Source: an uncultured Acidobacteriota bacterium
GTDB lineage: Bacteria > Acidobacteriota > Blastocatellia > RBC074
Length of the DNA stretch: 64,000 bases
Assembly (NCBI GenBank): GCA_963796275.1
Contig: CAWCKY010000006.1
Coordinates: forward strand, 320,001 to 384,000
Direction of reading: 5' to 3'
In this document: positions 1-64,000 of the stretch, piece by piece
Layout of the letters: each line of letters begins with the position of its first letter
Numbering within the stretch: position 1 is the stretch's first letter
The notes under the pieces: model-generated
The model's input: only the letters and a program-made list of their open reading frames with translations
What the model was told of the DNA's origin: nothing
Database searches by the model: none
Translations under genes and position numbers: made by a program

Positions 1-3000
1 CAGCCCGAGACCGATGGTATTAGTCATTCCACCGAAGCGGATATCGCTCACGAGCGGAAACACATTCCCGAGATCATAGAAGGGAACTACCCGGAATCGT
101 CGTGTCAGCGGGTAGCGCAGCTCGAAGTTGAAAATAGTGAGCGCATTGCCGCCGACAGCTACGAGCGCCGGCAGTTCACCTGGGAAGCGCGGCTCAAGAA
201 CAGCTTGCGGCCCGGCCTGCTCAAAGCGGAACCCGCGAAGCGTTGTCGCGCCTCCCGCAAAGAAACGCTCGCTGATCGGCAACAGCTTGTCATCAAATGT
301 TCCGGTCACCGTAACCTTGAAGGGATCCGCTAACCCGATGCGCACAGCGGCGGCAAGAACGGAATCGCGCAGTAACGGCGTCGATTGAGGGAGCGTCCGG
401 TAGTACTGGTAGTTGCCGAAGAATCTGTTGAAGGCCTCGTTCCCTCCGAGGCTGCGCGCAGCAATGGAATGATCGGCACTGAAGAGTTGTCCTCGTGTGG
501 GATTCAGCGCGCTGTCGCGCGTGTCGTGCGTGAAGCCGGCGGAGACAAGTCCTAAACGGATCGGGCGATCGTTCCGCCCGATCTCTGCAATGGGAATATT
601 CTGGACATTGGAGAGCCTCGAATCTTCATAGTTGTACCGGAACCGCACTGAGAAGATCTCAGAAAGCTTGCGCTCCGTTTGAATAAAGGCGACGTAGCGA
701 TTGATGCCATAGCTTTGCGTCGGCCCATTCTCAACCTCTCCGTCCACGATAACCTGCCTGACGATCGATTGCAGATCCGTGTTCCGGTCGTAGTAGGCCG
801 AGACGGTGGTCGCCCATCTGGTTTCGAACGGCCGAAGGTCAATGTAAGAAATTTGCCCGAATTGTTCGCGCCCGCTCACCCGCATTCGAGCGGAGGCGGT
901 ATTGACGCGCCCAAAGAGGTTGGTATTGGACAGTTGGACGAGCCCGCGCGGGCCGTCATCCGTTGAATATCCCGTGCCATAAACGAAGAGCAGCGGCTTC
1001 GCCTCCGTCACTCCCACCGTCACACGGCGCGCATTCGCATCATCGCCTCCCACGGGGTCAGTGCGAATGTTTATCTCGCGGAACGCCCCTGTGGCGTAGA
1101 GGTCGCGCTGAGTGCTGCGAATGACCTCGGGCGTGAGCGTATCGCCGGGTTTAAAGGGGAGGAATCGGCGGATCGAATCCTCACGCGTTTTAGTTTGGCC
1201 TGTTATGAGCACCTCGCTCGCCACGCTTCGGCTACCCTCGGTCACGTTATAGGTCACTCGCACGCGATCATCAGGCAAATTCATGAGATTTAGTTCGACG
1301 ATAGCAGCCAGATAGCCGCGATCCGTATAGAACTTCCTGATATTCTGCGTGCCCTGACGCAATTTGGTCACTGAGAAGGGGTCATCGTCCTTGATCGGAA
1401 CAGTCTCACGCAATGTGGAAGATGTGACGACCGCGTTGCCTTTGATCGCAACCCCTGAAATGATCGAACGCGGCCCCTCTTTCACATCGAAGATCACAAC
1501 CAGGTCGGCACTCTCCGCCTTGGTCGCCAATCGCGAATCGACGCGCGTGGAGCGGAAGCCCTGGTTGACCATACGGCGTCGAATGACCTCGCGGTCGTGT
1601 TGCAGGCGGTCGTCGCTCGTAATTCCGCGCGCATAGCCGCCGATCAATGGGAGTTTCCTGAGGAAAGGGATACCACCGAAGATGCTGGCCGTCTGCGATT
1701 GGAACTGCCCCCTGATATCGCCGAGGCTGATCCGGTCGGTTCCTTCAATGCGGATCTCCTTAATAGCGTGTCGTTGATCCGGTTGAACATTATAAATCAC
1801 GCGCAGGTTCGGGGCGCTGCAGTCTGCGGGCACGCACCTGTAACTCACAGTCGCAAAGAAATAACCCTGTTCCTGAAGATAATCTGTTAGATTGCGCTCC
1901 CCCAAACGGGCGAGTGACGGGCTGTAGCCGGACTTCTTGATGGGTAAAAGTTCGCGCAACTTTTTATCGTTCAGACGTACGTCTTCCGGTTTCTCAATCG
2001 ATACGTCGGCGGGTGGAAGAGGCGTTCGTGTGGGGCGCGAGGGTATTTTTGTCGAGGGGCGGCCTGTGCCTGCGGCACCCAAAGAACCACTTCCCAAATA
2101 GCCAAGCGAGTAACGCCTGCGACCGCGCATCTCGATCGCGAGGTCATTGTTGTTACTGCCACCTTGCGCCGAGTTGCTCCCCTGGGTGAATGACCCGACC
2201 ACGGAGAAGCGATTCGACACAGCATAGTCGAGAAGAACGGTCTGATCCTGCTCCGAGGCGAGGTTTGTCGAGTAGGTGAACGTGAGGTCGCGCGTGACCT
2301 GTTGGCCGATCGTTATACGCGCCGCCGGGTTGTCGTTAGGGCGCAGCACCGGATCGATCTGAAAGCGACTGATGCCAAGTAATGATTCGGTCGGCTTTGA
2401 GATGAGCTGCTGAGTGAGGAGCGATGCCGCCGTTCCCACACCCGAACGCGCCAATTCTTCACTCCCCAGATTGTCCGAGTCGGTGCGTCCGGTGGTGATC
2501 AGAGAGAGTACCTCTGACCGAGGCAAATCTGGCTCTGAACGCAGCGTCACATCCATATCGTTGAGCTGGCCGGCGAGACCGACATAAACGTGATGACCGC
2601 TCACATCGCCTTCGGCCATGGCGTTGATAACGGGAGTCATCCCGGCACCAATGGGAAATTCGACCGTACCGGTAGTAATGTCATAGCGTTGAGAGCGGAA
2701 CCTGACCGTGCCGCCTTCGAACGTTACGCGGCCGGTGATGCTGGGGTCATTGAGTCTGCCGCCGACGGTGAGCAAGGCTGTGCCGACAGTGTTGATCTGC
2801 GCGTTGTTTACGAAAAGCGATTCGTTCGCTTCAACACGCACGTCCAAACTCACAGGAGCGAGGCCGTAAGTCCTCCTCCTGCCGCCACCGCCTCCGAAAT
2901 CGAGACCGCCTTGCCTGGTTGCGGCCAGGCTCTCAAAATCGAAGTCGGTCGTATACTCAGCCTGCGGGATGGTGAGCTTACCGCTGAGCAATTGTCCTTG

Positions 3001-6000
3001 AGGAGTACCGGTCAGAGTAAGGTCGCCGTCGAGTATCACCTGAGCTCCCTGATAGAAGATAAGGATGCCACTGGCGTTGAGACCGAATCGCCATTCCTTC
3101 GGCTGAAACTGTGCGAGCGTGAGAGTGCCATTCGCGTTGATCTTTCCGTCGTTGGCACGCGCTGTAAAGCTCTCGAGGGTTACTTTATCCCCGGATAGAA
3201 GAATACGGCCGTTACCGTCTTCGATGTTGAATTGAGGATCGATGCTGGAGAAGGCGAGCCCGTTCATACTCACATCCCCGGCAAACCGCGGCTCGTTCGC
3301 TGATCCTTCTATTCTCGCATTGATCGTCAGAGTGCCGCTGAAGAATGAGTCGGGGTCCAATTCGCTGAGAGCATCGAGATTGGCCGTTCCATTCACTGCG
3401 AAATTCATCTTTGCATCCTCGCTCAAGGCGAGTGTGCCGCCGATGCTGAGATCGGCACCAGCACCGAAAACTCGTGTTCGCTGAAGCGTGAGTTGAGGCC
3501 CGTCGAGTGTGACTGTAAACGGCGTCTCGACATTTATCTTTCTTCCCGTGACCAGCAGCGAGATACCGGTAAACGTAAGGTTGCCGCGTAAACCATCGAG
3601 GGTTACCTCCCCTCGATCATTGACTGTCGGCCCGGCGACGCGGAGTCTACCGCCGATGACTCCATCGATCGAGGAAGCGAGATTGGGAGCAAATGCGGCG
3701 ATGAGAGGACCTAGATCCAAATCCGTAATATTGGTTTCGACTTCGATGGGGCGACTTGGCTTTCGCAGCTCAAAGTTCGCGCGCACCGTCTGCGGCGCGC
3801 CCGCGATGCCGGTGATCAGCTCAAGGTCAATGCGCCCGCTCTGACTCGTGCGCGCGGTAAGGGTGAGCTGGCCAGCCGGCTGTCCGTTGATCGTTACATC
3901 CTTTCCGCTAGCCGTTAATTCGATTTGCAGCTGGTCGAGGTCATTTGTGCTGCCGCTCGCTTGCAAGGTGGCTGTGGCCGTCCCGGTTATAATCGGATTC
4001 TCGACCTCGAGAGAGGTGAAGAGTACACCCAAATTGATGCTGTCAGCCTTCCCCTGCAATTGAAAGGTGTTTCTCTTCAGGTCGAGACTGCCATTCGCAA
4101 CGAGATGGCCTTGAGACAGGCGGACCTCGGCGCGGTCGATTCGTGCAGTCTGACCATCGAGAACCAGATTGGCCGTCGCCAGCTCGGCTGCCTGTCCGGC
4201 AATCACACCATCTACTAGATTGACGGTCACCGTTCCTTGAGGAGCCGCTGGCAAAGCTGTCAAGTGCGCCTGGCCCGAGATATCTCCGGAGATGAGCTTC
4301 TGCCCGATGGGAAGACCGGCGGCGGCGATCAAAGTATCTACTGGAATGCGATCGAGAGCGGCATCGAGCCGTCCTTCCGTGGCGAGCTTATTGCGCGGCG
4401 CCGCATAGCTGAATTTTACCGTCCCGTTATTGGCGGCGGTGAGCAGCCCATTATCTAAACGCACTTCCGCGGGAGAGAAGAGTAGATGGCCAGTGAGACT
4501 GCCCAGCAACTCATCGTGCAGCAAAATACTCGCAGCATTCAGATCTGCGTCGATCGTCGGATTTTTGATCGGTCCGGTGAGACGGCCTTCGAATTTGAGA
4601 TCGCCGACGAGCTGCGGTTCATACTCTGCGAGCGCCTTCCTCACCTCATCGACCGAATAGGCAATGGCCTGCAATTGCTCGGCGCTCGCCGAGTTGAGCG
4701 AGAAGCGCATATCTGATTCGCCCTCCTGCGAGAATCGCCCGGTAGCACTCAATCTCGTGGCGTCGGTATAGAGTGTGAATCGGTTAACCTCGAAGACGCC
4801 GCTGCTAGCCGTGATTCCCACATCCCCCTTGACCGGAATCGCGTCAGGAGTCTGTGTCGTGTCACCGCTCAGGTGGGCGGTAACCGTGCCGCTCGCCGCG
4901 AGCAGATCGATTCCGGGCCAACGAACATCTACTTTGCCCTCCACGACCCCTGCGAGAGGTGGTGGGCTTGTCGATACGAGAGTGAAAACGTCGCCCGTCT
5001 CGACCCCAGTGAAGCTCGCCTTCAGATGCGAGTTGCCACTGCGCCCCAGTTGCCCCGATTGCCCCGTTTGCCCTGTTTGAATTGAGATGTCACCGGCAGC
5101 GCTACCGCCGAAAAGGGAAGCCTTGAATTGGTTGAGCGCGATCTTATTGTTATCGGCAATCAGCTCTCCGTTCAGCGGGCCCAAAGAAGCGCCCCCTATG
5201 GCTCCGCTCTTGATCGCTAAATTCCCGCGCACCTGATAGATATCCTCTTCTACGCTGGCGGTCACTTTCTGCAGCGCGACCCCCGAAATCTGCCCCTGGG
5301 CAATTTCAATATGCTCGATGGATACCTGTGGCACCTCCCCACGTATGTGGCCATTAATCATCTCTCCCCGAATCGCGCCGGCTGACAAATTCGTCACTTT
5401 GGCGCCCTGCACACTCATAGCCTGGAAACGCGCTTGCTTGCTTCCAAAACTTAGCTTCTCACCGTCAGACGCAACGATGATTCCCTCTACCTTCGCGCCG
5501 CGTGCTCGAGCGCCGGCTGCCGTGAAATCGTCTGAGTCTAATTCACCAGTTATCCGATAGCGTGCGCCTTCCCCTTCGATCCGCCCGTCGAACCCGGCCG
5601 CACCCTGCAATCCGCTTCCTGGCTCGATGATCGCGACCTCATCCAGTGCTACGCGCGCTTGAAGGCTGAGTCTATAGCGCAACGCATCCCAATCATCGAT
5701 CCGTCCGACAGCTGATGCCTGAACGATCGGCGAGCGAAGCGTAAGACTCTCGACCTCCGCTCCGGCCTCTCCACCCCTAACGGCGAGTTGCAAGCCATCG
5801 ATACTCATCTCGCGATTTTGATAGCGAAAGCGGCCTCCACCGGTGGTCAACTGAGCCTTCACCATTGTGCCTCCCGGAAGGGGCTGGGCGTTCGCCTGCA
5901 AATTTTCCAGCTCGCCTACGATATTACGCGCTCGATCATTGATGTAGAGTGCTCCGCCATTCAGCGATCCGATGAGACTCGAAAAATCGAATGTGATTCG

Positions 6001-6471
6001 GCTGGGTGCGCTCGGAGGCGCCGGGCGTAAGCCATCCAGATTTGAACGACCCTGTTCGTCCACGTCGAGGCGGATGATGAGGTTGTTCAGATCGAGGCGA
6101 TTAAAGACGATTTCCCGGTGTAGACGCAGAGCGAAGGGATCGAGAATCTGGACGACCATTTCCGCGTGGTCGACCGTCGCGATCAGCTGTCCCGTCTGTT
6201 GATTGTAGATTTTAGTATCACTGATCTTTGCCGTCTGTCTTCTCCAGGCAATATCGAATTTTCCGATCTCTGTGCGCAGACCGTACTCTGCGAGTGCCTC
6301 AACAACCTGATTTGCAACGTAGCGATTGATCTTGCCAGAAGTGATGAAGTTGATGCCGGCAAGGACGAGGAGTGTAATGAGTAAAAGCGAACCGAGACCT
6401 ATGGCAAGCGCCAGTTTGTGTCTCGCGTACCAGTTTGGGCGTATAGATGGCGTCCCCTGTGTCGGGTCCAT
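1..6471 (-). CDS. TamB (AsmA-like/DUF490) - POTRA - Omp85 (TamA/BamA-like) fusion protein, running off the left window edge
   Basis: Manual translation of both ends and the domain junction. ATG at 6471 gives MDPTQGTPSIRPNWYARHKLALAIGLGSLLLITLLVLAG (N-terminal TM anchor). A TamB-like C-terminus (RFQIDP..ARITIGQQVTRDLTFTYSTNL) lies near 2270-2370, then POTRA repeats (QGYFFATV, RGYLAAIV) and Omp85 barrel motifs (ERFFAGGATTLRGF, FELRYP, FYDLGNV). Base 1 is in the same frame as the ATG and no stop was found across the junction. Missing from the ORF track because it has no stop in the window. Confidence 0.85.
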   Translation of the reverse strand, partial: MDPTQGTPSIRPNWYARHKLALAIGLGSLLLITLLVLAGINFITSGKINRYVANQVVEALAEYGLRTEIGKFDIAWRRQTAKISDTKIYNQQTGQLIATVDHAEMVVQILDPFALRLHREIVFNRLDLNNLIIRLDVDEQGRSNLDGLRPAPPSAPSRITFDFSSLIGSLNGGALYINDRARNIVGELENLQANAQPLPGGTMVKAQLTTGGGRFRYQNREMSIDGLQLAVRGGEAGAEVESLTLRSPIVQASAVGRIDDWDALRYRLSLQARVALDEVAIIEPGSGLQGAAGFDGRIEGEGARYRITGELDSDDFTAAGARARGAKVEGIIVASDGEKLSFGSKQARFQAMSVQGAKVTNLSAGAIRGEMINGHIRGEVPQVSIEHIEIAQGQISGVALQKVTASVEEDIYQVRGNLAIKSGAIGGASLGPLNGELIADNNKIALNQFKASLFGGSAAGDISIQTGQTGQSGQLGRSGNSHLKASFTGVETGDVFTLVSTSPPPLAGVVEGKVDVRWPGIDLLAASGTVTAHLSGDTTQTPDAIPVKGDVGITASSGVFEVNRFTLYTDATRLSATGRFSQEGESDMRFSLNSASAEQLQAIAYSVDEVRKALAEYEPQLVGDLKFEGRLTGPIKNPTIDADLNAASILLHDELLGSLTGHLLFSPAEVRLDNGLLTAANNGTVKFSYAAPRNKLATEGRLDAALDRIPVDTLIAAAGLPIGQKLISGDISGQAHLTALPAAPQGTVTVNLVDGVIAGQAAELATANLVLDGQTARIDRAEVRLSQGHLVANGSLDLKRNTFQLQGKADSINLGVLFTSLEVENPIITGTATATLQASGSTNDLDQLQIELTASGKDVTINGQPAGQLTLTARTSQSGRIDLELITGIAGAPQTVRANFELRKPSRPIEVETNITDLDLGPLIAAFAPNLASSIDGVIGGRLRVAGPTVNDRGEVTLDGLRGNLTFTGISLLVTGRKINVETPFTVTLDGPQLTLQRTRVFGAGADLSIGGTLALSEDAKMNFAVNGTANLDALSELDPDSFFSGTLTINARIEGSANEPRFAGDVSMNGLAFSSIDPQFNIEDGNGRILLSGDKVTLESFTARANDGKINANGTLTLAQFQPKEWRFGLNASGILIFYQGAQVILDGDLTLTGTPQGQLLSGKLTIPQAEYTTDFDFESLAATRQGGLDFGGGGGRRRTYGLAPVSLDVRVEANESLFVNNAQINTVGTALLTVGGRLNDPSITGRVTFEGGTVRFRSQRYDITTGTVEFPIGAGMTPVINAMAEGDVSGHHVYVGLAGQLNDMDVTLRSEPDLPRSEVLSLITTGRTDSDNLGSEELARSGVGTAASLLTQQLISKPTESLLGISRFQIDPVLRPNDNPAARITIGQQVTRDLTFTYSTNLASEQDQTVLLDYAVSNRFSVVGSFTQGSNSAQGGSNNNDLAIEMRGRRRYSLGYLGSGSLGAAGTGRPSTKIPSRPTRTPLPPADVSIEKPEDVRLNDKKLRELLPIKKSGYSPSLARLGERNLTDYLQEQGYFFATVSYRCVPADCSAPNLRVIYNVQPDQRHAIKEIRIEGTDRISLGDIRGQFQSQTASIFGGIPFLRKLPLIGGYARGITSDDRLQHDREVIRRRMVNQGFRSTRVDSRLATKAESADLVVIFDVKEGPRSIISGVAIKGNAVVTSSTLRETVPIKDDDPFSVTKLRQGTQNIRKFYTDRGYLAAIVELNLMNLPDDRVRVTYNVTEGSRSVASEVLITGQTKTREDSIRRFLPFKPGDTLTPEVIRSTQRDLYATGAFREINIRTDPVGGDDANARRVTVGVTEAKPLLFVYGTGYSTDDGPRGLVQLSNTNLFGRVNTASARMRVSGREQFGQISYIDLRPFETRWATTVSAYYDRNTDLQSIVRQVIVDGEVENGPTQSYGINRYVAFIQTERKLSEIFSVRFRYNYEDSRLSNVQNIPIAEIGRNDRPIRLGLVSAGFTHDTRDSALNPTRGQLFSADHSIAARSLGGNEAFNRFFGNYQYYRTLPQSTPLLRDSVLAAAVRIGLADPFKVTVTGTFDDKLLPISERFFAGGATTLRGFRFEQAGPQAVLEPRFPGELPALVAVGGNALTIFNFELRYPLTRRFRVVPFYDLGNVFPLVSDIRFGGMTNTIGLGL

Positions 6472-6636
6472 GATTACCCTTCAAGTCAACTCAGAAATCA
6501 TGGGGAACATGGGGAGTCACAATCCTGGTAGGTTGTAATTAAAAGCCGGTGATGATTTTTGGAGATAAAAGATTGGGAGGAGATGATGCTAGCACGGGTA
6601 ATCGAAGATAGTAAAGTAGGAGCAATTTGAGATAAC

Positions 6637-6767
6637 GCACTTGGAGTTCCGCGTTTAAGCGGTCATTCCTTTCAGCACGCGATTTTGGAAACCTAACATG
6701 AAGATCGCGCTTTGGAGTTCCGCGTTTGCGCCGTCATTCCTTTCCGTACATGATTTTCGGACTACCT
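6637..6767. repeat. two degenerate direct copies of a ~58-bp REP-like element
   Basis: TTGGAGTTCCGCGTTT...GTCATTCCTTTC...GATTTT occurs at ~6641 and again at ~6712 in an intergenic region. Confidence 0.6.
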
Positions 6768-6856
6768 GAAAGGCCCACCGGGGCTGGCCTACAAAATCCG
6801 ATGCGGGCAGCAAATTTGAAAGTTTGAAAATACAGATCAGTGGATCCCAAACCCGA

Positions 6857-8668
6857 TCAGAATCGCCAGAAAACCGGGACGAGGAACGTTGCCACCAGAA
6901 AGAACCACAGCAGCAGGGGCATGCCCAGCTTCGCGTAGTCCCCGAAGTGGTATCCGCCGGGTCCCTTTACCATCAGGTTCACGGGAGTAGCAACAGGAGT
7001 GAGGAAAGCGGCAGCGGCGGCCACAGCCACGCTCATCAGCACCGGCCGCGGTGATATTCCCATCCCGGTGGCAGCAGACACTGCGATCGGGATGATGATG
7101 AGCGCGGTCGCGGTATTGCTGATCAACTGACCGAGAGTAGCGGTCAACGCGAAGAGTCCGGCCAACAGGGCATACGGACCGGCGTCACCGACCACGCGCA
7201 CGAGCGTCTCGGCCATCAAGGCCGCGGCGCCGCTCTGAATCATGGCGGTCGACAAAGGCATCATGGCGCCGACCAGGATGACGGTGGTCCAGTTGATGGC
7301 GCGGAAGGCCTGCCCGATCGTGAGCACCCCCAGCAGGACCATGGCACAGGCGGCGAACAGCCCCGCGATGACGGGGGGCACCACGCCGGTGGCGAGGAGT
7401 ACCACCATTGCGAGAAGCACGGCTATGGCCTGCTTCGCTCCCGGACCCAGGGGCAAGGCTTGCCGGCGGACCAGTTCGGGCGAGTCGACTACGAGGAGGT
7501 CGGGGAAGTCGAGTCGTTCGTCGAGCGCCTTCCACGTCCCCTGGAGCAGCAAAGTATCGCCGACGGCGAGCTTCGTCTCATTCGGGCCCTGGTCCTCGCC
7601 GCGGCGTTGCACGGCCAGGATGATGAGATCGCAGCTGGAGGTAATCATCCCTGGAAAGACCTTTTGCCCGACCAGGTCAGATCGGGGCGGGATGACGACC
7701 TCGGCGAGGCCGGACGCGCGGTTGAACAGCGTATCCGCGACATTTTCAACTTTGTCCTCTGACCGAAAGGCGAGTTTCTTGTCGATAGCCAGACTGGCGG
7801 CCGCTTCCGCGTTCCCGAGCAGGATCAGAATGTCGCCCAAGGCAATCGTGCGTCCCCTCAGCAAGTCGCTCCCATCTCCGGCTTGGATGCCGACGATGTT
7901 CAGGTCGGGATATTCCTTCAGGTCGAGGGCGTCGTCCTGTATTCCCACGTAGGGCGACCCGGGCCGCACCCGGAGCTGGAGGAGTCCATCCTTGAGCCGG
8001 TACTGCTCGATAAGGGTCCGGGCATGACGGCTGAGGTCTGCCGGCATCGTCGCGCCGCTTCGCGTCGGCAGCATGCGCTCCCCGAAAAGCAAGATGATAG
8101 CCATGGTACCGAGAAGTAGCGGGACCCCGACGATGGCGAACTCGAAGTATCCGAAGGCGCCCACGCCGGTGCCTGCCGCCGCCTCTGACACAAGCACGTT
8201 CACGGGCGACCCGGTAAGTGTCAGGAGCGACCCGGCGTGAGCGGCGAATACGAGGGGTATGAGCAGCTGCGATGTCGCGCGGCCGAGCCGGAGAGCCATG
8301 ACGATGACTACCGGCAGAAGGGCGGCGACCGCCCCGTTGACGCTGATCAATGCGGTGAGGAGCGAGACCAGCAACATAATGAGGATAAGTAGGCGCGCCC
8401 GGCTCTCCCCTGCCTTGGCGATCAGGAGTTGTCCCCCCCACGCCGTCACCCCGGCGACGTCGATGCCCGCGCTGACCACGAAGAGCGAAGCGATGAAGAT
8501 GACGGCGGGGTCGCCGAGACCGGCGACGGCCTGGTCCGGGTCGAGTACACCGGTGGCGTAGAGAGCGAGCGCCGTTCCCAAGGCCACGATCACCACCGGA
8601 ATGCGGTTCCAGACGAAGAGTGCAACGACCGCAGCGATGATGATGAAGATGATTGCAATGTCACTCAA
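6857..8668 (-). CDS. SLC13 family permease with TrkA-C (RCK_C) domains
   Basis: Hydrophobic N- and C-terminal halves, SNTAT and TPVATPVN motifs, central EVVIPPRSDLVG TrkA-C repeats. Confidence 0.9.
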   Translation of the reverse strand: MSDIAIIFIIIAAVVALFVWNRIPVVIVALGTALALYATGVLDPDQAVAGLGDPAVIFIASLFVVSAGIDVAGVTAWGGQLLIAKAGESRARLLILIMLLVSLLTALISVNGAVAALLPVVIVMALRLGRATSQLLIPLVFAAHAGSLLTLTGSPVNVLVSEAAAGTGVGAFGYFEFAIVGVPLLLGTMAIILLFGERMLPTRSGATMPADLSRHARTLIEQYRLKDGLLQLRVRPGSPYVGIQDDALDLKEYPDLNIVGIQAGDGSDLLRGRTIALGDILILLGNAEAAASLAIDKKLAFRSEDKVENVADTLFNRASGLAEVVIPPRSDLVGQKVFPGMITSSCDLIILAVQRRGEDQGPNETKLAVGDTLLLQGTWKALDERLDFPDLLVVDSPELVRRQALPLGPGAKQAIAVLLAMVVLLATGVVPPVIAGLFAACAMVLLGVLTIGQAFRAINWTTVILVGAMMPLSTAMIQSGAAALMAETLVRVVGDAGPYALLAGLFALTATLGQLISNTATALIIIPIAVSAATGMGISPRPVLMSVAVAAAAAFLTPVATPVNLMVKGPGGYHFGDYAKLGMPLLLWFFLVATFLVPVFWRF

Positions 8669-8770
8669 AGTCGCCCTCCCTCGTCGCAGGCGTTTACGGG
8701 CGACGATCTATATCTGCGATTCGTTTGAAACCCGATCGGGGATGGGCCCGATGCGCGCCTGCATCCTCGT

Positions 8771-10321
8771 TTAGGCTCTGGATGCCGGCGGGGTGAAGTT
8801 CATCGCGAGGTCGATCAGAAGGCGCGTGCCGAAGCCGGTCGCACCTTTGGGACGCCACGACTCGTCGGAGTCGGCGTACATCGTGCCGCAGATGTCGATG
8901 TGCGCCCAGGGCAGGTTGTCAACGAACTCTTCCAGGAAGAGCGCGGCCGTGATCGCACCTGGGTTGTCAGCACCCATGTTCTTCATGTCCGCGATGTTGG
9001 AGTCGAGCTGCTTGCGGTAGCGCTTCTCGAGCGGCAGCCGCCACACCAGCTCGTCGGTGTTGTGCGACGCCGCCATCACCTGATCGGCGAACGCCTGTGA
9101 GTTGCTGAACAGGCCCGCCACCTGGTCACCGAGCGCCCGGAGACAGGCTCCCGTGAGGGTGGCGATGGTCACGATTGCATCGGGTTGCTCCTCGACTGCC
9201 AGCACGATTCCATCCGCGAGGATCAGCCGGCCCTCCGCGTCGGTGCTGAGGACCTCAATGGTCTTCCCGCCGTGGATCGTGAGCACGTCGCCCATTTTCA
9301 TGGCCGAACCCGACGGCATATTGTCGGTACACATCAGGTAGCCGGTGACGGCGGTATGGCACCCGAGAGCGGCCAACGGAGACATCGCCGACAAAACGGC
9401 GGCGGCGCCCGACATGTCCATCTTCATCAAGCCATGCATGGAATCAGCCGCTTTCAGATTGATCCCACCCGAGTCGTACATAATGCCCTTGCCGACAATG
9501 GCAATGTGACGGGCCGCCCTGGCCTGCTTGCCGCTGGCGTTCTTCGGCCGATAGGTCAGCTTAATCATGCGCGGCGGCTCGACGCTTCCCGCGTTGACCC
9601 CGAGTATCCCACCGCAACCGAGCTTGGCCAGCGCCTCCTCGTCGAATATCTCGATGCCCAGCCCACGGTCCGCGGCGATCGCCGCAGCCACCTCGGCCAA
9701 CTGACTGGCCGTGAGATATGCCGGAGGCGTGTTGATAAGGTCGCGCGCGAGTTGGGCGGCAGCGGCGACGATCCGGCCGCGCTCGGCGCCTTTAGCCACG
9801 GCATCGGCCCGCTTCGACCCGGCAACGAGATTGAGCTCGGCGAGCAGGGGGCCGGGAGCCTTTTCCTTTAAGGCGTCGAAACGGTAACGGGCCAGGAGCA
9901 CTCCCTCGACGACCGCTTGCCCGGCGTCCTCGGGAGGCACATTCGCCACGTCCGCCAGCGTCGTGCTGAGACGTTCGTGCTTGCTGACCGCACGGGCAAA
10001 CGCCGCGGCCGCGTCACGCAGCTTGGCCTCGTCGAGCTCGTCCGGGTCGCCGATGCCGACGGCGACGATGGTCGGTCCGTCGGATCGTGGCAGCACCATG
10101 GTTTGACCGACCTTGCCGTCGAAGCCCGATTCGACCATTGTGGCCCGGTCGAGGCCGAGTTGGCGGGGCACGGCGCCATCGACTCCGACGGGAAAACCGA
10201 CGCAACCGGCATCTGCCGGTATGGATTTGGAAACGCCGATTGTCAGTTCGGCTGAATGCCTGATCGAAGGAATAATAGTTTTGAAGCCTGCAAGGGCACT
10301 GGCACTCTTAACTGCAGTCAT
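8771..10321 (-). CDS. pepA: M17 family leucyl aminopeptidase
   Basis: VGKGIMYDSGG, MKMDMSGAA, STDAEGRL and WAHIDI motifs. Start moved to ATG 10321, which follows a GGAGGG RBS. Confidence 0.9.
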   Translation of the reverse strand: MTAVKSASALAGFKTIIPSIRHSAELTIGVSKSIPADAGCVGFPVGVDGAVPRQLGLDRATMVESGFDGKVGQTMVLPRSDGPTIVAVGIGDPDELDEAKLRDAAAAFARAVSKHERLSTTLADVANVPPEDAGQAVVEGVLLARYRFDALKEKAPGPLLAELNLVAGSKRADAVAKGAERGRIVAAAAQLARDLINTPPAYLTASQLAEVAAAIAADRGLGIEIFDEEALAKLGCGGILGVNAGSVEPPRMIKLTYRPKNASGKQARAARHIAIVGKGIMYDSGGINLKAADSMHGLMKMDMSGAAAVLSAMSPLAALGCHTAVTGYLMCTDNMPSGSAMKMGDVLTIHGGKTIEVLSTDAEGRLILADGIVLAVEEQPDAIVTIATLTGACLRALGDQVAGLFSNSQAFADQVMAASHNTDELVWRLPLEKRYRKQLDSNIADMKNMGADNPGAITAALFLEEFVDNLPWAHIDICGTMYADSDESWRPKGATGFGTRLLIDLAMNFTPPASRA

Positions 10322-10400
10322 GATATGAGACCCTCCAGGCGAGCCCCGGAATGGAGCTCGCCAAGACTGACAGAATTGCAAGTTGAGCTGTGAATTTTTA

Positions 10401-11948
10401 TCACAACCCCCAGGGAAGCCCGAGTATCTGCCACAACGCCAGGAGTACCGTCCATATGACGAAGATGATCACGACATACGGAAGCATCAGGGCGATGAGC
10501 GTGCCGACCCCCGCCTTCGGGTCGTATTTCTGGCAGAATGTCACGATCAGCGCAAAATACGCATTCATCGGCGTGATGGCATTCATCGGGCTGTCGGCGA
10601 CCCGATAGGCCGCCAACACGGCTTCGGGTTCGACGCCCAGCCGCATCAGCAGCGGCACGAAGACGGGCGCGAAGATCGCCCATTTCGGGATTGCGCCGGT
10701 CATGATCAGATCGAGGATGGCCACGACCACCACGAACCCGATCAGCAACGGCAGGGCGCCAAGTCCTGCCATCTCCAGCATGTCGCCCATATTCACGGCC
10801 GCCAGCGTCGCCATGTTGCTGTAGGTGAAGAACGCCAGGAACTGGCTGATGACGAACAACAGAAAGATCAGACCGGCGAGGCCGGCAACTGCCTTCTCCA
10901 TCGCCTTGATGACATCGACCGAGTTCTTCATGGTCTTGGCGCCGATCCCATAAGCCCATCCGACCACCAGGAACACCAGCGCGATGAACACGATCAAGCT
11001 GTTCATAAACGGCGAATCACCGATGAGTGCCCCGGTCTCAGGGTTCCGCAGCGGCGCCCCCGGAGGCAGCGTCAGGAGCGCGAAGAACAGCAGGACTCCG
11101 ATGAGCCCATACGTCGCGTACTTCAACCCTCGCGACTCCTCCGGAGTCATCCCCTCGCCGTGCTCCGGAGGACGCTCCCCTCTGTATTCGCCCAGACGCG
11201 GCTCGACCATCTTTTCCGTGATGAGCGAGACGACGATCGTCAGCATCAGAACCGAGGCGGCCGAGAACCAGAAGTTGGCCGCCAGATCGATCGAGAGGTT
11301 TGGATTCATCAGGTGGATGGCGTCATTGGTGATCTCCGTCAGGATGCCATCGAGCGGCTTGATCAAAATGTTCACGCTGAAGACGGCGGCAACACCGGCG
11401 AAGGAGGCCGCCAGCCCGGCGAATGGATGTCTGCCAAGGGTGAGGAACGCAACCGCAGCCAGTGGAATCAGGACCAGGTAGCCGGCATCCGCGGCGATGC
11501 TCGAAATTATCCCGATGAACACCAGAATATAGGTCATCAACGCCCGCGGCGCGACCATCACCAGCTTACGAATCAGCGCAGCAATCAGTCCGGATGCCTC
11601 GGCCACGCCGACCCCCAGCATGGCAACGATGATCACGCCAACCGCATTGAAGTTCATGAAATTCTGAACAACGCCGGTGAACATGAATCGGATTCCTTCC
11701 GCCGTGAGCAGACTGCGAGCCGCCGTCGTCACCTCTTCGACAGCATCCGTCTCCGGGTTGATGGTCTGATAGGTGACACTTGTTCCCATCAAATAAAAAA
11801 TATGGGAAAGCACGGCAACCAGTGCTATCAGCAGAAGAAAAATCACGACCGGATGCGGGACCTTGTTTCCGACCTTTTCAACGCCGTCAAGTAGTTTTTG
11901 CAGACCGGTCTTCGATTCCCTCGGTGATGCTTCGTACGTCTGTTCCAT
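10401..11948 (-). CDS. abgT: AbgT family transporter
   Basis: VEKVGNKVPHP N-terminus, AAYRVADSPMNAITP and GVGTLIALMLPY motifs. Confidence 0.9.
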   Translation of the reverse strand: MEQTYEASPRESKTGLQKLLDGVEKVGNKVPHPVVIFLLLIALVAVLSHIFYLMGTSVTYQTINPETDAVEEVTTAARSLLTAEGIRFMFTGVVQNFMNFNAVGVIIVAMLGVGVAEASGLIAALIRKLVMVAPRALMTYILVFIGIISSIAADAGYLVLIPLAAVAFLTLGRHPFAGLAASFAGVAAVFSVNILIKPLDGILTEITNDAIHLMNPNLSIDLAANFWFSAASVLMLTIVVSLITEKMVEPRLGEYRGERPPEHGEGMTPEESRGLKYATYGLIGVLLFFALLTLPPGAPLRNPETGALIGDSPFMNSLIVFIALVFLVVGWAYGIGAKTMKNSVDVIKAMEKAVAGLAGLIFLLFVISQFLAFFTYSNMATLAAVNMGDMLEMAGLGALPLLIGFVVVVAILDLIMTGAIPKWAIFAPVFVPLLMRLGVEPEAVLAAYRVADSPMNAITPMNAYFALIVTFCQKYDPKAGVGTLIALMLPYVVIIFVIWTVLLALWQILGLPWGL

Positions 11949-12388
11949 AGGACCATCCTTTCAAACCTTCCCCTCCGCACCCTGGCGCGCTGTGTGCTGC
12001 ACCGCCGGTCCTACGTTCTCTGCCGTGACCAGTGCCGCAACTGCGCAACCAAACGCGGAGGAAGTTACGTAAAAGGAGGATAAATTAATGATTCTTGAAT
12101 TGGGCCGCGACTCCGGAGGTTATCTGCGGGTTATATCTAAGAAGTAAGAGAGTATTCTAATGATATCTCATTTTGTCGGTGGTTGGGAAGTTGAATGGAA
12201 GCCGACGAGACTGCGACGGCAGTAATCAGTTTTAATCATTGATTAAAAAAATTAATTTATTGACGAAAATATGGCGCTGGGCTATGATCCGGCACCGCTT
12301 AAATTATTAGCAGCGCCTCATTAGCTTATTGATTTCGTTAGAAATTATGGGCTAGGGCGCTGTCTTTACAAAAAAAGGGAGGGAGAGA

Positions 12389-12913
12389 ATGAGCGATCTA
12401 ATCGTAGTTGGATTCAAGGGAGAGGACACGGCGGACCAGGTGTTAAACAAATTGCATGCCTTGAAGAAGGAGCACCTGATAGACCTCGAAGACGCGTGCG
12501 TAGTGGTGCGCGATATGGCTGGCAAGGTGCATATGAAGCAGGCGGTCAACCTAACGGGCGTCGGTGCGGCAAGCGGCGGCATTAGAGGCGCTTTGTGGGG
12601 CACACTTATCGGACTGCTGTTCCTCAACCCGGTGCTCGGAATGATTACCGGAGCGGCATTTGGGGCTGGCTTCGGCGCTTTGGCCGGATCTCTATCGGAT
12701 TACGGTATTGACGAAAAATTTATCAAGTCATTGGGTTCGACGATCGTGCCCGGCACGTCTGCGCTCTTCGTCCTGATCCGCAGCGTCACTGCCGATAAGG
12801 TCCTACCCGAGCTCCAGCCATTTGGTGGGACGGTTCTGCGGACGTCTCTTTCGAATCAGGAGGAGGCTCGTCTGCAGCAAGCGCTCCAAGGGGCGAAACC
12901 CGCGGGCGCATAG
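12389..12913 (+). CDS. DUF1269 domain membrane protein
   Basis: MSDLIVVGF start, Gly-rich TM hairpin GALWGTLIGLLFLNP, DYGID, GGTVLRTSLS. Strong RBS. Confidence 0.85.
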   Translation: MSDLIVVGFKGEDTADQVLNKLHALKKEHLIDLEDACVVVRDMAGKVHMKQAVNLTGVGAASGGIRGALWGTLIGLLFLNPVLGMITGAAFGAGFGALAGSLSDYGIDEKFIKSLGSTIVPGTSALFVLIRSVTADKVLPELQPFGGTVLRTSLSNQEEARLQQALQGAKPAGA

Positions 12914-12977
12914 TCGCCAGCGGATGGGGCGCACTGACTCAAACAACTTATTTTGCGAGCAGGTAAAAGCGCTAGCT

Positions 12978-13982
12978 ATGCCTATACGATCCGATATTGG
13001 TACGGCGACCGGCACTGCGCATGTGTCCACCGGTCGCTTGCCTGCGCCTCAGCGGGTAAAGCAATTGGTGGCGGAGGCGTACGAGCTGTATCGGGCCACT
13101 GCTGACGGCCAGAACTCGCAGGTGTATCCGGCGCTGGCTCGGGTACCCAGTGAGTTGTTGGGTATCTGCCTGGTGGACACCGGCGGCAATATCTATGCGG
13201 CTGGGGACGCGGACTACGACTTCACGATCATGAGCGTCTCCAAGCCGTTCGTTTTTGCTCTGGTGTGTCAAGAGATCGGCGTGGAGAAGGTGCGCCAGGA
13301 AATCGGTGTGAATGCCACCGGGCTTGCTTTCAACTCGCTGTCGGCTATCGAACAGAACCCTGACGGACGAACCAACCCGATGGTTAATGCGGGGGCGATC
13401 GCTACAACCAGCCTGGTGCCGGGCGCGACGCTCGAGGCCAAATGGCAGTTCATTCACGACGGGTTATCGCGCTTCGCCGGCCGATCCCTTCCACTCAACA
13501 AGGAAGTTTATGCTTCCGCGTCGGCGACTAACCACCGGAATCGGAGCATCGCCCGCCTCCTGCAGAGCTACGGGCGCATTTACATGGACCCGGTCGAGAC
13601 GACCGATCTGTACACCAGGCAGTGCTCCGTAAACGTGAGCGCCAGAGAACTGGCGGTCATGGGAGCGACTCTGGCGGACGGCGGGGTGAATCCGCTCACC
13701 AAGGTACAGGTGGTGGACGCTGCCATCTGCCATTACACGTTGGCGGTAATGGCGACCGCCGGTTTGTATGAGACATCGGGCGACTGGCTCTACGACATCG
13801 GATTGCCGGGCAAGAGCGGCATCGGCGGTGGGATCGTCACGGTATCGCCGGGCAAAGGCGGTCTGGGGACATTCGCACCGCGGCTTGACGGTGCCGGCAA
13901 CAGCGTCAATGGGCAGCTCGTTGCGAAATTCCTGTCCCAACAGTTGGGTCTGGACCTGTTCGTCTCGCGACCGGATGCGTGA
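12978..13982 (+). CDS. glsA: glutaminase A
   Basis: FTIMSVSKPF (SxxK), NPMVNAGAI and LPGKSGIGGGI motifs. Start moved to ATG 12978. Confidence 0.92.
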   Translation: MPIRSDIGTATGTAHVSTGRLPAPQRVKQLVAEAYELYRATADGQNSQVYPALARVPSELLGICLVDTGGNIYAAGDADYDFTIMSVSKPFVFALVCQEIGVEKVRQEIGVNATGLAFNSLSAIEQNPDGRTNPMVNAGAIATTSLVPGATLEAKWQFIHDGLSRFAGRSLPLNKEVYASASATNHRNRSIARLLQSYGRIYMDPVETTDLYTRQCSVNVSARELAVMGATLADGGVNPLTKVQVVDAAICHYTLAVMATAGLYETSGDWLYDIGLPGKSGIGGGIVTVSPGKGGLGTFAPRLDGAGNSVNGQLVAKFLSQQLGLDLFVSRPDA

Positions 13983-14480
13983 TCAGAACATCTCCTCGAA
14001 ACTTTTTCAGACCGCTGCTTTCCCGGTCGCTGCGCCATCATGCTTGTATCAACCTGATTGCCTACATCGCCACCCAACGGCGACGAAGAATCGGCGTTTG
14101 TTTGATACTGCTCTAGAAAAAACTTGAGAAACGGTTATCAATAAAATTGCCGGTCACGACTAGAGCTATTGGCATATCCCAGATCGAATATCCTCCCAGA
14201 TAGCAATGCTGCGGGGCTGGTTGTCAGAAATAAATCTGGCTTCCAGGTCAGGATAAGCATTTCACCTGACATCCCATTCATCGAATACCCTTCAATAAAT
14301 TAAGCACAGTGTAGTTACGTCTCACTCATACAAATAATAGCTGCGTGATGACCCCGCTCACGGCCCTGTGAATGCATATTGGGAGCGGTGCTTCTCACGA
14401 TGATTACTCCAGGGAAAGACGGTTGAAACAAAACAGTCTCCGCCTTGAGCAGATTTAAAAGTTACGGGAGGATCAAAGAT

Positions 14481-14963
14481 ATGGCTGAAAGAAATTTTCT
14501 GACGACCGGCGAATCGGCTGCGGCCCCGGCTGCGCCGGTGCGTAGTGCGGAAGAGATTCGGCGAGACATAGCTTCGACGCGCGAGTCGATTACCGATACG
14601 GTGGATCAATTGAACAATCGTTTCGAGCAGACTTTAGATTGGCGCACTTATGTGGCGGATCATCCACTGATTGCTTTGGGCGTGGCGGCCGGGATCGGAT
14701 TTTTAGCATCGGGATTATTCAGGCATCGCGTTTCATCGAAGGAGCGTATTACTGATGCTTTAGCCAATACCATCGAAGACATGACTGACCGAGTTCGGTA
14801 TCGGCTCGATACCGCCGTATCGAGAGGGCCGGGGCTGATGGGAACAGTAAAATCGGCGGCTTTCTGGGCGATTACCAAATCGGCGAGCAGCTATTTGCGC
14901 GATCGAGTCATCAGCGACGACATCCAAGGAGTAGCGAGCCGTGGACGAAACGTAGATGACTAA
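14481..14963 (+). CDS. DUF3618 domain protein
   Basis: SAEEIRRDIASTRESITDTVDQL followed by HPLIALGVAAGIG. GGAGG RBS before ATG 14481. Confidence 0.75.
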   Translation: MAERNFLTTGESAAAPAAPVRSAEEIRRDIASTRESITDTVDQLNNRFEQTLDWRTYVADHPLIALGVAAGIGFLASGLFRHRVSSKERITDALANTIEDMTDRVRYRLDTAVSRGPGLMGTVKSAAFWAITKSASSYLRDRVISDDIQGVASRGRNVDD

Positions 14964-15112
14964 AATTTTCTTCACATCGTCTTCACTCAACTAATTGTGA
15001 GGGTGTATTACCGCGCCAGCGGACGCGCCACTTACAGCATTTTCCGCGTCGATAAAAAGTCGCTGGATGAAACCTGACGCATATCCATGCGCTAAAAATA
15101 AAAGGAGAAACT

Positions 15113-15577
15113 ATGGCAGACACAAGACAAGAACAACCCAAGTCAGAGGCATACCAGGCGGAGACAACGCCTCAACCATTCGTGACTAGACAAACCAGTG
15201 AACAGGGCGCCGGCGCAACGGCGGCGCATGCTCGAGAAGTATCGAATATGGATCGCGAATCTGAATGGCAGATGGGTCAGACCCGGCAGTCGTTCAGAGG
15301 CCGTGCATCTGAGATGGCAGGACAGCAGGGCCGAGAAGAACTCAATAAAACCTATATCGGTGCGAGCAAGGGGATGAACGAGACCTGGGATCAGGCGATG
15401 GAATATAGCAAAGATCATCCAGTCGCTACCGCTCTCATAGCTTTCGGAGCTGGAATTGGAGTCGGATTATTTATACTCGCCAGCTTCGGAGGCTTCCATT
15501 CTCGCAGCCGCTCGCGCCGGATGGTGCCTCCGATATTGAATCTCGTATCGGAAATCAGCAGGGAATTATTCCGTTGA
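15113..15577 (+). CDS. membrane-anchored stress protein (ElaB/DUF883-like C-terminus)
   Basis: Hydrophilic N-terminus, then YSKDHPVATALIAFGAGIGVG. AAGGAG RBS. Confidence 0.6.
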   Translation: MADTRQEQPKSEAYQAETTPQPFVTRQTSEQGAGATAAHAREVSNMDRESEWQMGQTRQSFRGRASEMAGQQGREELNKTYIGASKGMNETWDQAMEYSKDHPVATALIAFGAGIGVGLFILASFGGFHSRSRSRRMVPPILNLVSEISRELFR

Positions 15578-15660
15578 GAGAAAACATCGAATGATAACGA
15601 TCGGATTGCCCTCTTCTAGGAAGATATTCATCAACATAACTATTTTTAAGGAGTTAAATC

Positions 15661-17175
15661 ATGAACATCATCATAGATACCGCATCTCCGAAAGATTTTC
15701 GGACAGGCGTGCTCGCAGTCGGCGCTTTCAGCGATGGTCCTCTACCCCCTTCAACGCGGACCATAGACGATGCCTCGCAGGGAAAACTTTCCGATCGTAT
15801 CAAGCGGGGCGATCTCGAGGCGAAGGCGGGCGCTTCGCTAATGCTCTATGACGTGCCCGGTACAGCGGCGGAGCGAGTATTGATTATCAGTCTCGGGCCG
15901 CGTGACGAATTCGGCGAAAAAGCGTTCCGCGATGCACTCGCCGGTGCGGCCAAGATGCTCGCCGGCGGAGCCGCCAGGGACGCGGCTATAGCGCTCACCG
16001 ATATCGAGTTGCCCGGCCGTTCTCTCGCCTGGCGCGTCGAGCAAGCAAGCCGCATTCTCGCTGACGGGGCTTACCAGTTCGATGCTCCCGGCATGAGGAG
16101 GACAAAGCAAGATGATCGCGGTGTGCGCAAGATCAGCCTGTTGGTGACGGACAAGGCCGACTCGGAGCTCGAGCGCGCAGTGCGCCGCGGCCAGGCGGTG
16201 GCCGAGGGGATGGCCCTCACGAAGGATCTCGGCAATCTGGGGGGCAATGTTTGCACCCCGGCTTATTTCGCCCAGACAGCTCAGGCGATGGGCCAGGAGT
16301 TCAATTTCGCGGTCGATGTGCTCGAGCGCGAGGACATGGAGAAGCTCGGCATGGGCTCGGCCTTGTCAGTAGGCCGCGCGTCGCACAACCCGTGCAAGTT
16401 CATCGTCATGCACTACCGCGGCGGCGAGTCGACGGCCAAACCTGTCGTGCTGGTGGGGAAGGGGGTCACCTTCGATACCGGCGGTATCTCCCTCAAGCCC
16501 GGCGCTGACCTGGACGAGATGAAGTACGACATGAGCGGCGGCGGCACTGTGTTCGGCGTGATCAAGACGATAGCCCGCCTCGCGTTGCCGATCAACGTCA
16601 TAGCCATCGTCCCCGCAGTCGAGAACATGCCCGGTGGCAACGCGACCCGGCCGGGCGACGTCGTCACCTCGATGTCAGGGCAGACCATCGAGATACTGAA
16701 CACCGACGCGGAAGGCCGCCTCATCCTGTGCGACGCTCTGACATATGCCGAGCGTTTCGCGCCGGCATGCGTGATCGACGTCGCGACCCTCACCGGTGCC
16801 TGTGTGATCGCTCTCGGCAGTTTCACCAGCGCCGTCTTCGCCAACGACGATGCGCTCGCCAACGAACTGCTCCAGTGCAGCATAGATACGGGCGACCGCG
16901 CCTGGCAGCTGCCGCTGTTCGACGAGTACCAGGCCCAGCTCAAGAGCAACTTTGCCGACATGGCCAATATCGGCGGTCGCCCCGCCGGCGCGATCACTGC
17001 GGCGTGCTTTCTGGCGCGCTTCACCAAGGCGTACAAGTGGGCGCACCTCGATATAGCCGGGACAGCTTCGGTGTCCGGTGAATCGAAGGGAGCCACCGGC
17101 CGTCCCGTCCCATTGTTGTCGGAGTTCCTGATCCGGCGCGCCGGCGCTGGATCCGCCTTGAGCGCAGGTGCATAG
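15661..17175 (+). CDS. pepA: M17 family leucyl aminopeptidase, second copy
   Basis: VGKGVTFDTGG, MKYDMSG, NTDAEGRL and WAHLDIAG motifs. AAGGAG RBS. Confidence 0.92.
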   Translation: MNIIIDTASPKDFRTGVLAVGAFSDGPLPPSTRTIDDASQGKLSDRIKRGDLEAKAGASLMLYDVPGTAAERVLIISLGPRDEFGEKAFRDALAGAAKMLAGGAARDAAIALTDIELPGRSLAWRVEQASRILADGAYQFDAPGMRRTKQDDRGVRKISLLVTDKADSELERAVRRGQAVAEGMALTKDLGNLGGNVCTPAYFAQTAQAMGQEFNFAVDVLEREDMEKLGMGSALSVGRASHNPCKFIVMHYRGGESTAKPVVLVGKGVTFDTGGISLKPGADLDEMKYDMSGGGTVFGVIKTIARLALPINVIAIVPAVENMPGGNATRPGDVVTSMSGQTIEILNTDAEGRLILCDALTYAERFAPACVIDVATLTGACVIALGSFTSAVFANDDALANELLQCSIDTGDRAWQLPLFDEYQAQLKSNFADMANIGGRPAGAITAACFLARFTKAYKWAHLDIAGTASVSGESKGATGRPVPLLSEFLIRRAGAGSALSAGA

Positions 17176-17460
17176 GCAAATAGTCGCATGCGCTCTGCCG
17201 CCTGAAGGATGGGGAGCAGCAGCAACCGGGGTTCTTTATTGGCTGTGGCGTCTGTTCCTTTCGCTCAACTACAGGACTTTGATCTTCTGATAGTTGGGCG
17301 CTGCTGCCAATAGTGCTAGTCAGGCTCATCGTCTACTTAGAAACGGGCAACGCTGCTGCTCTTCTCGAGGCGCGGGAAATGGAACTCGACCTTATCTCTT
17401 TGCCAGAGGGAAGCCAGGCGCCTTCCAATCGTGGTTATGGCATAAAACTGTGCTCCGCGT

Positions 17461-18303
17461 TCACCTGGTATCGCTCTGCGGAATTGATGGCGGCTTCGGC
17501 GTTGTTTCCGCAGCCTCTTCAGCCTGCAGTCTGTCGTGCAATCGATTCACGCTTTTCTGACTGACGCGGATGAAGCCTTGCTGCGGATGCTGGAGGTCGA
17601 TGATCACCAAAAGGACAGCTGCCACTAGAATCGACATCCCTGTAGTGAGGAAGAACTTACGGCTTCCATTCAATCCGATACCGTACCCGGTCAGCGCCAA
17701 AGATGCGATGGCCAGAAAAAACAGGAGCCAGAGAATGACCTTGGGAACCCGATATTCAAATGCTGCAATGCGTCGCTCGTGTAGGTCGATGACGTCATTG
17801 AGCGATTGCAGCAATAGGCTGTCAGACTCCGTCGGCTCCCGGCCTTCGATTGCGCGGAAGCCTGCATACCAGAGAGTTTGCAATGTCCGTTCGGCCACCT
17901 GAATGCTCTCGATAGCCTTTCCCTTGTCATCACTGACATCAAATTGTGCAGCCGAATCCACATATTTTCGGAGGATCCGCCGAAGCTCGCTGCGACCGGG
18001 ATCAGTCACCAGACCGGCACGCAGGTATGCCGTCCCGAGAGCGCTTGCTTCACTAACCTGTAGTTCTGTTCGAGCATCATGACGGTCCGCTGCTAACGCG
18101 TATGTGAATCCAAGCAGCAGGGACAATAAACCCAGCACGCCCCCTTGAATGAAACCGAGGTACGACGTGTCCTCCTCTCTCCGCCTGGCACGCGCACGAG
18201 CGCCGAACTGGACGCCGGCCTCGGTGGCGAGCAGCATCAGAACAAACAATAAACATACAGTAAGCAAGGGATTGGTCGGATATAAAAAGTCAGTTTCGTC
18301 CAT
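17461..18303 (-). CDS. membrane protein, DUF4239/bestrophin-like
   Basis: LGLLSLLLGFTY, EASALGTAYLRA and IIDLQHPQQGFIRVS patterns. Start is 18303 (ATG) or 18315 (GTG). Confidence 0.7.
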   Translation of the reverse strand: MDETDFLYPTNPLLTVCLLFVLMLLATEAGVQFGARARARRREEDTSYLGFIQGGVLGLLSLLLGFTYALAADRHDARTELQVSEASALGTAYLRAGLVTDPGRSELRRILRKYVDSAAQFDVSDDKGKAIESIQVAERTLQTLWYAGFRAIEGREPTESDSLLLQSLNDVIDLHERRIAAFEYRVPKVILWLLFFLAIASLALTGYGIGLNGSRKFFLTTGMSILVAAVLLVIIDLQHPQQGFIRVSQKSVNRLHDRLQAEEAAETTPKPPSIPQSDTR

Positions 18304-18345
18304 GGAATACTCCACTTACGCTAGATATTCGAACTTGGGCTGTTT

Positions 18346-21045
18346 CTATTTTTCACGTGAGGATTCTATTTCTTGTTTTCGTTGTTCCATCATACCGCCG
18401 CCGCGCGGAGCAGATGCTCCGAGGGAGAGGCTTTCTCGGTTCACCACGGCGTCGATGCTTTTGATATACATCTCCTGTCGAGGCAGTGCGATTTCGATCC
18501 CGGACTTCTTCAGCGCGGCAGCGACTTTCACACCAAGCTCGCTTTTCACCTGCTGATTTATCCCGGCCTGGGCAACCCAGAAACGCAACTCGAAATTGAG
18601 CGCGTTATTGCCGAACCCCAGGAACAGCGCGGTTGGTTCGGGATCGCGCAACACGTCGTGATGCGACCCGGCCACTTCGATCAGCAAATTGAGCACTAGG
18701 TCCGGATCCGTGTCATAGACGACGGGGACCGCCAGCTCTACACGCCGGCGCTGCTGCGTCAGCGTCCAATTAGTCACCTGGCTGGAGATCAGAATGGAAT
18801 TGGGCACGATCACTTCGGCGCCTTGGCCAGTCCGGATGGAAGTCGACCTCATCCCGATCCGTTCGACGTCACCCGACGTCTCGCCTATCTCCAATGAGTC
18901 TCCGATGCGAATTGGCCGCTCGAAGAGCAGAATGATCCCCGAGAAGAAATTGCTGATAATATTCTGCAGGCCAAAGCCCGCCCCGACGCCGAAGGCTCCG
19001 GTCAGCAGCGTGAAGCGGGAGAGCTCAACCCCTGAAGCAGCCAGGGCCAGCAGGAAGACCGCCAGCAAGAGCACATAATAGGTGATAGTCGAGATCGCAT
19101 ATGAAAGGCCGTGCTTGAGCGGGAGCCGCACCAGCACGTCCGTTCGCAAGATGACCCGGATAATGTTGGCGAAGATTACGCCCAGCACTAAGATCAAAAC
19201 GAAGGTCAACACATCTCTGAGAGAGAAATTGACTGCGCCCCACTTAATTTGGGTCGTGAGCACGGATGAAAGCGCGCCCAAAACGCTCTCCCTGATGGTG
19301 AAGAAACTGAGCGTTGCGTACAACCAGATGGCAAAAGCGGTTACGACCAGCAAGCGCATCCCCCATTTCGCGACCATCCCTCCATGCGTGCGGATAGAGG
19401 AGAACAAAGGTGGCCAGCGGGTTTGCCAAAACAGGGAAAAGAGCGTGATTACACCGATGTAAGCTGTATAAAGAGCGATCGCGAAGAAAGCGCTGAGAAT
19501 GGCGCCTGATCTGAGAACGCGGGAGAGCGCGACGTAGCCAAAGATATTCGCCAGCAACGAGCCGAGAATAAGCACAAGGGCCGCCCGGGCGCCTATCAGG
19601 ACGAGAAATACACTTCTGACGTATGGTTGAAGCGGGCGGGTCCGAGCTGTACGGATGAGCCAGGCGCACAGAGAGATGGCAGCAAGACTCAAGCCCGCCG
19701 AGATCTCCCGCTTCACAGCCGCTGGTATAGGAAGCAACTCGGATATCCAAACCGTCATGCCGAAGACAACCAGTAAATACAAAAGCGGCCGGAAGACCGG
19801 AAGAATCAGAGAGGGCAGGAACTGCAAGACTGGTACTACAAAAAGAACAGCCACCAGGTTCCTGATCAAAGCCGGCATGTTGGCGGTAAATGGCAGGGTG
19901 ATAGTCAAAGTCGTGAGCAACGCCAGCGAAATCGGGTGTTGGAAAAGATGGGCGGCCCTGTGGGGTTCTCCCGGTGTTTTGCGCAGGACTCTGTGACGAA
20001 GGGCGATGCAGATTGCCAGGGCGGCAAGAAAAAAAGCGAATATCGCTGATACGGCCGGGCGCCTGGCTTTGAGAAACTCCTTGGCACGGATCATGGCTCC
20101 ATTGAGCGACCTGCTAAACGGAATATCGAGAGCCCCTTCGTTTTGCCGGCGAGAGCGGATCTCCCACAATGGAAGGGCATCGCGTTCCAACATGCTACGT
20201 TGGAGCCGCCCTTTTGCCTGACGGATACTCTCCAAGACGTCTGCCACCGCCTGAGCCTGTTGTGAAACCCGGTTTTGCAGTGTTACGAGGAGAGTCAGTC
20301 GCTCGTTAGCCTTTGATCTGGTGGCCAGGATTTCGTGGAGCGAAACCCGTATGCGGTCGATGACCGCCTTAATCTCACCCTCGCCTTTGATCTGATTGAG
20401 AGTGGCTTCCCATTGAGCTTGTTGGCTGGCAAGCGTGCGGACATCTTCTTCGACGGCTTTCACGCGTCCGGTCAGCGTCTGACCCCAGGCAGCGTATTGG
20501 TGGTATTTCGCCTGCCAATCCTTATCAATTTCCTGGAGTTCGGTCAGAGTGGGATTGGCAGCAATCAACTCATCCACCTCACGCCGCCGGGCGCGAACCA
20601 ATTCATCATGAGTCCGTAGAAACTGATCAATAGAGTCCAAGGTAGGATCGGGCTCTAACCGTTCGTTCATCTCACGCAATAATAGATTCAACTCCTCGGC
20701 GCGAGCCACAATCTCAGGCAGTTGGATCGCCAGCTCAGCCGCCTGATCGGGGGAGGCCACAGGCTGCGCCTGTAATCGTGGGGGCGGAGTTCGGGACTTC
20801 ATCTGCGCGGCGGGTTGACCCGGCCAATAGAGTAAGGCGCATGCCGCACAGAGAGTGGCTAAGATAAATCTGTAGCGCGAATTGTCTGGCCCGGATCTGC
20901 GGATAAGCGGCTGATTTTCACCCAGTTCGTGATGATCGGGTGCAATCAGTAGCGCGAGCGATAGCGATCGTAGTTTCCGGAAGCGCCTGAGGCCGGAAAC
21001 CACGCTCGCTACCGCTCGCGTTACTGATTCACCAGTTGTCCTCAT
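18346..21045 (-). CDS. large mechanosensitive channel (MscS/MscK-like)
   Basis: C-terminal GFGLQNIISNFFSGIILLFERPIRIGD..IGMRST..VPNS, periplasmic coiled coil, many TM segments. Start uncertain; ATG 21045 has a GAGG RBS. Confidence 0.85.
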   Translation of the reverse strand: MRTTGESVTRAVASVVSGLRRFRKLRSLSLALLIAPDHHELGENQPLIRRSGPDNSRYRFILATLCAACALLYWPGQPAAQMKSRTPPPRLQAQPVASPDQAAELAIQLPEIVARAEELNLLLREMNERLEPDPTLDSIDQFLRTHDELVRARRREVDELIAANPTLTELQEIDKDWQAKYHQYAAWGQTLTGRVKAVEEDVRTLASQQAQWEATLNQIKGEGEIKAVIDRIRVSLHEILATRSKANERLTLLVTLQNRVSQQAQAVADVLESIRQAKGRLQRSMLERDALPLWEIRSRRQNEGALDIPFSRSLNGAMIRAKEFLKARRPAVSAIFAFFLAALAICIALRHRVLRKTPGEPHRAAHLFQHPISLALLTTLTITLPFTANMPALIRNLVAVLFVVPVLQFLPSLILPVFRPLLYLLVVFGMTVWISELLPIPAAVKREISAGLSLAAISLCAWLIRTARTRPLQPYVRSVFLVLIGARAALVLILGSLLANIFGYVALSRVLRSGAILSAFFAIALYTAYIGVITLFSLFWQTRWPPLFSSIRTHGGMVAKWGMRLLVVTAFAIWLYATLSFFTIRESVLGALSSVLTTQIKWGAVNFSLRDVLTFVLILVLGVIFANIIRVILRTDVLVRLPLKHGLSYAISTITYYVLLLAVFLLALAASGVELSRFTLLTGAFGVGAGFGLQNIISNFFSGIILLFERPIRIGDSLEIGETSGDVERIGMRSTSIRTGQGAEVIVPNSILISSQVTNWTLTQQRRRVELAVPVVYDTDPDLVLNLLIEVAGSHHDVLRDPEPTALFLGFGNNALNFELRFWVAQAGINQQVKSELGVKVAAALKKSGIEIALPRQEMYIKSIDAVVNRESLSLGASAPRGGGMMEQRKQEIESSREK

Positions 21046-21055
21046 CGACGACCTC

Positions 21056-21361
21056 TTATCCGTGTAATCGATCTGTCGTTGGTCTATGCCAGTGCCGTTT
21101 GGAATTGGGGGAGCAGCTAAACTGAAGGCATGCTTCAACCTGCTCCTTCTTCATCACCTGCGAAAGCTTCGCCATCATAGCCTCCATATCCATGGATTCC
21201 CGGTCGAACATCACCTGGCAGATATCCAGATACTTCCTGCCCACACCATAGCCTCGATCAGCCAAACAATGTTCACTGGCGAACAATCGCCAAGCTTCAT
21301 TCACATAGAGAATGGTCCCTGATTCATTCAGAACTGCCGCGCTCGCAGGAATGTTATCCAT
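21056..21361 (-). pseudogene. isolated PAS domain (remnant or small protein)
   Basis: MDNIPASAAVLNESGTILYVNEAWRLFA..YGVGRKYLDIC is PAS-like. The ORF stops before any output domain. Confidence 0.5.
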
Positions 21362-21627
21362 ATACTCGCAATACCCACAACGCCATTGCGAGGCAATTAT
21401 TTTGTTCTCGCAAACACTTACCGATCTGCAGGAGGTTTGTGAAATCGGATAGCGGCAACCGTTTTTAGAAGATTACATCGGTTGGGGTGATTAACCCTTG
21501 TACGGGAGGAACCGTAAATGACTGAGAAATCATAGCTGAATTAATAGAAGCGATGCAAGGCGGGGTAAATCCACCCAAGACTGATTGATCTGAGATTAGA
21601 CCAGAGAGAGTCCCCCAACGGAAACTG

Positions 21628-23314
21628 CTACCGGTCAATCCGAGACGACCTCAGGTCACTGATTTCTGGCTGACCCGAATTGGTAGAGACATCCGCTGGT
21701 TCAGAGAACCATTGCGATTTGGGAACGAAGACCCTGCCGGATGGTTGGGTCTGAAAATGCGGTGACATGATCTGTACCCCGAACTCGTTGAAAGCGTCCT
21801 GAATCTGCGCGTGAAGTTTGGAGAGGACCAGCGCCCGATCCTCGGTAATTTCCAGATTCACGACAAGCTGGTACTCGACATAAAAGTCAGCTAGTGCCCT
21901 CTGCATTACGCGTGGGCGTGGGGCTTTCCGCACGCCCGCCGTCCGCTCAGCAGCCAGCATGAGCATCGCTTGGACTTGCCGCCACGGTGCATCGTAACCG
22001 ATCGTCACTGCCGTTGAGACGACATCCCCATCCCCGGCTGCCAGCCGCGAGAAGTTCACTGTCTTCGTACCGACCACCACGCCATTGGGGATAGTGATCT
22101 CCTCGCGCCTCCATGTAACTATCTTTGTCGACAGCATACCAACTTCGCTAACTAGACCTTCGTCGTCACCAACACGAACATATTCCCCGGTTTTCAAGGC
22201 GCGCGAGTAGATCACCACCAAGCCGCTCATGATCTGGTTGATCAGGCCCGCCGAACCAAGCGATATCATGCAGTCCCACGAAAACGCTCACGCCTTTGAA
22301 GGCGTCAGTGCTAGAACCGGGAATATATGGGTAGGCAACGATCAGGGCGAATATCCAGATCAGAACCACGATCAGGCGGCGCGTCGCCCCCGCCGTATCA
22401 GGATGGAGCCAGGCAGTCGACTGGCGGCGCTCTTCCACCTCACGGAAAATCCCGTCGATCAGGCGGACAGCGATCCGGGTGAACAGGAAGATGACCAGCA
22501 CCGTGAATATCCCGGGGATGGCCTGCAACGCTCCGCTGCCCAGCTTTCCGAACAGGTTGATCAAGAAGGTCCCGAGTTGTTCACCCCATGGATGGCTGTA
22601 AGGGAACTGTGTAAGGACAAAGGTTAACCACAGGTAAGCGAGCGTGATTCCTGCGGCCCACACGGTCAGTTTGATCGCGCCGCGTCGCATGACCACTGCC
22701 ATCGGCTGGAGGTTAATGCCGGCGATCGTAAGGGGCTGCACGCGCGCACCTGATGTCATTTCCAGACGTGAGAGACCCTTGCGGCCGCCGCGAATTACCA
22801 GCAATATCCCGAAGAGGGCGATGAGTGTCGCAGCGATGGAAAGCCCTATTGCCCGGAGCAGCACCGACCAGTTCCGCTGCCGGGAGCGGGCATCCAGGGT
22901 AGCGTGCAACTGGGCTACCGCATAGTCGGCCGCATCTTTCAATGTTTCGCCAGATTCAGGATCCAGGTCCTCCTGCATGAGGCCGAACACATATTGGCCA
23001 TTGACGGTGAAGAGCACACCCGTGTACCTGCCGGTGAAGGCTTCGTTGGCCTCGACCCTCCATTCGGGTGCGACCTCCGGAAGCGCCTCGATGCGTGCCT
23101 CGGCATTCGCCGCCCGCTGAGCCGGGCTGAGGTGCTCGTAATTAGCGCGGAAAACCGTGATCTTCCGGTTCCAGAAGATGAGCGGAGCGGCTTCGCCACT
23201 CTGGCGGCTTTCGGTCTTGGGAGATGCACTCTCGCGCGGTTGTCCGGTTTGCGCCATTATGTTTAGGGATGTGATAAGCCAGACGATCGCCGTTATTAAA
23301 AGAGAGCGCTTCAT
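21628..23314 (-). pseudogene. MscS family mechanosensitive channel split by a +1 frameshift
   Basis: Coding strand reads GTG GGA CTG C ATG ATA TCG near 22270. Removing one C joins FKGVSVFVGL to MISLGSAGLINQIMSG. Signal peptide starts at ATG 23314. Confidence 0.85.
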
Positions 23315-23945
23315 GCGATGATCCTTTCTTGCGCTATGGGGCACCTGAATACAGCCTACGACCTCAATCTCTATACAGCCGCCGTGATGAGTCCAATTGC
23401 GAGATAGTTCCGGTCGTTGCGGTTTCAGCATTTTTTTTGTGCCGATCTGGATCTGCTTCGCACGATACCTTTTCAGCCCGTCTCACGGCGGGTGCCGAGG
23501 CCCGCCCGGTGTCTCAGTGGAAGCATTCATCGAAGAGCATGTGCAAGTACGGGTCGGTCTGAATTCCTCAGTGCCGTGCGCGAGCCCGGTTTTGCTACGA
23601 GTGCATCTCTATCCGAATGAAATTGTATAGGTGAGGTCAAAGACTGAATACTGTCAGATTTGACAGCTGCTGTAGAAAGTCTGACATGAGACGAGTTAGC
23701 AAGTGGATGAACTGAAACCCGGCAACGCGCATTCGCAAACAGCGTGTCGGAAACAAACTTCAGCGCGTGGTGCAGCGATAACCGTGCCTTTCGATTGCAT
23801 CACTTCGGTGCAGCTCTCCCGTTATCCGAAAATTTCCGGGCAATCCCGAAACTTTACCAGTAGAAACCTGGAGATCTACGGATAGTACAGTACGAACCCG
23901 CTCGATTATGGTTACCTTGTACGGAGGTAATAGACAATAACTAAC

Positions 23946-24878
23946 TTGACGCTCATAGATTTGGCCTTTGAAGTCTATGAAAAGGCTTACAAGGATCACG
24001 CTTTCGGCAGAGCGGCCGAACTTGCCTACTTCTTTCTCCTCGCGCTGTTTCCTTTTCTGATCTTTCTGCTGAGCGCCTTCAGTTTTATGCCCGGCTTACA
24101 AGAGGCTCTGCTGGATTGGTTTGCCAGACTGATGCCGCCGGAGGCAATGTATCTGGTAACCGGTTGGGTGAATAGTGTGATAAGTGATAGCAGCGGCAGC
24201 TTGCTCTCGATCGGGTTGTTAGGGGCGTTGTGGGCTGCCTCAAAGGGTATGAAGGCGGTCATCTTCGCGCTCAACACAGCATATGATGTCGAAGAAGAGC
24301 GCTCATACTGGAAGACGAAGATAATCGCCCCGGGACTGACGCTCTCGCTCTCGGTGTTTATCGTGGGTGGGCAGGTATTAATCATGTTCGGCGACTGGCT
24401 GGCGATTTGGTTAACCAACCTGTTGGGTCTGGGAGACAGATTAGTCACTCTGGGGCAGTACATCGATTACCTGCTTGGCTTGTTGCTGCTCCTTATCGGC
24501 GTCGGTCTCCTCTATCACTTTGCGCCAAACAGGAAGAGGAAGTGGCGGCTGATTACGCCCGGGGCGATCTTTGCTGTGGCGGGTTCCGTCATCGTTTCAA
24601 TTCTCTTCTCCCAATACCTGCGTTTTGCGCCGAAACACAACGCTGTCTACGGCAGCCTGGGAGCTGTAATCGTCCTGCTTCTCTGGCTGTATCTATGGGG
24701 ACTCGCGCTTTTCATCGGTGGCGAGATCAACTCTGTGATCGAGCGCGCGGCCAGCAGGCCCGTCATCGAGGAAGAGACGGAGGGAGATCGCACTGCTGTC
24801 AGTCCCAGTAATGGAAGCTTGAGAGATCTTTTGCACGAAGTCGTTCTCCGAACTCGAAAGTTACGCTCGAGATCATGA
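23946..24878 (+). CDS. YihY/virulence factor BrkB family membrane protein
   Basis: AAELAYFFLLALFP, ALNTAYDVEEER and YGSLGAVIVLLLWLY motifs. Confidence 0.9.
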   Translation: MTLIDLAFEVYEKAYKDHAFGRAAELAYFFLLALFPFLIFLLSAFSFMPGLQEALLDWFARLMPPEAMYLVTGWVNSVISDSSGSLLSIGLLGALWAASKGMKAVIFALNTAYDVEEERSYWKTKIIAPGLTLSLSVFIVGGQVLIMFGDWLAIWLTNLLGLGDRLVTLGQYIDYLLGLLLLLIGVGLLYHFAPNRKRKWRLITPGAIFAVAGSVIVSILFSQYLRFAPKHNAVYGSLGAVIVLLLWLYLWGLALFIGGEINSVIERAASRPVIEEETEGDRTAVSPSNGSLRDLLHEVVLRTRKLRSRS

Positions 24879-24896
24879 CGAATAGTCACAAGGTTT

Positions 24897-25778
24897 CTAC
24901 CAAGAGGCGACCCGCCGCAGATACCACGCCACCAGCAGCAGGAACAGTCCGTAAGCGATCAGCCCGGTGGCGACAGCGATAAAAATCCAGACCCCGTAGG
25001 GCTGCGCTTCGACAATGCGTAGTATGTCGCCTATCGTGCGCGCTTCGACCTCCTCCACATACCACCCGGCGTAGACGAGGAACATCCCCACAATGAAAAA
25101 CGCGACTCCGCGACCCGCGTAGCCCGCCACGCCAAACGCGATCGTTGCTCTTCTGATCCTGTAATTCATGCGCTCGAGTTCCATGTCAATAGTGAACCGG
25201 CGACTCACTGCTACGTAGAACTGGTGGACGGCGACGCCGGCGACGACGAGTCCGGCGAGCATGGTCAGCCAGCCGTCCAGCGGCCTCCACGTCAGGAACA
25301 GCGTCACCCAATCGCGCCTCGGCGTTCCCTCGTCGGGATTCATGACAGTCAGCCCCAGAGTCATTTGCAGCGCGGTCAGCGCAATTCCGATATGTGCGAG
25401 TCCGCTCACGGCGCAGCCAATGCGCCTCAGGACGCGCATGATGAGCTTAGGCGGCACGCCCTCCGTGGGCGGCACGAATATCTGCACGAAGCTGCGGAGG
25501 ATGAAGCCGAAAAGTCCGATGGCGACGGCGGCGACCGCCAGCCGCCCGAATGGTTGCGCGACAAGCAGGTCGAGCGCTCCGCGCGTCCCCCTCACCCGTC
25601 CGCCGATGTTGACCGCCGCCAAAGCCGTCGTGCCGCCGATGATAACGTAAAGCAACCCATTCGACGCATAGCCGAGCCGCGCGCACCGGAAGACCCACGG
25701 GTTGGCGGCGAGGATATCTGAGATTCGAGGGCGCGCGGTCGTCTGCGTTCGTGGTAATAAACTCTCCCGCTCATGCAT
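24897..25778 (-). CDS. DUF1206 domain membrane protein
   Basis: Repeated ARLGYASNG / GVAGYAGRG and QPFG / QPYG units. Start overlaps the upstream gene's stop (ATGCATGA). Confidence 0.8.
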   Translation of the reverse strand: MHERESLLPRTQTTARPRISDILAANPWVFRCARLGYASNGLLYVIIGGTTALAAVNIGGRVRGTRGALDLLVAQPFGRLAVAAVAIGLFGFILRSFVQIFVPPTEGVPPKLIMRVLRRIGCAVSGLAHIGIALTALQMTLGLTVMNPDEGTPRRDWVTLFLTWRPLDGWLTMLAGLVVAGVAVHQFYVAVSRRFTIDMELERMNYRIRRATIAFGVAGYAGRGVAFFIVGMFLVYAGWYVEEVEARTIGDILRIVEAQPYGVWIFIAVATGLIAYGLFLLLVAWYLRRVASW

Positions 25779-26925
25779 TGGCACTCTTACTGATCCTTTC
25801 CCGATCCTGTTTCTCCTCATCCGCTTCGCGGCCACCGTGCGTCACATAGTCGCCGAGTACGTCCTCGACATAGATCATCTTGATGAGAATCATCACGGCT
25901 GCAGCGAACGGCGAAGCGAGCAGAAATCCTATGAAACCGAATGTCAAACCTAGCAGCACCTGTGCCGTGATCGTCAATACTGGCGGCATTTCAACGCTCC
26001 GGCGGTCGACTATGGGAGTCAACAAGTAGCCGTCGATCGTCTGCAGAACAAGGTAAAGCAACGCGACATATAAGGCTTGTTGCGGACCTTGCAGGAAAGC
26101 GATGAGTACGGCAGGTATAGCTGCGATCCAGGGCCCGAAGTTCGGGACGAAGTTGAGCAGCCCTGCTAGGATGCCGAGCGAGGCCGCGAGAGGTACGCCT
26201 AATATCCACAATCCGGCAGTCGTCAAACCGCCGTTGATGAGCATCAGGATGGAACGACCGCCGATCCATCGCCACAACGCCTCGTCGATGGCTGTCAGGA
26301 TTTCTCCGGCGCGCGCCCGATGCCGGAAGGGGAGGAGATGTTTGATACCTGCAGAATATAGATCGGGCTGCGAAGCGAGGTAGAGACCGATGATGACAGC
26401 GATCAGGGAGTTGATTAGCAGGCCGAGCGTCGTCGACGCCAACCCCGTCAAGCGCGAGACGATCGCGCCGCCGCGCCCGGCGAGGTACTCGTTAAAGCTC
26501 GGCAGATTCTCAATCGTCGAGTGCGCCCATTCGTACTGTTTGACATACTGTTTGACGTTCTCTATGGCCAGCGGAAGCTGCTGCCGCAATTCACTCACCT
26601 GTGAGCCGATTCGTCCCGGTATCAACCACACTCCGGCCACGAATACGACGAAGAACGCGAGCAGGATGAGACTCAGAGAGAGCCCACGCCCAAGGCCCGT
26701 TTTTTGCATCAAAATCCGACTGAAACCGCGCAACAAAATCGAAACGAGCACGCCCGCGAACACGAGCATCAACAAATCGGAGGCGTACCAAAAGAAGTAA
26801 ATAACGAATGCAACGCTCGACACGATACACGACGTAACAAAAACACGTTGCGCGAAGGTTAAGGCTATGCTTTCTCCCTTCACCTCCGCATTGCGCGTTG
26901 CCTTCAATTCGCGATCACTTTCCAT
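25771..26925 (-). CDS. AI-2E family transporter
   Basis: GLLNFVPNFGP and QTIDGYLLTP motifs. Confidence 0.9.
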   Translation of the reverse strand: MESDRELKATRNAEVKGESIALTFAQRVFVTSCIVSSVAFVIYFFWYASDLLMLVFAGVLVSILLRGFSRILMQKTGLGRGLSLSLILLAFFVVFVAGVWLIPGRIGSQVSELRQQLPLAIENVKQYVKQYEWAHSTIENLPSFNEYLAGRGGAIVSRLTGLASTTLGLLINSLIAVIIGLYLASQPDLYSAGIKHLLPFRHRARAGEILTAIDEALWRWIGGRSILMLINGGLTTAGLWILGVPLAASLGILAGLLNFVPNFGPWIAAIPAVLIAFLQGPQQALYVALLYLVLQTIDGYLLTPIVDRRSVEMPPVLTITAQVLLGLTFGFIGFLLASPFAAAVMILIKMIYVEDVLGDYVTHGGREADEEKQDRERISKSANA

Positions 26926-27603
26926 CTACTTCATCAATGATTGAACACGGCCTCGGAACCATCTCATGTTAAGTCAATGCTACGGCGCTATTCAATCGCG
27001 CGTCTCTTTATTCACACAGCCCTCAATTATCGCAACCGGGAAATTGTGCAACACTGTGATGAAGTAAGGAATATATCCAGGTCTGTACTGTAATCTGCTA
27101 GTACGAGTTACTAATATTCAACCTGGGAATTATCCGGATATTACTAGGTTGGTACCACAGCCGGAAGTACGCAATCAAAAACGCTTGACTACTGAACTCA
27201 CAGGATATTCAGCAATCTCCCGCGGGCGTATGATTACATCCCCAACCAATAACAAACAGAATCATCTGATGAGCAAACTTGGCGATAAAGCGAGCAACTG
27301 TTAGGTCTTATCGGAGTAATTGCCGTTGGGGACTCGAGCGGCAAGGAACTCGAATATAAAAATTTCGGGTTGATTGTCACGCCGTCAACATGCCGCAGGC
27401 ATGACCAGAGCAGTAATTTCGACCGCGCCACATCATCAGTTACGCCCAAAGGTCCGGAAGAAAGCTGTACAACTACTTATCGTATGCTCGACCCGAAGTG
27501 ATGTGGCGGATGGAGTGAGATCGGTGGCTAACGAGCGTCGGCAGATACTGCGCGATCGCGCGGATGATGAAGGCCGACCATAAACTGGGTGTTGGAGGGT
27601 TTT

Positions 27604-28473
27604 ATGGATCTAGAAGCATTGTTAATACTCGCCCTGAAGTCGAGCATTTTCTTGACTGTATTTGGTCTCGCTCTTAAGGCGACCATGGATGACGCGGTGT
27701 ACTTGTTCCGGAACCCGTCGGCGCTCTTCCGGTCAATTTTGTCGATGAACGTATTTATGCCGCTTATGGTGGCCATGCTCGCGGCTGCATTCGAACTTCA
27801 CCCGGCAGTGAAGATTGCGCTCATCTCTCTGGCTGTCTCACCTGTCCCACCATTCCTTCCCCAGAAAGAGCTCAAGGCAGGCGCTCACGCTTCTTATGCG
27901 ATCGGACTGCTTGTAGCAGCAGGAGCGCTCGCGATCGTCTTCGTGCCTTTTACGGTGTGGCTGCTCGGAAGACTCTACGACAGACCCGCTCAGATTTCGA
28001 TCGGCTCAATTGCACAAATCGTTTTAATCTCCGTGCTTCTACCACTGGCCGCGGGCATTACAGTGCGCAATTTTGCCCCCGCGTTTGCTGACCGTATAGC
28101 GAAGCCCATTTCGGCGGTGGCGGCGGTGTTGCTTGTTGCTTGCACCATTCCTCTCGTAATTACCGCTTGGCCGGCCATCACGTCGCTGATCGGAGACGGG
28201 ACGATCGTTGCAATTGCGGCGTTTGTCATCTTTGGGTTAACAGTCGGCCATCTGCTCGGCGGGCCGGAGCCGGATGACCGTACCGTCCTCGCACTTTCCA
28301 CCGCGTCAAGGCACCCTGGCATAGCATTGGCGATCGCGAGCGCCAATTTCCCGGGCCAAAAGCTCGTTCTGGGCGCCATTATTTTATATCTGCTCGTGAA
28401 TATCGTTATCACGCTGCCGTACCTCAATTGGCGCCGCCGGCATCACACCGGGATCGCCGCAGTTAGTACCTGA
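27604..28473 (+). CDS. bile acid:sodium symporter (BASS) family transporter
   Basis: SPVPPFLP and ALSTASRHPGIALAIA motifs, ~9 TM segments. GGAGGG RBS. Confidence 0.8.
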   Translation: MDLEALLILALKSSIFLTVFGLALKATMDDAVYLFRNPSALFRSILSMNVFMPLMVAMLAAAFELHPAVKIALISLAVSPVPPFLPQKELKAGAHASYAIGLLVAAGALAIVFVPFTVWLLGRLYDRPAQISIGSIAQIVLISVLLPLAAGITVRNFAPAFADRIAKPISAVAAVLLVACTIPLVITAWPAITSLIGDGTIVAIAAFVIFGLTVGHLLGGPEPDDRTVLALSTASRHPGIALAIASANFPGQKLVLGAIILYLLVNIVITLPYLNWRRRHHTGIAAVST

Positions 28474-28891
28474 AGGGAGGGGCGCGCCGATGATGTCGTC
28501 GCGCCGATCGCGAGATAAAATCGATTATTTTTCGAGATCATCACGACGGTCCTCCTATCGCTTGAAGCGGTTATCCGGACGCACGTTGGGATGGCGTTCA
28601 GGCATCAAGCTATAGCGAAGCGAGCCAGCTGCGCATCGAGTCGTCGCGCATCTCAGCGAAAGCCGGGCAGCAAGCCGCATATCAGTTTGAGTGTCCGCTT
28701 CGCCTCCAAGCGACAAATCAAACACATGGTTTTGAACAACTTTTTAATTGCGAGCCTCATCCCGATGGAGTCGGGGAGTTATGCTGGCATGTCTGATTGG
28801 GTAATGAGTTATAAGAGCGCGCGCATCCACGTCGCGATCAGAGGAATAAATATCGGTACCAGCTCAGAAGCGAGAGGGAAGCAGGAAACAA

Positions 28892-29662
28892 ATGGTTAAT
28901 CGGGTTCGAGCGAAAGATCAGATCAAATCGTTGATAGCGGCGGCTATTGTCAGCCTCTTACTGACGATAGTCTTCATCCCAGCAATAAGCGCCCAGGGGA
29001 AGACACCGACCACTGCAGCAGGCCCCAAGTCAAATCATAATCCGCAGCAGTCAAGTGGGACGCCATCGATTCAGAAGGAGGAGAAGGTTCCCGAGGCCGA
29101 TTTCGTGGCTTCCACCGATTATCGCAGCAGCAGTCTGATCGTGCCTTTATACCGCGGACTGAATTTTGAGGGTCATTACATCGGCGTCAGAGCCGAGCCT
29201 GAACAGGAGGAGAACGGAGAACCCGGCTCCATGAGTCCAACTGGAATAATTAACGTGGGGGCCATCACCGGAAGCTATAGTTTTCGTTTGGGAGAACAGC
29301 TCACGCTCTCGCCCGGTTTCGGGATTTATTTTGGGGAAGATCAAAGAACTTCACCGGCGCTCAGCTTCCGCTGGGAGTTCGAGAGGAGCCGGATTTTTTC
29401 ACAAGGGCTCTTCATCTTTTCATTCCTGGAATCGGAAGAGTTCGGCCGTCCCACCATCTGGGACGGAAATCACATCAGCCTCAGGTTGAACAGGTTTGAG
29501 ATCGGACCTACCTGGGAGCTTATTCACACTCGATCTGAAAATGATTGGAAAGGTGGCGGACGCGCGGCGTTCAGACTGTTCCGCAATGTGAGCGTCGCTT
29601 TCTTCGTACTCGCGCCGAATACGGAGTATCGTGGGGGAATCATAGTCCATCCGGATCGGTGA
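28892..29662 (+). CDS. hypothetical exported protein, possible small outer-membrane beta-barrel
   Basis: Signal peptide, low-complexity linker, then aromatic/Gly-rich strand-like segments. Confidence 0.6.
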   Translation: MVNRVRAKDQIKSLIAAAIVSLLLTIVFIPAISAQGKTPTTAAGPKSNHNPQQSSGTPSIQKEEKVPEADFVASTDYRSSSLIVPLYRGLNFEGHYIGVRAEPEQEENGEPGSMSPTGIINVGAITGSYSFRLGEQLTLSPGFGIYFGEDQRTSPALSFRWEFERSRIFSQGLFIFSFLESEEFGRPTIWDGNHISLRLNRFEIGPTWELIHTRSENDWKGGGRAAFRLFRNVSVAFFVLAPNTEYRGGIIVHPDR

Positions 29663-29972
29663 TCTTCGCTTCCCGCCTTATTTCCCCGGCGAGGCTCCAA
29701 CCCTGCGAAGATCAAAGCCGGGTGTCCTATTTAAATATTTTCATTTTGCTCTCAATTGCATCACCATTTCCAAAAATCTTGACAATTTCCATTTGGTCCC
29801 TTAGTCTGCGCTTACTTTCACGGATTGTTCATTAATCGTAATACATTAAAAGACAGTTATTGACTCAATTTACCGGTACCAGATGGGGCTAATGAGGTTT
29901 ACCACTCGTATCGTTGAGCGATCTAAGTAACCAGGTCAAAGCCAAGTCAAAGAAAATAATGGAGATGAATCT

Positions 29973-32900
29973 ATGCGACTCTTTTCGACCAGATTTATAT
30001 TCGCCGTGTTGTTAGCGGTAGGCTTACTAGCGATCGGAGCCGATGCGCAGGCGCTCTACGGAAGCATTGTTGGTAATGTGTCGGATCCACAAGGGGCGGT
30101 TATGCCTGGGGTATCGGTCACGATTACGAACACTGGCACCGGTTTAAGTTTACAGACGACGACTGATGTGAGCGGAAGCTATGTGTTCCGCAATCTCCTG
30201 CCGGGCGACTACGGGATGATCTTGACGTCCGGTGGTTTTAAGGAAGTGCGACAGTCGGACGTCATCGTGACGGCCGGCAACCCGAAGCGCGTGGATGTAA
30301 AGCTTGAGATCGGTGCTGCCCAGGACTCGGTCACGGTGACCGCGGATGCGGCCACGCTGCGCACGGAGAAGTCTGACTTAGGTACGGAGTTGAATTCCAA
30401 ACAGGTGACCTCGCTGCCGCTGAACCAATACCGCAACTATCAGTCGTTGCTCAATCTGGTGCCGGGTGCGACGCCCGTGCAGTATCAGAACGCGGAGATC
30501 GACACTCCCGGGCGGTCGTTGCGGACCTGGGTCAATGGCACACAGCCGAACAGCAACACGACTCGCGTTGACGGCGCAGTGTCGGTCAACGTCTGGCTGC
30601 CGCACCACGCCGGGTATATCCAGCCGGTGGAGACCGTAGAAACTGTCAACATCGCCACCAACAACTTCGACGCCGACATCGGCATGGCTGGGGGAGCGGC
30701 GCAGACGGTGGTGACCAAGTCTGGCACCAATGAGTTCCATGGCTCCGGTTTCTGGTTCCAAAACTACGATGAACTGAATACCAATAGCTTTTACAATAAT
30801 GCGTTCGCGCTGGAGAAACCTCCGCTCTCGCACCATATTTACGGCGGCACGCTGGGCGGCCCGATCAGGAAAGACAAACTCTTCTTTTTCGGATCATATG
30901 AGAAGTTACGCGACCGGCGCGGCGGGAACTACGCCTACGGGGTCCCGACCGATAAGATGCGCAACGGCGATTTCACCGAGGTAGCCACGGCCTACCCCAA
31001 CAACCCCAGTGCCAGCGACAATCGAACCCGCAACAATTTCAGGCTCTACAATCCGGCCAGTGCCGCCGGGGGGGCGGGGCGGACTGAGTTCGACAACTTC
31101 ACGATTCCCCAGGATCAAATCACCCAGCTCGCCAGGACGATCATGAATTATTACCCCAGGGTCAATAGCAACCTGGACCTGAACAACAACCGTCTCCTGG
31201 ACGACTTTGTGCAGCAGCGGGAAGTCCAGGTAGATCGCGCCAACTACGACACGAAGATCACCTGGCAGCGCTCGCGGGAGCACTCGATCTGGGGAAAGAT
31301 CTCCCTGCTGCGGGCCGACGCGGTGGACAATTTCAATCTGGGCTTCGACCAAGGCAGCCAGGGCGATACGAAGGTCTATGTGGTCGGCGCCGGCCACAGC
31401 TGGACGCTCAGCCCGACGCTCCTGGTGGACGGCAACTTCGGATATTACCGGATGGACCAGACGGTGTTCGGACCTGACTACAGGCAAAACCTCGGCATCG
31501 AACTTGGGATTCCAGGCGTGAACGATCCCAATGACATCCGAGCCAGCGGCCTGCCCACCTTCGACAACGGGTACATCATCGGCGGGACTCCCAGCTGGAT
31601 GCCGCTGTTTCGAAATGAGGTCAACTTTAGCTTCAGCAGCGCACTGACGAAGGTCTTCGCCAGACACGAATTGAGAACAGGCATCGACATAGTCAAGATG
31701 GAGCTGAATCACCGCCAAGCCGAGTTCGGCGCCTATGGATTGAGGGGCGGTTTCGGTTACAGCGGAAACATCACGGGTGCGCCCGGCTACGACGCGCGGG
31801 GTTGGAATTCGTTCGCGGCTTTCCTGCTGGGCAGGGTGAGCTCATTCTCAAAGGACGTCCAGGCCGAGGATATGACAGGACGCGAGTGGCAGACGGCATT
31901 CTACGTGCGCGACCGCTGGCGCGTCACCCAGAACCTGACCCTCAATCTCGGCCTGCGGCTCGAGTATTACCCTTTCATGTCCCGCGCGAATAGCGGCATC
32001 GAACGGCTCGACTACAACAGCTACACAGTTATGCTAGGCGGTCGTGGCGATGTGCCGAAGGACGTCGGGCTCGATCTGCAAAGATGGTATGCGGCGCCGC
32101 GGCTGGGAATCGCATACCGCATCGGTGAGAAATCGGTGGTGAGACTCGGCTATGGCCAGACCATCAATCCGCTCCCCTGGTCCCGGCCGATGCGGGGATC
32201 CTACCCGTACGACATCGTTTTCAACGACTCTGCATCGCAGTACCTCACGCTCAGAGGGCTGGAGGACGGCATTCCCCCCGTTCCGATCCCAGATATCAGT
32301 TCCGGTGTGGTGAATCTGCCGAGGGACGTCTTCATGCGGTCGCCAAACGCCGGCGTCGAAGCTTTCCCGGGCTCTGGGTCAGGCCTCGATCGGGCCTCCA
32401 TCAAGCAGTGGAACATCGCATTCGAGCATAGGCTGCCGGGAGACCTGATAACCGAGGTAGCCTATGTCGGAACCCGCACGGACGGCGGCTATGCTGACCT
32501 GAACATCAACTACGGCGAGCCGGGCGGCGATAACGCCGCGCGCAAGTATCGCTCCGTGGCCGGCAACACCGCCATCAACGACTGGGCCGCGCGCACCAAG
32601 AGCCGGTACCACTCGCTGCAAGTATCGCTGAACCGCCCATTCAAGAAAGGGCTCATGTTAAAGGGCGCCTACACTCTCAGCCGCGCCATGGGCATGACCG
32701 ACGAAGACGGCTGGGTTGGCCTCACATGGAATCACCCGATGATGTATGGAGAAAACTACGCACTAACGGGTTTTGATAGGACACACGTCTTCCAGATGGG
32801 CTTTCTCTACGATCTGCCCATCCTGAAAAATTCCAGCACCACTTCAGGCAATCTCCTCGGTGGGTGGCAGCTCAACGGCATCTTTGCCACATACTCGGGT

Positions 32901-33323
32901 ACACCCTACTCCATTGGAGGCACGAACAATGCCCTGTTGTGTTCGGGCTGCGGCTCAATCCTTATCAACGTCAGTGGCGATCCGAAGCCGGTGGGCAAGG
33001 TGGGATCGAGCACCACTCAAACGTACTACGACAAGAGCCTCTTCTCGCAACCGGCTGGAATCGCGAGGGAGGGCTTCGGCAACTCGGGCCGCAACCGCTT
33101 CCGCGCGCCGTCGGTCTGGAACCTCGACCTCTCGCTCTTCAAGCAATTTAATATGTGGGAGCGTGTGAAGCCGGAGTTTCGCATCGAGGCGGCCAACGTC
33201 CTCAACAACACTAACTGGGGTGCGCCGGTGACGGACTTCAATAATCCCAACTTCCTGCAGTTCACGCCGGGACAGTCCTCGGGTGCGCGGCGAGTACAGC
33301 TCGGGCTGCGAGTGACGTTCTAG
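29973..33323 (+). CDS. TonB-dependent receptor (Oar-like) with N-terminal carboxypeptidase-regulatory-like domain
   Basis: Signal peptide, GSIVGNVSDPQGAVMPGV, TKSGTNEFHGS, LTLNLGLRLEY, C-terminal RRVQLGLRVTF. Confidence 0.92.
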   Translation: MRLFSTRFIFAVLLAVGLLAIGADAQALYGSIVGNVSDPQGAVMPGVSVTITNTGTGLSLQTTTDVSGSYVFRNLLPGDYGMILTSGGFKEVRQSDVIVTAGNPKRVDVKLEIGAAQDSVTVTADAATLRTEKSDLGTELNSKQVTSLPLNQYRNYQSLLNLVPGATPVQYQNAEIDTPGRSLRTWVNGTQPNSNTTRVDGAVSVNVWLPHHAGYIQPVETVETVNIATNNFDADIGMAGGAAQTVVTKSGTNEFHGSGFWFQNYDELNTNSFYNNAFALEKPPLSHHIYGGTLGGPIRKDKLFFFGSYEKLRDRRGGNYAYGVPTDKMRNGDFTEVATAYPNNPSASDNRTRNNFRLYNPASAAGGAGRTEFDNFTIPQDQITQLARTIMNYYPRVNSNLDLNNNRLLDDFVQQREVQVDRANYDTKITWQRSREHSIWGKISLLRADAVDNFNLGFDQGSQGDTKVYVVGAGHSWTLSPTLLVDGNFGYYRMDQTVFGPDYRQNLGIELGIPGVNDPNDIRASGLPTFDNGYIIGGTPSWMPLFRNEVNFSFSSALTKVFARHELRTGIDIVKMELNHRQAEFGAYGLRGGFGYSGNITGAPGYDARGWNSFAAFLLGRVSSFSKDVQAEDMTGREWQTAFYVRDRWRVTQNLTLNLGLRLEYYPFMSRANSGIERLDYNSYTVMLGGRGDVPKDVGLDLQRWYAAPRLGIAYRIGEKSVVRLGYGQTINPLPWSRPMRGSYPYDIVFNDSASQYLTLRGLEDGIPPVPIPDISSGVVNLPRDVFMRSPNAGVEAFPGSGSGLDRASIKQWNIAFEHRLPGDLITEVAYVGTRTDGGYADLNINYGEPGGDNAARKYRSVAGNTAINDWAARTKSRYHSLQVSLNRPFKKGLMLKGAYTLSRAMGMTDEDGWVGLTWNHPMMYGENYALTGFDRTHVFQMGFLYDLPILKNSSTTSGNLLGGWQLNGIFATYSGTPYSIGGTNNALLCSGCGSILINVSGDPKPVGKVGSSTTQTYYDKSLFSQPAGIAREGFGNSGRNRFRAPSVWNLDLSLFKQFNMWERVKPEFRIEAANVLNNTNWGAPVTDFNNPNFLQFTPGQSSGARRVQLGLRVTF

Positions 33324-33541
33324 CCGGCCGCCCGGCCTGCCGATCGTCACGTGATTGAGGTCGCCGGTGAACTCTCGATAGGGCAAACTTACGAGATTAC
33401 CCGGCGGCCGCCTAATTGCTATTGCTCCCGTTTCTCTCTTCCTGAATTTCAGCGTTATACCTGGCCAGGTAATGGGAAGGTGAGGCTTCAAATTCTCTCA
33501 ACTATACAACTATTGTAACCAATTATTGTTTTGCGCAATTA

Positions 33542-34768
33542 TCAACTCTCTCTGCGTTTCAATAGCGATTTTACCGACGCGATCGCGTTATCGAAAGCTT
33601 CCTTATCTTTCTGCGGGCTGCAATTCACTGCCCGATCGTCGATGAACGCCGCCGCGCGCGGTTTTCCCTGTCCGATATAAACATCCGTGTAGGGAATTTT
33701 GTGTTTCTCCAGCCAATCTATGATCTGGATCCGCATTTGCGCGGGCGAGAGTGAATAACCATCATCGCCGCGGCGCCGGTCCTCCGAGCAGCGCGAGCTG
33801 AAAATAATGATATCCGCAACTTTGGCCAGTTCGTGCGCAAACTCCAATGCGCCCGGAACAGGAGCGCCGATGTTCTCTGCTCCTCGCCATCGGTCGTATT
33901 TTGCCAGCACTCCATCCAGATCTACGCAGACACGCGGTTTCTGTTTCGGTACGGCTACTTTCGGTGAGGGCGCCGCATTCTTTATCGTGCCTTTTTTAGC
34001 GCTCTTTTTTATGCCCGGAAGCGGGGAAGGGCGTAAGGAAATCAATGCTTCAACGGCTTCGTCGCCTTCCAGCCACTCGCTTTCGCCCAGCGAATCGAAA
34101 TTCCAAACGCGCGTGTAATGATGATTGGTGTGATGCCGGCCGGGCAGCCGCAGGGCGTAAGGCAAATGGCCGGGCTCCACGTGAGCCTTCGGCGGAAACA
34201 CTTCGGGCCGTCGCGGAAGTCCGAACTCAGCCCAATCGTCGCGCAGCTCCGAAACGAAGGCGAAGACATCCGCCAGCGGATATTCGCGATCCAGCAGCGC
34301 CCACACGTGATAGCCCCCGGCGCCGCTGCTGTCCATCACGCATGGATCGATATATTTTTCGCGCAGCCGTCCAGCCCACGTCAGGCACGCCGCCAGATTA
34401 GCCGCCGCCATTTCATCGGCGTTTGCGACCGTCGGGTCGTGCAGATCGACGTCCACGGCCAACCATTTCGCGGTGTTGTGGTCGCTGATTGCATGTAAAC
34501 CGATCAGATGCGAGCGCGATCGCCCGGCAAAATGGCGCCGGAGTTTTTGCAGAGTCACCATGTCGGTGCCGAGCGCCCGGCGTTCGGGTATCGGCAGCAT
34601 TACGACGCCGATCTTGTCGCCGCGGAGCGTATATTGGCTCCACACGTCGCGGCGGTTGACCAGCCGCTCCATCGCCCATCGGGCCAGGTCATCAGCGCGC
34701 TCTTCCCATTCATGAGCGATCCAGAGCAGTCTCTTATTTCCGGCAAATTCGCTAAATGGTGCGGCCAT
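33542..34768 (-). CDS. AEP primase-polymerase (TOTE-primase-like) fused to a HAD phosphatase
   Basis: AEP motifs WLAVDVD, SSGAGGYHVW, EVFP and LRLPG. Lys/Pro-rich linker. HAD motifs VDLDGVLA, FSSR, KP and IDDR. Confidence 0.8.
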   Translation of the reverse strand: MAAPFSEFAGNKRLLWIAHEWEERADDLARWAMERLVNRRDVWSQYTLRGDKIGVVMLPIPERRALGTDMVTLQKLRRHFAGRSRSHLIGLHAISDHNTAKWLAVDVDLHDPTVANADEMAAANLAACLTWAGRLREKYIDPCVMDSSGAGGYHVWALLDREYPLADVFAFVSELRDDWAEFGLPRRPEVFPPKAHVEPGHLPYALRLPGRHHTNHHYTRVWNFDSLGESEWLEGDEAVEALISLRPSPLPGIKKSAKKGTIKNAAPSPKVAVPKQKPRVCVDLDGVLAKYDRWRGAENIGAPVPGALEFAHELAKVADIIIFSSRCSEDRRRGDDGYSLSPAQMRIQIIDWLEKHKIPYTDVYIGQGKPRAAAFIDDRAVNCSPQKDKEAFDNAIASVKSLLKRRES

Positions 34769-34771
34769 GAG

Positions 34772-36235
34772 TTATGTGACCTTCTCCCATCCACCGACAA
34801 AATTTTCGTCCGCCAGCCGCTGGAACCATTTACGAGCGGCCTTTTCTGTCTTGGCCACGCGGATCTCCCGTTCCAGCGGGTTCTGGCGATTCGGACTGAA
34901 ATCGGTTAGATAGACGACATAGCCGGGAAAATTAGACATACCCTCTTTATTGGTTTTCCACAAGAGAAGTTTCCTGACCATGCGCTGCCCCTTCATAACT
35001 TTGGTGTACACCACCCGCTCTATCAATTTACTTTCCGGCGCAAGCTCCTCGCGGGCGGATGTCTCGGCCTCCTCGACCAAGATGACCGCTTCGAGCTGGC
35101 GGATATTCACGTCCTCGACGTTGGCTTCTTTATCATCGCGCATCCGGACGAACTGCGGCGAGATAACGCTGGCGAGCGGCATCCGGGCGATTGATTGATA
35201 TTTTTCGCCATTCCATTCCAGCACCATTTTCTTGATCGGATCGCCTTTGGAACCTTCGGCGATCAAATCGAGCGCCGATATCTCTATCACCGGGCCCGGC
35301 TCAATCATTTCATATGCGACGTAATCGTTATTGACCGCGACGTAATCCGACGGCGCGACGCGGCGTTTCAACTGGCTGACGATATTTTTGCGGTCGTCAT
35401 CAGTGAAGCCGCCGCCGACGCGCGCGAATTCGTGAAATGTCCCGTCCTGGCGCATGACGGCGACCAGCAGATCGTGGAGCAATCCCTTGCGGTCATCGAT
35501 GCCTTCGGAGAAACCGATGATGGCGACATCGATGTTATGGCGTTCTTTGATCTTGTACCAGCCGGCTTGATCGTGACGAACCACGAGCCCTTCCGCGCCG
35601 CCCCCCGCTACCCACTCGTTGAAAAGCTCGCGAACCGCTTTCAGATCTTTGGCAACTTTATGCTCGGCCGGATGTACGAGTTTGCCTTTTTCGAACCAGC
35701 CGTCGAGCAGTTTGATGACATTCGCCGCCGCCGTAACCGGCTCATTGTCTATTTCGATAACGTCGAATACTGCCACGGAGAGCTTTTCCAACGCGGCTTC
35801 GGACGAGGGAGAACGCAGCGTGCTGCTGACCTGGTAAACCTTGTTCGCCTTCTTATTCCCGCTCGGCGCATATATCTCCGCCCCGAGCAGGCACGATCCG
35901 ACCTTCGCCTTTTTCAACAGTTTTTCTGCCTCCTCATAAGCGGGCAACCCGCCGCGCACGGTGCCGCGCGGATTTATTGAAAGCAGTTGGTTGCCGTCGA
36001 AGGCGAGCAGGACGAATTCGCCGTCGTATTTGCGCGAAACGTAATAACCGTTCGCAGGTAGTATGCGGGAAATGTCCTCGGATGAGAGAGGACGCATCAT
36101 CCCGCTCAGGCGGCGTTTGTATTCCTGCGCGCGCGCCTGGAGCGTCGGGTCCGCCAGCGCGTCGGCCACGCCGATGAAATAATCACCCTTTTTTCGAGTA
36201 AATCTCGAACGATCGAATTTCAGGTTGATAGCCAT
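34772..36235 (-). CDS. ATP-dependent DNA ligase with OB domain and C-terminal WGR-like domain
   Basis: Motif I KYDG, III GAEIY, IIIa VFDVI, IV EGLVVR, V WYKIK. OB fold (DVAIIGFSEG, RVGGGFTD) and motif VI PQFVRMRDDK. Confidence 0.85.
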   Translation of the reverse strand: MAINLKFDRSRFTRKKGDYFIGVADALADPTLQARAQEYKRRLSGMMRPLSSEDISRILPANGYYVSRKYDGEFVLLAFDGNQLLSINPRGTVRGGLPAYEEAEKLLKKAKVGSCLLGAEIYAPSGNKKANKVYQVSSTLRSPSSEAALEKLSVAVFDVIEIDNEPVTAAANVIKLLDGWFEKGKLVHPAEHKVAKDLKAVRELFNEWVAGGGAEGLVVRHDQAGWYKIKERHNIDVAIIGFSEGIDDRKGLLHDLLVAVMRQDGTFHEFARVGGGFTDDDRKNIVSQLKRRVAPSDYVAVNNDYVAYEMIEPGPVIEISALDLIAEGSKGDPIKKMVLEWNGEKYQSIARMPLASVISPQFVRMRDDKEANVEDVNIRQLEAVILVEEAETSAREELAPESKLIERVVYTKVMKGQRMVRKLLLWKTNKEGMSNFPGYVVYLTDFSPNRQNPLEREIRVAKTEKAARKWFQRLADENFVGGWEKVT

Positions 36236-36942
36236 CAGACCTCCTCGACCTTTTTCGGTATCTTCAATTCCATATTCGAAAGATGCAGGATCAAACAGTA
36301 AGCGTCACCATCGACGCGTCCTTCGAGAAAGGCGTTGTACGGTTTTCCCCCGCGATTGAAGATCAGCGGCTGGTTGCCCTTCTCGCCGCCGCGCAGCAGC
36401 AGGAGCGAATCTTTGTCGTGCAGCTCCTTCGCGATCTCATAAAGAAAATCATAGGTCAGCCCGTTGACGTGGATGAGCTGCTTTTTAGTGGCAAAAACGA
36501 ATTTTTTCACCGCCTCTTTTTTCTTCATGAATTTTCCGGTCCACTTGAGCGGCACGTCGCTGTTGACATTCTGCAGCTCTTTTTTGCGCGGGCGACGCTC
36601 GCGCACGCTTCCATCCGGTTGGTAAATCACTTCGAATTCTTCCACAAAGTGAACGATCCCCTTTTCGCTGACATAGACCCGCGATGTCTCGCCCAAAAAC
36701 ATGCCGAAATGTTCGATATCGATCTCCGGATCGCCCTCTACCAATTTTTTCCCCAGCTTTTCCAGGTCGCCGTCTTTTTTGGTGAGCGCTGACAGGTCGT
36801 GTACAACATCTGTCTTCAGCAGGCGGCGGTTTATTACCAGATTGCGGTCTTCATCGATGTAGTGGATATCGCGTCTCGGCCGCACCGCTTCCAGCGCAAC
36901 AGTCGCATCCCTGTTTTTTGCGTTGCTGATATTTATTGCCAT
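36235..36942 (-). CDS. hypothetical protein, putative divergent Ku-like subunit B
   Basis: Clean ORF coupled to the ligase by a TGATG overlap. FVFATKKQL..LYEIAKELHDKD..FNRGGKPYNAFL..CLILHL resembles the Ku core by eye. Confidence 0.55.
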   Translation of the reverse strand: MAINISNAKNRDATVALEAVRPRRDIHYIDEDRNLVINRRLLKTDVVHDLSALTKKDGDLEKLGKKLVEGDPEIDIEHFGMFLGETSRVYVSEKGIVHFVEEFEVIYQPDGSVRERRPRKKELQNVNSDVPLKWTGKFMKKKEAVKKFVFATKKQLIHVNGLTYDFLYEIAKELHDKDSLLLLRGGEKGNQPLIFNRGGKPYNAFLEGRVDGDAYCLILHLSNMELKIPKKVEEV

Positions 36943-36954
36943 AACTTTTCTCCA

Positions 36955-37566
36955 TCAAAACAGATCGAATTCTATCTCTTCGCCCGAAATCTCTTGCTCC
37001 TCGACCGGTTCGAGCACGCTAGGTTGATTGAGCTTCACGAACTGGAGAGTAGTGTTGGATCCGATGATCATGAAAACGGCTTTCTCATTTCCGACCAGAA
37101 ACGCCGTGTCGTATTCCAGCCCGCCGCGGTAGCTGAAATCGAATTTATAGATCGAGTTGCCGGACCGAACGTCATCGAGAATCGCGAAATCGGAACCTTC
37201 GGGCGGCGTCAGGAGATAGACGGATTTTACGGTATGCGAGAGATATTCATCGATGGTGGATTCATAAAGCAGATTCGGCGCGCTGAATGACGACGGAACT
37301 GGTTCGACTTCATCCCCGTCGGAGGTAATAGGAATAAGTTTTTTGCGGTCTACTGAATTGCCGTCCACATCAAGCGAGGCCAGCGATGTGCCGCCCGTAT
37401 CGATCAGCGTCTTACCATCCACATCCAGTATTTGCAGAAAAGCCCTGTTGCCTTCTTCGTCAAAAGCTTCAATCTCGATATTGCCGTAAAGTTTATCCCG
37501 GTCGATTTTTTGCATCTGAACCGGAAAATCTTCTCCGTCCAAGGAAAGTACCAGCGACCGCGCCAT
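36955..37566 (-). CDS. hypothetical protein, putative divergent Ku-like subunit A
   Basis: AAGGAG RBS. MARS..FPVQ start, DGNSVDRKKL, and VYLLTP..FSYRGGLEYDTAFL resemble the Ku core by eye. Acidic tail ending EIEFDLF. Confidence 0.55.
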   Translation of the reverse strand: MARSLVLSLDGEDFPVQMQKIDRDKLYGNIEIEAFDEEGNRAFLQILDVDGKTLIDTGGTSLASLDVDGNSVDRKKLIPITSDGDEVEPVPSSFSAPNLLYESTIDEYLSHTVKSVYLLTPPEGSDFAILDDVRSGNSIYKFDFSYRGGLEYDTAFLVGNEKAVFMIIGSNTTLQFVKLNQPSVLEPVEEQEISGEEIEFDLF

Positions 37567-37853
37567 TTATGCTCCTTTACTTCTTTAACACATGTTGTAA
37601 TTCGATGTCTTATGAGGATAAATCTCAGAGTCTTTATCTTCAAGGATGCAATACGGACATCTATACCTATTTCGTTTAGATTTTTGCGTGATGTAAATCT
37701 ATATCGTAGTTAATTGGTTGGAACCGGATTCTCTGCAGAGGGTGCCGGGTTGTACTGGAGCAGCAGCAGACATGAAGTAGCTAGCGGCTGTCGTGTGTGC
37801 ACTTTGAAACCCTTCCAATAAGTTTCTCATTCGATGTCGTCATTTATATCCTA

Positions 37854-38237
37854 TCAAGGCACAAGTCCAATAATATGTTCAGCAAGCTTGAGGAAGTCTT
37901 CGGCACGGGTCAATTGTTCCGTAGCATCATTTTCGGTAAGCCCTGATTGCACGTCGTAATCGCCAACATTGCGTAGCTGTTCGCTTTCAATCAAATAACG
38001 GTGATACTCGGCGGGCACGCGTCCGGTCTTTGCAAAATGCTGCCCGAAAGCCGCGATCACAGCTGAGTGTTTTGAAAAAGACAATCCTTCACCTGATAGA
38101 AATGCCTGGGTGACATAAAACATCGCATAATATGCGCGGGATATGGAGAAATCGTAATACTTTTAATTTGCCAACAACCGAGCAGCATCGATACTCGAAT
38201 AGGCTTTTCGCAGGAGCGCCTCTTGCTCCGAAGTCAT
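37854..38237 (-). pseudogene. HEPN domain toxin with premature TAA at codon 25
   Basis: MTSEQEALLRKAYSSIDAARLLAN*KYYDFSISRAYYAMFY..SKHSAVIAAFG..RNVGDY. TAA at 38163-38165. ATGA overlap with the MNT gene. Confidence 0.85.
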
Positions 38238-38554
38238 ACAGCTACACCCTCTCGCCGGACATTGCGAAGTAGAGGACTCTGTTCATGGCTATATCGCTCT
38301 GTTGGCATAAACAGGCATGAGATGATGACATCATATTTGAGTGATAATTGAGAGACGACGCCGCCAGTGCGATGGATTTCCTCTCCAGGACTCAATTTCC
38401 CATTGAGAACAATGAGCACATCGATGTCTGACCCGAGCTGAGCGTCGCCGCGAGCTTGCGACCCATAAAGAATAGCCTGTTCGAGGCGCTCTCCGTAAAT
38501 ACCCTCCAGCGCCTGACGCAGATCATTCAGAATTGTAGATAGCCGTTCGTTCAT
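38234..38554 (-). CDS. minimal nucleotidyltransferase (MNT) antitoxin
   Basis: LYGSQARGDAQLGSDIDVLIV motif. Directly upstream of the HEPN gene. Confidence 0.9.
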   Translation of the reverse strand: MNERLSTILNDLRQALEGIYGERLEQAILYGSQARGDAQLGSDIDVLIVLNGKLSPGEEIHRTGGVVSQLSLKYDVIISCLFMPTERYSHEQSPLLRNVRREGVAV

Positions 38555-38679
38555 CTAGCTCAATCTCCAATCAGAGAGATTCTACTACTTTTTCGTTAAA
38601 ATGCGGATAGAGGGACTCATTGGTTATCATAGATTGGATTTATAAGTTGTGCCTGCTTGTATGAGCTTGAAGTCTTGTT

Positions 38680-41359
38680 TCATTCGGTTCGTAAAGCCGT
38701 TATCGGGTCAACCTTTGTCGCCCGCCGTGCCGGTAGGTAACATGCGATTAGTGACACGATCAGCAGACCGAACGCGACAATACCGAATGTTATCGGGTCC
38801 GAGGGGTTGATCTGGTAAAGCTGGCTAGCCAGCAAGCGTACCAACCCGAAGGCGCCGACCATTCCTATGCCTACACCGACAAATGCCGGTCGCATTCCCT
38901 GGCGGATGACCTGCGCCAGCACATTTTGCCGCTGCGCCCCCAGCGCCATGCGTATGCCGATCTCGCGCGACCGCTGGCTGACTCCATAGGTAACCACGCC
39001 ATACAACCCCATAACGGTCAGCAGGAGCGCAGCTGTCGCGAAGAGACCGAGCAACAATGTGCTGAAGCGCGGCCGCGCCGTCGCCTTCACCACGAGTTCG
39101 GGCATCGTACGGTAGTTGGCCACAGGGAGCGATGTATCAAGTTGCTTGAGCTCTCTCTGAATCGCGTTGCGCAGTGAAGGCAGCGCTGTTGCATCGGCGC
39201 GCACCGTCATCGCCATCACGTCATACGGATCCTCTGAATGAGGATGATAGAGTTGTGGACGCGCCGGCACCTCAAGTGAGAACCCCCGCACGTCGTGCAC
39301 GACGCCGACAATCGTTCTCCAGTCTCTGTCGCCGCCAAATACCCGTTTGATGCGTTTACCAACGGCATCGCCCGCGGGGAAGAACTTCCGCGCCAGGGTC
39401 TCGTTAACAATAGCGACAGGTGGTTTGTCTATCGTGTCTGTCACATCGAAGTCGCGCCCACTCACGAGATTTATTCGCATGGCTTCAAAATAACCGGGGG
39501 TGATCACGCGGTTTTCCGCCAGCGGTTCCTTGCCTTGCGGTACTCGCTCCGCGCCTTCGACTGCAAAATAGGTCATATCTTCATAACCACCCAGAGGCAA
39601 ATTGGAGATCGCCCCGACCGCAAGCACTCCAGGCAAACTGCTCAATCGCGTGCGCGCCTGCTCGACGAATTGCGCTCGCTGTCCGCCATCCGGATAGAGC
39701 GCGCGTGTCAGCGTTAACTCGAAAGTGGCGACACCCTCCGGTCTGAATCCCGGGTTGACTGCTATAAGCTTCTGAAAACTCTGGAACATCAGGACGGCGC
39801 CGACTAACAGAACAGCGGCGAGCGCAACTTCGGCGGTTACCAGCAAACTATGGCCCCTGTTGTGTCCCGCGGAGTTTGCACGCCCGGCATTCTTGAGCGC
39901 TTCAGTAAGATTCAGCTTCGATGCCTGGATGATGGGAACCAGGCCGAACAGTATGCCGGTTAGGAGAGAGATCGATGCGGTGAAGAGAAAGACATTAGTA
40001 TCCAATGAGATGTTCTGTAAGCGCGGCACAGTAGGTGGGATGAAGCCTAGCACGAGATCCAATCCACAGTAGCCGAGCAGCAATCCGAAGCTGCCGCCAA
40101 GCGTAGCCAAGAGCAGGCTTTCGGTTAACAACTGCTGGATGATACGCGCGCGCCCTGCGCCGATAGCGGCGCGGACAGCCATTTCGCGGCGTCTTGCAGC
40201 GGCGCGTGCCAGCAGGAGGCTTGCGATGTTGGCGCATGCGATCAAAAGAAGGAAGCCAACCGAACCGAGTAGAACCAGAAGTGGCGTGCGCGTCTCGCCG
40301 ACCATCTGATTGAAGAGCGGCGTCAACCAGACACGCCAACCCTCGTGAGTTTGTGGATAATCTCTAGCCTGCCGCACTGCGATGCCGTCAATCTCGGCTT
40401 GCGCCTGCGCCTGGGTGACGCCCTTTTTCAGCCGTCCGACCAGGTTGAAAAATCTTCGCACTCGATTCTGCCAGCTGCCTGGCGTCCCAGGCCAGCGGTG
40501 TCCAAACATCGGTCTTTTCCGGCAGGTTGTAAACAGGCGGCATCTCATTCGCTCGCGGAAAATGAAAACCTTCGGGCATTATGCCGATGATTCTGCGTGG
40601 CACCCCATCGATTTTGATAGTTTTACCGAGTATCTCCAGGTCACCACCGAATCGCCGCTGCCAGAGGGCGTAACTGATGATCGCGACACGGTCCTGGCCC
40701 GGTTGCTCTTCTTCGGTTGAAATATTGCGGCCGAGGAGCGGTTGGACGCCGAGTGTCGGCAGCAGATTCGCTGTCACGTCAACCCCACCGACGCGCTCAG
40801 ATTCGCTGCTGTTATCAGATAAACCGGCGGTATTGGACTGGAACGCAGCAATCTCTTCAAAGCTGTTGGCGCTCGCGCGCCACTCGGGCAAATCTGCGTT
40901 GGCAGGCGGGAGTTCGTGAAAACCGAGTTGCCAGGCTGGATTGTCGGTCCAAAGCATGAAGAGACGATCCGGCTCATGGAATGCCAGTGGTCTCAGCAAA
41001 ACTCCGTTGATGACGCTGAAAATCGCCGTATTCGCGCCGATGCCGAGCGCAAGGGTAAGCGTCGCCACCAAAGCGAATCCAGGATTTTTCATCAGCGTTC
41101 GTGCGCCGTAGCGGAGATCTTGCACCAAATCATCGAGCCATTTCAGGCCGCGCGCATCGCGGCTCCGGTCTTTGGCCTGTTCGACTCCGCCGAAGGCGCT
41201 ACGGGCGGCGAGGCGAGCCTCTTCTGGATTCATACCCAGACGGAGATTTTGCTCTGTCTGTCGATCTATATGGTGTTGCAGTTCATCAGCCAATTCCTGC
41301 TCGGCTTGTGATTTTCTGAACAGCGCCCGTAATGCCGTCATCAATTTGTTGGTAAGCAT
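38680..41359 (-). pseudogene. ADOP-type duplicated ABC permease (MacB/FtsX domains) with a +1 frameshift
   Basis: [66 protein letters not shown]. One extra base near 40480 (TGG GAC GCC A GGC AGC TGG) splits ORFs 40388-41359 and 38680-40548. Confidence 0.88.
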
Positions 41360-41540
41360 TCCGATCTCCTTTTTCGGCGCCTCTTTGTCAGGTATGCCAT
41401 CAGATTAAGCACCTCTCGTGTTTCGATAGGGCAGAGGTTAATGACTTACCAATCGGTTGTCAATAGATGGATGAGTTTGTTTCGATCAATGACTTGATCA
41501 CTCAGGATCGATCCGGATTGCCTGTTTCATGGGAATAAAG

Positions 41541-41594
41541 CTAAAAAGGCAAAAAGAGCAAAAAGCGAATCTTTTTGCTCCTTTTGCCTTTTAG
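41541..41594. repeat. intergenic inverted repeat (hairpin; REP-like element or terminator)
   Basis: CTAAAAAGGCAAAAAGAGCAAAAAG ... CTTTTTGCTCCTTTTGCCTTTTAG. Confidence 0.6.
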
Positions 41595-41657
41595 TCATCT
41601 CTCTAGTTAGTAGCACCGCCGCGAGACAGTGCCACTAACAGGTTTGAACGTTACAAA

Positions 41658-42404
41658 TTATCGCGCATAGAGGGAGACTTTCGGCGCCGTCCGCGAGTAC
41701 GAATTCGCCTTGCTGAAGTGGAATTCGACGCCGCTGATCGCCCGATCATTACCGCGCAGATCGATGGCGCGCGTCTGACCGCCCGCAGCAATCCGGTTGC
41801 GAAGGTCGACCTCTTCTTTGCTGCCGTTTGCAAATTGAACCACAACGCGCTGAAACTCTACCGGTGCGCCGGCGACGCGCAGCTGAATGCTTTGAAATCT
41901 GCCCTCGGTTCGGCCAATCCCGATCCGGTCGTGATCACTCTGGCCGTTCACCGTCGTCTGTCCCAGATAGACCCAGGGGCCTGGTTTCGGGTTGACTTTC
42001 TCCCCGTAGAGGGACACGCGCGGTAGAGAGCTCGCCCGCCAATTCGCCTTGCTGAAGTGGAAGTCGACGCTGCTGATAACCCTGTCATAACCGCGTAGAT
42101 CGATGGCGCGCGTCTGACCGCCCGCAGCAATCCGGTTGCGAAGGTCGACCTCTTCCTTGCCGCCGTTTACGAAATTGACAACAACGCGCTGAAACTCTAC
42201 CGGTGCGCCGGCGACGCGCAGCTGAATGCTTTGAAATCTGCCCTCGTTTCGGCCGATCCCGATCCGGTCGTGATCACTCTGGCCATTCACAGTCGTCTGT
42301 CCCAGATAAACCCATCGTTTGGCTTCTTTGGCAAGGCCCGCCTGGCCGATGCTCAACAGCAAGAATAAAGCTCCCACGATTCGCGTAAATTTTGATGTCG
42401 CCAT
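41658..42404 (-). CDS. exported protein with two tandem DUF2541/YaaI-like domains
   Basis: Signal peptide plus two copies of WVYLGQTTVNGQSDHDRI..GGQTRAIDLRG, with a period of 113 aa. Confidence 0.75.
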   Translation of the reverse strand: MATSKFTRIVGALFLLLSIGQAGLAKEAKRWVYLGQTTVNGQSDHDRIGIGRNEGRFQSIQLRVAGAPVEFQRVVVNFVNGGKEEVDLRNRIAAGGQTRAIDLRGYDRVISSVDFHFSKANWRASSLPRVSLYGEKVNPKPGPWVYLGQTTVNGQSDHDRIGIGRTEGRFQSIQLRVAGAPVEFQRVVVQFANGSKEEVDLRNRIAAGGQTRAIDLRGNDRAISGVEFHFSKANSYSRTAPKVSLYAR

Positions 42405-42532
42405 ATTTTCTCCTCGTTACTTTTATTTTTGTTTTATCAGTGCGCTTCATACCTCGCATTTCAGCGCCATTCCCCGTTATTCAAACTGTTCAAACCCTTC
42501 TACTCTCTAAATTCCGCAGTCGATAACACTTT

Positions 42533-42549
42533 TGCATCTCGCGTGCCAA
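42533..42549 (-). promoter_or_regulatory. putative sigma54 (-24/-12) promoter
   Basis: Minus strand TTGGCACGCGAGATGCA has GG-N10-GC spacing and lies ~130 nt upstream of ATG 42404. Confidence 0.6.
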
Positions 42550-42983
42550 CGCTGTCCATGGTCATCTTTCATCCCGAAATGCTGTGATCAGGAGGGTTCC
42601 GCTGATGTTTCGTTGATGTGTGCACGTATGGTATCGCAGCCGAGGATACGATGTGGTATAGGAGAGAGTCGGAACGGTATGTGAGTGCGAAACTTCACAT
42701 ATTTATCGCACGCCAACTTTCACATAAATCGTGCGCGGCTCTGCCCATGTCGGGAAGAGAAAACTGAATCCCGACTGTTGCAGTATGCCCGGAATAACTC
42801 GGCGACTCTTTAAGATCAATTCTGTTTCGGTACATATCAGGGAGAGCGCCTATCTCCAACATCCAAACGGTTGCCGGCAGCCCAAACCTGATTCCCCATG
42901 CCTGGCGCAGGATTCGCATACAAAAACTTTGTTTCCCCAGTACTTAAGGTCTTTAAAAAATAGATGCGGCCACGCCATCCAGC

Positions 42984-43045
42984 GTAGGGGAGGCCTGTGT
43001 GTCTGCCCGGATTTATGTTGCGCTGCTCAGGGCAGACACGCAGGT
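42984..43045. repeat. GTAG-type REP doublet (partial)
   Basis: GTAGGGGAGGCCTGTGTGTCTGCCC ... GGGCAGACACGCAGGT inverted arms. Confidence 0.65.
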
Positions 43046-43113
43046 AAAACATGCAGTTTGTCCCACGTGTTTGCTGTTATAGAAAGTTCAATCGTTGATG
43101 GCAACAATCGATG

Positions 43114-43677
43114 CTATTCGATCCTTCGAGTCACATACGCACCTTCCATATGTTTGTTCATCCGCACGGCTGGAAGCGCCATATCGCCGGGCATGGTAAT
43201 TTCAAACCTTTCCGCAACCGCAAAACCCAAAGCTTTGTAAAATGGCTCGCCCGGTAAGGTGGCAACCAATTCAAGCGTCACGTATCCAGCTTTTAGAGCC
43301 GCATCCTCGCAGGCATCCAGAATTCTGCTTCCGATCCCTTTCCGCGCCCAGCCTGGGTGAACAAAAAACGCGCGAATTCGGGCTGGTTCAATATCAGGAT
43401 CAAGTAAGGCATCCTCACCTGACTTGGTCTGATCGCCCCCGAAGAGGGTTTTGCGCATGCTCCAGCCGCCGCAACCGACAATCTGACCTGCCGCCTCGGC
43501 GACAAAATAAGTGCCATCGACGATGAGCTGGGAATCAACACCGAAGATATTTACCAAAGCGCTCTCGATTTGTTGCTCGGAGTAATAACCCTTACTCAGA
43601 CGGCGAACCGAGTCCGATATAAGATGTTCGAGCGCCGGCATATCATCATTCGTCGCTCTGCGAATCAGTATATTCAT
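43114..43677 (-). CDS. GNAT family N-acetyltransferase
   Basis: IVGCGGWS, RAFFVHPGWARKGIGS and ATLPGEPFY motifs. Start moved to ATG 43677. Confidence 0.9.
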   Translation of the reverse strand: MNILIRRATNDDMPALEHLISDSVRRLSKGYYSEQQIESALVNIFGVDSQLIVDGTYFVAEAAGQIVGCGGWSMRKTLFGGDQTKSGEDALLDPDIEPARIRAFFVHPGWARKGIGSRILDACEDAALKAGYVTLELVATLPGEPFYKALGFAVAERFEITMPGDMALPAVRMNKHMEGAYVTRRIE

Positions 43678-43717
43678 AATGATCGAATCCGCTCGATGAA
43701 CGCAGCTCTGCAACCTC

Positions 43718-44749
43718 CTAGGGATTCGTCGGCATTGGGTTTCGCTCGACAAACTGGCGCTGATGCCAGTACGGATAAATCGGCGTAATTGCGCTGGCAG
43801 CATCTAGTTGAGCAACCTGTTTTTCAGTCAGATTCCATCCGGCTGCGCCCAGGTTTTGTCTGAGCTGCGACTCGTCGCGTGCGCCGATAATCACGCTCGC
43901 CACAGTGGGGCGCTGTAACAGCCAGTTCAGAGCGATCTGTGTCACTGTCTTTCCCGTTTCCCTGGCCACATCATCCAGAGCATCGACTACGTTATAGAGC
44001 AGCTCATCGGGGACAGGCGGACCCTGTTCTGCAGTCTGATGCAGTCTGCTGACCGGGGGGAGCGGCTGGTTACGACGGATCTTACCGGTGAGGCGTCCCC
44101 ACCCCAGCGGGCTCCAGACGAGCGTCCCGATCTTCTGGTCGAGCGCGAGCGGCATAAGTTCCCACTCGTATTCGCGCCCGATAAGCGAATAATAGGCCTG
44201 ATGGGCGGCATAGCGGGTCCATCCATACCTATCCGAAACAGCAAGCGACTTCATCAGATGCCAGCCGGAGAAATTGGAACAGGCGATGTAGCGAACCTTA
44301 CCGCTTTGTACGAGATCGTCGAGCGTTCGCAGCGCTTCTTCGACGGGAGTCAGCGCATCGAATCCATGCAGGGTATAAATGTCTATGTAATCTGTATTCA
44401 ACCGGCGCAAACTAGCTTCGCACGAAATTGTCAGATGATGGCGTGAAGAGCCGACGTCGTTCGGGTCTTCGCCCATACGAAAGGTCGCCTTGGTTGAAAT
44501 GAGAGCTTTGTTTCGGCGCCCTGAGATAGCTTGGCCCAGGACCTCTTCCGACAGGCCATTGGAATAAATATCTGCGGTATCGAACAGGTTGGCGCCCGCA
44601 TCCAAACAAATATCGACCAGACGGCGCGCCTCTGCGACGTCGGTATCGCCCCAGGCGCGGAAGAATTCGTTTCCACCGCCGAAGGTAGCTGCGCCGAAAC
44701 TGAGGGCGGGCACCTTCAAGCCAGATCCGCCGAGTTGTCTATATTCCAT
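43718..44749 (-). CDS. aldo/keto reductase
   Basis: MEYRQLGGSGLKV, FDTADIYS, SLRRLNTDYID and GKVRYIACSN motifs. Confidence 0.93.
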   Translation of the reverse strand: MEYRQLGGSGLKVPALSFGAATFGGGNEFFRAWGDTDVAEARRLVDICLDAGANLFDTADIYSNGLSEEVLGQAISGRRNKALISTKATFRMGEDPNDVGSSRHHLTISCEASLRRLNTDYIDIYTLHGFDALTPVEEALRTLDDLVQSGKVRYIACSNFSGWHLMKSLAVSDRYGWTRYAAHQAYYSLIGREYEWELMPLALDQKIGTLVWSPLGWGRLTGKIRRNQPLPPVSRLHQTAEQGPPVPDELLYNVVDALDDVARETGKTVTQIALNWLLQRPTVASVIIGARDESQLRQNLGAAGWNLTEKQVAQLDAASAITPIYPYWHQRQFVERNPMPTNP

Positions 44750-44949
44750 TATTTTCCTCCCTTTCCCTTCAAAAAATTTCTATTCAGTACTCTCTTATGC
44801 AAATTTCGGTCTGTCAATGGATAATGCCTGCCCACCATATCGGAATAATCGTTGCCCGAAAACAGATGACAAATCGGCAACGATAACGGACAATTATTCC
44901 CCCGGCACTTCGAATCCCTCAAACCTGATGAGGAGGATGAATCCACAAG

Positions 44950-46119
44950 ATGCGATTAATTATTTGCGTTATGCTCCTGTGTTTGCTGGCGAGTCTCAGT
45001 GTGTTTGCTGCTGAGAACGGCCGCCGTGTAGTGATTTACAATGAGATTGCGACAGAAGTTGAAGCGCCAGCCAAAACGCTCGGGTCTCCCGGCACCGACG
45101 ATCTGTGGGTGACGCTGGCCGACCTCAAGCGCGCGACCCAATTTGTGCTCAAGCCGCAAGGCGTCTGTCGCGATGAGTTCTGCTATCCGATCCCCAAGGC
45201 GCGCCGATCGGCTTTTTTGTCTAAACAGGGATCGGTCACCTGGTTCAATCTGAGCGAGTTCGCGCGGATGCTGCGACAGCCTGCAGCTTATGACGCGGAG
45301 CAGGCTGCCTGGTACTTCGGGCCGATGGCGGAAGATCAGAACGGTTACATCGCTTCGCTCATCGCGCCTGACTTCAAGCTGCCCGACGCCCAGGGCAAGC
45401 CGCACTCGCTCTCCGATTTTCGCGGCAAAAAGGTTTTGTTGTTGACCTGGGCTTCGTGGTGAGGATGCCGCTTCGATCTGCCTGGATGGCAGAAACTTTA
45501 TAGCGAACTGAGGGAAAAAAATTTCGAGATCATTTCCGTCGCGCAGGACACGGGCGGACTTAAAGATGCAGGGAAGTGGATAGATGCAGCCAAACCGGAA
45601 TACACCGTGCTGATCGACACACAGCATCTCGTCACTCGGCTTTATAACATGGTCAATGTGCCGACCGCCGTATGGATCAATGAAAAAGGGCGCATAGTGC
45701 GGCCGAACGAAGTCGCCTTTGTAGACGATCGATATAAATCGATGCACAAACTTGAAGCCAACGAATATCTCAATGCTATTCGTGATTGGGCGGCGAACGG
45801 CGAAAAGAGCGCCTTCGTGATCCCAGCCAAAGAGCTGAAGGCCAGGATCGCGCCGCAAAACCCCGATTGGGCGCGCGCGGCGGCTGAATTCGGTCTGGCC
45901 GAATATCTCTATCGCAAGGGGTTGGGGGAGGCCTCGATCAAACATTACAAGGAAGCGCAACGACTCAACCCGGAAAGCTGGAACTACAAACGCCAGGCGT
46001 GGGCGCTCTCGGACGCCGAGCGTGATTACGGGACGAACTTTATGAAAGAGGTGCAGAAACTGAACGGTAAGCCATATTATGCGCCTCGCCAACTGCCGGA
46101 AGCGAAGAAAAAGGATTGA
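44950..46119 (+). CDS. probable selenoprotein: exported redoxin/AhpC-TSA domain protein with C-terminal TPR-like helices; Sec at 45460-45462
   Basis: APDFKLPD..SLSDFRGKKVLLLTWASW-TGA-GCRFDLP continues in frame with no other stop to 46119 (389 aa). Confidence 0.85.
45460..45493 (+). promoter_or_regulatory. putative bacterial SECIS hairpin
   Basis: Stem TCTGCC/GGCAGA (45477-45493) with loop TGGAT beginning 20 nt after the UGA; G at loop position 2. Confidence 0.65.
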
Positions 46120-46492
46120 TGCAGAATTCCGGTTAAGCTGCAAGTGAGAGATTTTTATGTCGGCACACAAGTAAAACTCGATGGCCCGATTCCCGGCGTC
46201 AATTTTCGATGTCGAGTTTCGGGCCGCCGGCTTTCTGGAACTCATCTATCCGACTAGATTTAACCTTGACAAAGGCATGAGCGCACCGATTTATCACACC
46301 CGCTGCCTGAGGCTGCACGCATCTGATTAGTGCGCAACTAATCCATCCTTCCAAAGAGTTACATAGTTAAATAACTGTTTGACTACTTCCCGCCAGGCAG
46401 GCTAAAATGCGCTCCGACGGCGAGCATGGCTGTTGCACTGATCGCTGGCGAATCGAATTCTGTGGTTGAACATACGAAGGAGGGAGAAAAAA

Positions 46493-47239
46493 ATGGGTGA
46501 TAAGAAGAAGATTGCGTTAATAACGGGAGCCAACCGAGGCATAGGGTTTGAAACGGCGCGTCAACTGGGGCGGAGGGAGATCAAAATCCTCCTCGGCGCA
46601 CGCAACGAGAAGCTCGGCAAAGAAGCCGAAGCCAGTCTCAAAGGCGAAGGGCTGGACGTCGAATTTTTGTTGTTGGATGCGGCTGATGAAAAAACTCACG
46701 CAAGCGCCGCGAAATATATCCAGGAAAAATTCGGTCATCTCGACATCCTCATCAACAACTCGGGAGTCAATCTCGAGGGCAACCCTGAAAATCCAATAAA
46801 ACCGGCGAGTCAAACGCCGCTCGAGATATATCGTAAAACCTTCGAGACCAACTTTTTTGGCCTCGTCGCGCTGACCCAGAAATTATTGCCGCTCATCAAG
46901 AAGAGCGATTCGGGGAGAATCGTTAATTTATCAAGTGTACTCGGCTCGACGACTTTGCATTCACAACCGGAGAGCATTATCTACGATGCGAAAGTCCCTG
47001 CTTATGATGTATCGAAAGCGGCGGTCAATTCCTTCACGGTCCATCTGGCATATGAACTCAAGGACACGCCGATCAAAGTCAATGCCGCGCATCCGGGCTG
47101 GGTAAAAACCGATATGGGCGGGGAGAATGCGCCGATGGGGATAGAAGACGGCGCCCAAACCTCAGTGGCTCTGGCCTTACTCGCAGACGATGGTCCTACC
47201 GGAAAATTTATTCATCTAGACAGGGAACTCCCCTGGTGA
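46493..47239 (+). CDS. SDR family oxidoreductase
   Basis: TGANRGIG, NNSG, YDVSK (YxxxK) and HPGWVKTDMGG motifs. Confidence 0.93.
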   Translation: MGDKKKIALITGANRGIGFETARQLGRREIKILLGARNEKLGKEAEASLKGEGLDVEFLLLDAADEKTHASAAKYIQEKFGHLDILINNSGVNLEGNPENPIKPASQTPLEIYRKTFETNFFGLVALTQKLLPLIKKSDSGRIVNLSSVLGSTTLHSQPESIIYDAKVPAYDVSKAAVNSFTVHLAYELKDTPIKVNAAHPGWVKTDMGGENAPMGIEDGAQTSVALALLADDGPTGKFIHLDRELPW

Positions 47240-47248
47240 ATTTAAATA

Positions 47249-47559
47249 ATGAAATTTGGCATCAATATTTTGAATTTCGGGCCCGGAGCCAATCCCGCAT
47301 CTCTGGAGCGCTGGGCGCGATTTGCCGAGGATACCGGATGTGGCTTTCCGACTCTCCGCTCCCCGATGACAAACGATTGGCGGGAGAGGGGACGATAGAC
47401 CAGGTTCGCTCGGATCTCGAGGATCTGGCAGCTCTGGGTGCGGAGTACGTATTGCTGGATACTTACAGAGGGCCTGATCACAAACCGGAAGATGATTGGG
47501 CAATGCTTACCTTATTTACTGAACGGGTTCTCGATTCAGGGCCCCGTGATGTGCGCTAA
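47249..47559 (+). pseudogene. internally deleted LLM-class (F420/flavin-dependent) oxidoreductase remnant
   Basis: ATG 47249 gives MKFGINILNFGPGANPASLERWARFAEDTG (LLM-like N-terminus). It is joined out of frame near 47340 to GTIDQVRSDLEDLAALGAEYVLL (LLM-like C-terminus). Confidence 0.7.
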
Positions 47560-47582
47560 CGTTAATGCAGGGGTGAATACCG

Positions 47583-48020
47583 ATGGCCAAAATGCTTGAC
47601 AACATAGAGGGGATGTTGAAAGGCGATATCCCTCATCCTCCGATCGCGCAGCTTATCGGATTTCGCATCGCTTCTATTAAACCGGGAGAGGCTGTTATCG
47701 AGTTGGAAGCCCGCGAAATCCACGCCAATCCGATGGGTACGCTTCACGGGGGGGTTCTTTGCGATGTCGCGGATGCCGCAATGGGAATGGCTTTCGGCGC
47801 TACGCTCGACGAAGGCGAATCATTTACGACGCTCGAGCTTAAGATCAATTTTCTAAAGCCGGTTTGGAAGGCCAGGCTCAAAGCCGTCGGACGGGTCGTT
47901 AAACAGGGACGCACGATAAGCCTTATTGAATGCGATGTGATAGACGAGCAGGGAAGCCTGGTTGCGCGAGCTGTCAGTACCTGCATGATTTTGAGAGGCG
48001 ATATGGCGGCCGGAAGGTGA
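47583..48020 (+). CDS. PaaI family hotdog-fold thioesterase
   Basis: HANPMGTLHGGVLCDVADAAMG and TLELKINFLKP motifs. Confidence 0.92.
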   Translation: MAKMLDNIEGMLKGDIPHPPIAQLIGFRIASIKPGEAVIELEAREIHANPMGTLHGGVLCDVADAAMGMAFGATLDEGESFTTLELKINFLKPVWKARLKAVGRVVKQGRTISLIECDVIDEQGSLVARAVSTCMILRGDMAAGR

Positions 48021-48040
48021 GCGGTAAGAATAAAAACAAA

Positions 48041-48102
48041 ACAGGCGAAATTGAAGGAAACAATTGAAATGGCCTTTTCGATCGTCTCCCTATTTCGCCT
48101 GT
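48041..48102. terminator. imperfect hairpin between convergent genes
   Basis: ACAGGCGAAAT ... ATTTCGCCTGT arms. Confidence 0.45.
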
Positions 48103-48117
48103 CTTTGTACGTTCAAT

Positions 48118-49974
48118 TCAATTGTTTATCGCCGGATTTAATCGGCCACGCTGTTCCGGCATAAATATCCTGATATCAGCTTCAAAATTGTAACTTCTAC
48201 GCTCGTTCCGTTGCTTCTGTCTGATCTTCGGAGCATTTCTGAGCTTGACGCCGGCCGGCAAGAGTTTGGCTACGAGCGATTCTGCGTGCCGGCGGATTTC
48301 CGGCGCTAATGTCATCAAATAAGATGCATCGTCCCGGGCGATCGCCTGCAACGCTTCGCGTAGCGGCTGCCAGTTCTCACCACATTCCGCATCATCGATC
48401 AACCGCGCGGCCTCATTACCGTGGCCAGTCGCCACCGCGTCGCGGAAGAACATGATGATTTCGGGCCAGGCTTCTTTGTGCAATGAGTCATTTCCTTGCT
48501 GGATGAATGCGCGCGCATGTTTGACCGCCTCAACCCAGATACCACGCCTCATTAGAATGCAGGCGAGCGTATGAATGTTGATCAGGTCCTTATCACGGCT
48601 TGCAATGATCGACCGCCGCGAATATTCCTCCGCTTCATCGAGGGGCTTATTGTTGAGATAGAGCTGCCAGGCCAGATTATTCAGGAAAGAGGCATTCTCC
48701 GGGCTCAACTTGACGGCTCTTCGATATGCTTTCTCTGCATCTTCGGGTTTGTTCAGCCTATCGCTCAGCAGAATTCCAAAATCGTGCCATACACTGGCAT
48801 TGTTCGGTTCAAGTTCGAGCGCTTTACGATAAGCGGCTGCGGCCTCCGAAACGCGATTGGCTTTATTCTGCAGTAATGACCCAAGGCATTTCCACGCCGA
48901 AGCATAGGTTGGATTGAGTTCGATTGCTTTGCGGAAGGCTCGTTCGGCTTCATCGAAGCGGTTGTGCTGCGATTTGAGTAATCGACCCAGATTATACCAG
49001 GGCAGCGCGAATTTCGAATCGAGTTCGATCGCCAGGTAGTAAGCTGCTTCCGCTTCGTCTGCGCGGTTGAGGTGTTCTATCAGTAGGTTGCCGTAATCGT
49101 TCCAGGAGTATGCGTCGTGCCCGCCCAGGGTTTTTATTTGCGGATATGCCCACTCCAGTTTCTTTCGGCTACCGGGAAGCTTTTTGATCCTGTTAGCCCA
49201 TAAGAGCCAAACGTGCGGCGTGCGGACACTTGGCAGAATCTTTTCGACTTCTTTGAGTAATCGAGGTTGATTTGAAGCATCCTGTTTAGCTAGACGAGCT
49301 ATCACTCTGAGCGATTGGTTGCCAGTGCGCATTGCCTCGGCGTCCGCTCCCTCGATGTCGGCGTAATGGTCGAGTTTTCCCGCACAGATGGCTGCCGTCA
49401 GCGATTGAAATAAGTCCGCGCCTAACTTCTTCGAGAAACGCGTAGTCTGCCGGTCGAAACTTTGTATCAAACCAGTCACCCGGTTAGCCGGCATCGATTT
49501 AATCTCGTCGGCGATCTTCTTCTTTTCATCGAGCTTCAGAAAGAGCGCCCCACCAAGCTGTTGCCAGAACTTTTCCGGCTCCCAGCCCTGCATTCGGATA
49601 TTCGCCAGACGGATCGCTGTTCGGATCGCATGGAGCTGTTGGACGCGCTCTCGGTGCGGGTTTTGTCGAGCGCTTCCGTCCGCGGGTTTTAAATTCATGA
49701 TTTCCTGAGCCTGGGCTTGGATTCGCTTGCGCGCAGCGGAACGCGCACGGAAAAGTCCGATCACGTAGGATATATAGATCAGCGTCGCTATCGATGTGAG
49801 GATGAATGCAAACAACAACCAGAGCCGTTCGGGTTCACCGCCAGAGTAAACCTTCATCAGGTCCGTGGCTACGCTGCCTATCAGCGCGAGCAATAAGGCT
49901 CCTACGATTAAAAAGATAGGCCCTTTCGCCGGTAACCATGATCCGAATATCTCTGTTGTCGCTAGCCGTTTCAA
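48118..49974 (-). CDS. two-TM-anchored tetratricopeptide repeat protein
   Basis: TTG start after GGAGG, two N-terminal TM helices, ~5 TPRs (AWxxLGxLL..EAExAYRKAIELxP). Confidence 0.8.
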   Translation of the reverse strand: MKRLATTEIFGSWLPAKGPIFLIVGALLLALIGSVATDLMKVYSGGEPERLWLLFAFILTSIATLIYISYVIGLFRARSAARKRIQAQAQEIMNLKPADGSARQNPHRERVQQLHAIRTAIRLANIRMQGWEPEKFWQQLGGALFLKLDEKKKIADEIKSMPANRVTGLIQSFDRQTTRFSKKLGADLFQSLTAAICAGKLDHYADIEGADAEAMRTGNQSLRVIARLAKQDASNQPRLLKEVEKILPSVRTPHVWLLWANRIKKLPGSRKKLEWAYPQIKTLGGHDAYSWNDYGNLLIEHLNRADEAEAAYYLAIELDSKFALPWYNLGRLLKSQHNRFDEAERAFRKAIELNPTYASAWKCLGSLLQNKANRVSEAAAAYRKALELEPNNASVWHDFGILLSDRLNKPEDAEKAYRRAVKLSPENASFLNNLAWQLYLNNKPLDEAEEYSRRSIIASRDKDLINIHTLACILMRRGIWVEAVKHARAFIQQGNDSLHKEAWPEIIMFFRDAVATGHGNEAARLIDDAECGENWQPLREALQAIARDDASYLMTLAPEIRRHAESLVAKLLPAGVKLRNAPKIRQKQRNERRSYNFEADIRIFMPEQRGRLNPAINN

Positions 49975-50341
49975 GATACACCTCCATCTGCTGACTTATC
50001 AGCTTCTTCCGGCGAAATGCCGAATAATAAACTGTTTACAAGTTAGACGTTTGATTAGTTGGTTCATTCAAGTGTGACCGTCTGCCTTGAAATCTGTCGC
50101 GTGTTTTCTAATTGTAAAACGGAATCTAACTGCGGCTAGGGTCGGGGCAATTCTGAGTTAGCCGAAAATCATAAAGGCATTCAAGTATGATCTTGAAAAG
50201 TACCTTGCGTTTCTATTACACGGTGCTCAATCGAGTCAAGTCATGGATCGTATACGAGGGAATATTTTTAAATGGATTATGATTCGTCAAATATTTCTTT
50301 TGAGTCTAATAAATCGCAACGGCCCTCAGATGAAAAACTAT

Positions 50342-51745
<1,404 letters not shown>

Positions 51746-51904
51746 CAGGTTCTTCTCCAGTATTTTGAATTTCTAGACGACTCTTCATCACTAGTTACTG
51801 TAGTTTAATCGCTCAGCAGAATAGGCGCTAGGTCAAGTTATGTCTAGTAAGCGGGTCGAAATTTGTATTGATTGATTGGAATGGCGTACCTTCAATCTGG
51901 CGCA

Positions 51905-52645
51905 TTACTCATCTTGAATTCGGGTTCCCAGATCGATAATCCATGCCCCTGGCAGATGCTGGTTGATTAAGCGGCTATTGAGATTGAGCCACCCCGCTGC
52001 CCGGTCGAGGATATTTGAATCGGAGGTCACCGCGATTCGATCCGTAGCCAGGATCATCATTTTGTCGGGATTCATTGTAACCTCCACCTCCCACGGCCAT
52101 TGCTCTTGGGCGGCCACCTCTCTGATCCATTGCGCCAGACGGCCGCTGTTTGAAATCGGTTGATCGAGCAGCCACGTGGCGGAAGCAGGCTCCGCTGTCA
52201 TGAGAGTTTCGCCAATCAAATGAATAGCTTTTTCGGTCTCCGCGACTGACCTGTATGATCCATGGACCCCCGATAGATCGCGTATACAGTTATCGCGGCA
52301 ATATACCAGGAGGCCGCCGGAAAGAGCCGCTTCTACCGTTATGATAAGATTGAATCCATCGATCAGGAGACTTCGGCCCTTGATAGCTTCAAATGGAAGA
52401 CCTTTCTGTTCCCGCCCGTTCTGCTGGCGGTCCGAACACGCCGCTCTGGAAACAGCCAGCCGCTGTCGCTCTTTGAGCGCGTAGCGATCTCCGACGAGCT
52501 TGAGTGAGGCCTTGGCCGTGTAACCCTTGGTGAAAAGCCAGGATAGATCAGAAACCGCGCGGACCAGATCAGGGATTTGAGCCGGTGCAAAAAGCCTCCG
52601 ATCCGCCGGGTGTGCGCCTCGATGTTTGCTCTTCTCACCGTTCAT
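51905..52645 (-). CDS. DUF434 domain protein with PIN/NYN-like C-terminal domain
   Basis: HRGAHPAD, LKLVGDRY, IDGFNLI, ISNSGRL and TSDSNILD motifs. Confidence 0.75.
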   Translation of the reverse strand: MNGEKSKHRGAHPADRRLFAPAQIPDLVRAVSDLSWLFTKGYTAKASLKLVGDRYALKERQRLAVSRAACSDRQQNGREQKGLPFEAIKGRSLLIDGFNLIITVEAALSGGLLVYCRDNCIRDLSGVHGSYRSVAETEKAIHLIGETLMTAEPASATWLLDQPISNSGRLAQWIREVAAQEQWPWEVEVTMNPDKMMILATDRIAVTSDSNILDRAAGWLNLNSRLINQHLPGAWIIDLGTRIQDE

Positions 52646-52767
52646 TTTTCACCTCCCCCAACCTATTAGGCAGAAACAACGGGGAGGCATAGAATTATCT
52701 TCCCTCGGAAATGGAAATTCGATGGCCACTGCCATCCCGAAAGATATTTTAAAAACGGAGGTGGAAC

Positions 52768-53196
52768 GTGAATTCGATCAACGTCGGACGTGTTTTGCTC
52801 GGCGGTTTATTGGCAGGTTTGGTGATGAACATCGGCGAATTCCTGTTGAATGGGGTATTTCTGGCGGAGCCGATGAAAGAAGAATTCCTCAGGCTCGGCC
52901 TGCCATTGGCGCCTAGTGGTAAGACCATTGCTATCTGGGTAGTATTGACCTTCATCCTCGGCATCGTCATTGTTTACCTCTACGCAATGATCCGGCCTCG
53001 CACAGGGCCTGGCTTAAAGGCCGCGATCTCTGCGGGTTTGATAGCGTGGTTCTTCGTTTATTTCTATGTGGGATTGTCATACCAGGCTATGGGGTTATGG
53101 CCTATGAGCCTGACACTGATTGGAATGGTATGGGGCTTATTCGAATACGCGATCGGAGCAATCGCTGGAGCTCGCTTATACCGGGAAGCCAGGTAG
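52768..53196 (+). CDS. hypothetical four-TM membrane protein
   Basis: GTG start after GGAGG, four hydrophobic segments. Confidence 0.75.
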   Translation: MNSINVGRVLLGGLLAGLVMNIGEFLLNGVFLAEPMKEEFLRLGLPLAPSGKTIAIWVVLTFILGIVIVYLYAMIRPRTGPGLKAAISAGLIAWFFVYFYVGLSYQAMGLWPMSLTLIGMVWGLFEYAIGAIAGARLYREAR

Positions 53197-53349
53197 TATT
53201 GCATAAGCAATTTTCATACATGGAGACTAAACAAGCCACGGAGGCACAGAAATGCGAATAGCTTACGACGCTATCCCTTCCGCTTCCGTGGTCAATTTCT
53301 GTCAATAACTCAGCTAACCATAAACTCAGCTATCCAACCGGAGTATCTT

Positions 53350-54096
53350 ATGAAGAAGACATTGTTCATTAGCCTAATTCTGCTGGCCTCTCTTGCCGTC
53401 GGGGAGACTGGGGCATTTTCGCAGAAACCGGATGAAAAGGCCCCGCCGTTAGAACTTGAAATGTATCAATTCGGGTTGCTCAAACGCGGTCCGAAATGGA
53501 CCGGCGGGAACACTCCAGAGATACAAAAGATTCAGGAAGGCCATATGGCCAATATCAACAAGATGGCGAAGGCCGGGAAATTAAGGGCTGCCGGGCCAAT
53601 GGGTGACGATGGCGAGATCCGCGGCGTCTTTATATTCAAAGCGGCGTCATTAGGTGAGGCGCGATCGCTTGCAGCGGAAGATCCGGCCATCAAAGCGGGA
53701 CGACTGACTCTTGAATTACACGATTGGTTGGGGCCGAAGAATATCGGCGTAAAAGTGCAGGAGGAGTTGAAAACGAATGCGAACCCGAAATACACGATGA
53801 CCAAATACTACTTGACGCTTCTCAGGCGCGGCCAGAAGAGTACTGACTTCTCGTCGCCGGAAAACCAGAAGTTGATTACGGATCATATCTCGAATGCGAA
53901 AAGGATGATGGCCGCCCGAACATTTATGGCCGCCGGACCATTTGATGAAAAAGGCGATCTGCGGGGCATCTTCGTGATCGCGGCCGGCTCACTCGAAGAG
54001 GCCCGCACGATCGCCGATGCTGATCCAGCCGTCAAAGCGGGGCTCCTGACTGCGGAAATTCATCCCTGGTATGTCGCTCAGGAAGTGTGGCCGTGA
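53350..54096 (+). CDS. exported YciI family protein with tandem domains
   Basis: Signal peptide and two copies of H..AAGP..RG.F...A...A.ADPA.KAG.L. Confidence 0.85.
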
Positions 54097-54299
54097 GATA
54101 AAAATGCGAAAAAGCGAAAAACCCGACTGACAGCCGTTAATTAATGCCGTGAGATTCTCATCGTACTTTTAATTTTCTCGCAACTTTCTTTTTTGAAACC
54201 GGCATGATGGCAATCATGTCTGGGCAAGTGGTATTACCTGATTTATAATCGCGGTTCCAAACACAATACAATAAATTGATGCAGCCGGGAGGCGTGACG

Positions 54300-57071
54300 A
54301 TGTTGAAGAGTAGTCTACTCTGGAAAACTCCTATCAGATCGATTATCACGATTGTCTTCATCTTATTCGTATCGACGCTGCAATTTACGCAGACAGCCTC
54401 GATGCAACAGAAGGAGCCATCGCGCGAAGGGGTGGAGTTCTTCGAAAAGAAGATACGCCCTGTGCTCGCCGACAGCTGTTACGCGTGCCACAGTGCGAAG
54501 GCCAAAAAGCCGCAGGGCGGATTGCTGCTCGATTCTATTGATTCAATGCTCAAAGGCGGCGCATCAGGTCAGCCCTCCATTGTTCCGGGCGATCCCGACA
54601 AGAGCCTTCTCATCAAAGCCATCCGTTACACCGACCCTAAATTACAAATGCCCTTCGGCGGCAAGTTGCCTGATCAAGTTATCAAGGATTTTGAAGAGTG
54701 GGTGAAGATGGGCGCGCCCGCTCCGCGCGGCGATGCAACGGTTGCGGCGAACCGGCCCGCCTACAATTTCGACGAAGCTAAAAAATTCTGGTCCTACCGA
54801 CCGATCGCGGATCACCAGCCGCCGGCGGTGAAAAATCAGACCTGGGTAAAGACTCCCATCGATCATTTCATCCTCGCAAAGCTCGAAGAGAAAAAATTGA
54901 AGCCGGTTGGCGACGCGGATAAGCGGACTTTGATTCGCCGCGCGACCTTCGACTTAACGGGCCTGCCTCCGTCTCCTGAGGAGATCGAAAAGTTTTTGAC
55001 TGACAAATCGCCGAACGCTTTCGAGAAGGTCATCGACCGCCTGCTGGCTTCCCCGGCTTACGGCGAGAGGTGGGGCAGGCACTGGCTCGATCTGGTGCGT
55101 TACGCAGATACGGCCGGAGATAATTCGGACTATCCTGTGCCGGCTGCCTATCGTTACCGCAACTATGTCATCGAATCGTTCAATAAAGACAAGCCATACG
55201 ACCAGTTCATCCGCGAACAGATCGCCGGCGATATTCTCGCAAGTCATCGCAGCCCGCTAGTAGATGGGAATCTCCCTGACGGCGAGGAAGACGAAGATGC
55301 TGCGGAGAAGAGAACGACTGCGGAAGAGCTGGAAAAGTCGCGCCAGGAAAAGATCATCGCTACCGGATACCTCGCCATGTCGCGCCGCTTCGGTTCGCGC
55401 AACAAGGAGATGAATTTGACGATCGATGACACGATCGATAATCTCGGCAAGACGTTTCTCGGCCTCAGCACAAGCTGCGCGCGCTGTCACGACCACAAGT
55501 TCGATCCGATCCCGCAGCGCGACTATTACGCGCTCTACGGCATGTTCAATAGCATCCGCTACTCGTTTCCGGGAGCAGAGATCTATCCGCATCCGGCTGA
55601 GATGGTCGCGCTCGGCTCCGGCGATGAAGCAGCGAGATTTTACAAGGTACAGAAGGAGTTGGAATCTCTCGACGATCGCGTAGAGTTCCTGAAAGTGGAG
55701 AGAGGGGCGGCCGCGCGCAACAAAAAGATGAGGGAAGATCAGGCTAAGAAGGAAGCGCAGGCAAAAGAAGCGGGAGCGAAGGGCGAGGCTAGAAGCGACA
55801 ATGAGAGTGGCGCGCAATCCGATGAAAAAGCGAAGACAAAGGTTGTCGAGCCGAAAGGCGAGACCAGGTCGGCCGATTACGACCGCGACAGCCATAACTC
55901 TTCGAGTGCGCAGAAGTCGAAGCGTATGCCGGAAGATGTTGAAGCCGAGAACAAGGCAGTCAGAGCGCGCATCGCCGAGCTGCATGCGCGTTACCTCAAG
56001 GCCCCGAAAGCTTATGCGGTGGTCGAGGGGCAGGTGGCGAATGCTCATATTCACCGGAAAGGGGACCCGAAGAACCTGGGTGAAAAAGCCCCACGGGGAT
56101 TCCTCACCATTCTCGGTGGCCAGCAGGTCCCGAAAGATCACGATGGCAGCGGGCGCGAACTGCTCGCCGATTGGATCGCTGACGCCAAGAACCCGTTGAC
56201 GGCTCGCGTAATGGCCAACCGGATATGGCAATATCATTTCGGCGCAGGCATTGTGCCGACGTCCAACGACTTCGGCTCGCGCGGGCGCGCCCCGACGCAT
56301 CCTGAACTGCTCGACTATCTGGCTACCCGCTTCATCGAGGGCGGCTGGTCGATGAAGAAGATGCACCGGATGATCATGCTCTCGCGCGTCTACCAGCTTG
56401 ACAGCGGAGAAGAGAGGCCGGGGGATATAAAGCGCGCAGATTTGCGGGCCCGACTTTTCGCTGGCAATTCTGCGATCGATGTAAGCAACGATTACTTATG
56501 GCGATTCAACCGCCGCCGTTTGTCCGCCGAAGAGGTCCGCGATTCGATGCTTTCGACCAGCGGCCAGCTCGACACCACGATGGGCGGGGAGCACCCATTC
56601 CCGTCGGAGACGACCTGGCGCTTCAGCCAGCACGTTCAGTTCTTCGGCGTTTACGACGCTAACCGCAGAAGCATTTATCTCATGCAGCAGCGATTGAAGA
56701 AGCACCCGTTTTTTGAGGTTTTTGACGGAGCTGACACGAATATGACGGTTGGCGAACGACCGCTTAGCACGACGCCGCTGCAGGCGCTCTACCTGATGAA
56801 CAATCCGTTCGTCCACGAGCAGGCAGATCAGTTCGCCCTGCGTGTCGGCATGGCCTACGATACGATGCCGGAACGGGTGGATTACGCATTCCAGCTGGCT
56901 TACGGGCGTTCGGCTAAGCCTGAAGAAGTCAGAGAGGCGATAGCATATATTAAAAAGACGAAGTTGAATTTACAGACGCTGAATATTCCTCGGGAAAAAT
57001 ATACTCGTATGGCCTTGGCGAGTTATTGCCGGGTGTTGTTAAGCAGTAATGAGTTTTTGTATGTAGATTAG
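54300..57071 (+). CDS. planctomycete-type cytochrome c + DUF1549 + DUF1553 (PSD1) protein
   Basis: FFEKKIRPVL, CYACH, YGERWGRHWLD, CARCHDHKFDP and TARVMANRIW motifs. GGAGG before ATG 54300. Confidence 0.92.
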   Translation: MLKSSLLWKTPIRSIITIVFILFVSTLQFTQTASMQQKEPSREGVEFFEKKIRPVLADSCYACHSAKAKKPQGGLLLDSIDSMLKGGASGQPSIVPGDPDKSLLIKAIRYTDPKLQMPFGGKLPDQVIKDFEEWVKMGAPAPRGDATVAANRPAYNFDEAKKFWSYRPIADHQPPAVKNQTWVKTPIDHFILAKLEEKKLKPVGDADKRTLIRRATFDLTGLPPSPEEIEKFLTDKSPNAFEKVIDRLLASPAYGERWGRHWLDLVRYADTAGDNSDYPVPAAYRYRNYVIESFNKDKPYDQFIREQIAGDILASHRSPLVDGNLPDGEEDEDAAEKRTTAEELEKSRQEKIIATGYLAMSRRFGSRNKEMNLTIDDTIDNLGKTFLGLSTSCARCHDHKFDPIPQRDYYALYGMFNSIRYSFPGAEIYPHPAEMVALGSGDEAARFYKVQKELESLDDRVEFLKVERGAAARNKKMREDQAKKEAQAKEAGAKGEARSDNESGAQSDEKAKTKVVEPKGETRSADYDRDSHNSSSAQKSKRMPEDVEAENKAVRARIAELHARYLKAPKAYAVVEGQVANAHIHRKGDPKNLGEKAPRGFLTILGGQQVPKDHDGSGRELLADWIADAKNPLTARVMANRIWQYHFGAGIVPTSNDFGSRGRAPTHPELLDYLATRFIEGGWSMKKMHRMIMLSRVYQLDSGEERPGDIKRADLRARLFAGNSAIDVSNDYLWRFNRRRLSAEEVRDSMLSTSGQLDTTMGGEHPFPSETTWRFSQHVQFFGVYDANRRSIYLMQQRLKKHPFFEVFDGADTNMTVGERPLSTTPLQALYLMNNPFVHEQADQFALRVGMAYDTMPERVDYAFQLAYGRSAKPEEVREAIAYIKKTKLNLQTLNIPREKYTRMALASYCRVLLSSNEFLYVD

Positions 57072-57122
57072 CAACGGGATCACGGCAAAACTGGCACAAC
57101 ATCTAAGAACACAAAAGTAACG

Positions 57123-58511
57123 ATGATTATGAATAAAAACGACTTTACCCGCCGCGCAATGATCCGATCGCTCTTCAGCGGTTCGCTGATAATGCCTGCC
57201 GTCTTTTCGCAGTTGCTTGCGGCCGACGGCCGGGCGAAAGAGCTGGGAACGGACAATCCGCTCGCGCCCAAACAACCGCACTTTCCTCCCAAAGCGAAGC
57301 GGGTGATCTACATCTACCTGCCCGGCGGCATGTCGCACGTCGATTCCTTCGATTACAAGCCGAAGCTAATCGAAGACGCAAAAGCGAATCGCCTTTACCA
57401 AGGCAGGCGTAAACTGCTCGAACCGCGGTGGGAGTTCAAGCCTCGGGGCAAGAGCGGCATCTACGTCAGCGAGCTTTTTCCGCATATTGCCGAGTGCGCC
57501 GATGATATTTGCGTCATCAATTCATTGCGCGGCGACCATAACGATCATTTCCAGGCGACGCTGGGCATCCACACCGGCTCTGTCACGTTCAAGCGTCCGA
57601 GCATCGGTTCGTGGGTGAGCTATGGACTGGGCACTGAAAATCGTAACCTTCCATCTTTCGTGGTGCTCGCTCCGCAACTGCCTTACACTGGGGCGCAGGC
57701 ATGGGATTCAGACTTTCTTCCCGCGATGCATCAAGGCACGCGCGTGGTCGCCGGGGACGAACCGGTGGCGAATCTCAACCGGCGGTCTCCGTCGCCCACG
57801 ATTCAACAGGCTGAATTGAGCCTGCTCGAACGGTTCAACGGCCGCCATCTGCAGGCGCGGACGGCCGATCCGCAACTCGAGGCGCGCATCAAGACGTATG
57901 AGACGGCATTCGGAATGCAGCGTGAAATGCCCGAGGTTCTCGACCTTTCAAAGGAGACCGACGCGACATTGAACCTATACGGTTTGAAGCGCGGCCAGAC
58001 GACCGGCTTCGGCTGGCAGGCGATCGTCGCGCGGCGAATGGTTGAGCGCGGCGTGCGGTTCATCGAATTGATCGACGTGGGCGCATCGAAGAACTGGGAT
58101 GCGCACAGCGATGTGAAGACGCACGAGCCGCTGGCGCGCAATATCGATAAACCGATTGCCGGATTGATCAAAGACCTCAAATCTCGTGGGCTGTTCGACG
58201 ACACGCTCATCGTTTTTACGACCGAATTCGGACGCTCCCCCGCAGCGGAAGGCGAATACGGTCGCGGTCATTTCTGCTTCGCTTTTTCTTCGTGGCTGGC
58301 CGGCGGCGGGACTAAAGGAGGAATGGTTTACGGCAAGAGCGATGATTACGGGATGAAAGTGGCGGAAAATGAATGCCACGTGCACGATTTTCATGCGACG
58401 ATCCTGCATCTGCTCGGCTTCGATCACACCAGGCTGACCTTCCGGTACGGCGGACGAGATTTCAGACTGACCGATGTGCACGGAAATGTAGTGAAACAGA
58501 TATTGGCTTGA
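57123..58511 (+). CDS. DUF1501 domain protein (Tat-exported)
   Basis: TRRAM Tat-like motif, GGMSHVDSFD, TEFGRSP and RLTDVHG. Usual partner of DUF1553 proteins. Confidence 0.92.
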   Translation: MIMNKNDFTRRAMIRSLFSGSLIMPAVFSQLLAADGRAKELGTDNPLAPKQPHFPPKAKRVIYIYLPGGMSHVDSFDYKPKLIEDAKANRLYQGRRKLLEPRWEFKPRGKSGIYVSELFPHIAECADDICVINSLRGDHNDHFQATLGIHTGSVTFKRPSIGSWVSYGLGTENRNLPSFVVLAPQLPYTGAQAWDSDFLPAMHQGTRVVAGDEPVANLNRRSPSPTIQQAELSLLERFNGRHLQARTADPQLEARIKTYETAFGMQREMPEVLDLSKETDATLNLYGLKRGQTTGFGWQAIVARRMVERGVRFIELIDVGASKNWDAHSDVKTHEPLARNIDKPIAGLIKDLKSRGLFDDTLIVFTTEFGRSPAAEGEYGRGHFCFAFSSWLAGGGTKGGMVYGKSDDYGMKVAENECHVHDFHATILHLLGFDHTRLTFRYGGRDFRLTDVHGNVVKQILA

Positions 58512-58593
58512 TCAATACTATGGATTGAAGCGGATGCGACGGATCATACGGATAAAATCCAGAATACCCGTTGCATCCGCGCAAATCAGCGAG

Positions 58594-59004
58594 TCAAACT
58601 TCGTTCGACCTGTTGGCAGCGATCATTCTCAACCTCTCCTCTCTCCCTCTCTTCCTTTCGTTGTATCCACGATCACCATATGGTTCCAGCTTCTCCAGCC
58701 AGAGTTCTTCTAAGAATGCCAGGTCGGCGCTATATTCGTAGTTGGGATCTGGATTCGGCTGAAGTTCATCCAGAATTTCAAAGGCGAAGCTCTTGCTTCC
58801 CCATTCATTCCATTCCGCCTGTAGCGTTTTGTTCGGGTGACTTCCCGCCGTTAACTGGAATTTGTGTCGATTGAGAATTCCCGGAAGATTGAGAGCTGCC
58901 CCCACCAGTACTTTATGATTGACCAGATTGTAAATCTGGAAAACACCCATTGGTCGGTGATTCTGTTTATATTCCCGTTTCAATTCTTTCTTTGCGTTGT
59001 CCAT
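58594..59004 (-). CDS. GIY-YIG nuclease family protein
   Basis: PMGVFQIYNLVNHKVLVG, HPNKTLQAEW, FAFEIL and GYN motifs. Confidence 0.75.
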   Translation of the reverse strand: MDNAKKELKREYKQNHRPMGVFQIYNLVNHKVLVGAALNLPGILNRHKFQLTAGSHPNKTLQAEWNEWGSKSFAFEILDELQPNPDPNYEYSADLAFLEELWLEKLEPYGDRGYNERKRGREERLRMIAANRSNEV

Positions 59005-59047
59005 TCCGGAATCCAGTCAACTGAGGCATGTACAAATTAAAGTTGGT

Positions 59048-59126
59048 AACTGCACAGCCTCTTCGCCGCGTTAGCAGCGGTTGATGGTAGCCGTGGTTTT
59101 AACCCACGGTGGCAGTAGATTTTTTC
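59048..59126. repeat. partial copy of the REP-like element arm
   Basis: CAGCCTCTTCGCCGCGTTAGCAGCGGTTGATGGTAGCCGTGGTTTTAACCCACGG is nearly identical to 59216-59268. Confidence 0.8.
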
Positions 59127-59268
59127 TGTGACGGTCGCTTGATCCATAAATAGTTTTCAGTTTTAGTTGCTGATCGATACAGCTCAGCTAAAACAAAAAC
59201 CTGAAATTAACTGTACAGCCTCTTCGCCGCGTTAGCGGCGGCTGATTGTAGCCGTGGGTTTTAACCCA

Positions 59269-60659
59269 CTGGTATCTACACATTTCCGACGGTTAGGAAT
59301 AGCCTGGCACAATGAGCCGGGCCATCTGTTTAAGGTCATTGAGGTCATAATGTTCGAGCAATTCAAGTGTCGACAAGAAACTCCAAAACCCAGCCAACAA
59401 TGCTGGTGCAGTGGGTTGCCCACGCCGAACTTGTCGACCGCTCAATCGCACCAAGAGATTGCGCAGGGTGACCGTCTGCGGATCCGTTGCGCGTTGGATG
59501 TGCCAGACTACGACACAAGCCATGGCCACCACCAACAAACGTTTGGCAATCGCCTCAGCAGTTTCCTGCTGCCACTGGTCGACTTGGAAACCATGGCTTT
59601 TAAGCAACTTGAAGTAAGATTCAATTCTCCAGCGCCAGTAGTACCATTCGGCCAGTTGCTCAGCGCTGATGCCAGCCGGCACGTTACTGAGCAAGTACCA
59701 TTCAGCCGCAATCGTTTCATCGGGCAAGCGCAGTTGACAGACAATCAAGCGCAGTTCGAGCGGCTCACCTTTGATCCATTGACGCTTGCCCCCGTCGCGC
59801 GCGCGGGGAAAGGCCGGACGATCAATGACGATGCTGGTTTCGCCCACAAACAGTTGCCCAATGAGATTGGCCGAAATCTCTACCGCTTGGCTAGCGCGCA
59901 AGGCGACCTGTGCTGCGACCTGGCTCAACGGTTGTGTCCGCTCCTGCCAAACAACTCTCTGTTCCCCGTTGGCACGTACTTCAAACAGATGGCCTTCACT
60001 ATTCCATTGACGATAGTGAAAGATCGAGTCGCCTTCCCGATCAATGATGTGGACCAGCGGCAACGACAGTTTTTGCTTCTGCGAAGCCCGCATTGTCTGG
60101 CTCACCAATCCCAGGGGCGACCAATCTCTGTGCCTCTCTTCATCAAGCGTTGTGTGCCATCCATCATTGGCCCACAGCCCAAGGCTGATCGGCGCTATCG
60201 GCGCCCCGCTCTGGTCGCTCAGCAGCAACGTGGTCGCCAGTTTGTAGCCCAAGTCGCTGCCGATTTTTTTCCGATCCTTCTTGCTCGTGTGCGTTCCGTA
60301 GCGCAGATCAGACCAGTCGTGGATCGCCAGTCCATACCGTCGACAGACAAGCGGCATCTCCCGCCGAGCTTGTTCTACCAACGGTTCGACCAGCCCCGTC
60401 AGCTTCACATTGGGGTTGGCATAAAATCGCCAGGCCGCTTGCGTGCTGGCAAACGCTTCATTAACGCTCGGCAGCGCACGCGATCCAGCAGCTTGATTCT
60501 CGCTTGTATGGAGATGTTCATTCACCAGCCTCTCATACCGTCTTTGCAAACGGGGGTCAAATGGAGGTTTGAGGAGAAACATTCAAAGAGCATATTCTTC
60601 GGTAGGTTTGATTGCGATAACTCTTTGCAACCAAACGCAAAAACTTGTGTAGATACCAG
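59269..60659 (-). mobile_element. IS4 family insertion sequence (IS50/Tn5-like), 1391 bp
   Basis: Perfect 14-bp TIR CTGGTATCTACACA / TGTGTAGATACCAG. Flanking direct repeat TGGGTTTTAACCCA at 59255-59268 and 60660-60673. Confidence 0.92.
59293..60582 (-). CDS. IS4 family transposase
   Basis: FDPRLQRR, QAAWRFYAN, HDWS, DREGD and the YREK signature YYWRWRIESYFKLLK. Confidence 0.92.
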   Translation of the reverse strand: MFLLKPPFDPRLQRRYERLVNEHLHTSENQAAGSRALPSVNEAFASTQAAWRFYANPNVKLTGLVEPLVEQARREMPLVCRRYGLAIHDWSDLRYGTHTSKKDRKKIGSDLGYKLATTLLLSDQSGAPIAPISLGLWANDGWHTTLDEERHRDWSPLGLVSQTMRASQKQKLSLPLVHIIDREGDSIFHYRQWNSEGHLFEVRANGEQRVVWQERTQPLSQVAAQVALRASQAVEISANLIGQLFVGETSIVIDRPAFPRARDGGKRQWIKGEPLELRLIVCQLRLPDETIAAEWYLLSNVPAGISAEQLAEWYYWRWRIESYFKLLKSHGFQVDQWQQETAEAIAKRLLVVAMACVVVWHIQRATDPQTVTLRNLLVRLSGRQVRRGQPTAPALLAGFWSFLSTLELLEHYDLNDLKQMARLIVPGYS

Positions 60660-60791
60660 TGGGTTTTAACCCACGGTGCCGGCAGAGATTTTTTCACGTC
60701 GCGTCAGCGACGGTTGAATTCAGGCGTCGCTAACGCGACGCGGGAATATCCTTCAAGCCTTCCGTGGGTTAAAACCCACGGCTACAATCAA

Positions 60792-61220
60792 CCGCCGCTA
60801 ACGCGGCGAAGAGACTGCCGCCGCTAACGCGGCAAGAGACTGCCGCCGTTAACGCGGCAAGAGACTGCCGCCGCTAACGCGGCAAGAGACTGCCGCCGTT
60901 AACGCGGCAAGAGACTGCCGCCGCTAACGCGGCAAGAGACTGCCGCCGTTAACGCGGCAAGAGATTGCCGCCGCTAACGCGGCAAGAGGCTGCCGCCGCT
61001 AACGCGGCAAGAGGCTGCCGCCGCTAACGCGGCAAGAGACTGCCGCCGCTAACGCGGCAAGAGACTGCCGCCGCTAACGCGGCAAGAGACTGCCGCCGCT
61101 AACGCGGCAAGAGGCTGCCGCCGCTAACGCGGCAAGAGACTGCCGCCGCTAACGCGGCAAGAGACTGCCGCCGCTAACGCGGCAAGAGACTGCCGCCGCT
61201 AACGCGGCAAGAGGCTGCCG
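60792..61220. repeat. tandem array of ~17 x 25 bp (GCCGCCGCTAACGCGGCAAGAGACT)
   Basis: 16 full units from 60817 at an exact 25-bp period plus one variant lead unit. Each unit holds the hairpin GCCGC-TAAC-GCGGC. No spacers. Confidence 0.95.
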
Positions 61221-61390
61221 TTGTTATCAGCAGTTTCTGATTGGCTCCTCTGGCGCTCAAGACCGACAACGATCTTGCACGCAGTTATTACGATCGTGCT
61301 CGCATTCTCTTTGAAGTCATTTGATGGACCAGGAAGCATGCCGAGAGTCGTTGATAACAATCAACTTTGATTTGCACATCCTCAAGTGAA

Positions 61391-62368
61391 CTAGGAGCAA
61401 TTAACCTTTTTGTACACTAAATCCGCGAGCGCCCGGATGAAGCTGGGCGTTGTGTTAAACGCGGGGACTCGCCGATAAGCGCGAAACCCCAGCTCATCCG
61501 CCAGCTTTTTATAAAGAATATCGAGCTCATAGAGCGTTTCTATGTGCTCGGAGACGAAGCTGACCGGAATGGCGAGCACCTGTTCTACACCTTTCGCTTT
61601 CAGTTCGCGCAGTTTCTGGTCCGTTGTCGGTTCGAGCCATTTAACCGGTCCGACCTTGCTCTGGAAGCTGAGATGAACGGGGCCGACATTCCCCAACTTA
61701 TCAGATACTTTTTGCACCGTCTCCTGCGTGTGCCGGTAGTACGGATCGCCGTTCGTTATGTAGCTCTCAGGCACGCTGTGGGCGCTGAAGAGCAGATGAA
61801 CGCGCCGCGGATCCGGATCAGGAAATTTTTCAATCTCTTCGGAAATCTGGCCGGCGAGCGCGGCGATATAGGGTTCATGCGTGTGCCAGCGCGTGATGTA
61901 ATGGCGTCGAATCTGGCGCAGGCCGCCGCGTCGATCGAGTTGAGAGACGAAATCTTTAAAACTCGATCCCGTGGTCGATACTGAGAATTGAGGATAGAGC
62001 GGCAGCACGATCAAATTATCAACTCCATCCCGTATGATCTCTTCGATTGCTATCTCGGTAAATGGATGCCAGTACCGCATACCGACGTATACTTTGGCAT
62101 CGATCCCGCGTCCGGTAAGTTCCGTTTGCAATGCCTCGGCCTGCTCGCCGGTGATGCGTCGAAGGGGCGAGCCGCCGCCGATCAGCGAATAATATCCGGA
62201 AGATTTTTTGTAACGCGTAGTCGCAATCAGCCACGCCAGAGGCTTTTGCATCGCGCGGATCGGAAGGCGCACGATCTCCGGATCGGAGAAGAGATTGAAC
62301 AAGAATGGGCGCACGTCCGCCAATGTTTCAGGGCCGCCGAGGTTGAAAAGTAGAACGCCGAGTTTCAT
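61391..62368 (-). CDS. hemH: ferrochelatase
   Basis: LFNLGGP, GGGSPL, LYPQFSVSTTGS, LFSAHSVP and FVSEHIETLYELD motifs. Confidence 0.96.
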   Translation of the reverse strand: MKLGVLLFNLGGPETLADVRPFLFNLFSDPEIVRLPIRAMQKPLAWLIATTRYKKSSGYYSLIGGGSPLRRITGEQAEALQTELTGRGIDAKVYVGMRYWHPFTEIAIEEIIRDGVDNLIVLPLYPQFSVSTTGSSFKDFVSQLDRRGGLRQIRRHYITRWHTHEPYIAALAGQISEEIEKFPDPDPRRVHLLFSAHSVPESYITNGDPYYRHTQETVQKVSDKLGNVGPVHLSFQSKVGPVKWLEPTTDQKLRELKAKGVEQVLAIPVSFVSEHIETLYELDILYKKLADELGFRAYRRVPAFNTTPSFIRALADLVYKKVNCS

Positions 62369-62452
62369 AACTTAAGAAAGAATTCACCACCAGATATTAC
62401 CTCTTTAGCGGTTTTCGCCCTTTTGTGATTTTTGTGATGAATCCTTGGGCAT

Positions 62453-63724
62453 TTAAAATGTTCCCGCGATCACTGTCGCTGCCACCTCAGGATGGAGATA
62501 TTTGCGGATCGCTTCGTCGATTTGTCGTTTGGTCAGAGAAGCGATCAGGGAAGGGAACTCGTCCAGATACTTCACCCCCAGTCCGAAAAGTTCCGCGCTC
62601 GCTATCTGGCCAGCCATCCCGCCGTTGGTTGCCAGGCCGATTTTATAGGATCCAATAGAGGATGATTGTTCATCCTTCAACTCGTCTTCGCGGATGCCGT
62701 TAGCGATATAGTCGCGAACGATCTCCTGTGTGGTATCGATTGCCAGCTCGATATTATGCGGAGCCACGGTGACTCCGATGGTGAACGGACCGTCGCCGAT
62801 GCCGGATTCACCGAGGCTCGAATGTATACCGTAAGTCAGTCCCATCTCGTCGCGCACCTTCAATCCGAGGCGCGATGACAGGGTCGACTGACCGAGTGCG
62901 CTGTTGGCAATTCTCGCTGGCAGATAGTCCGGGTTTGCGCGTCGCAGCCGTGAAGCGTGACCTATGAAGATGTCACAGTTCGCTTTGTCTTTCATCGGCA
63001 CGACCTCGCGCCGCGCTTCCGTTAACAGAGGCGTCTCTGGGAGGTTTATCTCGGTGGCGGGAGCCCCTATCCAATCGCCCAGGTTCTCCTCGACTGTCGC
63101 GCGAACCCGGTCAGCCTCCACATCGCCGACGACCGCAATGATCATCGTGGCCGAACCGTAATGTCTACGATAGAACTCCTTCAGATCGTCGGTAATAATC
63201 GTCTCGACTTGTTGAATAAGTTTTTCTGCCGGGAGGTGATGAAACGGATTGCCTTCCCGGTAAAGGATCTGGCTAAGTCTCTCGTAAGCGCGAACTCGCG
63301 TCTCATCCTGGTCTTCCCATATGCTGGCTATGATTCGTTGCTTGAGTTTTTCCAGCTCTTCGGCAGGGAAGGATGGCTCGCGCAGTTCTTCGGCCAATGT
63401 CGAGATGATCAGGGGAAAATCGCAGCTCAGCGACTGCCCCGTTAAAGACACGGTGAAAGTGTTAGATGAGATGCCCATCCGCGCACCCGCGAATTCCAGG
63501 CCCTCTGCAATCTCGAGCTTACTGCGTCTGGTCGTACCCTTATTGAGCATGCTTGCGGTGATGCTCGAAAGGCCCTCTTTGACGGGTGGGTTGAAAAATG
63601 CCCCCGCGATGAGATAACCGGAGATTGAGACCGTGGGGTTCGCATGATTTTCGAGCACGAACAGCTTAATACCATTTGAAAGCTGAAAACGTTTAGTGCG
63701 TGAAGCAAAAGAGTTATTACTCAT
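62453..63724 (-). CDS. M16 family peptidase, likely non-catalytic subunit
   Basis: LSNGIK and SSRLGLKVRDEMGLTY motifs. HxxEH is absent (GLSSITASML). Confidence 0.88.
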   Translation of the reverse strand: MSNNSFASRTKRFQLSNGIKLFVLENHANPTVSISGYLIAGAFFNPPVKEGLSSITASMLNKGTTRRSKLEIAEGLEFAGARMGISSNTFTVSLTGQSLSCDFPLIISTLAEELREPSFPAEELEKLKQRIIASIWEDQDETRVRAYERLSQILYREGNPFHHLPAEKLIQQVETIITDDLKEFYRRHYGSATMIIAVVGDVEADRVRATVEENLGDWIGAPATEINLPETPLLTEARREVVPMKDKANCDIFIGHASRLRRANPDYLPARIANSALGQSTLSSRLGLKVRDEMGLTYGIHSSLGESGIGDGPFTIGVTVAPHNIELAIDTTQEIVRDYIANGIREDELKDEQSSSIGSYKIGLATNGGMAGQIASAELFGLGVKYLDEFPSLIASLTKRQIDEAIRKYLHPEVAATVIAGTF

Positions 63725-63726
63725 AA

Positions 63727-64000
63727 TTACGGCTTTTCTTCTTTCGGTATGAAATATCCGATAGTCCGATTATCGTCGGTGAAATAAGTATTAGCTACCC
63801 GTTTGATGTCAGCCGATGTGACCTGGGCCATCATCTTCGGTAGATCGACGTAAAACCGCCAATCGGCGACGGCTTCGGCCTCGCCGATCGCGCTGACTAC
63901 ACCGAACGGGCTATCACGCAAATATATTAATTGCGTAAGAATAATGTTCTTTGCTTTTTGCAATTCCTTGTCGGAGACCTCTTCAGTCTTCAGCTTTTCA
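63727..64000 (-). CDS. M16 family peptidase, C-terminal part (starts beyond the window)
   Basis: KELQKAKN..VTSADIKRVANTYF..NRTIG C-terminus. Ends 2 bp upstream of the partner subunit. Confidence 0.8.
   Translation of the reverse strand, partial: EKLKTEEVSDKELQKAKNIILTQLIYLRDSPFGVVSAIGEAEAVADWRFYVDLPKMMAQVTSADIKRVANTYFTDDNRTIGYFIPKEEKP

What the first reader, a model, noticed from the sequence alone, without database searches (positions are those of the whole stretch)
33542..37566. Candidate non-canonical NHEJ / DNA break-repair operon: two Ku-like genes, ligase-WGR, AEP-HAD
Seen: four co-oriented genes with gaps of 12, -1 and 3 bp. They include an ATP-dependent ligase with all motifs (I, III, IIIa, IV, V, OB, VI) and an AEP fused to a HAD phosphatase. 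Established: bacterial NHEJ uses homodimeric Ku plus LigD, which combines an AEP polymerase, a 3'-phosphoesterase and a ligase. Inference: this operon supplies the same four functions (end binding, fill-in, 3'-end healing, sealing) from different parts, namely two divergent Ku-like proteins, a TOTE-like AEP, a PNKP-like HAD instead of the PE domain, and a ligase with an extra nucleic-acid-binding domain. I do not recognise this combination as a described system. An alternative role is repair during nuclease or phage conflict.
Basis: partly seen in the sequence, partly recalled or inferred. Interest (0 to 1): 0.93.

Follow-up and report, generated by a model that had tools for sequence, protein, structure and literature searches.

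The report
Bacterial end-joining operon with two-subunit Ku
A conserved soil-bacterium operon appears to encode a complete DNA break-joining kit whose DNA-end clamp is built from two different, previously unrecognised Ku-like proteins, resembling the two-subunit clamp of animals and plants rather than the one-subunit clamp known in bacteria.

Summary
Four co-oriented minus-strand genes (33542-37566) have gaps of 12, -1 and 3 bp. No sequence library names the two small proteins, but their AlphaFold models hit only Ku in PDB and BFVD Foldseek searches. A complex prediction supports their pairing as a heterodimer (0.74 against 0.00 for controls). The third gene is an ATP-dependent DNA ligase with all catalytic motifs and a conserved extra C-terminal domain; its WGR identity is only suggestive. 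The fourth is an AEP primase-polymerase fused to a cap-less HAD phosphatase, with catalytic residues conserved.

In a 301-genome Acidobacteriota sample, both Ku-like genes and this ligase occur in the same 6 genomes, always adjacent. The AEP-HAD accompanies them in 5 of those 6. At least 593 species-level genomes carry the family, and distant members occur in Planctomycetota and Sandaracinaceae. None of 21 carrier genomes has a canonical Ku, against 110 of 295 non-carriers in the sample.

The best reading is a non-canonical NHEJ-type module with a heterodimeric Ku-like clamp. Function is inferred, not shown. Eight literature searches found no description. I rate it a new variant of a known kind, of high interest.

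The parts
36955..37566 (-). Ku-like subunit A (P0001). 203 aa, acidic (pI 4.09), with a conserved acidic C-terminal tail ending F-D-L-F.
   Evidence: ORF. No Pfam, NCBIfam, PHROG or PADLOC family. AF2 model pLDDT 71. In Foldseek PDB, all 7 hits at E<=1e-3 are bacterial Ku; the best is 9vnq_A at 1.2e-5, TMq 0.45. In BFVD, the only 2 hits at E<=1e-3 are phage Ku. pI. Tail conservation.
36235..36942 (-). Ku-like subunit B (P0002). 235 aa, basic (pI 8.73), with a conserved R114-E-R-R-P-R-K-K121 patch.
   Evidence: ORF. No family in four libraries. AF2 model has low confidence, pLDDT 53.5. Foldseek PDB gives 26 hits at E<=1e-3, and every listed row is a Ku entry; the best is 8v53_B at 5.8e-5, TMq 0.36. 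Predicted to bind subunit A. Some distant family members carry PAAKK-repeat H1-like tails or a SAM domain.
34772..36235 (-). ATP-dependent DNA ligase (P0003, 487 aa). Basic N-terminal 60 aa, then an NTase+OB core (about residues 60-385), then an extra C-terminal domain.
   Evidence: Pfam PF01068 and PF04679 over cut-off. phrog_114 at 1.3e-20. Best NCBIfam is TIGR02779 NHEJ_ligase_lig at 2.8e-12, far below its cut-off. The nearest solved chains are archaeal and eukaryotic Lig1-type cores. Catalytic residues are conserved in 71 homologues.
34775..35053 (-). Conserved basic C-terminal domain of the ligase (residues ~395-487, pI 9.47). Possibly a degenerate WGR domain.
   Evidence: Strong conservation. 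Pfam WGR hits 0 of 10 C-termini. hhalign against a 10-sequence WGR alignment gives score 24.7, P=4.1e-4, probability 34.7%, over 56 columns, ending KKGW against KKGY. The reversed control scores 9.3 and the highest of 20 column shuffles scores 17.0.
34034..34768 (-). AEP primase-polymerase domain of P0004 (residues 1-245).
   Evidence: Pfam AEP-TOTE 6.6e-7, over cut-off. NCBIfam PrimPol_Msp 6.9e-5. PDB 7nqf/7nqd 6.5e-3. D106, D108 and H154 are conserved.
33545..33934 (-). Cap-less HAD phosphatase domain of P0004 (residues 279-408), joined to the AEP by a Lys/Pro-rich linker (residues 246-278, pI 11.5).
   Evidence: TIGR01689 2.4e-6. phrog_1238 3.3e-13 and phrog_415 'polynucleotide kinase' 3.7e-6. 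PDB 1xpj 4.7e-4. D283-x-D285, K369 and D377-D378 are conserved. Linker pI.
37615..37643 (-). Putative promoter TTGAAG-17 nt-TATCCT upstream of subunit A.
   Evidence: Read from the sequence. The block is shared with the four closest loci, L005-L008. Coordinates. The consensus scan did not report it. This part is weak.

Best explanation
The operon encodes a self-contained NHEJ-type DNA-end repair machine built from non-orthologous parts.

Shown computationally:
- Two unrelated-looking small proteins, one acidic and one basic, each adopt a Ku-core-like fold. They are predicted to pair through a very large interface.
- They always co-occur with, and sit next to, a dedicated ATP-dependent DNA ligase.
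- In most carriers they also sit next to an AEP polymerase fused to a HAD phosphatase.
- All catalytic residues are conserved.

Inferred:
- The A/B heterodimer forms an asymmetric Ku70/80-like ring that threads onto a broken DNA end.
- It recruits the ligase, possibly through subunit A's acidic F-D-L-F tail binding the ligase's basic WGR-like C-terminal domain.
- The HAD domain removes blocking 3'-phosphates.
- The AEP fills gaps or adds nucleotides.
- The ligase seals.

The core is KuA + KuB + ligase. The AEP-HAD is a frequent add-on. The module substitutes for canonical Ku-LigD in lineages that lack Ku, and it spreads patchily by horizontal transfer.
For: Fold.
- For the P0001 model, all 7 PDB hits at E<=1e-3 are bacterial Ku, and every listed row is a Ku entry.
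- In BFVD its only 2 hits at E<=1e-3 are phage Ku.
- For the P0002 model, 26 PDB hits reach E<=1e-3 and all listed rows are Ku entries.

Pairing.
- Complex prediction scores 0.74 (runs 0.72, 0.76, 0.74); the best of 3 controls is 0.00.
- That mark was reached by 58 of 80 solved complexes and 2 of 110 mismatched pairs.
- The runs agree in at least 44% of contacts, and partner pLDDT is at least 56.
- My own alignments were used, so those counts hold only roughly.

Co-occurrence.
- The same 6 of 301 genomes carry A1, A2 and the ligase at adjacent coordinates.
- Locus counts are 72/72, 66/67 and 43/50.
- The trio keeps its gene order at only 31-37% identity in another class, where it lies next to recC.

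Complementarity with canonical Ku.
- Pfam Ku is found in 0 of 21 carriers.
- It is found in 110 of 295 non-carriers of the sample. That count includes three genomes flagged unpublished: G044, G167 and G068.
- Within family f3, 5 of 16 genomes have Ku and 4 of 16 have the new module, with no overlap.

DNA-binding parallels.
- Distant subunit-B relatives carry PAAKK-repeat H1/HC2-like tails (Pfam HC2 7.7e-16) or a SAM domain.

Enzymes.
- Ligase, AEP and HAD catalytic residues are conserved.
- The best NCBIfam hit for the ligase is the NHEJ ligase domain.

Mobile elements.
- The family was not found on plasmids, in phages or in IMG/VR, and there is no PADLOC family.
Against: - No sequence method links either small protein to Ku. 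Pfam shows nothing at E<=1. Profiles of A1 and A2 against PDB sequences return only noise.
- A1 and A2 show no mutual similarity (hhalign probability 0.6%).
- TM-scores are only 0.35-0.45, and the P0002 model is poor (pLDDT 53.5).
- Ku dimers are solved structures, so the complex pass may reflect likeness rather than real binding.
- Distribution is patchy: 6 of 301 in the phylum, 0 of 86 other genomes in the window's own family, and 2 of 7 in one genus. Toxin-antitoxin pairs sit beside or inside the operon. This also fits an accessory or conflict role.
- The host genome separately encodes a LigD-type PE-PrimPol protein and a three-domain ligase, so the module is not its only end-processing kit.
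- The carrier genomes are close kin, so the Ku complementarity is not a statistical test.
- No expression or biochemical data exist.
Confidence: 0.6

Rival explanations
1. The module is a conflict or mobile-element function rather than chromosomal repair. Examples would be protecting or re-joining DNA after nuclease attack by phage defence, restriction or toxins, or a Gam-like end-capping function, with the ligase and AEP serving the element.
For: Distribution is patchy and looks like horizontal transfer: 0 of 86 other genomes in the window's own family, yet 85-98% identical proteins elsewhere. A HEPN/MNT pair lies directly upstream. Toxin-antitoxin-like pairs are inserted between the ligase and AEP-HAD in several loci. 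The nearest AEP models come from conflict systems: AEP-TOTE and CRISPR-associated PrimPol.
Against: No PADLOC family at a meaningful E-value. No tblastn match in 72,556 plasmids or 50,697 phage records. None of the 14 pattern matches in IMG/VR was confirmed. No tRNA genes lie in the window, and the scanned neighbours are ordinary membrane, transport and peptidase genes with no mobile-element family among them. The proteins are highly conserved (mean column identity 71-74%), which is unusual for arms-race genes.
Confidence: 0.14
2. The module repairs nicks, gaps or abasic sites, as a LigC/Prim-PolC-type excision repair system, rather than two-ended breaks. The Ku-like pair would act as a lesion or nick sensor or as an AP/dRP lyase.
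For: An AEP with a stand-alone ligase is the make-up of the mycobacterial LigC complex (PMC5663958; search listing and abstract only). A HAD 3'-phosphatase also suits single-strand break healing. WGR domains in PARPs sense nicks (recalled).
Against: Ku-fold ring proteins need a free end to load (recalled from solved Ku structures). The strict linkage of the ligase to two Ku-like genes and the complementarity with canonical Ku point to end binding.
Confidence: 0.12
3. The small proteins are not Ku-like rings. The fold hits are artefacts of low-confidence beta-rich models, and the proteins serve another role, such as ligase or polymerase accessory subunits or a clamp-like factor.
For: P0002 model pLDDT is 53.5 and TM-scores are at most 0.45. 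There is no sequence-profile link to Ku. The Atlas feature search gave only weak sliding-clamp leads, at 0.85 and 0.84, below the 0.9 threshold.
Against: Two independent models, built from unrelated sequences, each return exclusively Ku among significant hits, in two libraries, with near full-length alignments of 195-240 columns. The predicted interface is very large, at 301-348 contacts, as expected for intertwined Ku arms.
Confidence: 0.1

Closest known systems
Bacterial Ku-LigD NHEJ (Ku homodimer plus LigD with POL, PE and LIG domains)
   Same: A Ku-fold end binder is genetically linked to an ATP-dependent ligase, an AEP polymerase and a 3'-end-healing phosphoesterase function. The ligase's best NCBIfam hit is the NHEJ ligase domain.
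   Different: There are two different Ku-like subunits, invisible to the Pfam Ku model, instead of one homodimeric Ku. The ligase is far below the LigD model cut-off (46.5 against 227.75 bits). The AEP belongs to another clade (AEP-TOTE/PrimPol, not PF21686). A HAD phosphatase replaces the PE domain (PF13298). The enzymes are split differently: ligase alone, and AEP fused to HAD.
Eukaryotic Ku70/Ku80 heterodimer
   Same: A predicted obligate heterodimer of two diverged Ku-fold subunits. Eukaryotic Ku chains are among the fold hits.
   Different: There are no vWA or Ku80 C-terminal domains, and the subunits are of bacterial size. The two subunits have no detectable sequence similarity to each other or to Ku70/80. 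This is probably an independent origin of asymmetry.
Archaeal split NHEJ of Methanocella paludicola, with separate Ku, Lig, Pol and PE genes (recalled, not read here)
   Same: NHEJ functions are encoded as separate operonic genes rather than as one LigD polypeptide.
   Different: That system uses canonical Ku, a LigD-type Pol and PE. Here all four parts are non-orthologous or highly divergent.
NT-OB-WGR accessory ligases of delta-proteobacteria and Planctomycetia (Williamson & Leiros 2020, PMC7470946; passages read)
   Same: A minimal NTase+OB ligase with an appended small C-terminal domain. The subunit-B family also occurs in Planctomycetota and Sandaracinaceae, the same phyla.
   Different: The Pfam WGR model does not recognise this C-terminus (0 of 10). 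That review describes no Ku-like partners in the passages read. I could not fetch the gene neighbourhoods in those phyla.
Phage Mu Gam and mycobacteriophage Ku
   Same: Small single-domain Ku-fold end binders. Phage Ku proteins are the only significant BFVD hits.
   Different: Those are homodimers (recalled) and phage-borne. This family was not found in phage, plasmid or IMG/VR collections.
PNKP-type HAD 3'-phosphatases (T4 Pnkp, mammalian PNKP; recalled)
   Same: A DxD HAD phosphatase without a cap domain, linked to nucleic-acid end repair. There is a weak hit to phrog_415 'polynucleotide kinase' (3.7e-6).
   Different: There is no kinase domain. The best matches are the 1xpj/TIGR01689 small HAD family. 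The substrate is unknown.

Membership tests
Ku (Pfam PF02735 / COG1273) | Sequence match to the Ku core model | tested here: not met
   There is no Ku hit for P0001 or P0002 at E<=1. PF02735 finds nothing in the whole genome. Profiles A1 and A2 find no Ku among PDB sequences at E<=10.
Ku (Pfam PF02735 / COG1273) | Ku core fold (beta-barrel with extended bridge arms) | tested here: met
   Foldseek returns only Ku entries among significant hits for both models. P0001 has 7 and P0002 has 26 at E<=1e-3 in PDB; P0001 has 2 in BFVD. TMq is 0.35-0.45, so the likeness is moderate.
Ku (Pfam PF02735 / COG1273) | Dimer with a large intertwined interface | tested here: met
   This is a prediction only. 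The heterodimer scores 0.74 against a best control of 0.00, with 301-348 contacts. Homodimers were not tested.
Ku (Pfam PF02735 / COG1273) | End-dependent binding of double-stranded DNA by threading | not testable with these tools
   This needs EMSA or a structure with DNA.
Bacterial LigD-type NHEJ | Ligase reaching the NHEJ ligase model (TIGR02779) | tested here: not met
   It is the best NCBIfam hit, but scores 46.5 bits against a cut-off of 227.75.
Bacterial LigD-type NHEJ | LigD Prim-Pol domain (PF21686) and PE domain (PF13298) in the system | tested here: not met
   P0004 hits AEP-TOTE and a HAD family instead. In this genome PF21686 and PF13298 match a different gene about 113 kb away.
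Bacterial LigD-type NHEJ | End binder and ligase genetically linked | tested here: met
   The ligase lies next to the Ku-like pair in 66 of 67 loci and in all 6 carriers of the 301-genome sample.
ATP-dependent DNA ligase (NTase + OB) | Pfam domains over cut-off, with the lysine nucleophile and motifs I-VI | tested here: met
   PF01068 scores 40.5 bits and PF04679 scores 36 bits, both over cut-off. K69, D71, G72, E73, E120, E215, G216, K228, K230, R364 and K369 are conserved in 71 homologues.
WGR domain (PF05406) | Match to the WGR model | tested here: not met
   0 of 10 ligase C-termini match at E<=10. There are no WGR matches anywhere in the genome. The Atlas feature search shows no WGR.
WGR domain (PF05406) | Profile-profile similarity over the domain | tested here: inconclusive
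   hhalign gives probability 34.7%, P=4.1e-4 and score 24.7. The reversed control scores 9.3 and 20 shuffles reach at most 17.0. An earlier, narrower alignment gave probability 9.9%.
AEP superfamily (PF22548 AEP-TOTE model) | Model over cut-off, with DxD and H catalytic motifs | tested here: met
   29.6 bits against a cut-off of 27. D106, D108 and H154 are conserved.
TOTE conflict system (TPR, OB, TBP, Effector; definition from PMC12458937 passages) | TPR-CSD and TBP partner genes in the neighbourhood | tested here: not met
   The neighbours are an outer-membrane barrel protein, a HEPN/MNT pair and FtsX/MacB. No such partner genes lie in the operon.
HAD phosphatase | DxD nucleophile motif, Ser/Thr, Lys and DD motifs | tested here: met
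   D283-L-D285, S324, K369 and D377-D378 are conserved.
PNKP-type DNA 3'-phosphatase | Specific relation to the PNKP phosphatase, and activity on 3'-phosphate DNA | tested here: inconclusive
   There is only phrog_415 at 3.7e-6. Stronger hits go to TIGR01689, 1xpj and phrog_1238. Activity is not testable here.

The most novel reading that the evidence does not exclude
Bacteria possess a second, sequence-unrecognisable Ku lineage that works as an obligate heterodimer. This would be an independent bacterial counterpart of Ku70/80. It nucleates a complete NHEJ machine whose ligase, polymerase and end-healing enzyme are all non-orthologous to LigD. The system replaces canonical Ku-LigD in hundreds of soil species of Acidobacteriota, with relatives in Myxococcota and Planctomycetota. 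If so, surveys that score NHEJ by Ku and LigD presence have miscounted which bacteria can join ends.
Probability: 0.5. Interest if true: 0.9.

Novelty: new variant of a known kind. Interest (0 to 1): 0.8.

Why it matters
Bacterial NHEJ is taught as a two-component system of homodimeric Ku plus LigD, and its phyletic distribution is inferred from those two genes. A heterodimeric Ku-like clamp with its own ligase and an AEP-HAD end processor would matter in four ways:
- It would show that the Ku ring can become asymmetric outside eukaryotes.
- It would reveal NHEJ capacity in lineages currently scored as lacking it. At least 593 species-level genomes carry the family, and the subunit-B family has 552 clusters at 50% identity.
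- It would give a function to an uncharacterised class of accessory ligases with an appended C-terminal domain.
- It would offer a compact four-gene end-joining kit for genome engineering in NHEJ-free hosts.

Tried and rejected
- Sequence-level link to Ku. Pfam, NCBIfam, PHROGs and PADLOC give nothing for P0001 or P0002. Profiles against PDB sequences return only noise. A1 against A2 gives hhalign probability 0.6%.
- The ESM Atlas for P0002 gave only unnamed clusters and weak sliding-clamp leads (0.85 and 0.84, below the 0.9 threshold). I treat these as chance.
- WGR. Pfam on 10 C-termini gave 0 hits. The first hhalign gave probability 9.9%. The Atlas on residues 385-487 returned only ligase-OB clusters.
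- The metagenome-contig scan with P0295 was wasted. Its patterns caught the low-complexity AKKPAAKK tail, and none of the 6 loci (L099-L104) is relevant. As a result I could not inspect gene neighbourhoods in Myxococcota or Planctomycetota.
- In viral contigs, 14 pattern matches were found and none was confirmed.
- Island boundaries. A 15-kb DNA search in 5 same-family genomes gave no listed match inside the operon (39 matches were not listed). The flanks match only scattered paralogues, so no insertion site could be defined.
- No tRNA genes lie in the window.
- Upstream motif. No 8-mer is shared by more than 8 of 77 upstream regions, so there is no conserved operator and no LexA-type box. The sigma-70 scan found nothing upstream of subunit A.
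- Expression. No RNA holder is listed for the stretch, and only small-share DNA holders were found.
- TOTE membership is rejected because the partner genes are absent.
- The JGI label 'ribosomal protein S24E' on subunit-B homologues is rejected as an automatic mislabel. No library supports it.
- Supplementary files were not consulted. The sequence-similarity-network supplements of PMC7470946 and PMC10140301 may list this ligase cluster.
- Literature searches that found no description of this system.

Full report
1. What is there

The window is G000:C6:320001-384000 of a 9.46-Mb genome in 7 contigs (94.7% complete, 5.2% contamination). Four minus-strand ORFs lie at these positions (translations):
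- 36955-37566: P0001, 203 aa.
- 36235-36942: P0002, 235 aa.
- 34772-36235: P0003, 487 aa.
- 33542-34768: P0004, 408 aa.

The spacings are 12 bp, a 1-bp overlap and 3 bp. This tight packing suggests co-translation. An AAGGAG ribosome-binding site precedes P0001. A TTGAAG-17-TATCCT block at 37643-37615 is shared with the four closest loci. That is weak evidence for a promoter, and the consensus scan did not report it.

The flanking genes are ordinary chromosomal genes:
- downstream, a CarboxypepD_reg/OMP beta-barrel protein;
- upstream, a HEPN/nucleotidyltransferase pair and FtsX/MacB permease ORFs;
- further away, a TamB-POTRA-Omp85 giant ORF, transporters, M17 peptidases and an MscS channel.

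There are no tRNA genes.

2. The enzymes

Ligase (P0003)
- It carries DNA_ligase_A_M (3.1e-10) and DNA_ligase_A_C (9.5e-9), both over cut-off. It also hits phrog_114 at 1.3e-20.
- Its best NCBIfam hit is the NHEJ ligase domain TIGR02779 (2.8e-12), far below that model's cut-off.
- The nearest solved chains are archaeal and eukaryotic Lig1-type catalytic cores, for example 3rr5 at 5.7e-10.
[quoted passage not shown] Instead there is a basic 60-residue N-terminus (pI 10.3) and a basic C-terminal domain of about 90 residues (pI 9.5).
- In 71 homologues, including ones only 32-44% identical, the nucleotidyl-transferase residues are kept in at least 97%: K69, D71, G72, E73, E120, E215, G216, K228, K230, R364 and K369. 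The C-terminal domain is as conserved as the core.

AEP-HAD (P0004)
- Residues 70-179 hit Pfam AEP-TOTE (6.6e-7; 29.6 bits against a cut-off of 27). They also hit NCBIfam 'CRISPR-associated primase-polymerase type A1' (6.9e-5) and PDB 7nqf/7nqd (6.5e-3).
- Residues 279-384 hit the small HAD family of 1xpj (4.7e-4), TIGR01689 (2.4e-6), phrog_1238 (3.3e-13) and, weakly, phrog_415 'polynucleotide kinase' (3.7e-6).
- D106, D108 and H154 of the AEP are conserved in 56 homologues. So are D283, D285, K369, D377 and D378 of the HAD.
- A Lys/Pro-rich linker (pI 11.5) joins the two domains.
- The HAD part is about 120 residues with no room for a cap. From recalled knowledge of HAD classification, cap-less members tend to act on macromolecular substrates. 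That fits a DNA-end phosphatase but does not prove one.
- 'TOTE' stands for TPR, OB, TBP, Effector (PMC12458937, passages read). None of those partner genes is here, so only the AEP model name is shared.

3. The two small proteins

No library names either protein. Pfam gives only sub-threshold noise, NCBIfam gives only a sub-threshold hit for P0002, and PHROGs and PADLOC give nothing. Both are nevertheless well-conserved real genes. P0001 has 516 homologues and P0002 has 3211 at E<=1e-3. Where the sources name an organism, the labels are Acidobacteriota, Blastocatellia, Pyrinomonadaceae or Chloracidobacterium.

Fold searches
- AlphaFold2 on 44-sequence alignments gave a fair model for P0001 (pLDDT 71) and a poor one for P0002 (pLDDT 53.5).
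- For P0001 against PDB, all 7 hits at E<=1e-3 are bacterial Ku: B. subtilis 9vnq (1.2e-5, TMq 0.45), 8v53, and M. tuberculosis 9i91/9ig8. Every further listed row is a Ku70/80-containing entry.
- For P0002 against PDB, 26 hits reach E<=1e-3, and all listed rows are Ku entries. The best is 8v53_B (5.8e-5, TMq 0.36).
- For P0001 against BFVD, the only 2 hits at E<=1e-3 are a mycobacteriophage Ku and a 'COG1273 Ku-homolog'.
- Alignments span nearly the whole proteins. TM-scores below 0.5 are expected for monomer models of a protein whose arms are ordered only in the dimer, but they also mean the match is moderate.

Sequence comparisons
- Sequence profiles do not find Ku.
- The two families are not detectably similar to each other (hhalign probability 0.6%).

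Pairing
- Complex prediction on the two alignments scored 0.74 (runs 0.72, 0.76, 0.74). The best of 3 controls scored 0.00.
- That mark was reached by 58 of 80 solved complexes and 2 of 110 mismatched pairs.
- The runs agree in at least 44% of contacts, and partner pLDDT is at least 56.
- There are 301-348 contacts. Residues 61-87 of P0001 touch residues 20-41 of P0002, which is what intertwined Ku bridges would give.
- Because Ku dimers are solved, the pass may partly reflect likeness. My own alignments were used, so the calibration holds only roughly. Homodimers could not be tested.

Other features
- P0001 is acidic (pI 4.09) and P0002 is basic (pI 8.73).
- P0002 has an invariant or nearly invariant basic patch, R114-E-R-R-P-R-K-K121.
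- P0001 ends in a conserved acidic tail with invariant F200 and nearly invariant D201 and L202. This recalls the SSB C-terminal recruitment tail (recalled). I infer that it is a docking motif.

4. Conservation of the set

Related loci
Of these, 593 were confirmed as subunit-B relatives.
- The best 80 loci are all labelled Acidobacteriota lineages, except one labelled Acidisarcina.
- In those 80 loci the order A-B-ligase-(AEP-HAD) is kept. Subunit A is present in 72 of 72 loci with at least 1 kb upstream. The ligase is present in 66 of 67 with at least 1.7 kb downstream. The AEP-HAD is present in 43 of 50 with at least 5 kb downstream. All four are present in 38 of 45.
- Where the ligase and AEP-HAD are 0.6-1.4 kb apart, the inserts look like small toxin-antitoxin pairs.

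Phylum sample
- In an evenly drawn sample of 301 Acidobacteriota genomes, profile A1, profile A2 and the ligase (E<=1e-20) hit exactly the same 6 genomes at adjacent coordinates.
- P0004 hits strongly in 5 of those 6, and only weakly and partially in 4 other genomes.
- The sixth carrier (G297, another class) keeps A (31% identity), B (37%) and the ligase (32%) in the same order, with no AEP-HAD. There the trio lies divergently next to recC.
- In one genus (g25), subunit A is divergently oriented.
- The core is therefore A + B + ligase.

Wider family
- A full HMM search of 1.84 billion representatives with a broadened subunit-B profile found 552 clusters at E<=1e-3, 392 at 1e-10 and 148 at 1e-30.
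- Named distant members are from Planctomycetota and Sandaracinaceae.
- Some long forms append a PAAKK-repeat tail (Pfam HC2, 7.7e-16) or a SAM domain. From recall, Lys-rich C-terminal tails are a known feature of canonical bacterial Ku. The listing for PMC4889933 and PMC9638933 (title and start of abstract) concerns the Ku C-terminus.

5. Relation to canonical NHEJ

- Pfam Ku finds nothing in the window's genome.
- In the same 301-genome sample, 110 genomes have Ku. That count includes three genomes flagged unpublished: G044, G167 and G068. None of the 6 carriers has it.
- Fifteen further carriers reached through their loci also have none. In total, 0 of 21 carriers have Ku, against 110 of 295 non-carriers.
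- In family f3, Ku (5 of 16) and the new module (4 of 16) occupy different genera.
- The carriers are close kin, so this pattern is not a statistical test.

Against a simple 'replacement' story, the window's genome also has a LigD-type PE + Prim-Pol protein (537 aa) divergent from a three-domain ligase (543 aa), about 113 kb away. The LigD Prim-Pol domain is present in 3 of 10 other carriers tested. These Ku-less LigD-type enzymes might work alone or might borrow the new clamp. I cannot tell which.

6. Distribution and mobility

- The module is patchy: 6 of 301 in the phylum, 2 of 7 in one genus, and 0 of 86 other genomes in the window's own family, including both genomes of its genus.
- Proteins 85-98% identical nevertheless exist in other assemblies. 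Horizontal acquisition by this genome is the simplest reading.
- A 15-kb DNA search in 5 same-family genomes gave no listed match within the operon.
- The family has no tblastn match in the plasmid or phage collections, no confirmed match in IMG/VR and no PADLOC model.

7. The WGR question

- The Pfam WGR model hits 0 of 10 ligase C-termini and nothing in this genome.
- I compared a 71-sequence alignment of the domain, including the divergent loci, with 10 bona fide WGR domains taken from related genomes. hhalign gave score 24.7, P=4.1e-4 and probability 34.7% over 56 columns.
- The register puts S-G-R or P-N-R opposite the Y-G-R of WGR, and a terminal K-K-G-W opposite K-K-G-Y.
- The reversed target scored 9.3, and 20 column shuffles scored at most 17.0.
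- Williamson & Leiros note an uncharacterised NT-OB-WGR ligase cluster in delta-proteobacteria and Planctomycetia (PMC7470946, passages). Those are the phyla where distant subunit-B relatives occur.
- WGR is therefore plausible but unproven.

8. Mechanism and rivals

- Most likely (about 0.6): an NHEJ-type end-repair module with a heterodimeric Ku-like clamp. The clamp's ring shape and DNA-end loading, ligase recruitment, 3'-phosphate removal by the HAD and gap filling by the AEP are all inferences.
- Rival, about 0.14: a conflict or mobile-element role.
- Rival, about 0.12: nick or gap excision repair of the LigC/Prim-PolC type.
- Rival, about 0.10: the proteins do not have a Ku fold.

9. Novelty

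Eight full-text searches found no description of a heterodimeric or Pfam-invisible bacterial Ku with this ligase and AEP-HAD. Neither did the passages read in five papers: PMC12458937, PMC7470946, PMC10140301, PMC11936186 and PMC8455567. Subscription journals and supplements were not searchable. I rate the system a new variant of a known kind, with interest 0.8.

Noticed in passing
window 37854-38554 (-): A HEPN (89 aa) and nucleotidyltransferase (106 aa) pair, a toxin-antitoxin-like module, lies directly upstream of the operon.
   Followed up: partly
L019:7275-7869, L022:6066-6622, L024:2353-3008, L081:6485-7131: In several related loci, small toxin-antitoxin-like gene pairs are inserted between the ligase and the AEP-HAD gene. 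The operon seems to be a landing site for such modules. The PIN/VapBC and DUF433-like identities are my reading of the N-terminal sequences and were not scanned.
   Followed up: partly
G000:C6 about 240.4-244.1 kb (L105:3452-5065 - and L105:5486-7117 +): The same genome encodes a LigD-type 3'-phosphoesterase + Prim-Pol fusion (537 aa). It lies divergent from a three-domain Lig1/LigB-type ligase (543 aa). There is no canonical Ku anywhere in the genome. Similar Ku-less LigD Prim-Pol genes occur in 3 of 10 other carriers.
   Followed up: partly
G000:C4:116784-117280: There is a second, partial copy of the HAD part of P0004. It is 71-80% identical to residues 243-408, is split over two matches, and has a TAG within the second. 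It may be a decayed duplicate.
   Followed up: no
L096:4541-7801 (-) and 1231-4578 (-): In the most distant carrier (G297), the Ku-like/ligase trio lies divergently next to recC (Exonuc_V_gamma 1.3e-69) and a further 1115-aa ORF that was not scanned. This double-strand-break repair neighbourhood was seen once only.
   Followed up: partly
proteins P0295, P0291, P0245 (no window coordinates): Long forms of the subunit-B family carry PAAKK-repeat histone-H1/HC2-like tails or a C-terminal SAM domain.
   Followed up: partly
window 38680-40548 (-) and 40388-41359 (-): Two overlapping ORFs each carry MacB_PCD/FtsX parts and overlap by 161 bp. They may be a frameshifted or split FtsX-family permease gene.
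   Followed up: no
window 1-6471 (-), runs off the window: A giant ORF of at least 2157 aa combines AsmA/TamB, POTRA and Omp85 domains in one frame. This is a TamB-TamA-like fusion.
   Followed up: no
homologues of P0002: Several JGI records label subunit-B homologues 'ribosomal protein S24E'. No library searched here supports that name.
   Followed up: partly
window 54276-57071 (+): A 931-aa protein has PSCyt1, PSCyt2 and PSD1 (DUF1549/DUF1553) domains, an architecture named after Planctomycetes.
   Followed up: no
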